Below are positions 1 to 43,707 of a stretch of 43,707 nucleotides of DNA, one piece after another. Source of the DNA: an uncultured bacterium (lineage in GTDB: Bacteria > JAGOEH01); the NCBI GenBank assembly GCA_964632485.1, contig CAZWDO010000015.1, positions 62,001-105,707 of the forward strand, in the 5' to 3' direction. The notes under the pieces are model-generated. The model saw only the letters and a list, made by a program, of their open reading frames with translations. It searched no databases and had not been told where the DNA came from. Every line of letters starts with the position of its first letter. The first letter of the stretch is position 1. A program made the translations under genes and the position numbers.

Positions 1-1475
1 ATACGAATACTGCCTCCGGCAATCTCATTGCCGTTTAGTACTAAATCGTAGGCTTTGGCTTTAATCTGATCGGGCGAAACCGAACGCAATTCTTCAAGTG
101 AAACCGTAGGACTGGTAAATGGATGATGGCATGCGATCCAACGTTTATCTTCCGGCGAGTATTCCAAAAGTGGGAAATCGACAACCCATGCAATGGCATA
201 ATCAGTCAATGGCTGAATTTTTAATTGATCGGCCAGTTTAAGTCTCAATGCCCCGAGTCCTTTAAGCGCAGTTTCCTTCTTGTCGGCAAGTAATAAGATT
301 GTATCGCCGACTTTAGCATCCGCGCGTTCCTGAATACGCTGAAACAGATCGTCATTCAGGAATTTTTTGATTGGCGATTCAAAACCCTGCTCCATAATTT
401 TTATGGGAATCAATCCTCTAGCTCCAAAATCTTTTAAAAAATCAACCAACCCATCCATATCTTTACGAGAAAAATTGGTGTATTGATCGATACGAATCCC
501 TCGAATCACACCTTTGGAAAGCAATGTGTCCTGGAATACTTTAAACTCGCTGCCTTCCAGTAAATCGGAAAAATCTACGATACGCATATCATAACGCAAA
601 TCGGGTTTATCAGACCCATAATGTTCCATTGCCTCAAAATAAGTAATTTTTTTAAAAGGAGCTGCAATATCAATAGTAAGAGTCTGCTTGAATATATCCG
701 AGACAAGTCCCTCAACAACAGAAAGAACGTCATCCCTTTCAATGAAACTCATTTCAATGTCAATTTGAGTGAATTCAGGTTGGCGGTCAGCGCGCAGGTC
801 CTCATCGCGGAAACAGCGCACGATTTGGTAGTAGCGATCGAAACCTGAAACCATCAGCATTTGCTTGAAGAGCTGCGGAGATTGGGGGAGGGCATAAAAT
901 TTTCCTTTTGATAAACGACTGGGAACTACAAAATCACGCGCACCTTCGGGGGTGCTACCAATAAGAAAGGGAGTTTCAATTTCTAAAAAACCAATTTCAT
1001 TGAGGTGGTTTCTGGTGATTTGAGCCACATTATTCCTTAGAATCAATGAATACTGCATCTCAGAACGGCGGAGATCAAGGTAACGGTATTTGAGACGTAA
1101 ATCTTCACGAACATCAATGTTGTCTTCGATGGGAAAGGGAGGGGTTTCGGCTTTGTTTAATATTTCCAACTTGAAACCGATAACCTCAATCTCACCGGTG
1201 ATCATTTTGGGATTGATCATGGATTCGGGACGCATTCGCACCCGGCCCTGAACGGCAATAACGTATTCAGAACGCAGGGAATCCGCCAAACTATGAGCCT
1301 TGGCATCCAGGCCGGGATCAAAAACAACCTGGCAGATTCCATAACGGTCCCGCAAATCAATGAAGATCACTCCGCCATGATCACGTCGTTTATTGACCCA
1401 ACCGTATAAAATTACATCATTATTATCATGAACAGGTCTCAATTCGCCACAAGTGTGAGAACGTTTTCCGAGCAT
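1..1475 (-). CDS. aspS: Aspartate--tRNA ligase, 3' end outside the window (absent from the ORF track)
   Basis: Manual translation: ATG at 1475 with GAGGAG SD at 1485-1490. Reads MLGKRSHTCGELR...GWVNKRRDHGGVIFIDLRDRYG...RYRYLDLRR...PEGARDFVVPSR...FYALPQSPQLFKQMLM...YYQIVRCFRDEDLRADRQPEFTQID...AYDLVLNGNEIAGGSIR. The frame at base 1 matches the start codon. Confidence 0.98.
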   Translation of the reverse strand, partial: MLGKRSHTCGELRPVHDNNDVILYGWVNKRRDHGGVIFIDLRDRYGICQVVFDPGLDAKAHSLADSLRSEYVIAVQGRVRMRPESMINPKMITGEIEVIGFKLEILNKAETPPFPIEDNIDVREDLRLKYRYLDLRRSEMQYSLILRNNVAQITRNHLNEIGFLEIETPFLIGSTPEGARDFVVPSRLSKGKFYALPQSPQLFKQMLMVSGFDRYYQIVRCFRDEDLRADRQPEFTQIDIEMSFIERDDVLSVVEGLVSDIFKQTLTIDIAAPFKKITYFEAMEHYGSDKPDLRYDMRIVDFSDLLEGSEFKVFQDTLLSKGVIRGIRIDQYTNFSRKDMDGLVDFLKDFGARGLIPIKIMEQGFESPIKKFLNDDLFQRIQERADAKVGDTILLLADKKETALKGLGALRLKLADQLKIQPLTDYAIAWVVDFPLLEYSPEDKRWIACHHPFTSPTVSLEELRSVSPDQIKAKAYDLVLNGNEIAGGSIR

Positions 1476-1531
1476 GGTAAAATACTCCTCAGTTAAAATT
1501 TTATCAACCCGTTTGAAATTAGACAAATTCT

Positions 1532-1560
1532 AATTTATAATTTTTCTGATAAAATGTCAA
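1532..1560 (-). promoter_or_regulatory. Putative sigma70 promoter of aspS
   Basis: TTGACA-17 nt-TAAATT on the minus strand, ending about 57 nt upstream of the aspS ATG. Confidence 0.6.
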
Positions 1561-1763
1561 TAGAAATATTTGATTAGAAGTGGAAAGAATAGAGTGACGC
1601 TCAGGCAAGGGGAAGCGGAGGAAACCAAGACAGATAGAACCAGGGTTTATTTTGGTTTGCATAAGATATATTATGTAAACTAAGAATATCGATTGCCCTT
1701 CTCTCTCTTCCATTGATGCGATGTGAATATTCCCGTTTTTCTCTTCTAAATTGTAAATTGTTC

Positions 1764-1792
1764 TTGACTTAAATGAGTTTTAGTATTATATT
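1764..1792 (+). promoter_or_regulatory. Putative sigma70 promoter of the miaB-cmk-plsC-ispH-rpsA operon
   Basis: TTGACT-17 nt-TATATT, followed by GAGGA and the TTG start at 1829. Confidence 0.6.
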
Positions 1793-1828
1793 CGGTCATC
1801 TTGTATGAAAGTGAGGAATTTTAACTAA

Positions 1829-3172
1829 TTGCCTGAGGAATCCAATACATTTCGCATTGAAGTCTTCGGCTGTCAGATGAATCAATATGATGCTGATCTT
1901 ATTAGCCGGATACTGATAACCCATGGTTTTCAACCAGTCGAAAAATCATCTCCTGAAACAGCTCAATTTATAATTTTGCAAACGTGTTCAGTAAGACAAC
2001 ATGCTGAAGACAGAATCCTGCGCCGGATTGAAGAATTAAGCGCTTTTAAAAAACTGAATCCCGAAATCAAGATTATTGTTAGCGGATGTTTAGCTCAGCA
2101 CAGACAGCATCAACTAATCGACGCTTATCCTTCCGTCGATTTGATTGTGGGTCCCGATCAATATCAAAGATTGCCGGAACTTCTTTCAGTTTCATCTGCC
2201 ACTCCCCTATCGCATGGAATCTTTGCCGATTGGTCGCAAGATGATGAATATGAATGGATTCAAGCCGATCAATGTAATCGGATTGGCAATGCATATATTG
2301 CTATCATGCGCGGTTGCAACAATTACTGCAGTTACTGCATTGTGCCTTATCTCAGGGGACGTGAACGCAGTCGTTCGCCACAAGCCATTATTGATGAAAT
2401 CAATGGACTGGATCCGCGATTTTTTCATGAGATTACCTTATTGGGGCAGAATGTTAATTCCTACTGTCATGAAGCATTTGATTTCACGGATTTATTGAAA
2501 CTAATTAATAAAGAAACTGACTTTAATCGGATTCGGTTCATTACATCGCATCCAAAAGATCTTTTGCCACGGCTCATTGAAGCAATGGCTTCAATTCCTT
2601 CTTTATGTGAATATTTTCATCTACCCTTACAATCAGGTTCAAACCACATCCTTGAACGTATGAATCGCGGGTATGATCGCGCTCATTTTATAAACTTGAT
2701 TACCTTATTGCGTCAAGCTGTACCCCATATCGCTTTATCCACCGATGTTATGGTTGGATTTCCGGGAGAGAGCGATCAAGATTTTTCCGCCACGCTTGAT
2801 CTATTGAATCAAGCGCAATTTGAAGATGCTTATATGTATAAATATTCGATTCGTGAAGGCACTCAGGCTGCCGCCTGGAAAGAAACTTTATCTGAAAATG
2901 AAAAGATTGCGCGTTTACAACATTTGATTCGTCACCAATTGGAGATTACCCGCGAACGGCTTAATACACGCATCGGGTCTTCTATGGAAGTACTGATCGA
3001 AGCCACCAGTAAAAAAAACTCACACCAGTGGTTGGGTCGGAGCAGAGAGAATTTGATGGTTGTGTTTCCGAAAAAACAGGAAGAGATTAATCGGATTGTG
3101 ACTCTGAATATTACTGGGGTCAAAGGGAAAACACTACAAGGAGAAGCTGGTGATGGCGATGAAAAAAATTGA
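1829..3172 (+). CDS. miaB: tRNA-2-methylthio-N6-dimethylallyladenosine synthase (radical SAM methylthiotransferase)
   Basis: N-terminal FGCQMN and TCSVRQHAE motifs, radical SAM CNNYCSYC, LLGQNVNSY, RIRFITSHP, HLPLQSGS and a C-terminal TRAM-like region. Confidence 0.93.
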   Translation: MPEESNTFRIEVFGCQMNQYDADLISRILITHGFQPVEKSSPETAQFIILQTCSVRQHAEDRILRRIEELSAFKKLNPEIKIIVSGCLAQHRQHQLIDAYPSVDLIVGPDQYQRLPELLSVSSATPLSHGIFADWSQDDEYEWIQADQCNRIGNAYIAIMRGCNNYCSYCIVPYLRGRERSRSPQAIIDEINGLDPRFFHEITLLGQNVNSYCHEAFDFTDLLKLINKETDFNRIRFITSHPKDLLPRLIEAMASIPSLCEYFHLPLQSGSNHILERMNRGYDRAHFINLITLLRQAVPHIALSTDVMVGFPGESDQDFSATLDLLNQAQFEDAYMYKYSIREGTQAAAWKETLSENEKIARLQHLIRHQLEITRERLNTRIGSSMEVLIEATSKKNSHQWLGRSRENLMVVFPKKQEEINRIVTLNITGVKGKTLQGEAGDGDEKN

Positions 3173-3872
3173 GCAGTTAGCAGGAAAACTCTTGCATTTC
3201 CCGATTCAAATCGCTTTGGACGGACCTGCGGCTTCTGGAAAAAGCACTACGGCCAGGCAAATTGCCCGAGAATTGGATTTACTATATATAGATACCGGCG
3301 CGATGTATCGGGCTTTTACGTATGCCGTTTTGCAAGAAAAAACCGACTGGCAGGATACTACAGCCATTCAAAAATTACTTAATACAACACAGATTGAATT
3401 CCGTTATCGGGATGGAAATTTACGAATTTTTCTCAATCAGTTTGATATCTCCGAACCCATTCGCTATCCTCAAGTATCGGGATTCGTCTCAGAAATAGCA
3501 GCCATCCCTGAGGTGCGATATAATATGGTTTGGCGCCAGCAGCAAATGGCGAAAACCGAAGATTCGATCCTGGATGGGCGTGATATCGGAACCGTTGTTC
3601 TCCCCCACGCCCACTTGAAAATATATATGGTATGCAGCCTGGAAGCCCGGACTGAACGACGATGGCGCGAGCTTTCGGACAAAGGGATCATGATTTCCAG
3701 CGAGGCTGTTCGCCAGGATATCGAAAAACGCGATCGTATTGACAGTCAGCGCAGCGTCGGTCCCCTGCAACAGGCCGCCGATGCCATTTTGTTAGATACT
3801 TCCGCGCTGTCAATCGGCCAACAGGTAAGTAAAGTAATCGAATTGTTAGAAAAAAGGTTGCAATTATTATGA
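3159..3872 (+). CDS. cmk: Cytidylate kinase (start could be 3150 or 3153)
   Basis: IALDGPAASGKST P-loop, YIDTGAMYRA, DGRDIGTVVLP and RDRID motifs. Confidence 0.96.
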   Translation: MKKIEQLAGKLLHFPIQIALDGPAASGKSTTARQIARELDLLYIDTGAMYRAFTYAVLQEKTDWQDTTAIQKLLNTTQIEFRYRDGNLRIFLNQFDISEPIRYPQVSGFVSEIAAIPEVRYNMVWRQQQMAKTEDSILDGRDIGTVVLPHAHLKIYMVCSLEARTERRWRELSDKGIMISSEAVRQDIEKRDRIDSQRSVGPLQQAADAILLDTSALSIGQQVSKVIELLEKRLQLL

Positions 3873-4489
3873 TGAGTCGATATCACTTCGCGCAAATTTC
3901 GATCAGTTTTATGACACGGTTATTCTGGGGACTTAAACCTGTCTATATGGCTAAAAATGAAATTGGTGAAGGCCCCTATTTTGTGATTTCCAATCATACT
4001 TCATATTTCGATCCCCCGCTGATCGGCGCTTTTTTCCCGCCAGAAATGCTTTACATTGCTAAAAAGGAACTCTTCTCAATTCCTGTGCTGGGGAAGATCA
4101 TCACAAAATATAATTCGATTCCCGTTGACCGCGAACAACTCGATTTATCTACAATAAAAACTATCCTACGCACTGTTCGTGAAAAAAAGATCAGTGTATT
4201 GATTTTTCCCGAAGGAACCCGCAAGCCGCAAGTTGAATTTGAATCGTTTAAACGGGGCGCTATTGCTTTAGCCCAAAAATTGGCGTTACCTATTGTACCC
4301 GTTTATATTTCTTATCCCCGTAATAAATGGTTGGCTTTTTTCCGTATTCAACCGATCGTTTTAAAATACGGTGTTCCTATTGACTGGATGAGTGAATTGG
4401 ACAAGAATCCGATGCCAGATCCCACAACTTATTTATTGGACAGGGTGATCGACGCTATTCGCCAATTGATGGGAGTTACCCATTCATGA
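3869..4489 (+). CDS. plsC: 1-acyl-sn-glycerol-3-phosphate acyltransferase
   Basis: NHTSYFD (HX4D) and IFPEGTR motifs; typical cmk-plsC-ispH context. Confidence 0.9.
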   Translation: MMSRYHFAQISISFMTRLFWGLKPVYMAKNEIGEGPYFVISNHTSYFDPPLIGAFFPPEMLYIAKKELFSIPVLGKIITKYNSIPVDREQLDLSTIKTILRTVREKKISVLIFPEGTRKPQVEFESFKRGAIALAQKLALPIVPVYISYPRNKWLAFFRIQPIVLKYGVPIDWMSELDKNPMPDPTTYLLDRVIDAIRQLMGVTHS

Positions 4490-5391
4490 AGATCATTTTA
4501 GCCAAAAAAGCCGGTTTTTGCTTCGGAGTCAAACGCGCCATTGATATGGTTTTGGCACTGAAGGATAAATCTTTTCCAAATGAAACGATTTTTACATTGG
4601 GTCCGATTATCCACAATCATTATGTTATTGAAGAACTGAAGCAAAAAGGGATCATTCCTTTAGATGAACATGAACTGGATCAATTGGATAAAGGCGTTGT
4701 GGTGATTCGCACTCATGGTGTTGCCAGGGAAGTTGAAAAAAAATTATTAGCAAAAGGGATTCAAATTATCGACACAACCTGCCCGTATGTTAAAAAAGTC
4801 CATGGAAGGGTAAGATTTTTAGAGTCGCGCCACTATCAAGTAGTGATTTTAGGCCAGGCAAACCATCCTGAAGTGCAAGGCATTGTCGGTCAATGTGAAG
4901 GTATCCCTTATGTTATTCAAGACATCCATGATATTTCCAAAATTGCCAACAATAATGAACGGATTGGTGTGGTTGCCCAGACGACCATGTTGTTACCGGT
5001 CTACCAGGAACTGATTGGAGCTTTGTGTTTGATTTCCAAAGAGATGCTTTCTTTTAACACCATCTGTTTTACAACCGAAGCCCGCCAAAATGAAGCGTGT
5101 GGATTAGCGCAGTATGTGAATAAAATGCTGGTTATTGGTGGGAAAAACAGTTCAAATAGTAATAAACTCTATCAGGTTTGTAAGGCGATGCTGAATTCCC
5201 GCGCGCATTTTATTGAAAATCCTTCTGAAATTGATTTAAGCTGGTTGCAAAATGAGGATATTGTCGGAATTACCGGCGGCGCTTCCACTCCTCATCAATT
5301 GATTGATCAGACCATTCTTTTTTTAAAAAATCATTTTGACGTTTCTTGTGTTACGTATAATTCAATTTTAACCTCAAACCCCCCGGAGTAA
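4486..5391 (+). CDS. ispH: 4-hydroxy-3-methylbut-2-enyl diphosphate reductase
   Basis: GFCFGVKRA, DTTCPYV and NTICFTT supply the three Fe-S cysteines; also HPEV, SSNS and GITGGASTP. Confidence 0.96.
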   Translation: MKIILAKKAGFCFGVKRAIDMVLALKDKSFPNETIFTLGPIIHNHYVIEELKQKGIIPLDEHELDQLDKGVVVIRTHGVAREVEKKLLAKGIQIIDTTCPYVKKVHGRVRFLESRHYQVVILGQANHPEVQGIVGQCEGIPYVIQDIHDISKIANNNERIGVVAQTTMLLPVYQELIGALCLISKEMLSFNTICFTTEARQNEACGLAQYVNKMLVIGGKNSSNSNKLYQVCKAMLNSRAHFIENPSEIDLSWLQNEDIVGITGGASTPHQLIDQTILFLKNHFDVSCVTYNSILTSNPPE

Positions 5392-5398
5392 AAAACGT

Positions 5399-7219
5399 AT
5401 GGAACAAACTCCACAAGCGCCGATTCAGGAAGAATCGGCAGTTTCTTTAACCCAATCCGATAGTGTCCAAAACATGGACGATGCCCAACAACCTGCGGAT
5501 CAAGAATATGTGAATGTAGGACCCGCAAGTTTCACCGCTCCTCAACCCGACAAAAATGGCGTAATCGCTATTGGTGAAGTTGATGAGACTGAAATTGCCT
5601 ATTCGCCCGAAGAATTCGCATCCCTTGAAAAATGGTATGACAATTCTTTTAAACGAAATCCTGAAAATGAGATCATTCGGGGACGTATTATTCAAATTAC
5701 CGATAATGAGATTGTCGTTGATATTGGTTTTAAATCTGAAGGTATCATTCCCAGTGATGAGTTTCCTAATCTTGAAGAATTGCATCTGGACGATGAAATT
5801 GAAGTTTTCCTTGAAAGCATGGAAAACAAAGAAGGCACGATTGTGCTCTCCAAGAAAAAAGCTGATTTTTACAAAGTCTGGGATCAAATCAAAAAAGATT
5901 ATGAAGATAACACCTTGGTTGATGGTTTTCTGGCAAAACGCATCAAAGGGGGTATGGTCGCTAAAATTTACGGAGTGGAAGCCTTCCTGCCGGGTTCGCA
6001 GATCGATATTAAGCAGGTTACTGATTTTGAACGATATGTAGGTCAGACAATTCCTGTAAAAATTATTAAAGTGAATAAAACCCGACGGAATATCGTGGTT
6101 TCGCGGCGCGCGGTTTTGGAAGAAGAACGCGAAAAGAAACGCGATGAAATCCTGCGTCACATTGAAAAAGGCATGATTGTTGAGGGAATTGTTAAAAACA
6201 TTACTGATTTTGGTGTTTTTATCGATTTAGGCGGCGTTGATGGCTTACTCCATATTACTGATATGTCCTGGGGTCGCATCAATCATCCTTCCGAAATGCT
6301 AAAAATTAGTGATCGTATCAAAATCAAGGTTATTGAATATGACAAACAAAAACAACGTATTTCTCTGGGCCTTAAACAAATGGAACCTTATCCCTGGGAA
6401 AAGGTGGAAGAGAAGTATCCGATCGGTTCAAAAATTAAAGGCAAAGTTGTCAGCCTGACCGATTACGGCGCGTTTGTGGAATTGGAAAAAGGCATTGAAG
6501 GATTGATCCATATTTCGGAAATGTCATGGACCCAACATGTAAAACATCCTTCTCAAGTATTGAAAGTTGGAGAAGATATCGAAGCGATTGTTTTGAATGT
6601 CAATCGTGGCGATGAAAAAATATCATTAGGTTTGAAACAGGTCAATCCCGATCCGTGGGAAGTTGCCGCTGAAAAATACCCCAATGGAACCCAGCTAAGG
6701 GGTTCGGTCAAGAATTTGACTAATTTTGGCGCTTTCATTGAAATTGAAGACGGTATTGAGGGTTTGGTTCATATCAGCGATATTTCCTGGACCAAGCGGA
6801 TTCGCCATCCAAATGAATTACTGAAAAAAGGCGATGAAATTGATGTGCTGGTTTTAGGATTCGATCGGGAAAACCGCCGCATTTCACTGGGGATGAAACA
6901 GATTATGGATGATCCCTGGAAAATTCATAGCCAGGAGTTTGCCCCCGGTAAAGAAACAATGGGTACAATCCGTAAAGTCTTAGAAAAAGGATTGATCATT
7001 GATCTAAATTATGATCTCGAAGGGTTTGTCCCGGTTTCGCAGGTAGGACCTTTTATCAATAAAAAACCTTCCGATTTCTTTTTCGACGGAATGGATGTTC
7101 CGATGAAAGTTATTGAGCTGGATAATGAAAACCGACGAATTGTTCTTTCGGTAAAAGAGTATTTCGATACTCGTACGGAAGATGAGCGCCAGGCGTTTCT
7201 GGATAATATTAAGAAGTAA
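5399..7219 (+). CDS. rpsA: 30S ribosomal protein S1 (six S1 domains, acidic N-terminal extension)
   Basis: VDIGFKSEGIIP, AFLPGSQID, GIVKNITDFGVFIDLGGVDGLLHITDMSW and repeated EGL(I/V)HIS domains. Confidence 0.98.
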   Translation: MEQTPQAPIQEESAVSLTQSDSVQNMDDAQQPADQEYVNVGPASFTAPQPDKNGVIAIGEVDETEIAYSPEEFASLEKWYDNSFKRNPENEIIRGRIIQITDNEIVVDIGFKSEGIIPSDEFPNLEELHLDDEIEVFLESMENKEGTIVLSKKKADFYKVWDQIKKDYEDNTLVDGFLAKRIKGGMVAKIYGVEAFLPGSQIDIKQVTDFERYVGQTIPVKIIKVNKTRRNIVVSRRAVLEEEREKKRDEILRHIEKGMIVEGIVKNITDFGVFIDLGGVDGLLHITDMSWGRINHPSEMLKISDRIKIKVIEYDKQKQRISLGLKQMEPYPWEKVEEKYPIGSKIKGKVVSLTDYGAFVELEKGIEGLIHISEMSWTQHVKHPSQVLKVGEDIEAIVLNVNRGDEKISLGLKQVNPDPWEVAAEKYPNGTQLRGSVKNLTNFGAFIEIEDGIEGLVHISDISWTKRIRHPNELLKKGDEIDVLVLGFDRENRRISLGMKQIMDDPWKIHSQEFAPGKETMGTIRKVLEKGLIIDLNYDLEGFVPVSQVGPFINKKPSDFFFDGMDVPMKVIELDNENRRIVLSVKEYFDTRTEDERQAFLDNIKK

Positions 7220-7251
7220 AAAAAAAGGCCGGTCATACCGGCCTTTTTTTT
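7218..7251. terminator. Bidirectional intrinsic terminator between convergent rpsA and the C1B peptidase
   Basis: A9-GGCCGGT-CAT-ACCGGCC-T8: a perfect 7-bp stem flanked by A and T tracts. Confidence 0.92.
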
Positions 7252-7260
7252 AGTCATTAT

Positions 7261-8535
7261 TTATTTAATAGAGCCCTTCAAACAATCCTTATGGATTAAA
7301 TATGTCAACATTTTTAAACGAATATAATCTTTATGATACATATAATAACCCTTGAACTTCCCCTTGCGAGAGCCTCGTCCCGAATCCTTGATTAAAAACC
7401 AATCCTGGTTTTCATAAGAAGTATAACCAACCACATGAATCCCATGATCATCTACTGTTGCTCCGTTGTCAATACGAAGTTCACGGGCATCCTGATCGAT
7501 TCGCTCAGCAGGTATATCAAATGACGGAATAATAGCGGCATCATATTCTCCCCGATAACCCGGCTCGGAAACATCCCCGCCGATTGCCAGACTATATCCC
7601 TGATGGATGGCTCGTTGAATAACTGAATAGAATTCATCCAACGGCAGGTTATAATAGATCTCGGATCGCCGCCAATTATCGGGCACATTAAAAATTCCAT
7701 AGCTGTAAAATGGTAAAGACGAAGTTGACTGAACAGCAATATAATCATCAAAATTTAGTTTTAATACGGTCTTAAAAAAAATTTGCGGGGTTATTTTTTT
7801 ACCTTTGTAAATAAATTCGGTGGGAGGAGTTCCCAAATGTTTGTTTAAAATTGATTTAATGTAATCAATGGCTTGATCTTCATTCCAAATTTCATAAGTT
7901 TTTAAGTATGCAAGGTAATCATTTAATTCATCGAATAGCGCTTCATGGTTATGCAAAGAATCGTCGCCAAGATATCCTTTATAATTGGAAGCCGGAACAA
8001 CTCCATATTTCTTCCATATATCGAAGAGGGCTTCCGTTTCTGATCCTTCTGCAAAATAAGAATCCCCATGACGGCGAATATACCTGCGGGCTTTTTCCAC
8101 ATACTCCCAATATACTGTGTAAAGTTCAGAAAGTTTAATTTTATCGCCATTTAATCGATTTACCTCGGATTCAAAAAAAGATGTCCCGCAATAGCACCAA
8201 CACATTCCGGAATTATACTGGGCTACCGGGGGAAGATGAAATAATGTCTTAAAATTATCCAGTGAAGGGGGTATTTTAAGACTCTCCATATCCGCTAAAA
8301 AATCCTGATTTTCTTCCGATCTGGCTTCAAATTCATCCTGCTGAACTTTTCTGAGAGAATCCAAATACCATTTTTGTTGTTGAGTTCGGTTGGCATTCAT
8401 GCAATCGATAAATTTGAGAACGCTATCCTTTGGCGATTCAGGATAATAACGACCCGGGGTTGTGAATTGCGCCCATAGGGAGGTGAACAACACCATACAA
8501 ATCAAGGCGGATTTCAACGATAATCTCTGGATCAT
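7261..8535 (-). CDS. Exported papain-like cysteine aminopeptidase (C1B / bleomycin hydrolase-like)
   Basis: Signal peptide ending TSLWA|Q; QYNSGMCW (oxyanion Gln, catalytic Cys); DDHGIHVVGY (His); WFLIKDSG; PDNW and DVSEPG segments. Confidence 0.85.
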   Translation of the reverse strand: MIQRLSLKSALICMVLFTSLWAQFTTPGRYYPESPKDSVLKFIDCMNANRTQQQKWYLDSLRKVQQDEFEARSEENQDFLADMESLKIPPSLDNFKTLFHLPPVAQYNSGMCWCYCGTSFFESEVNRLNGDKIKLSELYTVYWEYVEKARRYIRRHGDSYFAEGSETEALFDIWKKYGVVPASNYKGYLGDDSLHNHEALFDELNDYLAYLKTYEIWNEDQAIDYIKSILNKHLGTPPTEFIYKGKKITPQIFFKTVLKLNFDDYIAVQSTSSLPFYSYGIFNVPDNWRRSEIYYNLPLDEFYSVIQRAIHQGYSLAIGGDVSEPGYRGEYDAAIIPSFDIPAERIDQDARELRIDNGATVDDHGIHVVGYTSYENQDWFLIKDSGRGSRKGKFKGYYMYHKDYIRLKMLTYLIHKDCLKGSIK

Positions 8536-8555
8536 ACTTGACTCCTTGTTGAAGG

Positions 8556-9866
8556 TTAAAGAATGTAGCGGGACAAATCATCATCCGAAAGAATATGTTT
8601 CAGTTTTTTGTCAACTTCTTTATCGGTAATGCGAATTTTTTTATTGGCGATATCGGGAGCATCAAATAAATAGTCCTCCAAAAGGATACTTAGTACAGTA
8701 TGCAACCGTCTGGCGCCGATGTTTTCATTTATTTCGTTGGCTCGAAAAGCCATTTCGGCGGTTTTAATAATTGCCTGAGGCGTAAATTTTAATTCGATAT
8801 TTTCAACTTTGAACAGCGCCTGGTATTGTTTTAACAAGGCAGTTTTAGGTAGAGTCAGTATTTTTTGAAAATCCTCAATTCCCAATTCATCCATTTCTAC
8901 TCGTATCGGAAAGCGACCCTGGAATTCAGGAATCAGGTCTGAGGGCGATGCCACATGAAAAGCGCCAGCGGCGATAAAGAGGACATGATCGGTATGAACC
9001 AGGCCGTATTTCGTCATGACGGCAGTTCCCTCAATAATCGGCAACAGATCGCGTTGCACTCCCTCGCGGGATATGTCCGGCCCGTAGTTACCCTTATTAT
9101 CAACAATTTTATCGATTTCATCAATAAAAACAATACCGTTCTCCTCTACCGCATAGATTGCTTCTTTAACAATCTGATCGTGATCGATCAAATCATCTAG
9201 AAATTCACTGGCATAATAATCAAATGCCTGAGGAACTGATAAAGTCATATTTTTCTTTTGTTTAGGCAGTACTGTTTCAAAAAAATCCTGGAAATTTTTA
9301 GCTAATTCTTCAGTTCCCCGAACGGTTCCAACCACATCTAAACTCACAATCGATTGATCGCTCACATCAATTTCTGTTTCAAATGTGATATTATCCAGTT
9401 TTTTGTCTTCAAGTAACGTATAAAAATTGAGAGCCATCGGGTCCAGCATATCTTTTTTTAAATGCTCCATTATTTTTTCGATAGCTTTTTGTTCAGCAAT
9501 TTGATGATTTTTTTCGATGTGAACCAGTTTTCTTTGAGAATAGGCGACATCGGACAGATCACGAATGATCGATTCCACATCACGTCCGATGTAACCGACT
9601 TCTGTGTATTTAGACGCTTCCACTTTAATGAAGGGAGATTGGGTCAGTTCCGCTAATCGGCGGGATATTTCAGTTTTCCCGATCCCGGTAGGCCCGATCA
9701 GGATGATATTATTGGGAATTATATCTTTTTTTAATGACGGCTCAAGCTGTTCTCTTCGCCATCGGTTTCGCAAGGCAATAGCGACTGCCTTTTTAGCTTT
9801 TTCCTGGCCGATGATATAACGATCCAGATACTTGACGATTTCCGCCGGTTTCAAATTATTCTTCAT
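8556..9866 (-). CDS. hslU: ATP-dependent protease ATPase subunit HslU
   Basis: LDRYIIGQEKAKKAVAIALRNRWRR, GPTGIGKTE, GYIGRDVESI, FIDEIDKI, NIGARRL and C-terminal DLSRYIL. Confidence 0.97.
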   Translation of the reverse strand: MKNNLKPAEIVKYLDRYIIGQEKAKKAVAIALRNRWRREQLEPSLKKDIIPNNIILIGPTGIGKTEISRRLAELTQSPFIKVEASKYTEVGYIGRDVESIIRDLSDVAYSQRKLVHIEKNHQIAEQKAIEKIMEHLKKDMLDPMALNFYTLLEDKKLDNITFETEIDVSDQSIVSLDVVGTVRGTEELAKNFQDFFETVLPKQKKNMTLSVPQAFDYYASEFLDDLIDHDQIVKEAIYAVEENGIVFIDEIDKIVDNKGNYGPDISREGVQRDLLPIIEGTAVMTKYGLVHTDHVLFIAAGAFHVASPSDLIPEFQGRFPIRVEMDELGIEDFQKILTLPKTALLKQYQALFKVENIELKFTPQAIIKTAEMAFRANEINENIGARRLHTVLSILLEDYLFDAPDIANKKIRITDKEVDKKLKHILSDDDLSRYIL

Positions 9867-10398
9867 TAATTAATTCCTTGATATAGAAATTATGATTGGT
9901 ATAGACACAGATATCAGCGGCAACTTCCAACGATTTTTGCACAACCTGGATCGCATCCATTCCAGGCAACTGGATTAGAGCCCGGGCGGCGGCTAAGGCA
10001 TAATTGCCACCGGAACCAATTGCAATAATTCCATCATCGGGTTCGATGATCTCCCCTGTTCCGGAGATTAATAAACCGTTGTTTTGATCATATACGGTTA
10101 ACATCGCTTCCAGATTACGCAGATATTTGTCCGTACGCCATTCCTTGACCAAGCCGATCGCTGCGCGGTACATCTGCCCTTTATGTTCCTCCAGTTTATT
10201 TTCAAATAATTCAAACAACATCATGGCATCAGCGACAGCGCCGGCAAAACCGGCAATGATGGTATTGTTATACAATAACCGGATTTTTTTGGCTTTGCTC
10301 TTTACAATAGTCTCCCCGATTGTAACTTGCCCATCCGCGCCCATCGCCACCCGATTATTTTTTTTCAATCCAATAACAGTTGTTCCGTGTATCAACAT
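9856..10398 (-). CDS. hslV: ATP-dependent protease peptidase subunit HslV
   Basis: ATG at 10398 follows a GAGGAG SD (10405-10410). MLIHG|TTVIG gives the catalytic Thr1; also ADGQVT, WRTDKYLR, GSGGNYALAAARAL and ICVYTN. Confidence 0.97.
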   Translation of the reverse strand: MLIHGTTVIGLKKNNRVAMGADGQVTIGETIVKSKAKKIRLLYNNTIIAGFAGAVADAMMLFELFENKLEEHKGQMYRAAIGLVKEWRTDKYLRNLEAMLTVYDQNNGLLISGTGEIIEPDDGIIAIGSGGNYALAAARALIQLPGMDAIQVVQKSLEVAADICVYTNHNFYIKELINEE

Positions 10399-10558
10399 TT
10401 TTTTCTCCTCTACTCTATTGGCGGTCAATAAATTCCTGATCTGACTCCCGTTTTAAATACATATTATGGATTATCTCCAGCTTTTTAACAGCATAATGAC
10501 TTCTGCCAAATTCTAAACCGAAGGACAACCTGTATTGATTGAATGAAGTGTTTCATCT

Positions 10559-12586
10559 CTATTCTTCCAAAAGCTTGTCATCACTCTCATCCTTTTTTAG
10601 TAACTGATAGAATTTTCGGATTTCATCCCGCAGTTGAGCGGCTTTTTCAAATTCCAGTTCAGTGGCAAAACGGTTCATTTGTTCTTTCAACATAACAATC
10701 ATCATTTCAATTTCATGACGGGTTCTGGCATAATTTTCCCGTTGATGAAGCAATTGATTCAATAAATCATCCTGAGTCGTTATCGGGGTTTTTAAAGAAT
10801 CGTCAATCGAACGGACGACGGTTTTAGGTTCAATGTGGTGTTGGCGATTATATTCCAACTGGATGTGACGACGCCGTTCAGCTTCGTCAATGGCGCGCTG
10901 CATGGAACCGGTAATCCGGTCGGCATAGAAAATCACTTTACCGTTAATATTTCGGGCTGCGCGTCCCATCGTTTGGATCAATGAGGTTTCACTTCTGAGA
11001 AACCCCTCTTTATCAGCATCAAAAACGGCAACCAGGCTGACTTCGGGGAGATCGAGGCCCTCTCTTAAAAGGTTAATCCCTATAAGAATATCGAAATCAC
11101 CGGTACGCAAACCTCGTAATATCTCCACCCGTTCGAGAGCATCGATTTCTGAATGCAGATAGCGAACTTTAAAATCAAATTGAAGGAGATAGGTCGTTAA
11201 ATCTTCAGCCATTTTTTTGGTAAGAGTTGTCGCCAGGACACGTTCTTTGCGCGCGGTAACAGATTTTATCTCTTGAATAAAATCATCGACCTGGGTGGCC
11301 GAAGGTCTGATGATAATTTCAGGATCCACAATACCCGTCGGGCGAACAAGCTGTTCAACAATACTTCCTTCGGATTTTTCCAGTTCATAGGGACCGGGAG
11401 TGGCGCTAACAAATACAATTTGAGATATTTTTTCCTCAAATTCGTGAAAAAACATGGGCCGGTTATCCAAAGCCGAGGGTAAACGAAAGCCATAATTGAC
11501 CAGAACTTCTTTTCGACTCCGGTCGCCGGCAAACATTCCGCGCAATTGGGGAATGGTTACATGCGATTCATCAATAAATATCAGAAAATCATCGGGGAAA
11601 AAGTCGATGAGCGTATAGGGTCGTGTTCCAGCCGGCCGTCCACTTAATATACGCGAATAATTCTCAATCCCACTACAGTAGCCTACTTCACGGATCATTT
11701 CCAGATCATAGAGAGTGCGTTGTTCGATCCGTTGAGCTTCTACCAAACGGTTTTCCTTCTGAAAACGCGCGATGGTTTCCCGGAGTTCATCCTTTACCGT
11801 AGCGACTGCCTGCGCTAATCGCTCTTCGTTGGTGATAAAATGTTTCGCAGGATACAATATAAACGATGTGCGTTCTTCAAATGATTTCCCGGTAACCGGA
11901 TCAATGAATTGCAGTTTTTCCAATTCATCTCCCCAGAACATCAACCGGATTCCCCATTTTTCATAAGCCGGAAAAACATCAACAAAGTCTCCTCTCACTC
12001 TGAACGTTCCTCGTTCGGTGGAACTATCATTGCGCTCATAATACATATCGACCAATCGTCGAAGTAAATCGCGACGGGGATATTCATTCCCGGATTTTAG
12101 GAAAAAAGTTGCGTTGCGGTACTCTTCTGGCGATCCCAAACCATATATACAAGAAACACTTGAGACAATAACCACATCGCGACGTTCCATTAATGAACTG
12201 GTAGCTTTCAGCCGTAATCGTTCAATTTCATCATTGACTGTGGTTTCCTTTTCAATGTATGTATCGGTTGTGGCTACATACGCTTCCGGTTGATAATAAT
12301 CGTAATAACTCACGAAATACTCTACCGCGTTTTCCGGGAAAAAAAGTTTAAACTCATTAAATAATTGAGCAGCTAAGGTTTTATTATGAGAAAGGACAAG
12401 CGCGGGCCGATTACAGGCTGCGATGAGATTGGCCATGATGAACGTTTTTCCACAACCGGTTACTCCTAGTAAGGTCTGGAACTTCTGTTTTTTTTCCAGG
12501 GAGTCTATGAGTTGGTCCAGCGATCGCTGTTGAGCATCCGTCAATGAAAATGGCGATTGAATTCGGAATTGATCAATGATAGTCAT
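10559..12586 (-). CDS. uvrB: Excinuclease ABC subunit B
   Basis: LGVTGCGKT, YFVSYYDYYQPEAY, DESH, LREGLDLPEVSLV, QTMGRAARN and C-terminal UVR motif FEKAAQLRD. Confidence 0.98.
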   Translation of the reverse strand: MTIIDQFRIQSPFSLTDAQQRSLDQLIDSLEKKQKFQTLLGVTGCGKTFIMANLIAACNRPALVLSHNKTLAAQLFNEFKLFFPENAVEYFVSYYDYYQPEAYVATTDTYIEKETTVNDEIERLRLKATSSLMERRDVVIVSSVSCIYGLGSPEEYRNATFFLKSGNEYPRRDLLRRLVDMYYERNDSSTERGTFRVRGDFVDVFPAYEKWGIRLMFWGDELEKLQFIDPVTGKSFEERTSFILYPAKHFITNEERLAQAVATVKDELRETIARFQKENRLVEAQRIEQRTLYDLEMIREVGYCSGIENYSRILSGRPAGTRPYTLIDFFPDDFLIFIDESHVTIPQLRGMFAGDRSRKEVLVNYGFRLPSALDNRPMFFHEFEEKISQIVFVSATPGPYELEKSEGSIVEQLVRPTGIVDPEIIIRPSATQVDDFIQEIKSVTARKERVLATTLTKKMAEDLTTYLLQFDFKVRYLHSEIDALERVEILRGLRTGDFDILIGINLLREGLDLPEVSLVAVFDADKEGFLRSETSLIQTMGRAARNINGKVIFYADRITGSMQRAIDEAERRRHIQLEYNRQHHIEPKTVVRSIDDSLKTPITTQDDLLNQLLHQRENYARTRHEIEMMIVMLKEQMNRFATELEFEKAAQLRDEIRKFYQLLKKDESDDKLLEE

Positions 12587-12819
12587 TTAGTATTTTCTGC
12601 TGAATCGCGTATTTCTTCAAAAGGGACATCACTGATATTTTTGGGATCTATGAACATATCATATTTGTCGCCTGAAGATTTTTGCTGATTTTGCTTCATT
12701 TTTTCCGATTGTCGGAAATTAATTTTAATGAGTATCTGTTTTAATACTTTCCAAGCTCTATAGATTTTATAAACCAGATAAAACAAAATGATGAGCAAAA
12801 GCAGTTTAAGCATATTCAA
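12583..12819 (-). CDS. Small single-TM hypothetical protein (DUF4834-like architecture)
   Basis: N-terminal hydrophobic helix and acidic C-terminal DVPFEEI; 4-nt overlaps with both neighbours suggest translational coupling. Confidence 0.65.
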   Translation of the reverse strand: MNMLKLLLLIILFYLVYKIYRAWKVLKQILIKINFRQSEKMKQNQQKSSGDKYDMFIDPKNISDVPFEEIRDSAENTK

Positions 12820-13211
12820 TCCTTTTGATGAAAAAGGTGGCTAGTCATTTTTTCCTGGCAAAAAGATCCCATCTGGGGAGCATAATACTCGATCAATTCC
12901 ATGATGCGTTCTTCAGCCAGGGTAATCAAACGGGCTTTCATTCGTCGGGAGTCGATATCCAATCCTGAATCAGCCCATTGATGGCTAATAAGTTGCATTT
13001 CTGAAACAATTTCATTGAAACGCATATATTGGTTTAAAACATCCAGTTCATTGGGGTCAAACTGTTGATAATTCTTTTTTATCATTAAAATCAGTTCATG
13101 GGCAAATTGCAGTAAATGGCGTTCCATACCAGTATCACGTTTATCCTCTAATAAATAAGTCTCTCTCAACAAACGACAGGTCATTCTATCATGTAATTGA
13201 TCATAATCCAT
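12816..13211 (-). CDS. Hypothetical helical protein (about 131 aa)
   Basis: Fills the gap between xerD and the small TM gene. ATG at 13211 (MDYDQLHDR) overlaps the xerD 3' end; the longer 13304 start runs far into xerD. Confidence 0.65.
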   Translation of the reverse strand: MDYDQLHDRMTCRLLRETYLLEDKRDTGMERHLLQFAHELILMIKKNYQQFDPNELDVLNQYMRFNEIVSEMQLISHQWADSGLDIDSRRMKARLITLAEERIMELIEYYAPQMGSFCQEKMTSHLFHQKD

Positions 13212-14109
13212 GCCAGTGGTCCCGGGGATGAAATGTTCGGTGGACTTCTCGGAGATAATCGCGGTCGATATGGGTATATATCTCGGTCGTTGATATATCG
13301 GCATGTCCTAGAAGCTCTTGGACTGATCGCAGGTTCGCTCCTCCTTCCAGGAGATGCGTTGCAAATGAATGTCTTAAGGTATGAGGGCTAACATGCTTTT
13401 CCATATCGGTTTTACCTACCCAATGCTTTAGTATTTTCCAAAATCCCACCCGTGTCAGAGGTCGGCCTCTTAAATTAAGGAAAACGATGGGATTTGTAGA
13501 GTCTTTCAGAATTTGGGGCCGAATATCGCGTAAGTAAAGTTGAAGATAGTGCCGGGCATAGCGTCCTAAAGGAACTAAGCGTTCTTTGCTTCCCTTGCCG
13601 AATATTCGGATCACTTCCTGCTCAAAAAATACCTGTTGGCGGCTCAAACCAATGAGTTCCGATACGCGCAAACCGGAACCATACATCACTTCAAACATTG
13701 CGCGGTCGCGGATTCCCGCCGGGGCGCTGATATCGACAACTTTAAGCAGTTTTTCGATTTCAGGTATCGTCATGACTTCAGGAAGAGTTTTCCAGCTTTT
13801 CGGCTTGCGCAATTCTTCAACCGGATTCTTTTTTATCACTCCCTCATCAATCAGATAATTAAAAAAAGTGCGAAAGGCTGAAATATTGCGGGAAAGACTA
13901 TTACTGCAAAGTCCAATGTCCGCCAGTATCTGAAGCAATTTCAATATATCCAGGTCAGTTAATTCATCAATCGATTTTTTTAACTCTCGGACGCAAAAAT
14001 CTAACATCCGCTTTATATCATTGGAATAACTTTCAACGGTCAATTCACTATACCCTTTTTCAAGACGGATGAAGTTTAAAAAATTATCAAGATAAATTGA
14101 TGGTTCCAT
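13201..14109 (-). CDS. xerD: Site-specific tyrosine recombinase XerD
   Basis: RDRAMFEVMYGSGLRVSEL, GKGSKERLVP, SPHTLRHSFATHLLEGGANLRSVQELLGHADISTTEIYTH, and FHPR near the C-terminus. Confidence 0.9.
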   Translation of the reverse strand: MEPSIYLDNFLNFIRLEKGYSELTVESYSNDIKRMLDFCVRELKKSIDELTDLDILKLLQILADIGLCSNSLSRNISAFRTFFNYLIDEGVIKKNPVEELRKPKSWKTLPEVMTIPEIEKLLKVVDISAPAGIRDRAMFEVMYGSGLRVSELIGLSRQQVFFEQEVIRIFGKGSKERLVPLGRYARHYLQLYLRDIRPQILKDSTNPIVFLNLRGRPLTRVGFWKILKHWVGKTDMEKHVSPHTLRHSFATHLLEGGANLRSVQELLGHADISTTEIYTHIDRDYLREVHRTFHPRDHWHGL

Positions 14110-14156
14110 TTAGTATATATTACTCATCGCCTATTAAAAAAGTTCCTTTAGTTCTG

Positions 14157-14798
14157 TTAATTGAGGTTTTTTAAATAAGGATTGTGTTTCTGTTCTGATT
14201 GGAAAATCGTGTTAATGCCATGTCCGGGAAATATTTTAGTTTTCGGAAGAATCATACGTATAAGTTTGGCAAGTGATTGATTCATTTTATTCAAATCGCC
14301 GCCCGGCAGATCTACCCGTCCGATCGAACCGGTAAAAAGAGTATCCCCGCTGAATAACCATCCTAAATTAGTAAAATAGTAGCAAACGCTGCCGTCAGTA
14401 TGACCGGGAGTATTGATCACGGTGACATCCTCCCCGATACCGGAATCGATGGTCTCAATTTCATTGCTCCATAAATGAACGGGAACTGAAAATCGATATT
14501 TTTTCCCCATCCAGCTTGAAAGATTCAGGTTTTCATCGATTAAAAAATTTGCATCCAATTGATGAATATAGACAGGAACATGAAAGGATTCTACTAAGAA
14601 TTCGACTCCACCGATATGATCGAAATGGCCGTGGGTTAACCAAATCGCCAGGGGTTTCAAATGACGGGAGTTAATAAACTCATTCAGTTCGGAGCAAATT
14701 TCGGCTGGATCAATAATAATCGTGTTTTGATCATTTTCATTATACAAAACGTAGCAATTAGTGGCCAAGTCCGTTAGTGTAAAACGTTTAATCTGCAT
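14157..14798 (-). CDS. Metallo-beta-lactamase-fold hydrolase (glyoxalase II / YcbL-like)
   Basis: THGHFDHIGG, TPGHTDG, FSGDTLF, GRVDLPGG and PGHG motifs. Confidence 0.92.
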   Translation of the reverse strand: MQIKRFTLTDLATNCYVLYNENDQNTIIIDPAEICSELNEFINSRHLKPLAIWLTHGHFDHIGGVEFLVESFHVPVYIHQLDANFLIDENLNLSSWMGKKYRFSVPVHLWSNEIETIDSGIGEDVTVINTPGHTDGSVCYYFTNLGWLFSGDTLFTGSIGRVDLPGGDLNKMNQSLAKLIRMILPKTKIFPGHGINTIFQSEQKHNPYLKNLN

Positions 14799-16731
14799 TC
14801 AACTTTCCTTCTGGCCAATTTGGTAGATACCAAATTTTTCACGAACAATTTGCATTTCGGGGGCATGGAAAAAATTATAGATAGTCATCGCTGTCTTTTT
14901 AGGGATTTGATGATTCATCAGGTCTTCCTTACTGGCTTGAGAAATCTTTTCAAGAGAGCCGTATGTGGATAATAGAAGTTTTTTTCGTTGGAGACCCACA
15001 CCTGGAATTTCATCCAGAGCTGAATGAATAAAATTACGTTGACGCCAGTTTTGATGCGATTTTACAGCGAAACGATGAGCCTCGTCTCTTAATGCCTGCA
15101 ATAATCGAAGAGCCGCCGAAGTTTTACTCAATATGAGCGGTTCATTTGTATTCAGCCGATAGAGTTCTTCAAACCGTTTCGCCAGACCGAAGATAGGAAT
15201 CGTGTTAATCTCTAATTCCTGTAATTGTTGTCGGGCAAATTCGAGCTGAATGGGACCGCCATCAATCAAAATAAGATCTGGCAACGGGGAGTTTTCTTTT
15301 AAAACCCGTTGATATCGCCGTCTGACCGTTTCTGCTATAGCCTTGAAATCATCAATGCCGGTTACCGTTTGAATATGGAATTGACGATACTCCTTTTTGG
15401 CGGGTTTGCCGTTGATAAAACAGATACATGAACCCACCATCTCCTTGCCGGATAAATGACTGATATCGAAAGCCTCTATGCGGATGGGTGGCAGAGATAG
15501 GGCCAGACTTTTTTGCAATGCCAGCACGACCGGATTTGTTTTTTGATTCATTATGTATGGTTTCTATTGGTTTATCGCCTTTTATNNNNNNNNNNCGCAT
15601 ATTCTTCCATATAATAAACCGCGTTTTGATGAACCATTTCCAGCAAACGGGCATCATCCCCCCGGTGATGAAAGCGGAGTTGAACTCTATGACCCGATTT
15701 CTGTTCCAGCCATTTCTCTAATAACTCCGTATCGGCCAACTCGACGGTTAAATCAATTTTGTCAGGAATTATATCCTGATCAAAATAATACTGCTTGATA
15801 GCCGCTTCTAAAATGGCCGATGTTTCATTTTCTTCACTGCATTCAATGGCAAACCGTTTTTTACCGATCAATTTGCCTTGGCGGATCTGGAAAATGACAA
15901 TGCTGCCATACGTATTTGAAACAGAAATCCCGACAAGATNNNNNNNNNNNNNNNNNNNNCAACTTCGGTTTCTTTGGCCACAGTTTGCCTTAGAGCTAAT
16001 TTGCGAACTCCCAATAATAGATCTCTCCATTTGGCAGCTTCTTCGAAACGCTCATTTTGCGCAGCGCAACGCATTTTTTTCTGTACCATTGTTTCGATCG
16101 GTACAATTCTTCCCATCAAAAAATTTTGGATCACGTCAATATTTTCACGGTATTCTTCCCGACTGATAAAACCTGCGCATGGACCCGGACAGCGCCGAAT
16201 CTGGTAGTTCAGACACGGTTTATATAGTTTCCCTCCCGCATGAAGCTCAAGAAGACAATCCCGATATTGAAAAAGAGAGCGTAAAGCGCGAATATTTTGC
16301 CGTAACTCTTTTACCTCTGTAAAAGGGCCAAAGTACTTTCCCCCATCCTTAATCAGTTTCCGGGTAATGATCACCCGCGGAAAATCTTCATGCGTTATTT
16401 TTAGATAGGGATATCGCTTATCATCCTTCAAATTGATATTATAATGCGGCCTATGCTGTTTGATCAGGTTAGCTTCGAGAATAAGCGCTTCAACTTCGCT
16501 ATGGGTTGAAATATATTCAATGGTTTCGATGCGGGAAATAAGCCGTCGGGTCTTAATTGGCAAACTTTCAGGTTTTTGAAAATAAGATAAAAGGCGATCC
16601 GGCAAACAGCGCGCTTTGCCAATATAGAGGATCTCCCCTTGGCTATTCTTCATTAAATAGACTCCGGGAACGCACGGAAACTGATGAATTTCCTGACGGA
16701 AGCGTAATCTTCGATCCTCGGCTTTTTTCAA
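14799..16731 (-). CDS. uvrC: Excinuclease ABC subunit C, broken across two N-gaps and possibly split into two ORFs
   Basis: GIY-YIG N-terminus (PGVYLMK...YIGKA...YNINLKDDKRYPY), Cys cluster and UVR motif FEEAAKWRD. Middle part is in another frame (16030-15572 ORF). C-terminal ORF 15551-14799 has RIEAFDISH, PDLILIDGG, RDEAHRFA and HhH IPGVG. N-gaps at 15940-15959 and 15586-15595. Confidence 0.93.
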
Positions 16732-18199
16732 TTGCTGCTCTGTTCTTGAAAGGCTTCATAATTATCATGCAAATTTTTTTGGACCTGGAGATCTTCCAAT
16801 CCAAATTCATGAAGCAATTCAATGTCGTAATGAATCCATTCTGGCAAGGACTCGCCGGCATTACTGAAAAGATTGGCCAAATAAACAATTTTTACCAGCA
16901 TTTGGTTTTCAATGGGAGCCTGGAATGGCGAATGATGATACTGGATTGTTTTAACAAGATAATCAGGAAAATTCCATTTTTGAGCAATGAGCGAGCCAAT
17001 GACCGAATGACTGATTCCCAACATGATTTCTTCCAATAAATCAACACTCACTTGCTTTTGTTTAATAAAAAAATTGATTTTTTCCGTTATCGATTGATTC
17101 AGGCTCATGAGGATAATTTTACCCAAATCATGCAATAAGCCTGCCAGCGCTGCATTCTCCAGCAAACGATTTTGCTTTTTATGTTCAGCGATGATCCGCG
17201 CCCAGACTGAAACTGATTTTGTATGACTCCATATCTTCTCGCCGGTTTTATAGCGATCGAACAAAATCCGTTTGGCTCCGGCTGTCAACAATAACGCTTC
17301 CAAATTCTTGAATCCCATTCTGACTACGGCTTCCTGGATATTATCGCTTTTTTTATTCGCGGCAAAACATGCAGAATTTGCTAATTTTAGAACATCAGCG
17401 GAAAGAGCAGGGTCTTTCATAATATGATGGGCAATGATACTAATCGAAGTTTCCGGATTGCGGCAAAGTTGGAGTAGTTGTTGAACATTTTGTGGAAAGC
17501 TCGGTAAATCCGATATTTCTTCCAAAATTCGCTCTTTAATTTTATGAACCATAGTTGGAGATCGAATTTCAAAGGGAATGAACACTTCCACTTCTGTCTG
17601 CTTGTCTGATAAATGTACCTTGAAGGCATTCGCAGAGAGACCCATGCTCTTAAGAAGAATCATAATCAATATAATTCCCAATCCTGCGCCTTCAGTTTCA
17701 TCGTGAACCTGGTTGAAAGCTTCCAGAAAATCATCACACTCTTCGCCAATTCTCACCCGTGAAATCATCCGCTCCTTTTCGATCTGCGTTAAAATACCCT
17801 GATTAGCTATTTTAATTTGCAAACCTGAAGAACGTCGTACTAATTCAAAATCGATCAGATAATTGAACTTTTTCAATTCCGTTTCGATTTCTTCGCGCTG
17901 GCTAATCAATTCCTGTTTAAACCTGCCATCGCTTGGTGATAGTGCTCGGGTTGGTTGATATCCAACCCGAGTGATTGAAAGTAGAGTCGTTTGCGATTAG
18001 CCTTATAGCTATTGAAAATGACTTCACGAATAATTGTATGGATCGCTTCCAGCAGAAAAGTTTGATCATGCTCGCTCAGAATATGATACAAAACATGATA
18101 TAATTGAGTCAACAGATCGGAATTGGGCGTGGGAAACGAAATTTTAAATTGGCCAATACGTGAATACTCTTTGTACTGGCTTGATAAATCCTGATTCAT
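16728..18199 (-). CDS. HATPase-like + HDOD signalling protein, frameshifted at about 17915-17921 (ORFs 18199-17906 and 17909-16728)
   Basis: Upstream ORF carries an N-box-like IIREVIFNSYKANRKRLYF. Downstream ORF carries the G-box DETEGAGLG and then HDOD motifs (LPSFPQ, KDPALSADVLKLANS, WSHT, GLLHDLGK, H...G..IAQKWNFP, YHH). Confidence 0.82.
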
Positions 18200-18207
18200 G
18201 TTAAATC

Positions 18208-19221
18208 CTAAAAATCGAGCAATTCAACTTCAAAAATAAGATAAGCATTGGCGGGAATAACATCGCCAGCTCCGCGACCGCCATAACCGAGTTCGGGTGG
18301 AATGATAAACGTACGTTTTTCACCTTTTTTCATTAATAGTATTCCCTCATCCCAACCGGGAATTACCCGTCCGACACCTATTACGAACTCAAAGGGCTGA
18401 TTACGTTTATAAGAACTATCGAATTCCTTGTCCCCGTCTAACAGGCGACCGACATAATTGACCTTGACCCGGGTACCGGACTGTGGAGGTTCGCCGTTCC
18501 CTTTACGGTCAACAATATACATCAAACCCGAAGCCGTCGTTTCAAAAGCGGGGAATTTGTCTCCGATCATTTTCATGATCTTGTTCTTTTGTTCTGTCTG
18601 GCGACGCTCTTGTTCGCCCTTAATGGCAAGAACCAAACTATCAAACATGCTATTGGATGGTTGAAATTTTTCAGCCATTTCTCCATTACGAATAATTTTG
18701 ACTTTTTTAATAATATCACCCTGAACAATATTATTGACAACATCTTGGCCGATAACAACTTTACCGAAAACCGCATGTTTCCCGTCGAGGTGGGGAGTGG
18801 CCTTATACGTGATAAAAAACTGGCTGCCATTCGTATTGGGTCCGGCATTGGCCATGGACAACACCCCTGCGGTGTCATGTATCAATTCGGGGTTAAATTC
18901 GTCCGGGAAATCGTATCCCGGTCCCCCACGGCCAGTACCCTCGGGATCGCCGCCCTGAATTACAAAATCCGGCACGACACGATGAAATGTCAATCCGTCA
19001 TAAAAGGGTTCACCCTCGCTGCGGGCGCTATTCTTCAGTTTACCTTCCGCTAAACCGACAAAATTGCAGACCGTCAACGGAGCTTTTTCAAATTGGAGAC
19101 GAATATAAATATCACCCTTATTCGTCTCCAATTTCGCAAATAGCCCATCAGGCAGTTCATTTTTAATGCAAGCGGTCATAACCATGGCAACCACCCAGAA
19201 CATAACATACCAACGTGACAT
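18208..19221 (-). CDS. Bifunctional cyclophilin-FKBP peptidyl-prolyl isomerase, probable lipoprotein
   Basis: Signal ending MTAC. Cyclophilin motifs [32 protein letters not shown] and [13 protein letters not shown] motifs [21 protein letters not shown] and [14 protein letters not shown]. Confidence 0.95.
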
Positions 19222-19263
19222 ACGTTTCTCCTTTCGATTTGTTCAGACATATTCTTTCCCTGT

Positions 19264-20448
19264 TTAGTGTTTCAGAACTGTTTTGAATAAACGCATCATA
19301 TTGCCCCCTAAAATTTTTTTGATCTCCTCCGGACCATATCCCCGTTGCAGCAATTTTTCAGTGATGATAATCAGTTTCCCCTGATGCTCCAAACCCTCGG
19401 GCACACTCCCAATCCCGTCAAAATCCGAACCTAAGCCGACATGATCGATTCCCGCGATGCGTACCGCATGGTCGATATGATCGATTAGCCGTTCAATCGA
19501 TAGTTTCGGTAGTGTTTGATGATATTTATAATAGGTTTCACGTTTAAATGCTTTATATTCTTCTGATTCGACAGCATGAAACTGCTTCATTGAATCCAAT
19601 TGCGCATCAATGATACTATCGACGATTACTGATTTATTCTTAAAATCTTCATCAAGAAATCCTGGATAGAAATTAATCCCGATCACTCCGCCATTTTTCG
19701 CCAGAGCTTTCAGCATCTCATCGGTGAGATTGCGTTCATGCTCGCATAGCGCGCGGCAGCATGAATGTGAAACCAATGCTGGAGCCCGTGTGATTTTGAG
19801 CGCATCCCAGAAGGTGTCATCGCTGACGTGCGAAAGATCGAGCAGTATTCCCAAATCATTCATCCGTTCAACCACTTTTTCACCAAAAGCGTTAAGTCCG
19901 CCCCAACGAGCGCTGTCCCCTGCCGCATCGGCCCAGGCATTCGTATTTGTCCAGGTCAGCGTGATATAACGGACTCCACGATTGTACATCGTATCAATAA
20001 TATCCAGGTTATCCGTGATAAAATGTCCACCTTCTATCCCATATATAATGACCTTTTTATCATTTTTTAAGCATCTTTCGATATCAGACATTTTTGAACA
20101 GAGTTCAATCCGATTCGAATAAGGCTTCAGAGCTTCTTCCGATGCTCTCATCAGGTCATAAACGCGTTGGATAGCCCGGTCAGCCTGATAACGGGGAGCG
20201 ATAAAAAGGGCGAATACCTGCACATCCACTCCACCCATCTCCATCTTCATTAGATCGACATGACCGGTTTTGCGCCATTTTCCAAAATCAATGGCTTCAT
20301 CAATCAAGTCTAATGGCGTATCAGCATGAGCATCAAAAATAATCGCTTCTTGATGAAGCGTTTGAATAAATCCGGGATTAATATCCTCAGCAATAAGAGA
20401 GTAACTCATTGAAACCATCCAAATTATTAATAAATATGTGAATTTCAT
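19264..20448 (-). CDS. Membrane dipeptidase (peptidase M19), exported
   Basis: Signal peptide, DAHAD, IEGG, DLSH, SHS, HERNLTD and HVGLGSDFDG. Confidence 0.93.
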   Translation of the reverse strand: MKFTYLLIIWMVSMSYSLIAEDINPGFIQTLHQEAIIFDAHADTPLDLIDEAIDFGKWRKTGHVDLMKMEMGGVDVQVFALFIAPRYQADRAIQRVYDLMRASEEALKPYSNRIELCSKMSDIERCLKNDKKVIIYGIEGGHFITDNLDIIDTMYNRGVRYITLTWTNTNAWADAAGDSARWGGLNAFGEKVVERMNDLGILLDLSHVSDDTFWDALKITRAPALVSHSCCRALCEHERNLTDEMLKALAKNGGVIGINFYPGFLDEDFKNKSVIVDSIIDAQLDSMKQFHAVESEEYKAFKRETYYKYHQTLPKLSIERLIDHIDHAVRIAGIDHVGLGSDFDGIGSVPEGLEHQGKLIIITEKLLQRGYGPEEIKKILGGNMMRLFKTVLKH

Positions 20449-20463
20449 ATTAGGTTTTCCTCT

Positions 20464-21225
20464 TTAAAACGAATTAGCAACATCAATAAACTCCACCTGG
20501 CAATGGTATTGATTGCTGATGGCTTCACCTAATTTTTTCACGCCTTCTTTTTCACTGGCATAGTGTCCCAGGGCCAGATAATTAATCTGACCTTCACGGG
20601 TCAATTCCTGAGCATATTCTGCCGTTTCTCCAGTAATGAATAAATCCATTTTTTTTATTAAAGCTTCATGCACTAAATCGGCCGCCCCTCCACTAACAAC
20701 GGCAACTGATTGAATCGCGGATTTCCCATGCTTGTAAACCGCTAAAGGAGCCTGTCCCAGATTCTTTTCATAGGTTTGAATGATCGAATCAAAATCCATG
20801 CTATGATCCAGTTGGGCATGATAGCCAATAGCCAAACCATGATAATCGCCGAAAGGAAAGATTTCCATGGCGGGTAACATGCCAATCAGGGCGGCATTAT
20901 TGCCAAGTTGTGGATGCAAATCCAAAGGTAAATGATAACCGTACAAATTGATTTTCCGCTCAATTAAAAACCGAACCCGATCATAAAGCACTCCCTGCAG
21001 TCGAAAATCCATTTTATTCCAAAATAATCCATGATGAACGATGATGGCCTGGCAATTTAATGCGGCTGCTTTTTCAAATAAAGCCAGACTGGCGCTCACA
21101 CCCAGGGCAATTCGCTTGATCTGATCGCATCCCTGAACTTGAAGTCCGTTTAGCGAACTATCTGAGATATCAGAAATTCGTAATAGATTATTCATAAAGT
21201 ATGTTAATTCATCACGATTAATCAT
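20464..21225 (-). CDS. Nif3/DUF34 dinuclear metal-centre protein (YbgI-like)
   Basis: NGLQVQG, VHHGLFW, YHLPLDLHPQLGNN, FITGE and GHYASE. Confidence 0.93.
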   Translation of the reverse strand: MINRDELTYFMNNLLRISDISDSSLNGLQVQGCDQIKRIALGVSASLALFEKAAALNCQAIIVHHGLFWNKMDFRLQGVLYDRVRFLIERKINLYGYHLPLDLHPQLGNNAALIGMLPAMEIFPFGDYHGLAIGYHAQLDHSMDFDSIIQTYEKNLGQAPLAVYKHGKSAIQSVAVVSGGAADLVHEALIKKMDLFITGETAEYAQELTREGQINYLALGHYASEKEGVKKLGEAISNQYHCQVEFIDVANSF

Positions 21226-22709
21226 TTTTCATCCCTATCGTTAAAAGTGTGTTGTTCTCTTCGTAAATCATAGATTGTCTTTACCGGAGCGAAGAGATGC
21301 TCGGGTATTTCAACACAGATGCTATGATAATCCGCCATACAACCGTTCCACAGTCCGGGATTTTCGAAAATTTTGATCGATTTGGCGGCATAAGATTTCG
21401 TTGATATGAAAAACTGTTGAGTATCAGCAAATTTTGTGAGATCATATTTTGTTTTTTCATCCTGCATTGGACATACAACCATATCAACGGGATTAAAATG
21501 AGTCGCCATATCCTGCCATTTTTTTTGATCTTTCCGCAATTGATGCGATTCAAGTATATTCAAACGGATAGCGCCGCATCCGGTTCTTAACCAATACGGT
21601 CCGCCTCCGGGTTCACCACGATTTTTTACAACAGCTATAACTCTCAACGGACGATTTAACTCGTTTTCAGTTATTTCATGCGATTCATCTATGCCAGGAA
21701 AAAGGAAATAGTTCTTCTTTAAATTGTTAATAATGGCATCGGCCTGATTTTTCTGCCGGAGTCGTAAGAGGCTGCGGATTCGCATGAAATCATGCCAAAC
21801 TGTATGGGCAATTCCCAAAAGAATGTTTTGCCAATAAATTCTTTCAGGCCAGTACGGTTCTATCGGAATATTATCAATATTCTTGATCATTATATAAGGA
21901 AACAACAATCGATTGAGATTGGAAAGTAATGCCCCATGCCCACTGGGAAAAAAAACCAATTGGCCGGTATCGTCTAATACGGGTTCTTCTGATTTACATT
22001 CAATCGCTAAATGATCGGTTTTCGAATCCTGTATGGAAATATAAATTTGATATTTAAGACCCAATTCCTGTTCCAGTCTTTCAACTAAATAATTAATATA
22101 TAATTCAACTTGAGATAAGAAATTATAACTAACCGTAAACTCCGCATAAACCGTATGTTTATAGAGTCGACTGGTTTCCCGCAGATGTTCTTCCAAAGCT
22201 TTACGCCAATGGGTTCCGTATTGGTGAAAAGGTAGTAACGCTTTCGGCATTTGAAGATAGGGGGGTTCTCCATTTAAAATGGCTTCGATAATCGCTTTAT
22301 GTTTCAACGTCCAACAAGATTCCGGGTCGGGAACAGGCAAACTTTGAATCAGATGGCGGAACGGAAACTTATCAATTTCTTGAAAAAAAATTCGGCTTAG
22401 AGCATCCATGGGCTCGCCCTCAGGTATCTCCATCATTCGATTAAGGTCACGGAACATGCGAGTCGCGGCCCCTGATGCAGGAATAAATTTAACTTTTAGA
22501 TTATCGCTGATTTGCTCACCGAGAGTTTTTAATTTCCACTGTTCTTCTTCATTCAAGCAAACAATTCCCTGATCCGGCGTAACCGTGCCGATAATATCCA
22601 ACGGAGGAGGATCACGAAAAAAATCGTCATATTGCTTTTCCAGTATTTCCTCTGTAACCGTGTTTAATCGTTTCGGAATCATGCTGGAAAAATTCTTAAA
22701 CTGTTTCAC
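21222..22709 (-). CDS. DUF4301 family protein
   Basis: KFIPASGAATRMF, PKALLPFH, LEEHL, PSGHGALL.NLN, IKNIDN, NRPLRV..VVKNRGEPGGGP, THFNPVDMV, PGLWNG.MA and F.PVKT..DL. Confidence 0.85.
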   Translation of the reverse strand: MKQFKNFSSMIPKRLNTVTEEILEKQYDDFFRDPPPLDIIGTVTPDQGIVCLNEEEQWKLKTLGEQISDNLKVKFIPASGAATRMFRDLNRMMEIPEGEPMDALSRIFFQEIDKFPFRHLIQSLPVPDPESCWTLKHKAIIEAILNGEPPYLQMPKALLPFHQYGTHWRKALEEHLRETSRLYKHTVYAEFTVSYNFLSQVELYINYLVERLEQELGLKYQIYISIQDSKTDHLAIECKSEEPVLDDTGQLVFFPSGHGALLSNLNRLLFPYIMIKNIDNIPIEPYWPERIYWQNILLGIAHTVWHDFMRIRSLLRLRQKNQADAIINNLKKNYFLFPGIDESHEITENELNRPLRVIAVVKNRGEPGGGPYWLRTGCGAIRLNILESHQLRKDQKKWQDMATHFNPVDMVVCPMQDEKTKYDLTKFADTQQFFISTKSYAAKSIKIFENPGLWNGCMADYHSICVEIPEHLFAPVKTIYDLRREQHTFNDRDEK

Positions 22710-24001
22710 TGTTGATTCATTTCTCCGATAGATTGATAAATCTCTTCGAACAAATCGGGAATCTGCTCGTAATCAATACTTGAGAATGCAATCCGCAATA
22801 CAGTTGAATTGATGCTAATTGTACCGATCCCTTTTTTCTCCAAAAGAAAGACCCGTAATTGTTCGGCATCAGTATTCAGAAGCTTTAAACACATAAAATA
22901 ACCGGAATTGAAAGGGAGCGCTTCCCAGGCATTGCGATAACGCGCCTGATGGGCGACCTCTTCTGTTTTTTTTGCGCGGGTTTGTAGGATTTCAATTTTT
23001 TTGGTTTTGGATTTTTCATAATCCGGGTGATTGAGATAACGAAGCAATAATGATTGGCCAAACATGGAATTATTTGAAACACTGCCGCGAATGGATCCTT
23101 TGGTTTTTTCAATAAGAGCGCGATAAAGTTCATCGGAACCATTTTTAATTCCATAAGTTATAAACCCTACCCTGAGACCCCAGAAAAAATCTTCCTTTGT
23201 CGCCGCATCAAGTTTTACGGCCAATAGATTGGGATGCGCATTCGCCAGAAGGACAAATGGCGATTGAGGATAGACATAGGGTGAATAAAACAGACCAAAA
23301 TAGGCATCATCACAAATCACGAGAATTCGGGTTGTTTCGGCTTTTTTCACCAGAATATCGCGAATTGCAAGCATTTCGCTGGTCAAAGGTGAATAACCGG
23401 TGGGGTTGTTGGGGAAATTAAGAATGACGATCAGTTTTTCACCCTCATGGGAATTAATAGTTTCGGCAAAACCTTCCAGATTAAATCCGTTATCTTTGAA
23501 TAACGGGAATGTTTTCATTTGCGCCTGATAGCGCTCATGAAAAATCAGACGGTAATTGCCCCAGTTCAAATCCGGCAAAACGATCGTGTCATCTTTATCG
23601 GTAAAAAGTTCCGATATAACAAACAAACCATGGGTTATCGCGGCGGTTACAGTTGGACGGCTAATAACGCTCGATTTTAAGTCGGGGTTTTGTCTATATT
23701 GTTTTTTTCTCCAAGCATCCAGTAATTGTGGCAATCCTGCCGTACCCGCATAAGGAAATATCTCTTTCTTCTTAAAATCGTTAAAATAGTCCATTGCATA
23801 ATCATGTACCATCACATCATTATTTTCCATAGCCATGCCGATTGTCACATTATAATGATTGGCTTTTTCAGTGGCTTCCGCCGACTGACTAACAATTCCT
23901 CTGGGAAAAAAAAGACGCTGACCCAATGGCGACAACAAATTCCAAACGCTGGGTTGTTCTGCTTGGATAATCTGATTCAATTCAGCGGCAATGGGATGCA
24001 T
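22706..24001 (-). CDS. PLP-dependent aminotransferase, class I/II
   Basis: ATG at 24001 follows GGAGG (24006-24010). LNFPNNPTGY, CDDAY, ATKEDFFWGLRVG (Schiff-base Lys) and LRIAFS. Confidence 0.92.
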   Translation of the reverse strand: MHPIAAELNQIIQAEQPSVWNLLSPLGQRLFFPRGIVSQSAEATEKANHYNVTIGMAMENNDVMVHDYAMDYFNDFKKKEIFPYAGTAGLPQLLDAWRKKQYRQNPDLKSSVISRPTVTAAITHGLFVISELFTDKDDTIVLPDLNWGNYRLIFHERYQAQMKTFPLFKDNGFNLEGFAETINSHEGEKLIVILNFPNNPTGYSPLTSEMLAIRDILVKKAETTRILVICDDAYFGLFYSPYVYPQSPFVLLANAHPNLLAVKLDAATKEDFFWGLRVGFITYGIKNGSDELYRALIEKTKGSIRGSVSNNSMFGQSLLLRYLNHPDYEKSKTKKIEILQTRAKKTEEVAHQARYRNAWEALPFNSGYFMCLKLLNTDAEQLRVFLLEKKGIGTISINSTVLRIAFSSIDYEQIPDLFEEIYQSIGEMNQQ

Positions 24002-24015
24002 TAGACCTCCCGGGT

Positions 24016-24885
24016 TTAGGTAAATAGAAATAGAAAGCGGACTTTTCCGCATAAATCGGTTTCAAAACGGTAGGCTTTATACGCAACGATAGTTTCCTGA
24101 ACAGCAGCTTCCAGTATATACTGCTGATGTTCACCAATTTCCAGCGCAATTAGCCCTTCCGGTTTTAGCCACTGATATCCAGTGTGAATCATCTCTTTAA
24201 TAAAAAAAGTTCCTTGTTCCGGAGCGACTAAAGCCTGGCGGGGTTCAAAATTACGGACATCATCAGGCAAATTATTCCATTCATCTGACGCTACATAAGG
24301 CAGATTAGCAATGATCAGATTAAATTGACGCGGTTTGAAAGCGGAACATAGATCGCCTTGCGCCAACTGAATCTGCGACTCGCAATGATGGACTCGAATA
24401 TTCCGAAGGGCAACGTTCAAGGCCTCAGCCGAGATGTCCACGCCTGCACAATGACTGGTTTTAAGTATTTTAGTCAGACTGATTGCAACAGCTCCTGATC
24501 CGGTGCCGATATCCAAAATTGTATAGGGCATTCCTTCCTTTACAATGGGTTTCGCAATGGCAGCCACTTTTTCTACTAAAAGTTCAGTCTCTGGCCTCGG
24601 AATTAACACATGCTCGTTCACCTCAATACGATACGAGAAAAACTGAGTATGACCGATCAGATATTGCAGTGGGCGATGCTGCAACCGTTGTTGAATAAGC
24701 GATCGATAGTGATCGACTTCATTTTTTACCAGGATTTTATCATAATCCAAATAAAGATCGATTCGGTTCTGATACCCTAAACATTCAATCAACAACCATT
24801 CAGCATTGGTTCGGGGAGAATCGATTTTTTTTAGGGTTAAATAATCGATAGTTGTTTTTAGAATTGATCGGATTGTCCAGTTCAT
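24016..24885 (-). CDS. prmC: Release factor glutamine methyltransferase
   Basis: [25 protein letters not shown] and ANLPYV; directly downstream of prfA. Confidence 0.95.
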
Positions 24886-25949
24886 TGAAGAGTTTTTAGT
24901 CGCTCGGTTTGATCGTAAAAAACTAACGTATCAATCAATTCATCCAAAGCGCCATCTAAAACAGCTTCCAATTGATGAGTGGTAAAATTGATGCGATGAT
25001 CAGTCAAACGATTTTGAGGGTAATTATAGGTTCGAATCTTTTCAGATCGATCGCCACCACCGATCATCGTCTTTCTTTCCTGGGAGATTTTTTCCTGCTG
25101 TTCAGAGATCAGTTTGTCATACAAACGGGCTCGTAAAACTTTCATCGCTTTAGCCCGATTTTTGATCTGGGATTTTTCATCCTGACACTGTACGACTAAC
25201 CCGCTTGATAAATGGGTGATCCTAACTGCTGAATCCGTTGTATTAACATGTTGTCCACCGCTACCGGTAGAACGATAGACATCGATTTTCAAATCCTGCG
25301 GGTCGATTTCCACATCAATATCATCGGCTTCGGCCATCACCGCAACCGTTGCCGCAGAAGTATGAATTCGACCCCCTGATTCAGTTACAGGAACCCGTTG
25401 GACACGGTGAACGCCGCTTTCATATTTAAGTCGGCTGTAAACCCGATCACCCGTGATAGAAAAAACAATCTCACGGAATCCCCCCAATTCAGTGGGATTG
25501 GCATCAATAATCTCTTTTTTCCAGTTCAGCCGTTCACAATACCGTGAATACATTCGATATAGATCGCCCGCGAATAAGGCGGCTTCTCCCCCGCCGGTAC
25601 CCGCGCGAATTTCAAGAATCACATCCTTCTGATCATTGGGATCCTGCGGCAATAACTGTATTTTTATCTGCTCGGCCAGTTCCGCCAGTTGACGGGTCAA
25701 GTCTTCCAGTTCCTCTTTGGCCAAATCAATTAATTCACTATCTGTTCCTTCTTTGATAACACGCCTGTCATCTTCGATTTGCAGGTACAGCTTTTTGTAT
25801 TTGAGTATAAACTGATAAACATCTTCCAAGCCGGACCGTTGCCGTGAAAGTTCCTTTAATCGTTTTGTATCCTGATAGACTTCAGGTTGATGCAGTAAAT
25901 TATTAATTTCAAGGTATTTTTTTTCAATTACCAGTATTTTTTCCCACAT
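24882..25949 (-). CDS. prfA: Peptide chain release factor 1
   Basis: [21 protein letters not shown] (PxT motif of RF1), [13 protein letters not shown] and [14 protein letters not shown]. Confidence 0.98.
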
Positions 25950-25980
25950 AACCGTTTACGCTCTAAAAATGTTAATTGAA

Positions 25981-26009
25981 ACGGAGATCTCCATTTTGGG
26001 GACCTCCGT
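25981..26009 (-). terminator. Stem-loop just downstream of rpmE (weak terminator or processing/stability hairpin)
   Basis: Minus strand ACGGAGGTCCCCA-AAA-TGGAGATCTCCGT: 13 positions with one mismatch and one G-U pair, followed by TTCAATT with no long U-tract. Confidence 0.5.
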
Positions 26010-26016
26010 ATGAAAC

Positions 26017-26220
26017 TTACTTGTCAAGATTGTATTTTTTGCGAAATCGTTCAACTCGTCCCGCCGTATCCACCAGTTTGGATTTTCCGGTAAAGAACGG
26101 ATGGCAGGCCGAACAGATTTCCACTTTAATTTCTTTTGCGGTCGAACGCGTGGTAAAAGAGTTTCCGCAAACACAAGTAACTTTTACTTCTTTATAGGGG
26201 GGATGAATCTTGTCTTTCAT
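26017..26220 (-). CDS. rpmE: 50S ribosomal protein L31 (Zn-binding C+ type)
   Basis: MKDKIHPPY...CVCGN...[11 protein letters not shown]...[16 protein letters not shown]. Confidence 0.98.
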
Positions 26221-26306
26221 TTTTTCCTCCGTGGTTAAAGTTCATCATGAAAAACACAATACTATAATTTAATTTTTTTTCTAAAAAAATCAAGGGTTTT
26301 TTCAAT

Positions 26307-26337
26307 AAAAAAAGCCCTCTTTTTAAAAAAAGAGGGC
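26307..26337 (-). terminator. Intrinsic terminator of the 137-aa lipoprotein gene
   Basis: Minus strand GCCCTCTTTTT...AAAAAGAGGGC followed by T7. Confidence 0.8.
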
Positions 26338-26383
26338 CTTAAGACTTATTTCAATCGAAAGGTTAGTCTTATTCTTTCGTCAG

Positions 26384-26797
26384 TTATTGCGCAGGGGGAG
26401 CAACCACAGCTCCTGTGGAATCTGCGGGAGGCTGCATGGCTGCATTTTCAGCTTCAATTTTCTGCTGAACTTTTTCAGTCACTTCCTTCATCGCATTTTC
26501 CAAATCGTCCATGGCAGCTTTGATTTCAGGATTGCCTTCAGTGCCTTTTACGGCATCTTTGCCGGCAAATCCCAGAGCCTTGGCGATTTCATCCATCTTG
26601 GCATCCAATGCTGTCTGCTGGGCTTCGGGAGTACCATTTTTAATTGCGTCATAAACAGTCTGCGCAAATTCTTCTCCGCGGACGTAAGTAGCCATTTCAG
26701 TATAAAATGACGCTACTTTTTTGTTGTCAGGTCCGCAACCCACTAACATCAGGGCACTCATGATGACGATTAACACTAACACTAACGCTTTTCTCAT
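26384..26797 (-). CDS. Small helical lipoprotein of unknown function
   Basis: MRK, a hydrophobic stretch and an LVGC lipobox; AGGAG/GAGG SD; has its own promoter and terminator. Confidence 0.85.
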   Translation of the reverse strand: MRKALVLVLIVIMSALMLVGCGPDNKKVASFYTEMATYVRGEEFAQTVYDAIKNGTPEAQQTALDAKMDEIAKALGFAGKDAVKGTEGNPEIKAAMDDLENAMKEVTEKVQQKIEAENAAMQPPADSTGAVVAPPAQ

Positions 26798-26911
26798 TTC
26801 CTCACTCCTTACTGTTAAACATTAAACACACAAACGACGAAAAAAAAATATTTTCCTCCTTTTTTTTACGTGTTCGTTTTCATCCGACGTTTTCCTTTTT
26901 TTGGTATCTAT

Positions 26912-26940
26912 ATTATACATGATTTTTTTTTTAATGTCAA
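26912..26940 (-). promoter_or_regulatory. Perfect-consensus sigma70 promoter of the lipoprotein gene
   Basis: TTGACA-TTAAAAAAAAAATCATG (17 nt)-TATAAT. Confidence 0.85.
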
Positions 26941-27070
26941 CAAAAAAATCAATTTTTTTTAAAAGTTGACATTTTTTTTTTAATCTCAGTTCCAATAGTA
27001 CGTTAGCCGAGTATTTCAGACATAATTAACTTTTTTTAGTTTAATTATTTTCTAAAACATCATTTTTTGC

Positions 27071-27099
27071 TTGACTTTTCTATTAAATCCGGCTACATT
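27071..27099 (+). promoter_or_regulatory. Putative sigma70 promoter of the TPR lipoprotein-pyrK-pyrD operon
   Basis: TTGACT-17 nt-TACATT, ending 8 nt before ATG 27108. Confidence 0.6.
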
Positions 27100-27107
27100 T
27101 AGGATAC

Positions 27108-29286
27108 ATGAAAAAAAGAGTAATGATTCAACTTTTCATATTAGTATCATTTATTTTTACCTTCAATTGCGCCTATTTTAACACCTTTTTTTTAGCCAAA
27201 AAGAACTACAATTCAGGTTTTTCATTGCGAAAGAAAGATTTTTACGGTCAAATTTTAAATGAAGAACGTACCTATTATAATAAATCGCTTGAAAAAGCAT
27301 CCTTTTTGTTCCAATTCTATAAGACCAGCCGTTGGGTTGATGACGCTCTATTAATTGTAGGGAAAATCTATTATTTCCGCAATGAGAATATCAGAGCCCT
27401 GACTAAATTTAATGAACTGATTGCCAATTATCCTCAATCGGGGCTCATTGATGAAGCCTCTCTCTGGAAAGCCAGGGTTCTGANNNNNNNNNNTGATTAA
27501 GCTGAACGATTACAATCAAGCGGACCCTCTTCTCAATGAACTCATCAAATCCAACCAATCGCAGAAACTAATCAGCCAGGCATATCTCGAACTGGGAAAT
27601 ATATATTTTGATCGGGAACTTTTTTCATTGGCGAATGATTATTATCAACGATCGCTGAGCCAATTGCCATCCTATCTACATTTTTTTGCGCAGGATCGCG
27701 CAGGCGATACCTATCGGATAATCGGTCAATACTCACTGGCATTGAAAGCTTATCAAAATGCTTTGAAATTGGCGAATAACGAACAACAATCGTATCAGAT
27801 TCGTATCAAGATTATCGATCTTAAAATCACACAGCTTGATTTCAACAGCGCTCTTAAACAGATCAATGAAATACTGGATGAAATCACACTATTTCAAGAC
27901 CGCAATCTGCAAAAAAATCAAAATCTCTACCAATACTATTCACAAACAGCGCTTTTAAAAAAAGCGCTTATTTACGAAAAACTGCGCAATTTCAATATGG
28001 CCGTCAATATCTATGAGGAATTAATCAATAGCTATACCCTGGATACGGTTATCGTGCATGCCCATTATCGGCTGGGGAACTATTTCCTTAAAACTAAATC
28101 CGATTTTACCACAGCCCAATTTCATTTTAAAAAAGTGATGGATCAAAAAAACAATGAATACTTTAAGGAAGTTTCTAAAATTGATGGTATTCTAACCCAA
28201 ATACAAACAATCGGAAATAGTATCAATGAAATTGATCTCACGTTGGATTCACTTTCATATTCCTCTTTTCAGCAATTGACGACATTGGACAGCTCGGTAA
28301 GCCAAAAGCATTTCAATCGGTTAAGGCTTGTGGACAGTTCGTTTCAGATGATCTTTCCCAATAAAAGCAATCAATCGGTTTTTGAAAAAATCGAGGAATA
28401 CTACAGCCGCTTATCTTCCGGCCAACTATTTACCAGCCAATTGGAATTGGCCGAGATTTATCTGCTGGACATGGAGAATCCCGATTTAGCGATTCCGGTT
28501 TATAAACGAATAATCGCTTCTCCCGAATCGGGAGAGGATATCAAAGCGATCGCAACATTTTATCTGGCCTGGAGCTACGAATCCTATTATCATGATAACA
28601 GCGCCGCCCAATCCTATTATCGCCAGCTAATCGAAACCTATTATCGAACGCCTTTTGTTCTTCATCTACTTGATATCCCCATGCCAAAAGATTCAACGGA
28701 AATAGAATTGCAAAAAAGTCAACTCCTGTATAAGTGGATTGATGGTGCCATATCCCACAATGCCATTGACAGCGCGATGGTTTTAACTCAATATTGGTTG
28801 AAACACTATCGGGATTCCATCTATCAACCTCTGGTTTTATATCGCCTCGGATACGTCGCTCATCATTTGATCATGGCGGAAAACCTCGGAAATAATTTTT
28901 ACAAGGAATTAGAAGAACGATTCCCCACTCATGAATTAACCCTTAATTATAAACAAAGCAAAAGCGCTTTGGAAACAAAGATTGAACCCGTTGCTGACAG
29001 TATGGTTTCTCCAACAATGCCCTCTGATTCATTGATTAACGACACTGCAATTATCGANNNNNNNNNNACAATACCCGCCGATTCAATTCAAAAAGATTCC
29101 AGCATTACCCAACCCAAACCAGTCAAACCCATGAAACCGATGCAACCTCTTGAAAAACGACGCTCAGTTATAACTGATTCTACGGCCCTACCCAACGATA
29201 CCCTACCCAACAATACCCAACACAACGATACTCTACCCAACGATACTCTACCCGCCCTTCCCGATAATAGAGAGAATGAACGATGA
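27108..29286 (+). CDS. Large TPR-repeat lipoprotein (one gene, split in the ORF track by the N-gap at 27484-27493)
   Basis: Signal ending FTFN|C-AYFNTFF; TPR-like WVDDALLIVGKIYY and YPQS...DEA. The gap flanks both carry TGA; merging them gives RVLIKLNDYNQAD..., in frame with the 27628 ORF. Low-complexity Pro/Asp/Thr tail; second gap at 29058-29067. Confidence 0.82.
29188..29253 (+). repeat. In-frame 15-bp tandem repeat (about 4.4 copies) encoding LPNDT-like units
   Basis: CTACCCAACGATACC CTACCCAACAATACC CAACACAACGATACT CTACCCAACGATACT CTACCC. Confidence 0.9.
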
Positions 29287-30089
29287 TTCCCTCGAAAATC
29301 AATCCGTTGCCAGCACGGTTGATGGAACGGAAAGAGCTGGGATATAAAATTATTGAATGGAAACTGCAATTGGCCAGCGCGATCAATACCTTACCTGGTC
29401 AATTCGTGAATGTCACCGTCAATGAAAGTTTCGACCCCTTACTCCCCCGTCCTTTTGGCGTTGCAAATTTGGAGGGAACGATTCTTACTCTAATTTTTCA
29501 GATCGTTGGAAAAGGGACAATGCTCATGGCTTCATTGCCAGTGGGTTCAGAAATTAATATTTTAATGCCTCTTGGAAATAGTTTCCCCCCCTCATCACAA
29601 TCGGCCGATACTCTGGTTTTTCTGGTCGGAGGTATTGGTCTGCCCCCTCTACTCTACTATTTATACTATTATCGGAATCAATTACCTGAAAAGGTATATT
29701 TTTTTTATGGCGCCCAAAAAGCGGAACAATTGGTAAAAATTGATGAATTGCAAAAATTTCCCCTGGAACTAATCTTATGTACCGATACCCCGTCCGAATG
29801 GTATCAGGGTCGGGTAACGGAACGTTTCAAGCAGGAGTTACCGGTTATGTCAGGAGGGATTACTGTTTTGAGCTGTGGGCCCAATGCCATGCTATATGCG
29901 CTTCAAACCATGATTCGCGATCGGAATAATATTCAGGCCTGGGCTTCGCTGGAGACCAAAATGGCTTGCGGGATCGGCATCTGCAACGGATGTGTATGTA
30001 AGAGCCGCCGAGAGGAAAAATCCATTTACCAGAAAATTTGTACCGACGGCCCGGTTTTTAATTTGCGGGATATTATATGGACCGATTAA
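29283..30089 (+). CDS. pyrK: Dihydroorotate dehydrogenase B electron transfer subunit
   Basis: PGQFV, LPRPF, VGKGT, GGIGLPPL, CGPNAM and the 2Fe-2S motif MACGIGICNGC...ICTDGPVF. Confidence 0.94.
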   Translation: MIPSKINPLPARLMERKELGYKIIEWKLQLASAINTLPGQFVNVTVNESFDPLLPRPFGVANLEGTILTLIFQIVGKGTMLMASLPVGSEINILMPLGNSFPPSSQSADTLVFLVGGIGLPPLLYYLYYYRNQLPEKVYFFYGAQKAEQLVKIDELQKFPLELILCTDTPSEWYQGRVTERFKQELPVMSGGITVLSCGPNAMLYALQTMIRDRNNIQAWASLETKMACGIGICNGCVCKSRREEKSIYQKICTDGPVFNLRDIIWTD

Positions 30090-30991
30090 AAGCCAAAGTT
30101 GGCAATCTCAAGTTTATTAATCCCTTTATTCCGGCTTCCGGGTGTTTTGGCTATGGCAAGGAAATGCAGGAGATTGCGCCTTTAAATGAATGGGGCGCGG
30201 TACTGTCCAAGACGTTGACACTGGAACCCCGCGCTGGCAATCCCCCGCCCCGCTTGTTCGAGACGACGGCGGGACTATTAAATTCGATTGGTCTGGCTAA
30301 TCCCGGATTATCCGGTTTTTTAGAAAATGTTCTTCCCATCTATCAGGGGGGGGATTATCCGTTATTTATCAGTATCGCCGGCAATACCCGCGATGAATAT
30401 GTCGAGTTGGCCCGGCGTTTACTGCCCATCGAACGCATCAACGGCCTGGAAATCAATATCTCCTGCCCCAATATCCACCAGGGAGGATTGGCTTTCGGAG
30501 TGCATGAAGACACGGTTTTTGAGCTGATCAGCGAGATCCGATCGATTTGGGACCGTGAGTTATGGGTCAAACTGACTCCGAATGTGACCGATATCCGTCC
30601 GATAGCGCGAGCCGCCATCGAAGCCGGCGGGAATGCTTTAGTGATTGCCAATACTTACACTGGCATGGCGATTGATATACATACACAGCGCCCCGTTTTC
30701 GCCAATATCCAGGCCGGACTCTCAGGTCCAGCCATCAAACCCCTCACGCTGCTGAAAGTCTTTCAGGCGTATGCCGATCGTCCGGTTCCCATTATCGCCG
30801 TCGGCGGCATCTGCGGCGCGCGTGATGTGGTTGAGTATCTGCTGGCGGGAGCCTGCGCCGTGCAACTGGGTACTATCCTTTTCCGGCAACCCGCCATCCT
30901 TCTCGGCATTATCTCGGAATTGCTGCAATATATGGAAACCTACGGGATTTCCGAACTTTCCCAACTCATCGGCAACGCCCATACCCGCTGA
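30077..30991 (+). CDS. pyrD: Dihydroorotate dehydrogenase B catalytic subunit (family 1B)
   Basis: ASGCFGYG, GNPPPRL.ET, NSIGLANPG, EINISCPN, VKLTPNVTDI and GLSGPAIKP. Confidence 0.96.
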   Translation: MDRLKAKVGNLKFINPFIPASGCFGYGKEMQEIAPLNEWGAVLSKTLTLEPRAGNPPPRLFETTAGLLNSIGLANPGLSGFLENVLPIYQGGDYPLFISIAGNTRDEYVELARRLLPIERINGLEINISCPNIHQGGLAFGVHEDTVFELISEIRSIWDRELWVKLTPNVTDIRPIARAAIEAGGNALVIANTYTGMAIDIHTQRPVFANIQAGLSGPAIKPLTLLKVFQAYADRPVPIIAVGGICGARDVVEYLLAGACAVQLGTILFRQPAILLGIISELLQYMETYGISELSQLIGNAHTR

Positions 30992-31024
30992 TCTGATTTT
31001 TTTATCATTCCGGACTCATTTTTC

Positions 31025-31232
31025 GTCATTCCGGGCTTGACCGCCAGTCCGGCTCCGGACCCGGAATCCAGCTTTTCTTACCTCTGTCATTGCCGCACTT
31101 GATGCGGCATCCAAACCATTGTTGTCATTCCGGACTTGACCGCCAGTCCGGCTCTGGACCCGGAATCCACGGGTTATCACTCCTCCGTCATTCCGGGCTC
31201 CGACTGCCAGTGCGGCTCGCACCCGGAATCCA
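31025..31232. repeat. Cluster of four REP-like palindromic elements (GTCATTCCGG...CCGGAATCCA type)
   Basis: Units at 31025-31070, 31086-31113 (variant GTCATTGCCGCACTTGATGCGGCATCCA), 31124-31169 and 31187-31232, separated by 15, 10 and 17 nt. A partial copy lies at about 31004-31016. The cluster sits between convergent genes. Confidence 0.88.
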
Positions 31233-31325
31233 TCTTTATTTTCCCACAAGTATTCCCCATCCGTGCAAAATCAGTCGGGCGCCCGTGAGGCCTTCCTGAA
31301 TGAACGCCCGCGCCCCTCTGGGAGA

Positions 31326-32396
31326 TTACGGCAACGGCTCTCCGATGTGGCAGCGATAGACGGTCATTCCATCGAATGGCGCGTAAAAATAGAAACTCCC
31401 GCGGTCAATAACCCCCAGACTGCCGATGTCCTCGGGAACCGTGATCGTTTGAATCTTATTCAGTTCTACATCATACACGTCAATACGCAATAGATGCGCG
31501 AATTGAACATAAAGCCGGTTCCCGTCCAATTGAACGGACCGAAACATTCGAAATGGAGAAAAACTCGCCACATCGCCCTTGCGTTTCAAGTCCAGATTCT
31601 CCTCTTTAACATTCTCTACGGCCTCCTGCAATTCTTCCGCCAGCTCAAGCGCAATCGATTTGACCAATTTCCCCTCGGGGTTATATTTCTCAATTTTCGG
31701 AGGATAATGATAGACTAAAAACACTTCGTCCCGGGTTCGCGCCGCAAGCAGAACGCGTTTTTGCATCGATGCCGGTATTTCGCCCCGCGATAACTGGTCT
31801 TGAGTTTCCGTCATATTCATGATATAATTACTATCCGTTCCGGAAAACGTGGCGTATTTTTGGATAATTTCCCCAGACCGATCCGCCATGCAGGCCAGAT
31901 AATCCACCCGGAACCCTTCGGAGGTCAGCAGAAATCCGCTGTCATCCAGAAAAACGCATTGAAAGGCGGTACTTGGAAAATTTTTACCTTCAATAGTGCG
32001 CATATATTCGCCGTCGGCATGAAAAACCGTAATGATTCCCAAAGGAACTTGATAGGTGTAAAGAGTATCGTGAATAAGGCCGATGCCGGTAACTATCGCC
32101 TGAAACTCTCCCGGTCCGCTTCCCCGGTTGCCGATGGAGCGCAGATAGGTCAGGTTTTTATCGAACACCTTGATTTTCATATCTTTGATGTCGAGAATCC
32201 AAAAATTGCCCGCGGAATCGAGCGCGATATCCATAATCGCGCCCAGAAAGATGCCATTCGACTGAAACTCGGGGCCGAAAAGGGTGTCTGTGACGGTTAG
32301 GGATAATTCTTCCACCTTCCGGGTTGATTTTTCCTGCTTTGCGCAAAAAAGTTGGATGAACACCAAAATGATCATCAATAATGCGGTTTTTTTCAT
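31326..32396 (-). CDS. 6-bladed beta-propeller (NHL/TolB-like) probable lipoprotein
   Basis: Signal ending QLF|C; DIALDSAGNFWILD...IKVFDKN..YLRSIGNRGSGPGEF, the NHL-type GxxGxGPGEF motif; AAGGAGG SD. Confidence 0.85.
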   Translation of the reverse strand: MKKTALLMIILVFIQLFCAKQEKSTRKVEELSLTVTDTLFGPEFQSNGIFLGAIMDIALDSAGNFWILDIKDMKIKVFDKNLTYLRSIGNRGSGPGEFQAIVTGIGLIHDTLYTYQVPLGIITVFHADGEYMRTIEGKNFPSTAFQCVFLDDSGFLLTSEGFRVDYLACMADRSGEIIQKYATFSGTDSNYIMNMTETQDQLSRGEIPASMQKRVLLAARTRDEVFLVYHYPPKIEKYNPEGKLVKSIALELAEELQEAVENVKEENLDLKRKGDVASFSPFRMFRSVQLDGNRLYVQFAHLLRIDVYDVELNKIQTITVPEDIGSLGVIDRGSFYFYAPFDGMTVYRCHIGEPLP

Positions 32397-32434
32397 GATT
32401 GCCTCCTTTAAATGGTTATTCTGTATTTTTTTGA

Positions 32435-32463
32435 ATAATAATCGATTCCTTGCAGAAAGTCAA
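32435..32463 (-). promoter_or_regulatory. Putative sigma70 promoter of the distal beta-propeller gene
   Basis: TTGACT-17 nt-TATTAT, ending about 39 nt upstream of ATG 32396. Confidence 0.6.
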
Positions 32464-32477
32464 GCTTTATGATAAAT

Positions 32478-33053
32478 TCAAAATAAAAAAAATGGATTGA
32501 TATAATGCGTTATCAATGGCGCTACCCAATCAATTTCCTTGATTTCAAAATGAAGATGGGAAGTCGTCAGCATCGCATTCCCGCTATTACCCACATATCC
32601 GATGATCATGCCCTGAGCCGCCCGATCGTCAAGTTTGAGTTTCTTCTCAAAACTCTCCAGATGCGCATAATAATAGAGTCGATTATCCAATCCCAGTATT
32701 TGAATGTAATTCCCGCCCAAAGGATCGGTACCTCTGGCAACAATGTAACCAGCCGATGCGCTTCGAACGGGTGTTCCTCGATGGGCGAAAAAATCAATAC
32801 CCAGATGAAGGCGTCCATTAGGACGCGCTGCTTCGAACGTATCGTAGAGAGGTGCGGATATTTGACTCGCTTCAATCGGCAACATAATCGGTTTATGGGT
32901 GCGATGCATGTATTGATAATGTCGAATGATCAATAGGAATTTCGTCCGGCTGAAAACGAAAATCAAACCCGCAACTAAAATCCCGAATAAAGAAACTGCC
33001 AGCAGGTATTTAAAAATTTTTTTATGTATCAAAATCATAATGGGTTTATTCAT
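32478..33053 (-). CDS. Membrane-anchored M23 family metallopeptidase (start uncertain, 33038-33080)
   Basis: N-terminal TM helix, HLGIDFFA (HxxxD), GTPV, YYYAHL, IGYVGNSGNA and HLHFEI (HxH). Confidence 0.9.
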   Translation of the reverse strand: MNKPIMILIHKKIFKYLLAVSLFGILVAGLIFVFSRTKFLLIIRHYQYMHRTHKPIMLPIEASQISAPLYDTFEAARPNGRLHLGIDFFAHRGTPVRSASAGYIVARGTDPLGGNYIQILGLDNRLYYYAHLESFEKKLKLDDRAAQGMIIGYVGNSGNAMLTTSHLHFEIKEIDWVAPLITHYINPFFLF

Positions 33054-34533
33054 TACGCTGTTGATCTCTATTTTTATCAATTTGGCAGGAATCGATTCGA
33101 TAAATGTAATAAAAATAAACGCCGTCCATCAAGACACAGCGAACGCTATCGGGAATTGAATCGGTGAACCGGTCCAACGGATATGCCATTAAACTATCCG
33201 GCTGGCGGTTATCCATAACAAAAATTTTCTTATACGTATCCAGGTTGTTGGGAAATTCTCGAGCCGATGAGCATCCGATATGGTAGGTCATGATGTATTG
33301 GACACCATGGATCGTTTTTACAAAAGCATTTTCCCCAAACCAATCCTTTAAAAGAGATTGATATTTAATGACGGTTTTGACGTTGATAGGTGGTCCGAAA
33401 GAGTGATTGCCTTTGCCCCAGAGGATAAGCACTCCGATCAATGCGAACATATATACTCGGTTAAATATTTTCAGCAGACGGATTTTCAATGATACCGATT
33501 CAAATAAACCTAAACTGCTCACAAATGATAAATAAAAAATCCAAGGCGATGAACGAGTGAGACGAACGGCGAAGCCGCCCCATTCCTGATTCCAAACAGG
33601 GAGAATCATGAACAAATATACCGCCCATAGGATGACGATTCGTTTCTTTTCCTGTATAAAAACTGAAATGGAAATAACGGCAATTGAGAAAACAAAATAA
33701 ATCCAATACTCCATGTATTCGACATAATTGATCCAATGGAGATCACGCAGCCAATTCCAGGAAATCAGAAACGGCTGAATCTTACAAGTGGATAGCAGAA
33801 TGGAAAGCTTGGTGTAAAAATAGGCCCCATAAGAGAAGGACAGAATTCCCAAACCAAGCCCCAGGACTATGTATCCGTATCGTGAAATGTTTGAACAAGC
33901 TTTCAAATTGAAAAAAGCCAGATATGCCACTGAAAGAACAATGGCAAAGGGATGAATTAAAACCGCCAGAATCATAAGCGCCGCCGACATAAGCCAGCGG
34001 AAATGCAGGTAAACTGAAGATTTTGGCCGGCATGTCAATATGGCTATAGCCAGCGTCCCCAATGCCATGGCGCTTGCCTGTTTGAGGAATCCGAAATGGA
34101 AATACAGCAGGATGTTGGAATGAAACGCAGCCAGAAACAGATAAAAACTTTCTTTCCAGGAAGAGGTCGCGGTCAGCGCCAGCCACCCGATGGAAAACGC
34201 GAAGATCAGTAAGCTGAAAATAAATATTGTATTGAAAGCGGTCAGCGGTGTCAAGTGAAACAAGCGGGCCATCCACTCCGCCCAAGAGAAAAAGACAGAA
34301 AATGAATGGTAATAGCCTTGGTGATGGCTCAATCGGTACGAAATTTCCTGCAGATAATAAAACCCGTCCCAATCCATGGGCAATTTTGCAGCTACGATTG
34401 AGAAGTTGTCCAATTTAATGACAATCAGAATCCATAGAAAAAGTGTACTATCCAGCCAGGAAAATTTGGGTAGGATTTTATTCAGACAAAGTCTTTGAAA
34501 ATTTATTAGTACGGTAATCATTTTGTTATGCAT
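33046..34533 (-). CDS. Polytopic membrane protein, possibly GT-C-fold glycosyltransferase-like
   Basis: About 11-12 hydrophobic segments, an acidic DWDGFYY motif in the loop after TM1, and a soluble C-terminal domain. The ORF is well supported; the GT-C call is inference. Confidence 0.6.
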   Translation of the reverse strand: MHNKMITVLINFQRLCLNKILPKFSWLDSTLFLWILIVIKLDNFSIVAAKLPMDWDGFYYLQEISYRLSHHQGYYHSFSVFFSWAEWMARLFHLTPLTAFNTIFIFSLLIFAFSIGWLALTATSSWKESFYLFLAAFHSNILLYFHFGFLKQASAMALGTLAIAILTCRPKSSVYLHFRWLMSAALMILAVLIHPFAIVLSVAYLAFFNLKACSNISRYGYIVLGLGLGILSFSYGAYFYTKLSILLSTCKIQPFLISWNWLRDLHWINYVEYMEYWIYFVFSIAVISISVFIQEKKRIVILWAVYLFMILPVWNQEWGGFAVRLTRSSPWIFYLSFVSSLGLFESVSLKIRLLKIFNRVYMFALIGVLILWGKGNHSFGPPINVKTVIKYQSLLKDWFGENAFVKTIHGVQYIMTYHIGCSSAREFPNNLDTYKKIFVMDNRQPDSLMAYPLDRFTDSIPDSVRCVLMDGVYFYYIYRIDSCQIDKNRDQQRNE

Positions 34534-34539
34534 TAAAAA

Positions 34540-34779
34540 TTAATAGGATAACCAGCCACTATTGCAGTTGCATACTGCAAAAGTTCCATCTGAATATTTA
34601 CACTTAAAACCACATCCACTTACATATGCTTTTCCATTGCAAGAATAATCATTGGGGCAATCTTCTCCATGATTATTCAATAATTCTGAGCAGCTTATCG
34701 CCTTAATCGAATAAAAACTTCCAAATATGAAAAGAACTAAAGTTAAAAATACGATCGTTGTTCTTTTAAAGATTTTCAT
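34540..34779 (-). CDS. Small secreted cysteine-rich peptide (79 aa; about 52-aa mature region with 7 Cys)
   Basis: AAGGA SD; basic N-region and hydrophobic core ending IKA|; mature ISCSELLNNHGEDCPNDYSCNGKAYVSGCGFKCKYSDGTFAVCNCNSGWLSY. Fills the gap between co-oriented genes. Confidence 0.85.
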   Translation of the reverse strand: MKIFKRTTIVFLTLVLFIFGSFYSIKAISCSELLNNHGEDCPNDYSCNGKAYVSGCGFKCKYSDGTFAVCNCNSGWLSY

Positions 34780-34823
34780 GATTCATCCTTTCAGTCAATT
34801 GGTTTATGATTACCGTACTAAAA

Positions 34824-35900
34824 TTATTTTATATTTGCTGAAAATATATTGATACATTCTGCTCCTTTGAAATCTAAATAATCTATGCAATAGAAGAATA
34901 GTTTCTGACAATTCTCATTCATTGTGAATTCCATTCCAAGATTCGCAAGATTGTATTCTTTATTCTCAAAATAATAATTGGCAATACAATTTTCATTAAA
35001 ATCTATCTCAATAATCCAGGATTGAGTAATGCAAAATATAAAAATATGATTTCCAAATATTCTAAAATTACTGAAAAGAGAAGAGTAACTCATTCTCCGC
35101 GCTGGCTTATCAAATTTCAAGTTCATTTCCTCCAGTTGATTGAACAATTCAATTTTAGGCCGAATTTCCTTGACCAGCTTGCCATCTTTTGAATATATGA
35201 GCAGTTTGTTGAGAAATCGGTAAAAGATAAAAATGGAATCACCGGCAATATCTGCTTCGATTTCGTTCAACAAAGAGTTTTTATGCAGAATCTGCTTGCC
35301 GATTCCGCCTGTTTTACGGCCTGATGAATCATAAACTGAGAGATAAGGGCGTTCTTTTTCCTTGAACTCAAGGTCGGGACGGGTCAAAATATGGTTGTCG
35401 TCAAGAACCTCAAACACACGGTTAAAATTCGGATCGCGATACCGCCACAGAAACTTGCCGGTTGAATCAAATTTATTGATACCATGTCCATCATTAATAA
35501 AAAGGAAATTGGAAGGAGAGCGATCGCAGCTAAATGGCTGGCGTAATTCACCGGGGCCATCCCCCATGCCGGATATTATTCTTGTCGAATCATAGTTTCG
35601 GCTGATCCAGTGAATACAATGCCGCTGATTATCGATAATGTAGAATTCGCCATTGTCCATCCGCACGAAATCGCTTCCCGCACCCATAAAATTTTCCTTA
35701 CTGTCCCCGATTTCCGCCGTGGATATAACCCGTTCCAGTTTAAGGGGAATCCAGTTCTTTTGTTGTTTATAATAGTTTTCATATAATTTGTTTACTTTCT
35801 GCTGGTACTCTTCCAGTATTTTTTGGTTGGGTTCCCCGCAAAAAACAATCATTAATAATACGCTTATCAAGGCCACCGATGCTTTGGTATCAACTTGCAT
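34824..35900 (-). CDS. 6-bladed beta-propeller (NHL/TolB-like) probable lipoprotein
   Basis: ATG 35900 follows GGAG; hydrophobic signal ending IVF|C; GEFYIID...GMGDGPGELRQP, FDSTGKFL, VYDSSG and IYSKDGKLV blade motifs. Confidence 0.82.
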   Translation of the reverse strand: MQVDTKASVALISVLLMIVFCGEPNQKILEEYQQKVNKLYENYYKQQKNWIPLKLERVISTAEIGDSKENFMGAGSDFVRMDNGEFYIIDNQRHCIHWISRNYDSTRIISGMGDGPGELRQPFSCDRSPSNFLFINDGHGINKFDSTGKFLWRYRDPNFNRVFEVLDDNHILTRPDLEFKEKERPYLSVYDSSGRKTGGIGKQILHKNSLLNEIEADIAGDSIFIFYRFLNKLLIYSKDGKLVKEIRPKIELFNQLEEMNLKFDKPARRMSYSSLFSNFRIFGNHIFIFCITQSWIIEIDFNENCIANYYFENKEYNLANLGMEFTMNENCQKLFFYCIDYLDFKGAECINIFSANIK

Positions 35901-35928
35901 TGATTTCTCCCGGTTCAAGTTAATGACT

Positions 35929-36918
35929 TTATTGTTGGTTCTTCATTTCCTGGACGACATCGAATGAGGCAAAAAACTGATTTAAGCAGTTACAATCCGA
36001 TTGCATGACGTTTTCAATCAATCCATCCGAATTGATCAGCATGACAACTTGATTCCAAACCGCTTGACCATGCGTCAGCATATACTTGTCCCATTGTTCC
36101 TGAAATAATGAATCCGCCAGCTCCACACAGAAATCCAATTCCATATTTGCTTGAAGATTGTCGCGGTCATTTTGCGTATAATTCTGCGGCAGAATGATAA
36201 TCGGCATGATCTCGGGATGGCCGGCCCTGAGTTCTTTCAATCGCAAGACCAATTTCCCGCTCGGGCAAGACAAGCATACGTTCAATAACAAACATAAGAC
36301 AAAATGATCTTGATCAGAATGGCGAAACTTTATTCGCTCTATCTGGCTAAACCATTCAATATCTCGAATATTCATTCCCGGCGAAATATAATCCTCGACG
36401 CTGATTGATGTCCCATTAATGAATTTCTTCAGCAGTGCCAGCACGTCACTTTGATTGTTCGCGCGGACATATCCGCTTCTCAACATTTTTCCGGCTTTAT
36501 CATAAATATGAAAGGTTTGGCAACAATGAGGCGCATGAAACAAATCCTGGTAGAGTTCATATTTTTCGTAAATAAAATGAATTCGGGGAATATCGGAATC
36601 CATCAGTTTGATAGACCCTGCCTCATTTTTAACGAACGCTATCATCTGGAGCTTGGAACTATCAAACAATGAAATTACAGTATCAATCAGTTTTTTTTGA
36701 TAATCCAGCCGCAAATCAGTGAATTGAACATAAATATAATGGTTTTTGAGATCAGAACGGGAAAATTTTCGACCCTGGCTGTCCGTATAAGATTCATCGG
36801 GAAAATAATTGTAGGTATCTTTCGAAGGTTCGGCTAGATACTGATAAAAAAAGTATAAACAAATTATCAATAAAAATACTACTAATACTGACCCAATATA
36901 TTTTTTATTCCACCTCAT
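35929..36918 (-). CDS. Membrane-anchored thioredoxin/redoxin-like Cys-rich protein (start 36918 or 36924)
   Basis: N-terminal TM helix. Redoxin-like DSQGRKFSRSDLKNHYIYVQF and TFHIYDKAGK. Second domain has CLSC (CXXC), LADS and VMLINSDGLI. Extra HCCQ and DCNC motifs. Confidence 0.6.
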   Translation of the reverse strand: MRWNKKYIGSVLVVFLLIICLYFFYQYLAEPSKDTYNYFPDESYTDSQGRKFSRSDLKNHYIYVQFTDLRLDYQKKLIDTVISLFDSSKLQMIAFVKNEAGSIKLMDSDIPRIHFIYEKYELYQDLFHAPHCCQTFHIYDKAGKMLRSGYVRANNQSDVLALLKKFINGTSISVEDYISPGMNIRDIEWFSQIERIKFRHSDQDHFVLCLLLNVCLSCPSGKLVLRLKELRAGHPEIMPIIILPQNYTQNDRDNLQANMELDFCVELADSLFQEQWDKYMLTHGQAVWNQVVMLINSDGLIENVMQSDCNCLNQFFASFDVVQEMKNQQ

Positions 36919-36957
36919 ATCCACATTCCTTAAAAAATATGAAGCTAATTATCCGCT

Positions 36958-37022
36958 CTTGCGCCCCTCGTTGCTTGCGCCCCTCGTTGCTTGCGCCCCT
37001 CGTTGCTTGCGCCCCTCGTTGC
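36958..37022. repeat. Perfect 16-bp tandem repeat, four copies
   Basis: (CTTGCGCCCCTCGTTG)x4 plus C; GC-rich within an AT-rich intergenic region. Confidence 0.97.
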
Positions 37023-37070
37023 AATTTTATTCTGCATTGATTGATCCTTTCATAATACTAATAATTTTAG

Positions 37071-37100
37071 ATAATATATAAAATAATATCATTTTGTCAA
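37071..37100 (-). promoter_or_regulatory. Putative sigma70 promoter for the redoxin-propeller-peptide-membrane protein-M23 operon
   Basis: TTGACA followed by TATATT (16-nt spacer) or TATTAT (18-nt spacer), with an A-tract upstream. Confidence 0.55.
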
Positions 37101-37115
37101 GTCTTTTTTTTTTGT

Positions 37116-40100
37116 TCATGAAAAAAATTTATTCTGCTCATTTTTCGATCCGGGGATTTCCATGGCGTATGGCTGACGTTTGGCTCGCCAGGCGGCGATT
37201 AACAGAAGACACGCCGGCAAAACGAAGAGACCGAACAGCACCGAGCTGAACAGACCTCCGATAGCGCCCAGGCTGAGGGTGTACCAGAGATCGTTTTCCT
37301 TGCCGCTACCCGGCATGACCATCGGCAGCAACCCGGCGATGGTAGTCAGAGAGGTCATCAGAATCGGCCGAATGCGATCACAGCCTGCCCGGATCAGCAG
37401 GTCCTCCAAACTGCTAAAACCGCCGCTCCGCCTCAGTACGCGCACATGGTCCAGATAAATAATAGCGTTATTCACGACAATTCCCAACAACAGCACCATA
37501 CCGATAAACGCCGCCTGATTGAATACCGTGTCAGTCAGATAGAAGATCAGAAACACGCCGATCAGGGCCACGGGAATAATCATGAAGACCAGCAAGGGAT
37601 AGCGGAACGATTCATAGAGTCCCGCCAATACCATATACATCAAAAGCAGAGCCAGCAGCATCATGCGCCAGCGCTCTGCTGTTTTATCCTCGTCATGCCA
37701 AAAACTATAACCCGATCCGCGGGTAATGGCATATCCCGGCGGCAAAGCGATGCTATTGACGAATCCCTTGATGAATTTTTCCGTAAATTCCCAGGGCGCC
37801 AGATAATCGAAGGAGATAACTCGATAATAACGCTGATCCTCGCGTTCGATTTCTCTCGGCACTGCATAATCCGCCACATCCATCAATTCCTTCAGTCGGG
37901 CTTTTTTCTCCAGGGAATAGCGCAAGGGAAGTTCCTTTAATTGGAAAAAATCGAAGGTCCGGTAATTTTCGCTTTGCATGGCATAATTGACCTCATCGCT
38001 CCCCAGTTTCAATTTCTGACGATATAGATAAGTGAAAAGATAGGGATTGAGTTCGGCGATCAGTTGCGTGGCGTCCACGCCGCGTTCCCGGGCCGCTTCG
38101 CGGTTGATGCGCAGGGAGGTCTGGCGGCCAGGCGGCGCATAATACCGTCGTGACAGATTATGTTCCACATTCTGTACCCGGGGATACTGTTCCAGCGCCT
38201 TGCGGATGTTCAGGCATAACTGGTCCAGATCGTGATAGTTGTAGCCGCTGACGATGAGGCGGTTCTGCATGGTCATACCCCCGCCGCCGGTGGAAAATCC
38301 GGGGCCCAATCCCTGCACCGAAATGACGGCGTTGCCGATGCGCGTGGCGCGCAGTATCAGTTTCTCCTTGACGATAAACGGCGGCGAGCAGTGCTGAGCT
38401 TCCTCGGTAAACCGCACTTCCATGTGGGCGTATTGCGGATAGACCTGACCTCGGACCTGAAAGATACCGCTTTCGCCGGAGATGGTTGCCTCCATATCCT
38501 TCAAAATGCGGTTCGTTTCTTCTATATCCGTACCCATGGGCATGCGGACCGTCGCATCGACCCGGGTTTCCTCGCCCCAATCGCGAATTTCGCCGCGATC
38601 CACATAACGGTAAAAAAGATACATAGACCCGCCGAACAGATGCTCCAGCGCTGGCCGCGCCCGGTTTACCCACTCGGCGTCCATCCACTCGTTGTAGGTA
38701 TCACGGATAATTCCCGCCAGGGGAAGATTTGCGGGCGGTTCGGGCAGGGATTTGGGGATCAGCCAAAGCGGATAGCCCAGAAACCAGAATACGATGAAGA
38801 GCGTGGTTTTAGGATAGCGCAGGGCAAGCGCGGCGCCGCGGCGATAGCCGGCATGCAGTCCTCGGGTGAGTCGGCCGGATTCAAACTGTTCTGTATCGGC
38901 CTTTTTCAGTGAACGGGGACCTCGCATACCGGCAAAAAAAGTTGCCGGTATGAAAAAAAAAGCTGTAATGAGCGACAATATCAGGGCCGTCATCACCGTT
39001 ACCGCAAAGGGAGTATAATATAGCTTCAGATCATCCATCAGGTAGAGAAAGGGCAGTAACACGGCAATCGTAGTGAGAGTCGCCGCGAAAAGCGGAACAA
39101 TGATCTCGCGCGTTCCCTGCGCGCAGGCGCGCAGAGCATCCAGGCCCAGTTGGCGGTGCCGAAATATATTCTCCGTGACCACGATCGAATTGTCCACCAG
39201 AATGCCAAAACCCAACGCAAGTCCTGCCAGGGTGATCAGATTTAAACTGTATTTGAAAACGAAAATCAACAGCAAAGCGCTCAGAGTGCTGATCAATATG
39301 GAAAGTTGCACATACAACGCGGCGCGGATATGGGTAAGGAACAGCAGCAGGGTCAGAAATACAGCAAAGAAACTGAATATGGCGCGGAAAATGAAGGTGC
39401 GCAAATTTTCCCGTATCTGGATGCTCTGATCGTCTTCCTTGAGCAATTCGAATCCCTGGGGGAAACGGGATTTTAACCGGGCGATGGCCGCTTCGACCCG
39501 ATCGGCGGTCGCCACAGTATTGGAACCGCCCTCGCGTTCGAGCTGAAGCATGATGGTGTTTTTGTGGTTGATGCGGGTATAAGAACCCGCGGGAGAAATG
39601 GTATCGATTATCTCGGCGACATCATCAAGGCGGATCAGTTGCGCGCCCCGACGGGCGATGATGAGTTGTTTCAGTTCCCACAGCGATTGCCGATAATCGC
39701 GGATAATCATTCCCGCCTGGCTGCCGTTTTGGAGCGCTCGTCCGCAACTGATCTCAATCGCCGCATTACGTAACGCCGAAGCCACCACACTATTATTGAG
39801 GCCATACTGTTCAAGCTCGCGGTCTCGCAACCCAATACGTATCTGCCGCTCGCGCCCGCCCACGATCTCGGCGCCGGCAACGCCGGCCAATCCGCTGAGG
39901 GCCGGGAGAATATATTTACGCGCATATTCGCTCAACCGCATTTCATCCCAATCGCCCAGTATATGATAACTCATAAACGATGATGTCTTGAACTGTTCCG
40001 GAACATAGGCCGTAATCCGCGGCGGCGCGACCTGGGACGGGAACCGGTCCCGCAGGAATCCCAAATGCTCCTGAACGACAAACCGAGTATAATCCACGTC

Positions 40101-40391
40101 AGCCTGGGGGTCCAGATCCAGGGTCACTGACGAAATGTTATTATAAGAAAAGGATTTGATCTTTTTGATGCCCGGAATGACAGCCATTTCGCTTTCGATG
40201 AGGGAGGTGACGTTGGCTTCCACCACGGCCGGCGAGGCGCCGCCATAGGAAGTGGTGATCGTCAAACGGGGATAATCCGCGGAAGGCACGATTTCCGTGG
40301 GTAGATTCCAGATGGCGAACAGCCCGGCCAGTGAATAAGCCAGGGCAATGGTCCAGACCGCGATGGGACGTTGAATGACGCTTTCAATCAT
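37116..40391 (-). CDS. RND (AcrB/AcrD/AcrF family) efflux permease
   Basis: 1091 aa; RPIA N-terminus, GASPAVVEANVT, LNLITLAGLALGFGILVDNSIVV, AATLTTIAVLLP, YESFRYP, GIVVNNAI and RIRPILMTSLTTIAGLLP. Confidence 0.96.
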   Translation of the reverse strand: MIESVIQRPIAVWTIALAYSLAGLFAIWNLPTEIVPSADYPRLTITTSYGGASPAVVEANVTSLIESEMAVIPGIKKIKSFSYNNISSVTLDLDPQADVDYTRFVVQEHLGFLRDRFPSQVAPPRITAYVPEQFKTSSFMSYHILGDWDEMRLSEYARKYILPALSGLAGVAGAEIVGGRERQIRIGLRDRELEQYGLNNSVVASALRNAAIEISCGRALQNGSQAGMIIRDYRQSLWELKQLIIARRGAQLIRLDDVAEIIDTISPAGSYTRINHKNTIMLQLEREGGSNTVATADRVEAAIARLKSRFPQGFELLKEDDQSIQIRENLRTFIFRAIFSFFAVFLTLLLFLTHIRAALYVQLSILISTLSALLLIFVFKYSLNLITLAGLALGFGILVDNSIVVTENIFRHRQLGLDALRACAQGTREIIVPLFAATLTTIAVLLPFLYLMDDLKLYYTPFAVTVMTALILSLITAFFFIPATFFAGMRGPRSLKKADTEQFESGRLTRGLHAGYRRGAALALRYPKTTLFIVFWFLGYPLWLIPKSLPEPPANLPLAGIIRDTYNEWMDAEWVNRARPALEHLFGGSMYLFYRYVDRGEIRDWGEETRVDATVRMPMGTDIEETNRILKDMEATISGESGIFQVRGQVYPQYAHMEVRFTEEAQHCSPPFIVKEKLILRATRIGNAVISVQGLGPGFSTGGGGMTMQNRLIVSGYNYHDLDQLCLNIRKALEQYPRVQNVEHNLSRRYYAPPGRQTSLRINREAARERGVDATQLIAELNPYLFTYLYRQKLKLGSDEVNYAMQSENYRTFDFFQLKELPLRYSLEKKARLKELMDVADYAVPREIEREDQRYYRVISFDYLAPWEFTEKFIKGFVNSIALPPGYAITRGSGYSFWHDEDKTAERWRMMLLALLLMYMVLAGLYESFRYPLLVFMIIPVALIGVFLIFYLTDTVFNQAAFIGMVLLLGIVVNNAIIYLDHVRVLRRSGGFSSLEDLLIRAGCDRIRPILMTSLTTIAGLLPMVMPGSGKENDLWYTLSLGAIGGLFSSVLFGLFVLPACLLLIAAWRAKRQPYAMEIPGSKNEQNKFFS

Positions 40392-41622
40392 GGCGCGTGG
40401 TTGCAGGTTCGTTGATGATTTTCACCGGCGCGTCGTGGGCCAGCGCGAAATGGCCGTCCACGATCACCTCTTCACCCACTTTCAGATCAAAGGCCGAGGA
40501 GATCACTTCGATCCACTCATCGTTTTCCAGGCCGGTCTCCACATAACACCAGAAAGCCTTGCCCTCGCGCACCACGAAAACCAATTGACGCTGATCCCGC
40601 ACAATCACCGCCGGCCGTGGCACCCGCATACGATCGGGATAACGGTTCACCGCTACCCGTACCGTACCGAACATACCGTCCCGTAGTTTCCCTCCCCGAT
40701 CAAAAAGATCGGCGAATACATAACAGATGCGGTTATTGCGATCAATCCGCGGATTGATGCCGCTGATACGGGCGCGAAATTCTTCCCCGGGAAAAGCGCT
40801 GAATTGGGCGAATACTTCTTCACCCAGACGGATATGACCGATATCGCTTTCCAATACCTGCAGTTTCAGTCGTAGCTTATTCAGATCGACCAGAGTAAAA
40901 AGCGTTTGACCGGGACTCAGCCAATCCCCGACATGAATCAGACAATCACCGATTGTTCCGTTGAAGGGAGCCCGGACACAACATCCCTCGACATCCAGCA
41001 ATGCCCGCTCGTAACGGGCTTCGGCCGCCGCCAGGCCACTGTTCTGGGCCAGGGCTTCCTCGCGATTGCAGCCGGAGAGTACGCGAGCGGCTTCGTAATC
41101 ACGGGCGATGGGACGAAAAGCGCGCTCATCCATCTCCCCGTTTCGATATGCTGCCCGGGCGGTTTCATAGCGCGCATTCAATAACGAATCGACCTCCCCT
41201 GTTCCGTGCGTCGCCGGTCGATCCCGTTTCAGCAGGGCATAATCGATACGCGCTTTCACCAGATTGCCCTCAGCATCTTTCAATATCGATAAAAACTCGC
41301 GATTGTCCAACCGCAGCAGAACCTGCCCCGAATCCACGGTCATCCCTTCCCTGATCATCAGTTGAATAACCGGCGCGCTGATTCGCGTCTTGATTTCCGC
41401 GCAATTAACCGCTTCAGTAACACCTCCGGCCGAAACGGTTTTCACCAGTTCCCCACGGATAACCGGATGGGCGCGTATGGCGACGGGTTGGATTTCCACC
41501 TGTTGGATTTCCCGTTCATCGTTTGCCGGCCGGTTTTCCCGCGCATGGGAAAACCATAGATATATCCCGCCCAGACCGATTAAAATAACTATGACAATGA
41601 AAACTTTAATCAACTGCCGCAT
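40384..41622 (-). CDS. RND periplasmic adaptor (membrane fusion protein)
   Basis: N-terminal TM helix, lipoyl-like REGMTVDSGQVLLRLD and VRAPFNGTI, helical hairpin, LRDGMFG and VETGLEND. Confidence 0.95.
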   Translation of the reverse strand: MRQLIKVFIVIVILIGLGGIYLWFSHARENRPANDEREIQQVEIQPVAIRAHPVIRGELVKTVSAGGVTEAVNCAEIKTRISAPVIQLMIREGMTVDSGQVLLRLDNREFLSILKDAEGNLVKARIDYALLKRDRPATHGTGEVDSLLNARYETARAAYRNGEMDERAFRPIARDYEAARVLSGCNREEALAQNSGLAAAEARYERALLDVEGCCVRAPFNGTIGDCLIHVGDWLSPGQTLFTLVDLNKLRLKLQVLESDIGHIRLGEEVFAQFSAFPGEEFRARISGINPRIDRNNRICYVFADLFDRGGKLRDGMFGTVRVAVNRYPDRMRVPRPAVIVRDQRQLVFVVREGKAFWCYVETGLENDEWIEVISSAFDLKVGEEVIVDGHFALAHDAPVKIINEPATTRHD

Positions 41623-43656
41623 GATTGGCTCCTTCCCCGGTTGAATCGTTAATCAATAATTGCGAATGATGTTCGTCAATGGATCGTTTATCATCAGAAG
41701 TGAACAATTCATAGAAAACAGGAATCAGAATCAGAGTTAGAAAGGTACCGCTGAAAAGTCCGCCCATGATCACCAGGGCCATGGGATATTGCATCTCCGC
41801 GCCGTGACCGCGCGCCAAGGCCATGGGCAACACCCCCAGCATGGTGGTCAGCGTGGTGATCACAATCGGACGGAACCGTTTGCGACTGGCGTCCAGGATC
41901 GCCTCCCGAACACCCATCCCCTGCCTCCGGTTCTGGTTGATAAAATCGATTTTTATGATATCGTCGTTCACTACAATCCCGGTCAACACCACAAAACCAA
42001 TACCGGAAATAATATTCAGACTGGTTCCGCACAGAGCCAGCGCCCAAATTGCGCCGATCATGCCGTAGGGCACGGAAAACAGAATGAGAAAAGGGTATTT
42101 CAACGATTCGAACTGCGCGGCCAGAATCAGGAAGATTAGCAGAACAGACAGGATGAATGCCCATTTCAGCGATTGAAAAGAAGAGTCGATTTCCTGCTGT
42201 TCACCGCCGGAAATTATGCGTACACCGGATGGGATAGCTAAGGAAGCGAGGCGTCGATTGATGCGTCGCATAGCTTCGGCGCGCGATATATTATCCAGAC
42301 TGGCGTATAGCCGGATCGTTTCCTGCTGGTCTTGACGCAGGATATGTTCGGGCGCCTGCGTTTGGCGGATATGGATCAGTTCCCGCAGGGGAACGGGCAT
42401 CTGGTTGACTATTAGGAATCGCTGATATAAATCGCGCCAACTGTCGCGCCACTCAAGGGAGGGCCGTACCAGAATATCGATAGCGCGGTCCATTTCACGC
42501 ATCCGGGTGGCGACCAATCCCTCGCTTGCGGATTGCAGGAGTTGTGTGATGCGGGCCGGATCGATATCCATCATAGCCGCGCGCTCACGGTCAATCGAAA
42601 TCTCGTATTGCGAAATCCCCGGCAGATAGGAAAGACGCGCGTCGCGGCACCAGTCGAATTCCTTGAGGGAGGATAGCGCGGTCTGCGCCACGGAAAGAAT
42701 TTCCCGAGAATCGGTTCCACTGATATCGAGCTGCAGGTCGCGCCCCACAGCGCCCACCATTTCCATGAAAGTGGGATCCCCGCTTTGGAACCAGGAGCGG
42801 TACTCATAGTGCCGTGGTAATAAAGCGCGTAAACGGGCGATATACGCTTCATTGGAGATATCGACACCGGGTCGGCGGCGAATAAAGAGTACCGCCTGAT
42901 GTTCGCCCGTGATTTCATCCGTCTGCAAAGCGCTTTCCAGCGGCCCGATCCGGCTGAAAACTGAAACAACAGTCGGTTCAGTTAATAGCTGCGTCTCAAT
43001 GGCCCGCGCGGTTTCCGCAGTCTGAGTTACAGTGGCATCTACCGGCAATTCCAGATAGAGCCGAAATTCATCCTGAGTGAATGATGGCAGCAGGCGCCGC
43101 GCCAATTGCCACCCCAACCCCAGGGTAAGGACAAACAGAGCGACCAGTAGCAGCAGGGTTTCTTTTTTACGCGCCAGGCATAGTAACAGGAGTTCATGAT
43201 ACTGATCGTAAATCCATTCAAAACCGACATTGAAGCGGCTGAAAACAAAACCGGTCAGACGCTTGTATACTCTTTGAACCGGCAGAAGCAGTCGGTAAAC
43301 GAATTGATTGTTGAATATGGGAATATGGAAAAAACTTCGGTCGGATCTATATTTTTTCTTTTGGCCGATGGGTCCGGTGATCGGCAGTGTCAGGTCCTGA
43401 AACGATTGTCGGCCTTTAAATCGGCTGGCCAGTACGGGTAGCAGCAGCAACGCCGTCAGAATTGAGGTCAGCAGGGAAAAAGTCAGGGTCAGCGAATAAT
43501 CGCGGAACAGGCGCCCAGCCACGCCTTGCACGTAGATCACGGGCAGAAATACCGCGCAGGTAGTAAAGGTCGAGGCGAAGATCGGCAGAGCTACTTCGCG
43601 CGCGCCCTGATGCGATGAAACAATCAAATCCAGCCCTTCCTCACGCAATCTGAAAC
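41606..43656 (-). pseudogene. Second RND permease, 5'-truncated (roughly the first 400 codons missing from the window)
   Basis: RND homology starts abruptly at FRLREEG...GAREVALPIFASTFTTCAVFLP, just after TM4, and continues through QFESLKYP and RFRPIVITTLTTMLGVLP. Upstream sequence is non-RND with an in-frame TAA inside the window. Confidence 0.8.
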
Positions 43657-43707
43657 GGATCTTCCAAGCTCGAAATGGGGTCAACTTGTTTTAAGTCAAT
43701 TTATTAA
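43657..43707. mobile_element. Possible insertion-sequence terminus interrupting the RND gene
   Basis: Junction begins GGATCTTCC, resembling GG(C/T)TCTT ISL3-type ends. It coincides with loss of RND coding and with the end of the window. No transposase is visible. Confidence 0.4.

Follow-up and report, generated by a model that had tools for sequence, protein, structure and literature searches.

Nine co-oriented genes, all on the (−) strand, lie at one end of the window, a 43,707-nt stretch of DNA from an uncultured bacterium, and raise the question of whether they form a single system and which of them make up its core. In order, they encode an RND permease (RND1), a periplasmic adaptor (MFP), a second RND permease (RND2), a redoxin, a propeller lipoprotein (propeller 1), a Cys-rich secreted peptide, a polytopic membrane protein, an M23 metallopeptidase and a further propeller lipoprotein (propeller 2). 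The original prediction, which placed the peptide at the centre of one system, described this layout accurately. Gene order and shared orientation were confirmed, and the junctions are mostly short or overlapping, with three overlaps (RND1/MFP by 17 nt, MFP/RND2 by 8 nt, and membrane protein/M23) and gaps of 10 nt between redoxin and propeller 1, 44 nt between propeller 1 and peptide, and 6 nt between peptide and membrane protein; only the spacings from RND2 to redoxin (191 nt) and from M23 to propeller 2 (81 nt) are longer. As predicted, each of the nine products carries either a hydrophobic N-terminal segment or multiple transmembrane (TM) segments, and family-model searches found no radical SAM, YcaO, Lan or C39 domain among the nine proteins.

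RND1 (41606..43707, − strand) is truncated because the window ends where contig C15 ends; its N-terminal ~400 aa fall past the contig end and were not found elsewhere in the same assembly. The C-terminal part that remains, at least 692 aa, matches PF00873 over positions 500–1020 only (9.8e-116). The MFP (40384..41622, − strand) matches TIGR01730 (2e-48; 165 bits, cut-off 94.9) and HlyD_D23 (1.1e-22), and RND2 (37116..40391, − strand; 1091 aa) matches PF00873 at 1.9e-161. We found that RND1, MFP and RND2 share 57%, 51% and 50% identity with the co-linear operon of a genome of the same family, G001, and 42.5%, 44% and 44% with the operon at locus L055, as against only 25–33% with paralogues in the window's own genome. 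The gene order RND-MFP-RND is common to the window, G001 and L055, and the other relatives have MFP-RND-RND. Judged by sequence, the window pump is a distinct RND-MFP-RND subfamily. Like the window, MdtABC combines one adaptor with two paralogous permease genes in one operon, and MdtB (PDB 9lyq) is the closest solved chain to RND2 (3.7e-78). The NCBIfam MdtB/MdtC models also match, but at scores far below the family cut-offs (e.g. 449 vs 1250 bits). TM4 reads VDN in both window permeases, while the RND1 TM10 motif is GIVVNDDIIKID, with VND at the position where RND2 has VNN (VVNN); at the places aligned to RND2, MdtB has VDD (TM4) and VKKN (TM10). This unusual proton-relay make-up means that the pump's substrate range need not equal that of AcrB. 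The window pump, known here from its genes, further differs from MdtABC in gene order and in being coupled to propeller and redoxin genes, a coupling that, to our knowledge, MdtABC lacks.

The pairing of pump and propeller recurs. At E ≤ 1e-45, MFP orthologues were present in 15 of 401 genomes, including G000, and the other 14 were assessed. A propeller gene lay in the same cluster as an MFP-type pump in 10 of these 14, spanning seven families (G001, G390, G287, G399, G171, G324, G204, G253, G093 and G036), against a chance expectation of ~0.27 genomes. Three had the orthologous pump without an adjacent propeller (G218, G017 and G337), and in G186 the contig is cut. The same pairing was seen in four of five informative loci from named MAGs (Acidobacteriota L098, Fibrobacteraceae L099 and L101, and Krumholzibacteria L102), the KSB1 locus L097 having a pump without a propeller. 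Thus the claim holds that more than chance brings the propeller, redoxin and dual RND/MFP genes together, and the RND module is linked to propeller genes rather than usually unlinked, the outcome named beforehand as refuting. In most other genomes one propeller gene immediately precedes that of the adaptor, and locus L053 carries five tandem propellers between its MFP and RND genes; the window propellers lie downstream of the pump. Viewed from the propellers, an RND module was present in only 3 of 20 inspected neighbourhoods, hand-picked from the best matches rather than sampled at random, and the rest held radical SAM or unrelated genes, so the propeller family is not dedicated to pumps. A literature search found no description of the propeller-pump pairing.

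Base composition changes sharply behind the pump. GC content drops from ~0.54 to ~0.37 at about position 37100, within the 191-nt gap between RND2 (GC 0.537, vs 0.438 genome-wide) and the redoxin, and a promoter-like site (37071..37100, − strand; TTGACA-16/18-TATATT/TATTAT, 11 of 12 matches, by consensus only) sits at this step. The low-GC block has six genes, four of them ORFans: the redoxin, propeller 1 and the membrane protein each retrieved only themselves from 5.8 billion proteins, and the peptide retrieved only itself and three spurious repeat proteins from 1.84 billion representatives. Together with the GC step, the gap and the promoter-like site, these ORFans could indicate a fortuitous juxtaposition, the block being a separately acquired or hypervariable island beside an unrelated pump and functioning by itself, for example in the cell wall or at the surface; what follows RND2 in G001 is indeed unrelated (NamZ, PMT_2 and aldolase). 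However, low-GC genes of the same kinds (a small Cys protein, a propeller and a redoxin; GC 0.30) flank the orthologous pump of G001 on its opposite side, the propeller-pump adjacency far exceeds the chance expectation, and within the window's own 4.45-Mb genome both strong stand-alone matches to the propeller-family profile, which are the two window propellers and also rows of the alignment behind that profile, sit at this locus. The only other matches there, one 1337-aa protein and one weak hit (2.3e-6), are not beside an RND match. We therefore consider juxtaposition unlikely. The locus is built in two layers, a conserved core of pump and propeller and a lineage-specific low-GC block behind the pump.

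Propeller 2 (31326..32396, − strand; 356 aa) has a lipoprotein-type signal and matches PF17170 (DUF5128; 1.7e-7; 31.2 bits, cut-off 22.9). Its AF2 model, built with 40 relatives in the alignment (pLDDT 78.6, pTM 0.76), was closest in Foldseek to the six-bladed NHL domains of Brat (4e-14), Thin and TRIM71 and to the Bacteroides fragilis exported protein 4raa. Propeller 1 (34824..35918, − strand; 364 aa; GC 0.374) reaches no Pfam family above threshold (NHL 0.18); five other propellers share its signal-peptide Cys and its GxGPGE blade motif. Six-bladed propeller lipoproteins of the DUF5128/BF3164 type occur beside NVEALA peptides in Bacteroidota. Propeller 2 resembles these in passing the PF17170 threshold, in its lipoprotein signal and in the likeness of its model to 4raa, and the small signal-bearing peptides that adjoin propeller genes there have counterparts in G001 and at locus L064; by contrast, the window peptide is not NVEALA, propeller 1 fails the Pfam model, and the conserved partner is an RND pump. 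A literature search found no paper on either family name. Both window propellers also weakly match ScyF, the NHL protein of scytonemin biosynthesis (4.8e-4 for propeller 1), and in G002, a genome of the same order, a propeller is flanked by two radical SAM genes. RND pumps normally carry small molecules, and taken together these points could indicate a small-molecule pathway in which the propellers, like some other six-bladed propellers, are lyase- or lactonase-like enzymes, here making or modifying a thiol-sensitive metabolite that the pump exports, with the peptide unrelated or a regulator. Yet the NHL domains of Brat, Thin and TRIM71 have been solved with or without bound RNA, and we read them as binding scaffolds rather than enzymes. 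Across 20 pump-linked propellers only the GxGP blade motif is invariant, with E nearly so, and no His, Asp or Cys column is; nor does any biosynthetic enzyme gene recur with the module in the inspected loci. A small-molecule pathway thus seems distinctly improbable.

The redoxin (35929..36924, − strand; 331 aa) is a membrane-anchored tandem thioredoxin-like protein with NvCLSC in its C-terminal half. It has no Pfam match even at E ≤ 10, and its Atlas model resembles two-domain TlpA/Redoxin clusters (TM-score 0.43–0.51). The C-terminal half aligns with four small redoxins of propeller loci, N-x-C-x-x-C being invariant, and a profile from this alignment matches thioredoxin-like PDB chains (E 0.002). 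TM-anchored CxxC proteins are encoded upstream of RND1 in G001 (178 aa) and L094 (191 aa; Redoxin 2e-4), a third (180 aa) adjoins propellers at L055, and contig C54 of the window's own genome ends in a redoxin remnant; all align with the window redoxin on the same motif. Redoxins of propeller loci match the Redoxin, AhpC-TSA and TlpA families by structure and, weakly, by profile. Like TlpA/ResA-type proteins, the window redoxin is anchored at its N-terminus and has a CxxC that follows a hydrophobic strand, and the four small redoxins also have a cis-Pro-like loop, but the window protein differs in joining a Cys-less domain to the CLSC domain. Proteins of the TlpA/AhpC type are usually reductases, so this likeness does not favour the oxidative, disulfide-folding role originally given to the redoxin. 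Thioredoxin-like and propeller genes are separate neighbours at at least five loci. NHLRC2, a cytosolic thioredoxin-plus-NHL protein, likewise combines a thioredoxin-like domain with a six-bladed NHL propeller, but no such fusion was present in any inspected locus, eight long ORF loci included.

The peptide (34540..34779, − strand; 79 aa, 7 Cys; GC 0.317) has a signal-like N-terminus and an RBS-like AAAGGA motif 7 nt upstream of its ATG. Cleavage is predicted between IKA and ISC, leaving a mature part of 52 aa with all 7 Cys, as against 1.75 ± 1.25 Cys codons in shuffled sequence, where seven or more were reached in 18 of 20000 cases. The ORF is more than chance, and in a screen for small secreted Cys ORFs it was the only one in the whole window. 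It matched nothing in Pfam (E ≤ 10) or the PDB. Peptide, propeller and redoxin also occur together elsewhere: G001 encodes a 109-aa small secreted Cys protein that adjoins a propeller and a redoxin just upstream of its orthologous pump, and at L064 one 94-aa small Cys protein that passes the screen lies beside a propeller and a redoxin. Neither is homologous to the window peptide. Our crude screen gave three convincing cases in 21 loci against four or five other ORFs passing elsewhere, a weak enrichment beside propellers. The expected co-occurrence with Cys peptides was therefore found, weakly, in two other genomes, but most propeller-pump loci have no such peptide, which argues that propeller and pump, not the peptide, form the core; nor is the peptide conserved, as the search of representatives had shown.

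These observations bear directly on the model first proposed, in which the redoxin sets the disulfides of the Sec-exported peptide cargo, the propellers hold it as chaperone, receptor or immunity protein, and the two-permease RND pump expels it across the outer membrane while M23 opens the wall locally, the product being a bacteriocin-like or signalling peptide. Every component faces the periplasm, the peptide-propeller-redoxin triad recurs in G001 and L064, and the unusual proton relay of the pump subfamily leaves room for a substrate range other than that of AcrB. A precedent with the same logic, useful only as an analogy, is described in PMC5985334 for enterotoxin STII, a small Sec-delivered, Dsb-processed Cys protein that the tripartite MacAB-TolC takes from the periplasm; however, MacB is of the ABC type, not an RND permease, and that export involves no propeller. 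Against the model also stand the TlpA/AhpC-type rather than DsbA-type look of the redoxins and, from family-model searches, the lack of an outer-membrane factor gene in the window's cluster. A literature search found no RND-dependent export of a folded protein, and we know of none. The membrane protein (33046..34533, − strand; 495 aa) shows six strong hydropathy peaks followed by a ~120-aa non-TM C-terminal part and belongs to no Pfam or NCBIfam family. Its earlier label as GT-C-like could not be supported: PMT_2 gave no match at E ≤ 10, while four PMT_2 paralogues elsewhere in the genome were matched, and its AF2 model (pLDDT 43.8) is too low to use. The membrane-anchored LytM-type M23 protein (32478..33080, − strand; PF01551 2.2e-19; 69.9 bits, cut-off 28.7) has one TM segment (residues 26–44), and its active site is predicted to be intact, as both HLGID (residue 92) and HLH (residue 175) are present. 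Among the inspected loci, M23 and the membrane protein occur only in the window's genome, which further weakens the cargo model. We regard that model as improbable, and RND export of the folded 52-aa peptide, its chaperoning by propellers and local wall opening by M23 as conjecture. As a single system, the original prediction stands for the linkage of propeller, pump and redoxin and falls for the peptide core and GT-C.

From the gene content, protein families and recurrent pairings observed, we slightly favour the view that the locus belongs to a conserved envelope module of FCB and Acidobacteriota. The module would comprise a tripartite-type RND pump, with one adaptor and two paralogous permeases, and periplasmic six-bladed NHL/DUF5128 propeller (lipo)proteins, joined in the closest relatives by membrane-anchored CxxC thioredoxin-fold proteins. 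To this the window would add its lineage-specific low-GC block, namely a second redoxin-propeller pair, the 7-Cys peptide, the polytopic membrane protein, M23 and a further propeller. We infer binding, the way in which redox equivalents flow and any peptide-pump link. Much as the periplasmic accessory protein of some metal pumps does, the membrane-tethered propellers would bind a periplasmic ligand and hold it for the pump or present it to the pump, and the redoxins may govern the thiol state of this ligand or that of the propellers themselves. The 79-aa peptide and other small secreted Cys proteins would then be ligands of the propeller-redoxin pair that vary from lineage to lineage, and not the cargo that defines the module.

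The nine minus-strand genes were recovered in the set and order originally predicted: RND1 (truncated by the contig end), the adaptor gene MFP, RND2, redoxin, propeller 1, the 79-aa peptide gene, a membrane protein gene, M23 and propeller 2. RND1 overlaps MFP by 17 nt and MFP overlaps RND2 by 8 nt; gaps of 10, 44 and 6 nt separate redoxin from propeller 1, propeller 1 from the peptide gene, and the peptide gene from the membrane protein gene, which overlaps M23. Propeller 2 lies 81 nt after M23 and is the final gene ahead of a convergent pyrD-type operon. In the intervening spacer (30998-31232), a 51-nt GC-rich repeat occurs three times (two copies being 92% and 63% identical to the reference one), along with a shorter 19-nt repeat family; these repeats account for a local GC peak of 0.56, and they may constitute a small repetitive extragenic element. 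As expected, all nine products have an N-terminal hydrophobic segment or multiple TM segments. Pfam and NCBIfam recognised both permeases, the adaptor, M23 and propeller 2, and gave no significant match to the redoxin, propeller 1, the peptide or the membrane protein. Neither database found radical SAM, YcaO, LanBC/LanM or C39 ABC proteins among the nine, in agreement with the view that this is not a classical RiPP cluster.

The pump operon (37116-43707) has a GC content of 0.53-0.55 vs 0.44 for the genome, which places its genes in the top few percent of the genome's 5-kb windows, and the six genes behind RND2 (redoxin to propeller 2, here called the block) range from 0.32 to 0.47. The step sits in the 191-nt gap behind RND2, where we found a sigma-70-type promoter match (11/12), a consensus match only in a host that may use other promoters. 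The genome assembly comprises 66 contigs and 4.45 Mb at 43.8% GC, with an estimated completeness of 98%; the window is the final 43,707 bases of its contig C15. Four N runs in the window (15586-15595, 15940-15959, 27484-27493 and 29058-29067), all outside the nine-gene locus, indicate that the contig is a scaffold. A chimeric assembly is an unlikely source of the GC step: 29068-43707 is free of N runs, and the orthologous operon of the relative G001 shows equal contrast. The lineage is thinly sampled, G001 being of the same family and G002 of the same order among 40 comparison genomes, with the others related at the level of domain only.

Within the block, the M23 peptidase was confirmed by PF01551 (69.9 bits vs a cut-off of 28.7), and both zinc-ligand motifs are intact (HLGID at residue 92, HLH at residue 175). 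The 331-aa redoxin gave no Redoxin, AhpC-TSA, Thioredoxin or other Pfam match at E<=10. It carries a CxxC motif (NvCLSC) after a hydrophobic strand, at the start of helix 1, and its C-terminal half aligns with four small redoxins of propeller loci, N-x-C-x-x-C being invariant in 5/5. Two such relatives scored 32.3 bits (L048) and 21.6 bits (L094) against Pfam Redoxin, above and below its cut-off of 26.6. A profile of the five-redoxin alignment matched thioredoxin-like chains in the PDB weakly (E 0.002), and the Atlas model of the window protein (pTM 0.52) resembles two-domain TlpA/Redoxin clusters (TM 0.41-0.51). The membrane protein had been labelled GT-C-like, and this label lost its footing. 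The protein had no Pfam or NCBIfam match, and a PF13231 (PMT_2) scan of the genome at E<=10 matched four other genes and not this one; with a single-sequence AF2 model too poor for reading a fold (pLDDT 43.8, pTM 0.30), the assignment is therefore unsupported. Its only hint of GT-C, read by eye, is a D-x-D-x-x-Y-Y after the first TM segment.

The 79-aa ORF is preceded by an RBS-like AAAGGA and encodes a Sec-type signal with likely cleavage after IKA. All 7 Cys fall within the mature part of 52 residues; when its coding stretch was shuffled, 1.75 +/- 1.25 Cys codons resulted, and 7 were reached in 18 of 20,000 cases. This excess suggests that the ORF is probably a real gene. The odd Cys count could be explained by three disulfides and one free or lipidated Cys30, one possibility among others; residues -3 to -1 of Cys30 are A-I-S. 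Defensin-like peptides with the cysteine-stabilised alpha-beta motif have CxxxC followed by CxC in a canonical six-Cys order. The spacing of C56-x3-C60 and C70-x-C72 recalls such peptides, but the canonical order is not kept because no Cys lies between C60 and C70 and three Cys precede C56. Conservation, on which the original prediction had counted, was not found: an exhaustive phmmer search of 1.84 billion representatives returned the peptide itself and three tandem-repeat proteins, whose scores stem from the repeats and which we judged spurious on reading. There was no PDB sequence match to the peptide and no Pfam match to its mature part at E<=10, and by the Pfam NVEALA model at the same threshold it is not a member of that family. 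In a word-based search of 5.8 billion proteins, and within the sensitivity of that method, propeller 1, the membrane protein and the redoxin matched nothing but their own sequences. Since these searches gave no homologues by which the block could be tested elsewhere, we shifted the test to protein families and to the pump.

A search with the adaptor retrieved 15 of 401 genomes at E<=1e-45, the window's own included. A propeller is encoded in the pump cluster in 10 of the 14 others (G001, G390, G287, G399, G171, G324, G204, G253, G093 and G036), and these represent seven families, as G093, G253 and G399 share one and G171 and G324 another. Three genomes (G017, G337 and G218) have OEP-MFP-RND-RND or MFP-RND-RND only, with no propeller, and in G186 the contig ends inside the OEP gene. 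From the PF17170 match count and genome sizes, about 0.27 genomes would be expected by chance. It had been set beforehand that finding the RND module normally unlinked from propellers would speak against the original prediction; with 10/14 against about 0.27, the two are linked. We also scanned named genomes with a three-row alignment query, which gave 14 loci; two probable duplicates of loci counted before and three distant loci (22-26% identity) were left out and nine were analysed. Among the five informative loci, a propeller lies beside the pump in four, from Acidobacteriota (L098), Fibrobacteraceae (L099 and L101) and Krumholzibacteria (L102), and the fifth, from KSB1 (L097), has none. 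In a Calditrichaceae locus too short to show a propeller (L094), a 191-aa anchored CPSC protein ends exactly at the start of RND1. The closest named relative of the window's adaptor is annotated 'MAG: Candidatus Delongbacteria bacterium' (51% identity).

The pump itself is unusual in sequence. RND2 spans PF00873 in two stretches (the best covering positions 1-547 of 1021, 1.9e-161), and RND1 spans positions 500-1020, the remainder lying beyond the contig end; a search of the assembly did not recover this N-terminal part. The adaptor belongs to the RND_mfp family (TIGR01730, 165.1 bits vs a cut-off of 94.9). Both permeases fell far short of the NCBIfam cut-offs, the top score being 449 bits for RND_permease_2 vs a cut-off of 1250. 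A search of genome contigs with RND2 and one of metagenome contigs with the RND1 fragment gave no relative. The nearest solved chain to RND2 is MdtB (3.7e-78), which has VDD in TM4 and VKKN in TM10 at the RND2-aligned places, whereas RND1 and RND2 both have VDN in TM4 and have VND and VNN, respectively, in TM10. Neither permease thus has the two Asp in TM4 and the Lys in TM10 of the proton relay, and the VDN plus VND/VNN pattern is kept in nearly all relatives examined (RND1 n=14, RND2 n=13). By these motifs, RND1 and RND2 are unlike each other and also depart from the canonical proton relay, which is compatible with a heteromeric pump with division of labour but does not prove one. No OEP domain of an outer-membrane factor was detected among the nine window proteins; related clusters with OEP genes are L050, L089, L090, L086 and L084.

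The closest view of the pump's neighbours comes from G001, where RND1-MFP-RND2 is 57, 51 and 50% identical to the window's operon and also GC-richer than its surroundings (contig C63, loci L013/L014: 0.57-0.60 vs about 0.5 for neighbours). Downstream of RND2 are unrelated genes for NamZ, a PMT_2 glycosyltransferase and an aldolase. Directly upstream of RND1 is a three-gene module with a GC content of 0.30, which encodes a signal-bearing protein of 109 aa whose mature part has four Cys, a DUF5128-family lipoprotein of 374 aa (2.3e-12) and a 178-aa membrane-anchored protein with CMSC. Across the window and G001, the accessory genes are GC-poorer, at 0.30-0.41. The three gene kinds common to the window and G001 therefore flank an orthologous pump on opposite sides, with similarity detectable in the propellers only. 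Contig C54 of the window's assembly holds, at its end (L107, 4460-4842), a remnant homologous to the G001 redoxin (41% over 88 aa, CVKC). An RBS-like motif and start are in one frame and the thioredoxin-like part is in another, and there is no N-terminal anchor, so either decay of the copy or misassembly may be the cause. Because the homologous redoxin gene of G001 precedes RND1, C54 may precede the truncated RND1 end of the window.

Propeller 2 passes PF17170 (DUF5128) with 31.2 bits vs a gathering score of 22.9; propeller 1 had no PF17170 match, and NHL matched it only at 0.18. An AF2 model of propeller 2, built on an alignment of 40 relatives, is an all-beta propeller (pLDDT 78.6), and Foldseek placed it with the six-bladed NHL fold of Brat (4.3e-14, TM by target 0.75). 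The other top matches were the NHL domains of Thin and TRIM71 and an exported protein from B. fragilis whose function is unknown. We take the NHL domains of Brat, Thin and TRIM71 to be binding scaffolds. Across 20 pump-linked propellers the sole invariant feature is a GxGP blade motif, with an E nearly invariant, which mildly suggests that the propellers bind rather than catalyse. Scanning the window's genome with the 40-member profile recovered only the two window propellers, which are themselves part of that alignment, a protein of 1337 aa and a single weak match, and neither of the last two adjoins any RND match of the genome. The 1337-aa open frame (contig C9, 9634-13644; family profile 2.3e-29) also matches PF17170.

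Starting from the propellers gave a more varied picture. PF17170 matched in 114 of 401 genomes, mostly via an NHL-like blade motif, and the best matches in open frames of ~270-530 aa provided 20 hand-picked, non-random neighbourhoods. Propellers were marked by a profile of six family members, and 170 of 205 neighbour ORFs of >=90 aa were scanned with Pfam, after 23 ORFs at >6 kb from a propeller and another 12 on the outer side had been dropped. An RND module lies beside propellers in 3/20 neighbourhoods (L050, L053 and L055) and CxxC thioredoxin-fold genes occur in 3/20 (L048, L055 and L064); the remaining neighbourhoods have unrelated genes. In L053 (G287, contig C1, 3-14551) one strand encodes a propeller and the adaptor, then five tandem propellers and a pair of RND permeases, so that propeller genes are inside the pump operon. 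In L055 three propellers are followed by RND-MFP-RND, and this pump is orthologous to the window's (42.5, 44 and 44% identity vs 25-33% for paralogues in the window's genome). No thioredoxin-NHL fusion was evident among the long ORFs of 8 loci. Separately, a locus of G002 (L018, contig C115, 232-5177) has a DUF5128/NHL lipoprotein gene flanked by a radical SAM/SPASM gene and another radical SAM gene, with two unknown proteins next and a GC content of 0.25-0.31 throughout; it has the look of a RiPP-like locus and shares its propeller family with the window. At two loci of G399 (L050, 8406-11276; L060, 6865-8022) a propeller adjoins a ~385-aa methyltransferase-like protein, the L050 copy of which carries CPFC/CPVC, and an ABC exporter is encoded further upstream in L050.

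We then asked how often small secreted Cys proteins accompany these genes. We screened 21 loci crudely for ORFs that are 40-130 aa long, begin with a signal-like segment, have >=4 mature Cys and are not nested in a long ORF; eight ORFs passed. Three are convincing and propeller-adjacent (the window peptide, the 109-aa protein of G001 and a 94-aa protein of L064), and the remaining five look spurious or unrelated. L064 (G284, contig C25, 1-5830) encodes, in order, a small secreted protein, a propeller, an anchored CxxC protein, a propeller, the 94-aa Cys protein, a propeller, an anchored NCNAC protein and a thioredoxin-like domain. The last runs into a membrane part truncated by the contig end; a CcdA/DsbD-type partner is a tentative lead here, its Pfam matches being sub-threshold only. 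The proposed co-occurrence with Cys-rich peptides was thus weakly borne out: the triad of peptide, propeller and redoxin recurs, with unrelated peptides, in G001 and L064, but most pump-propeller loci are without it.

Together, these neighbourhoods provide a solid comparative case that a distinct RND-MFP-RND subfamily keeps company with NHL/DUF5128 propellers in distant lineages and, among the closest relatives of the window, with anchored thioredoxin-fold proteins as well. We read the window block as a lineage-specific elaboration of this pump-propeller-redoxin theme. The reading we favour is that the propellers would be tethered binding modules serving the pump; the redoxins would govern the thiol state of either the ligand or the propellers, and the variable Cys peptides would be ligands of the propeller-redoxin pair. 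The original prediction instead made the Cys-rich peptide the cargo that the RND pump exports. Export of STII by MacAB-TolC, described in PMC5985334, is one precedent in logic, although MacAB-TolC is an ABC-type pump, unlike the window's RND pump, and no observation in this analysis speaks for peptide export specifically; we consider it unlikely. Slightly more doubtful still is its general form, a modular periplasmic system of the FCB group in which NHL-propeller lipoproteins and thioredoxin-like proteins would handle fast-evolving, Sec-exported Cys-rich peptides, to be expelled by a dedicated RND pump that has two permeases and a non-canonical proton relay, the 7-Cys peptide of the window being one cargo. 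If an RND pump did expel such peptides, it would be the first RND-driven secretion route for a folded peptide.

In our preferred reading, with the propellers as binding modules of the pump, the novelty is an RND pump with unrecognised partners. The peptide, plausibly a real gene but an orphan, is the weaker element and makes a weaker case than the pump and propellers do. A full-text literature search, with subscription journals outside its coverage, turned up neither a paper on NVEALA or DUF5128 nor one that connects NHL repeats with RND pumps. Although RND pumps rank with the most thoroughly studied machines of the envelope, only a few, small accessory proteins are known for them. A six-bladed propeller (lipo)protein would add a new class of partner to RND pumps, in a pairing spread over Delongbacteria-like, Calditrichota, Fibrobacterota, Krumholzibacteria and Acidobacteriota MAGs, and would open a first way into the function of the DUF5128/NHL lipoproteins of FCB bacteria, which form large, uncharacterised families. 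The return of thioredoxin-like genes at these loci, with secreted Cys-rich peptides at some of them, suggests that a thiol-dependent process runs in the periplasm, which would be testable in cultivable carriers.
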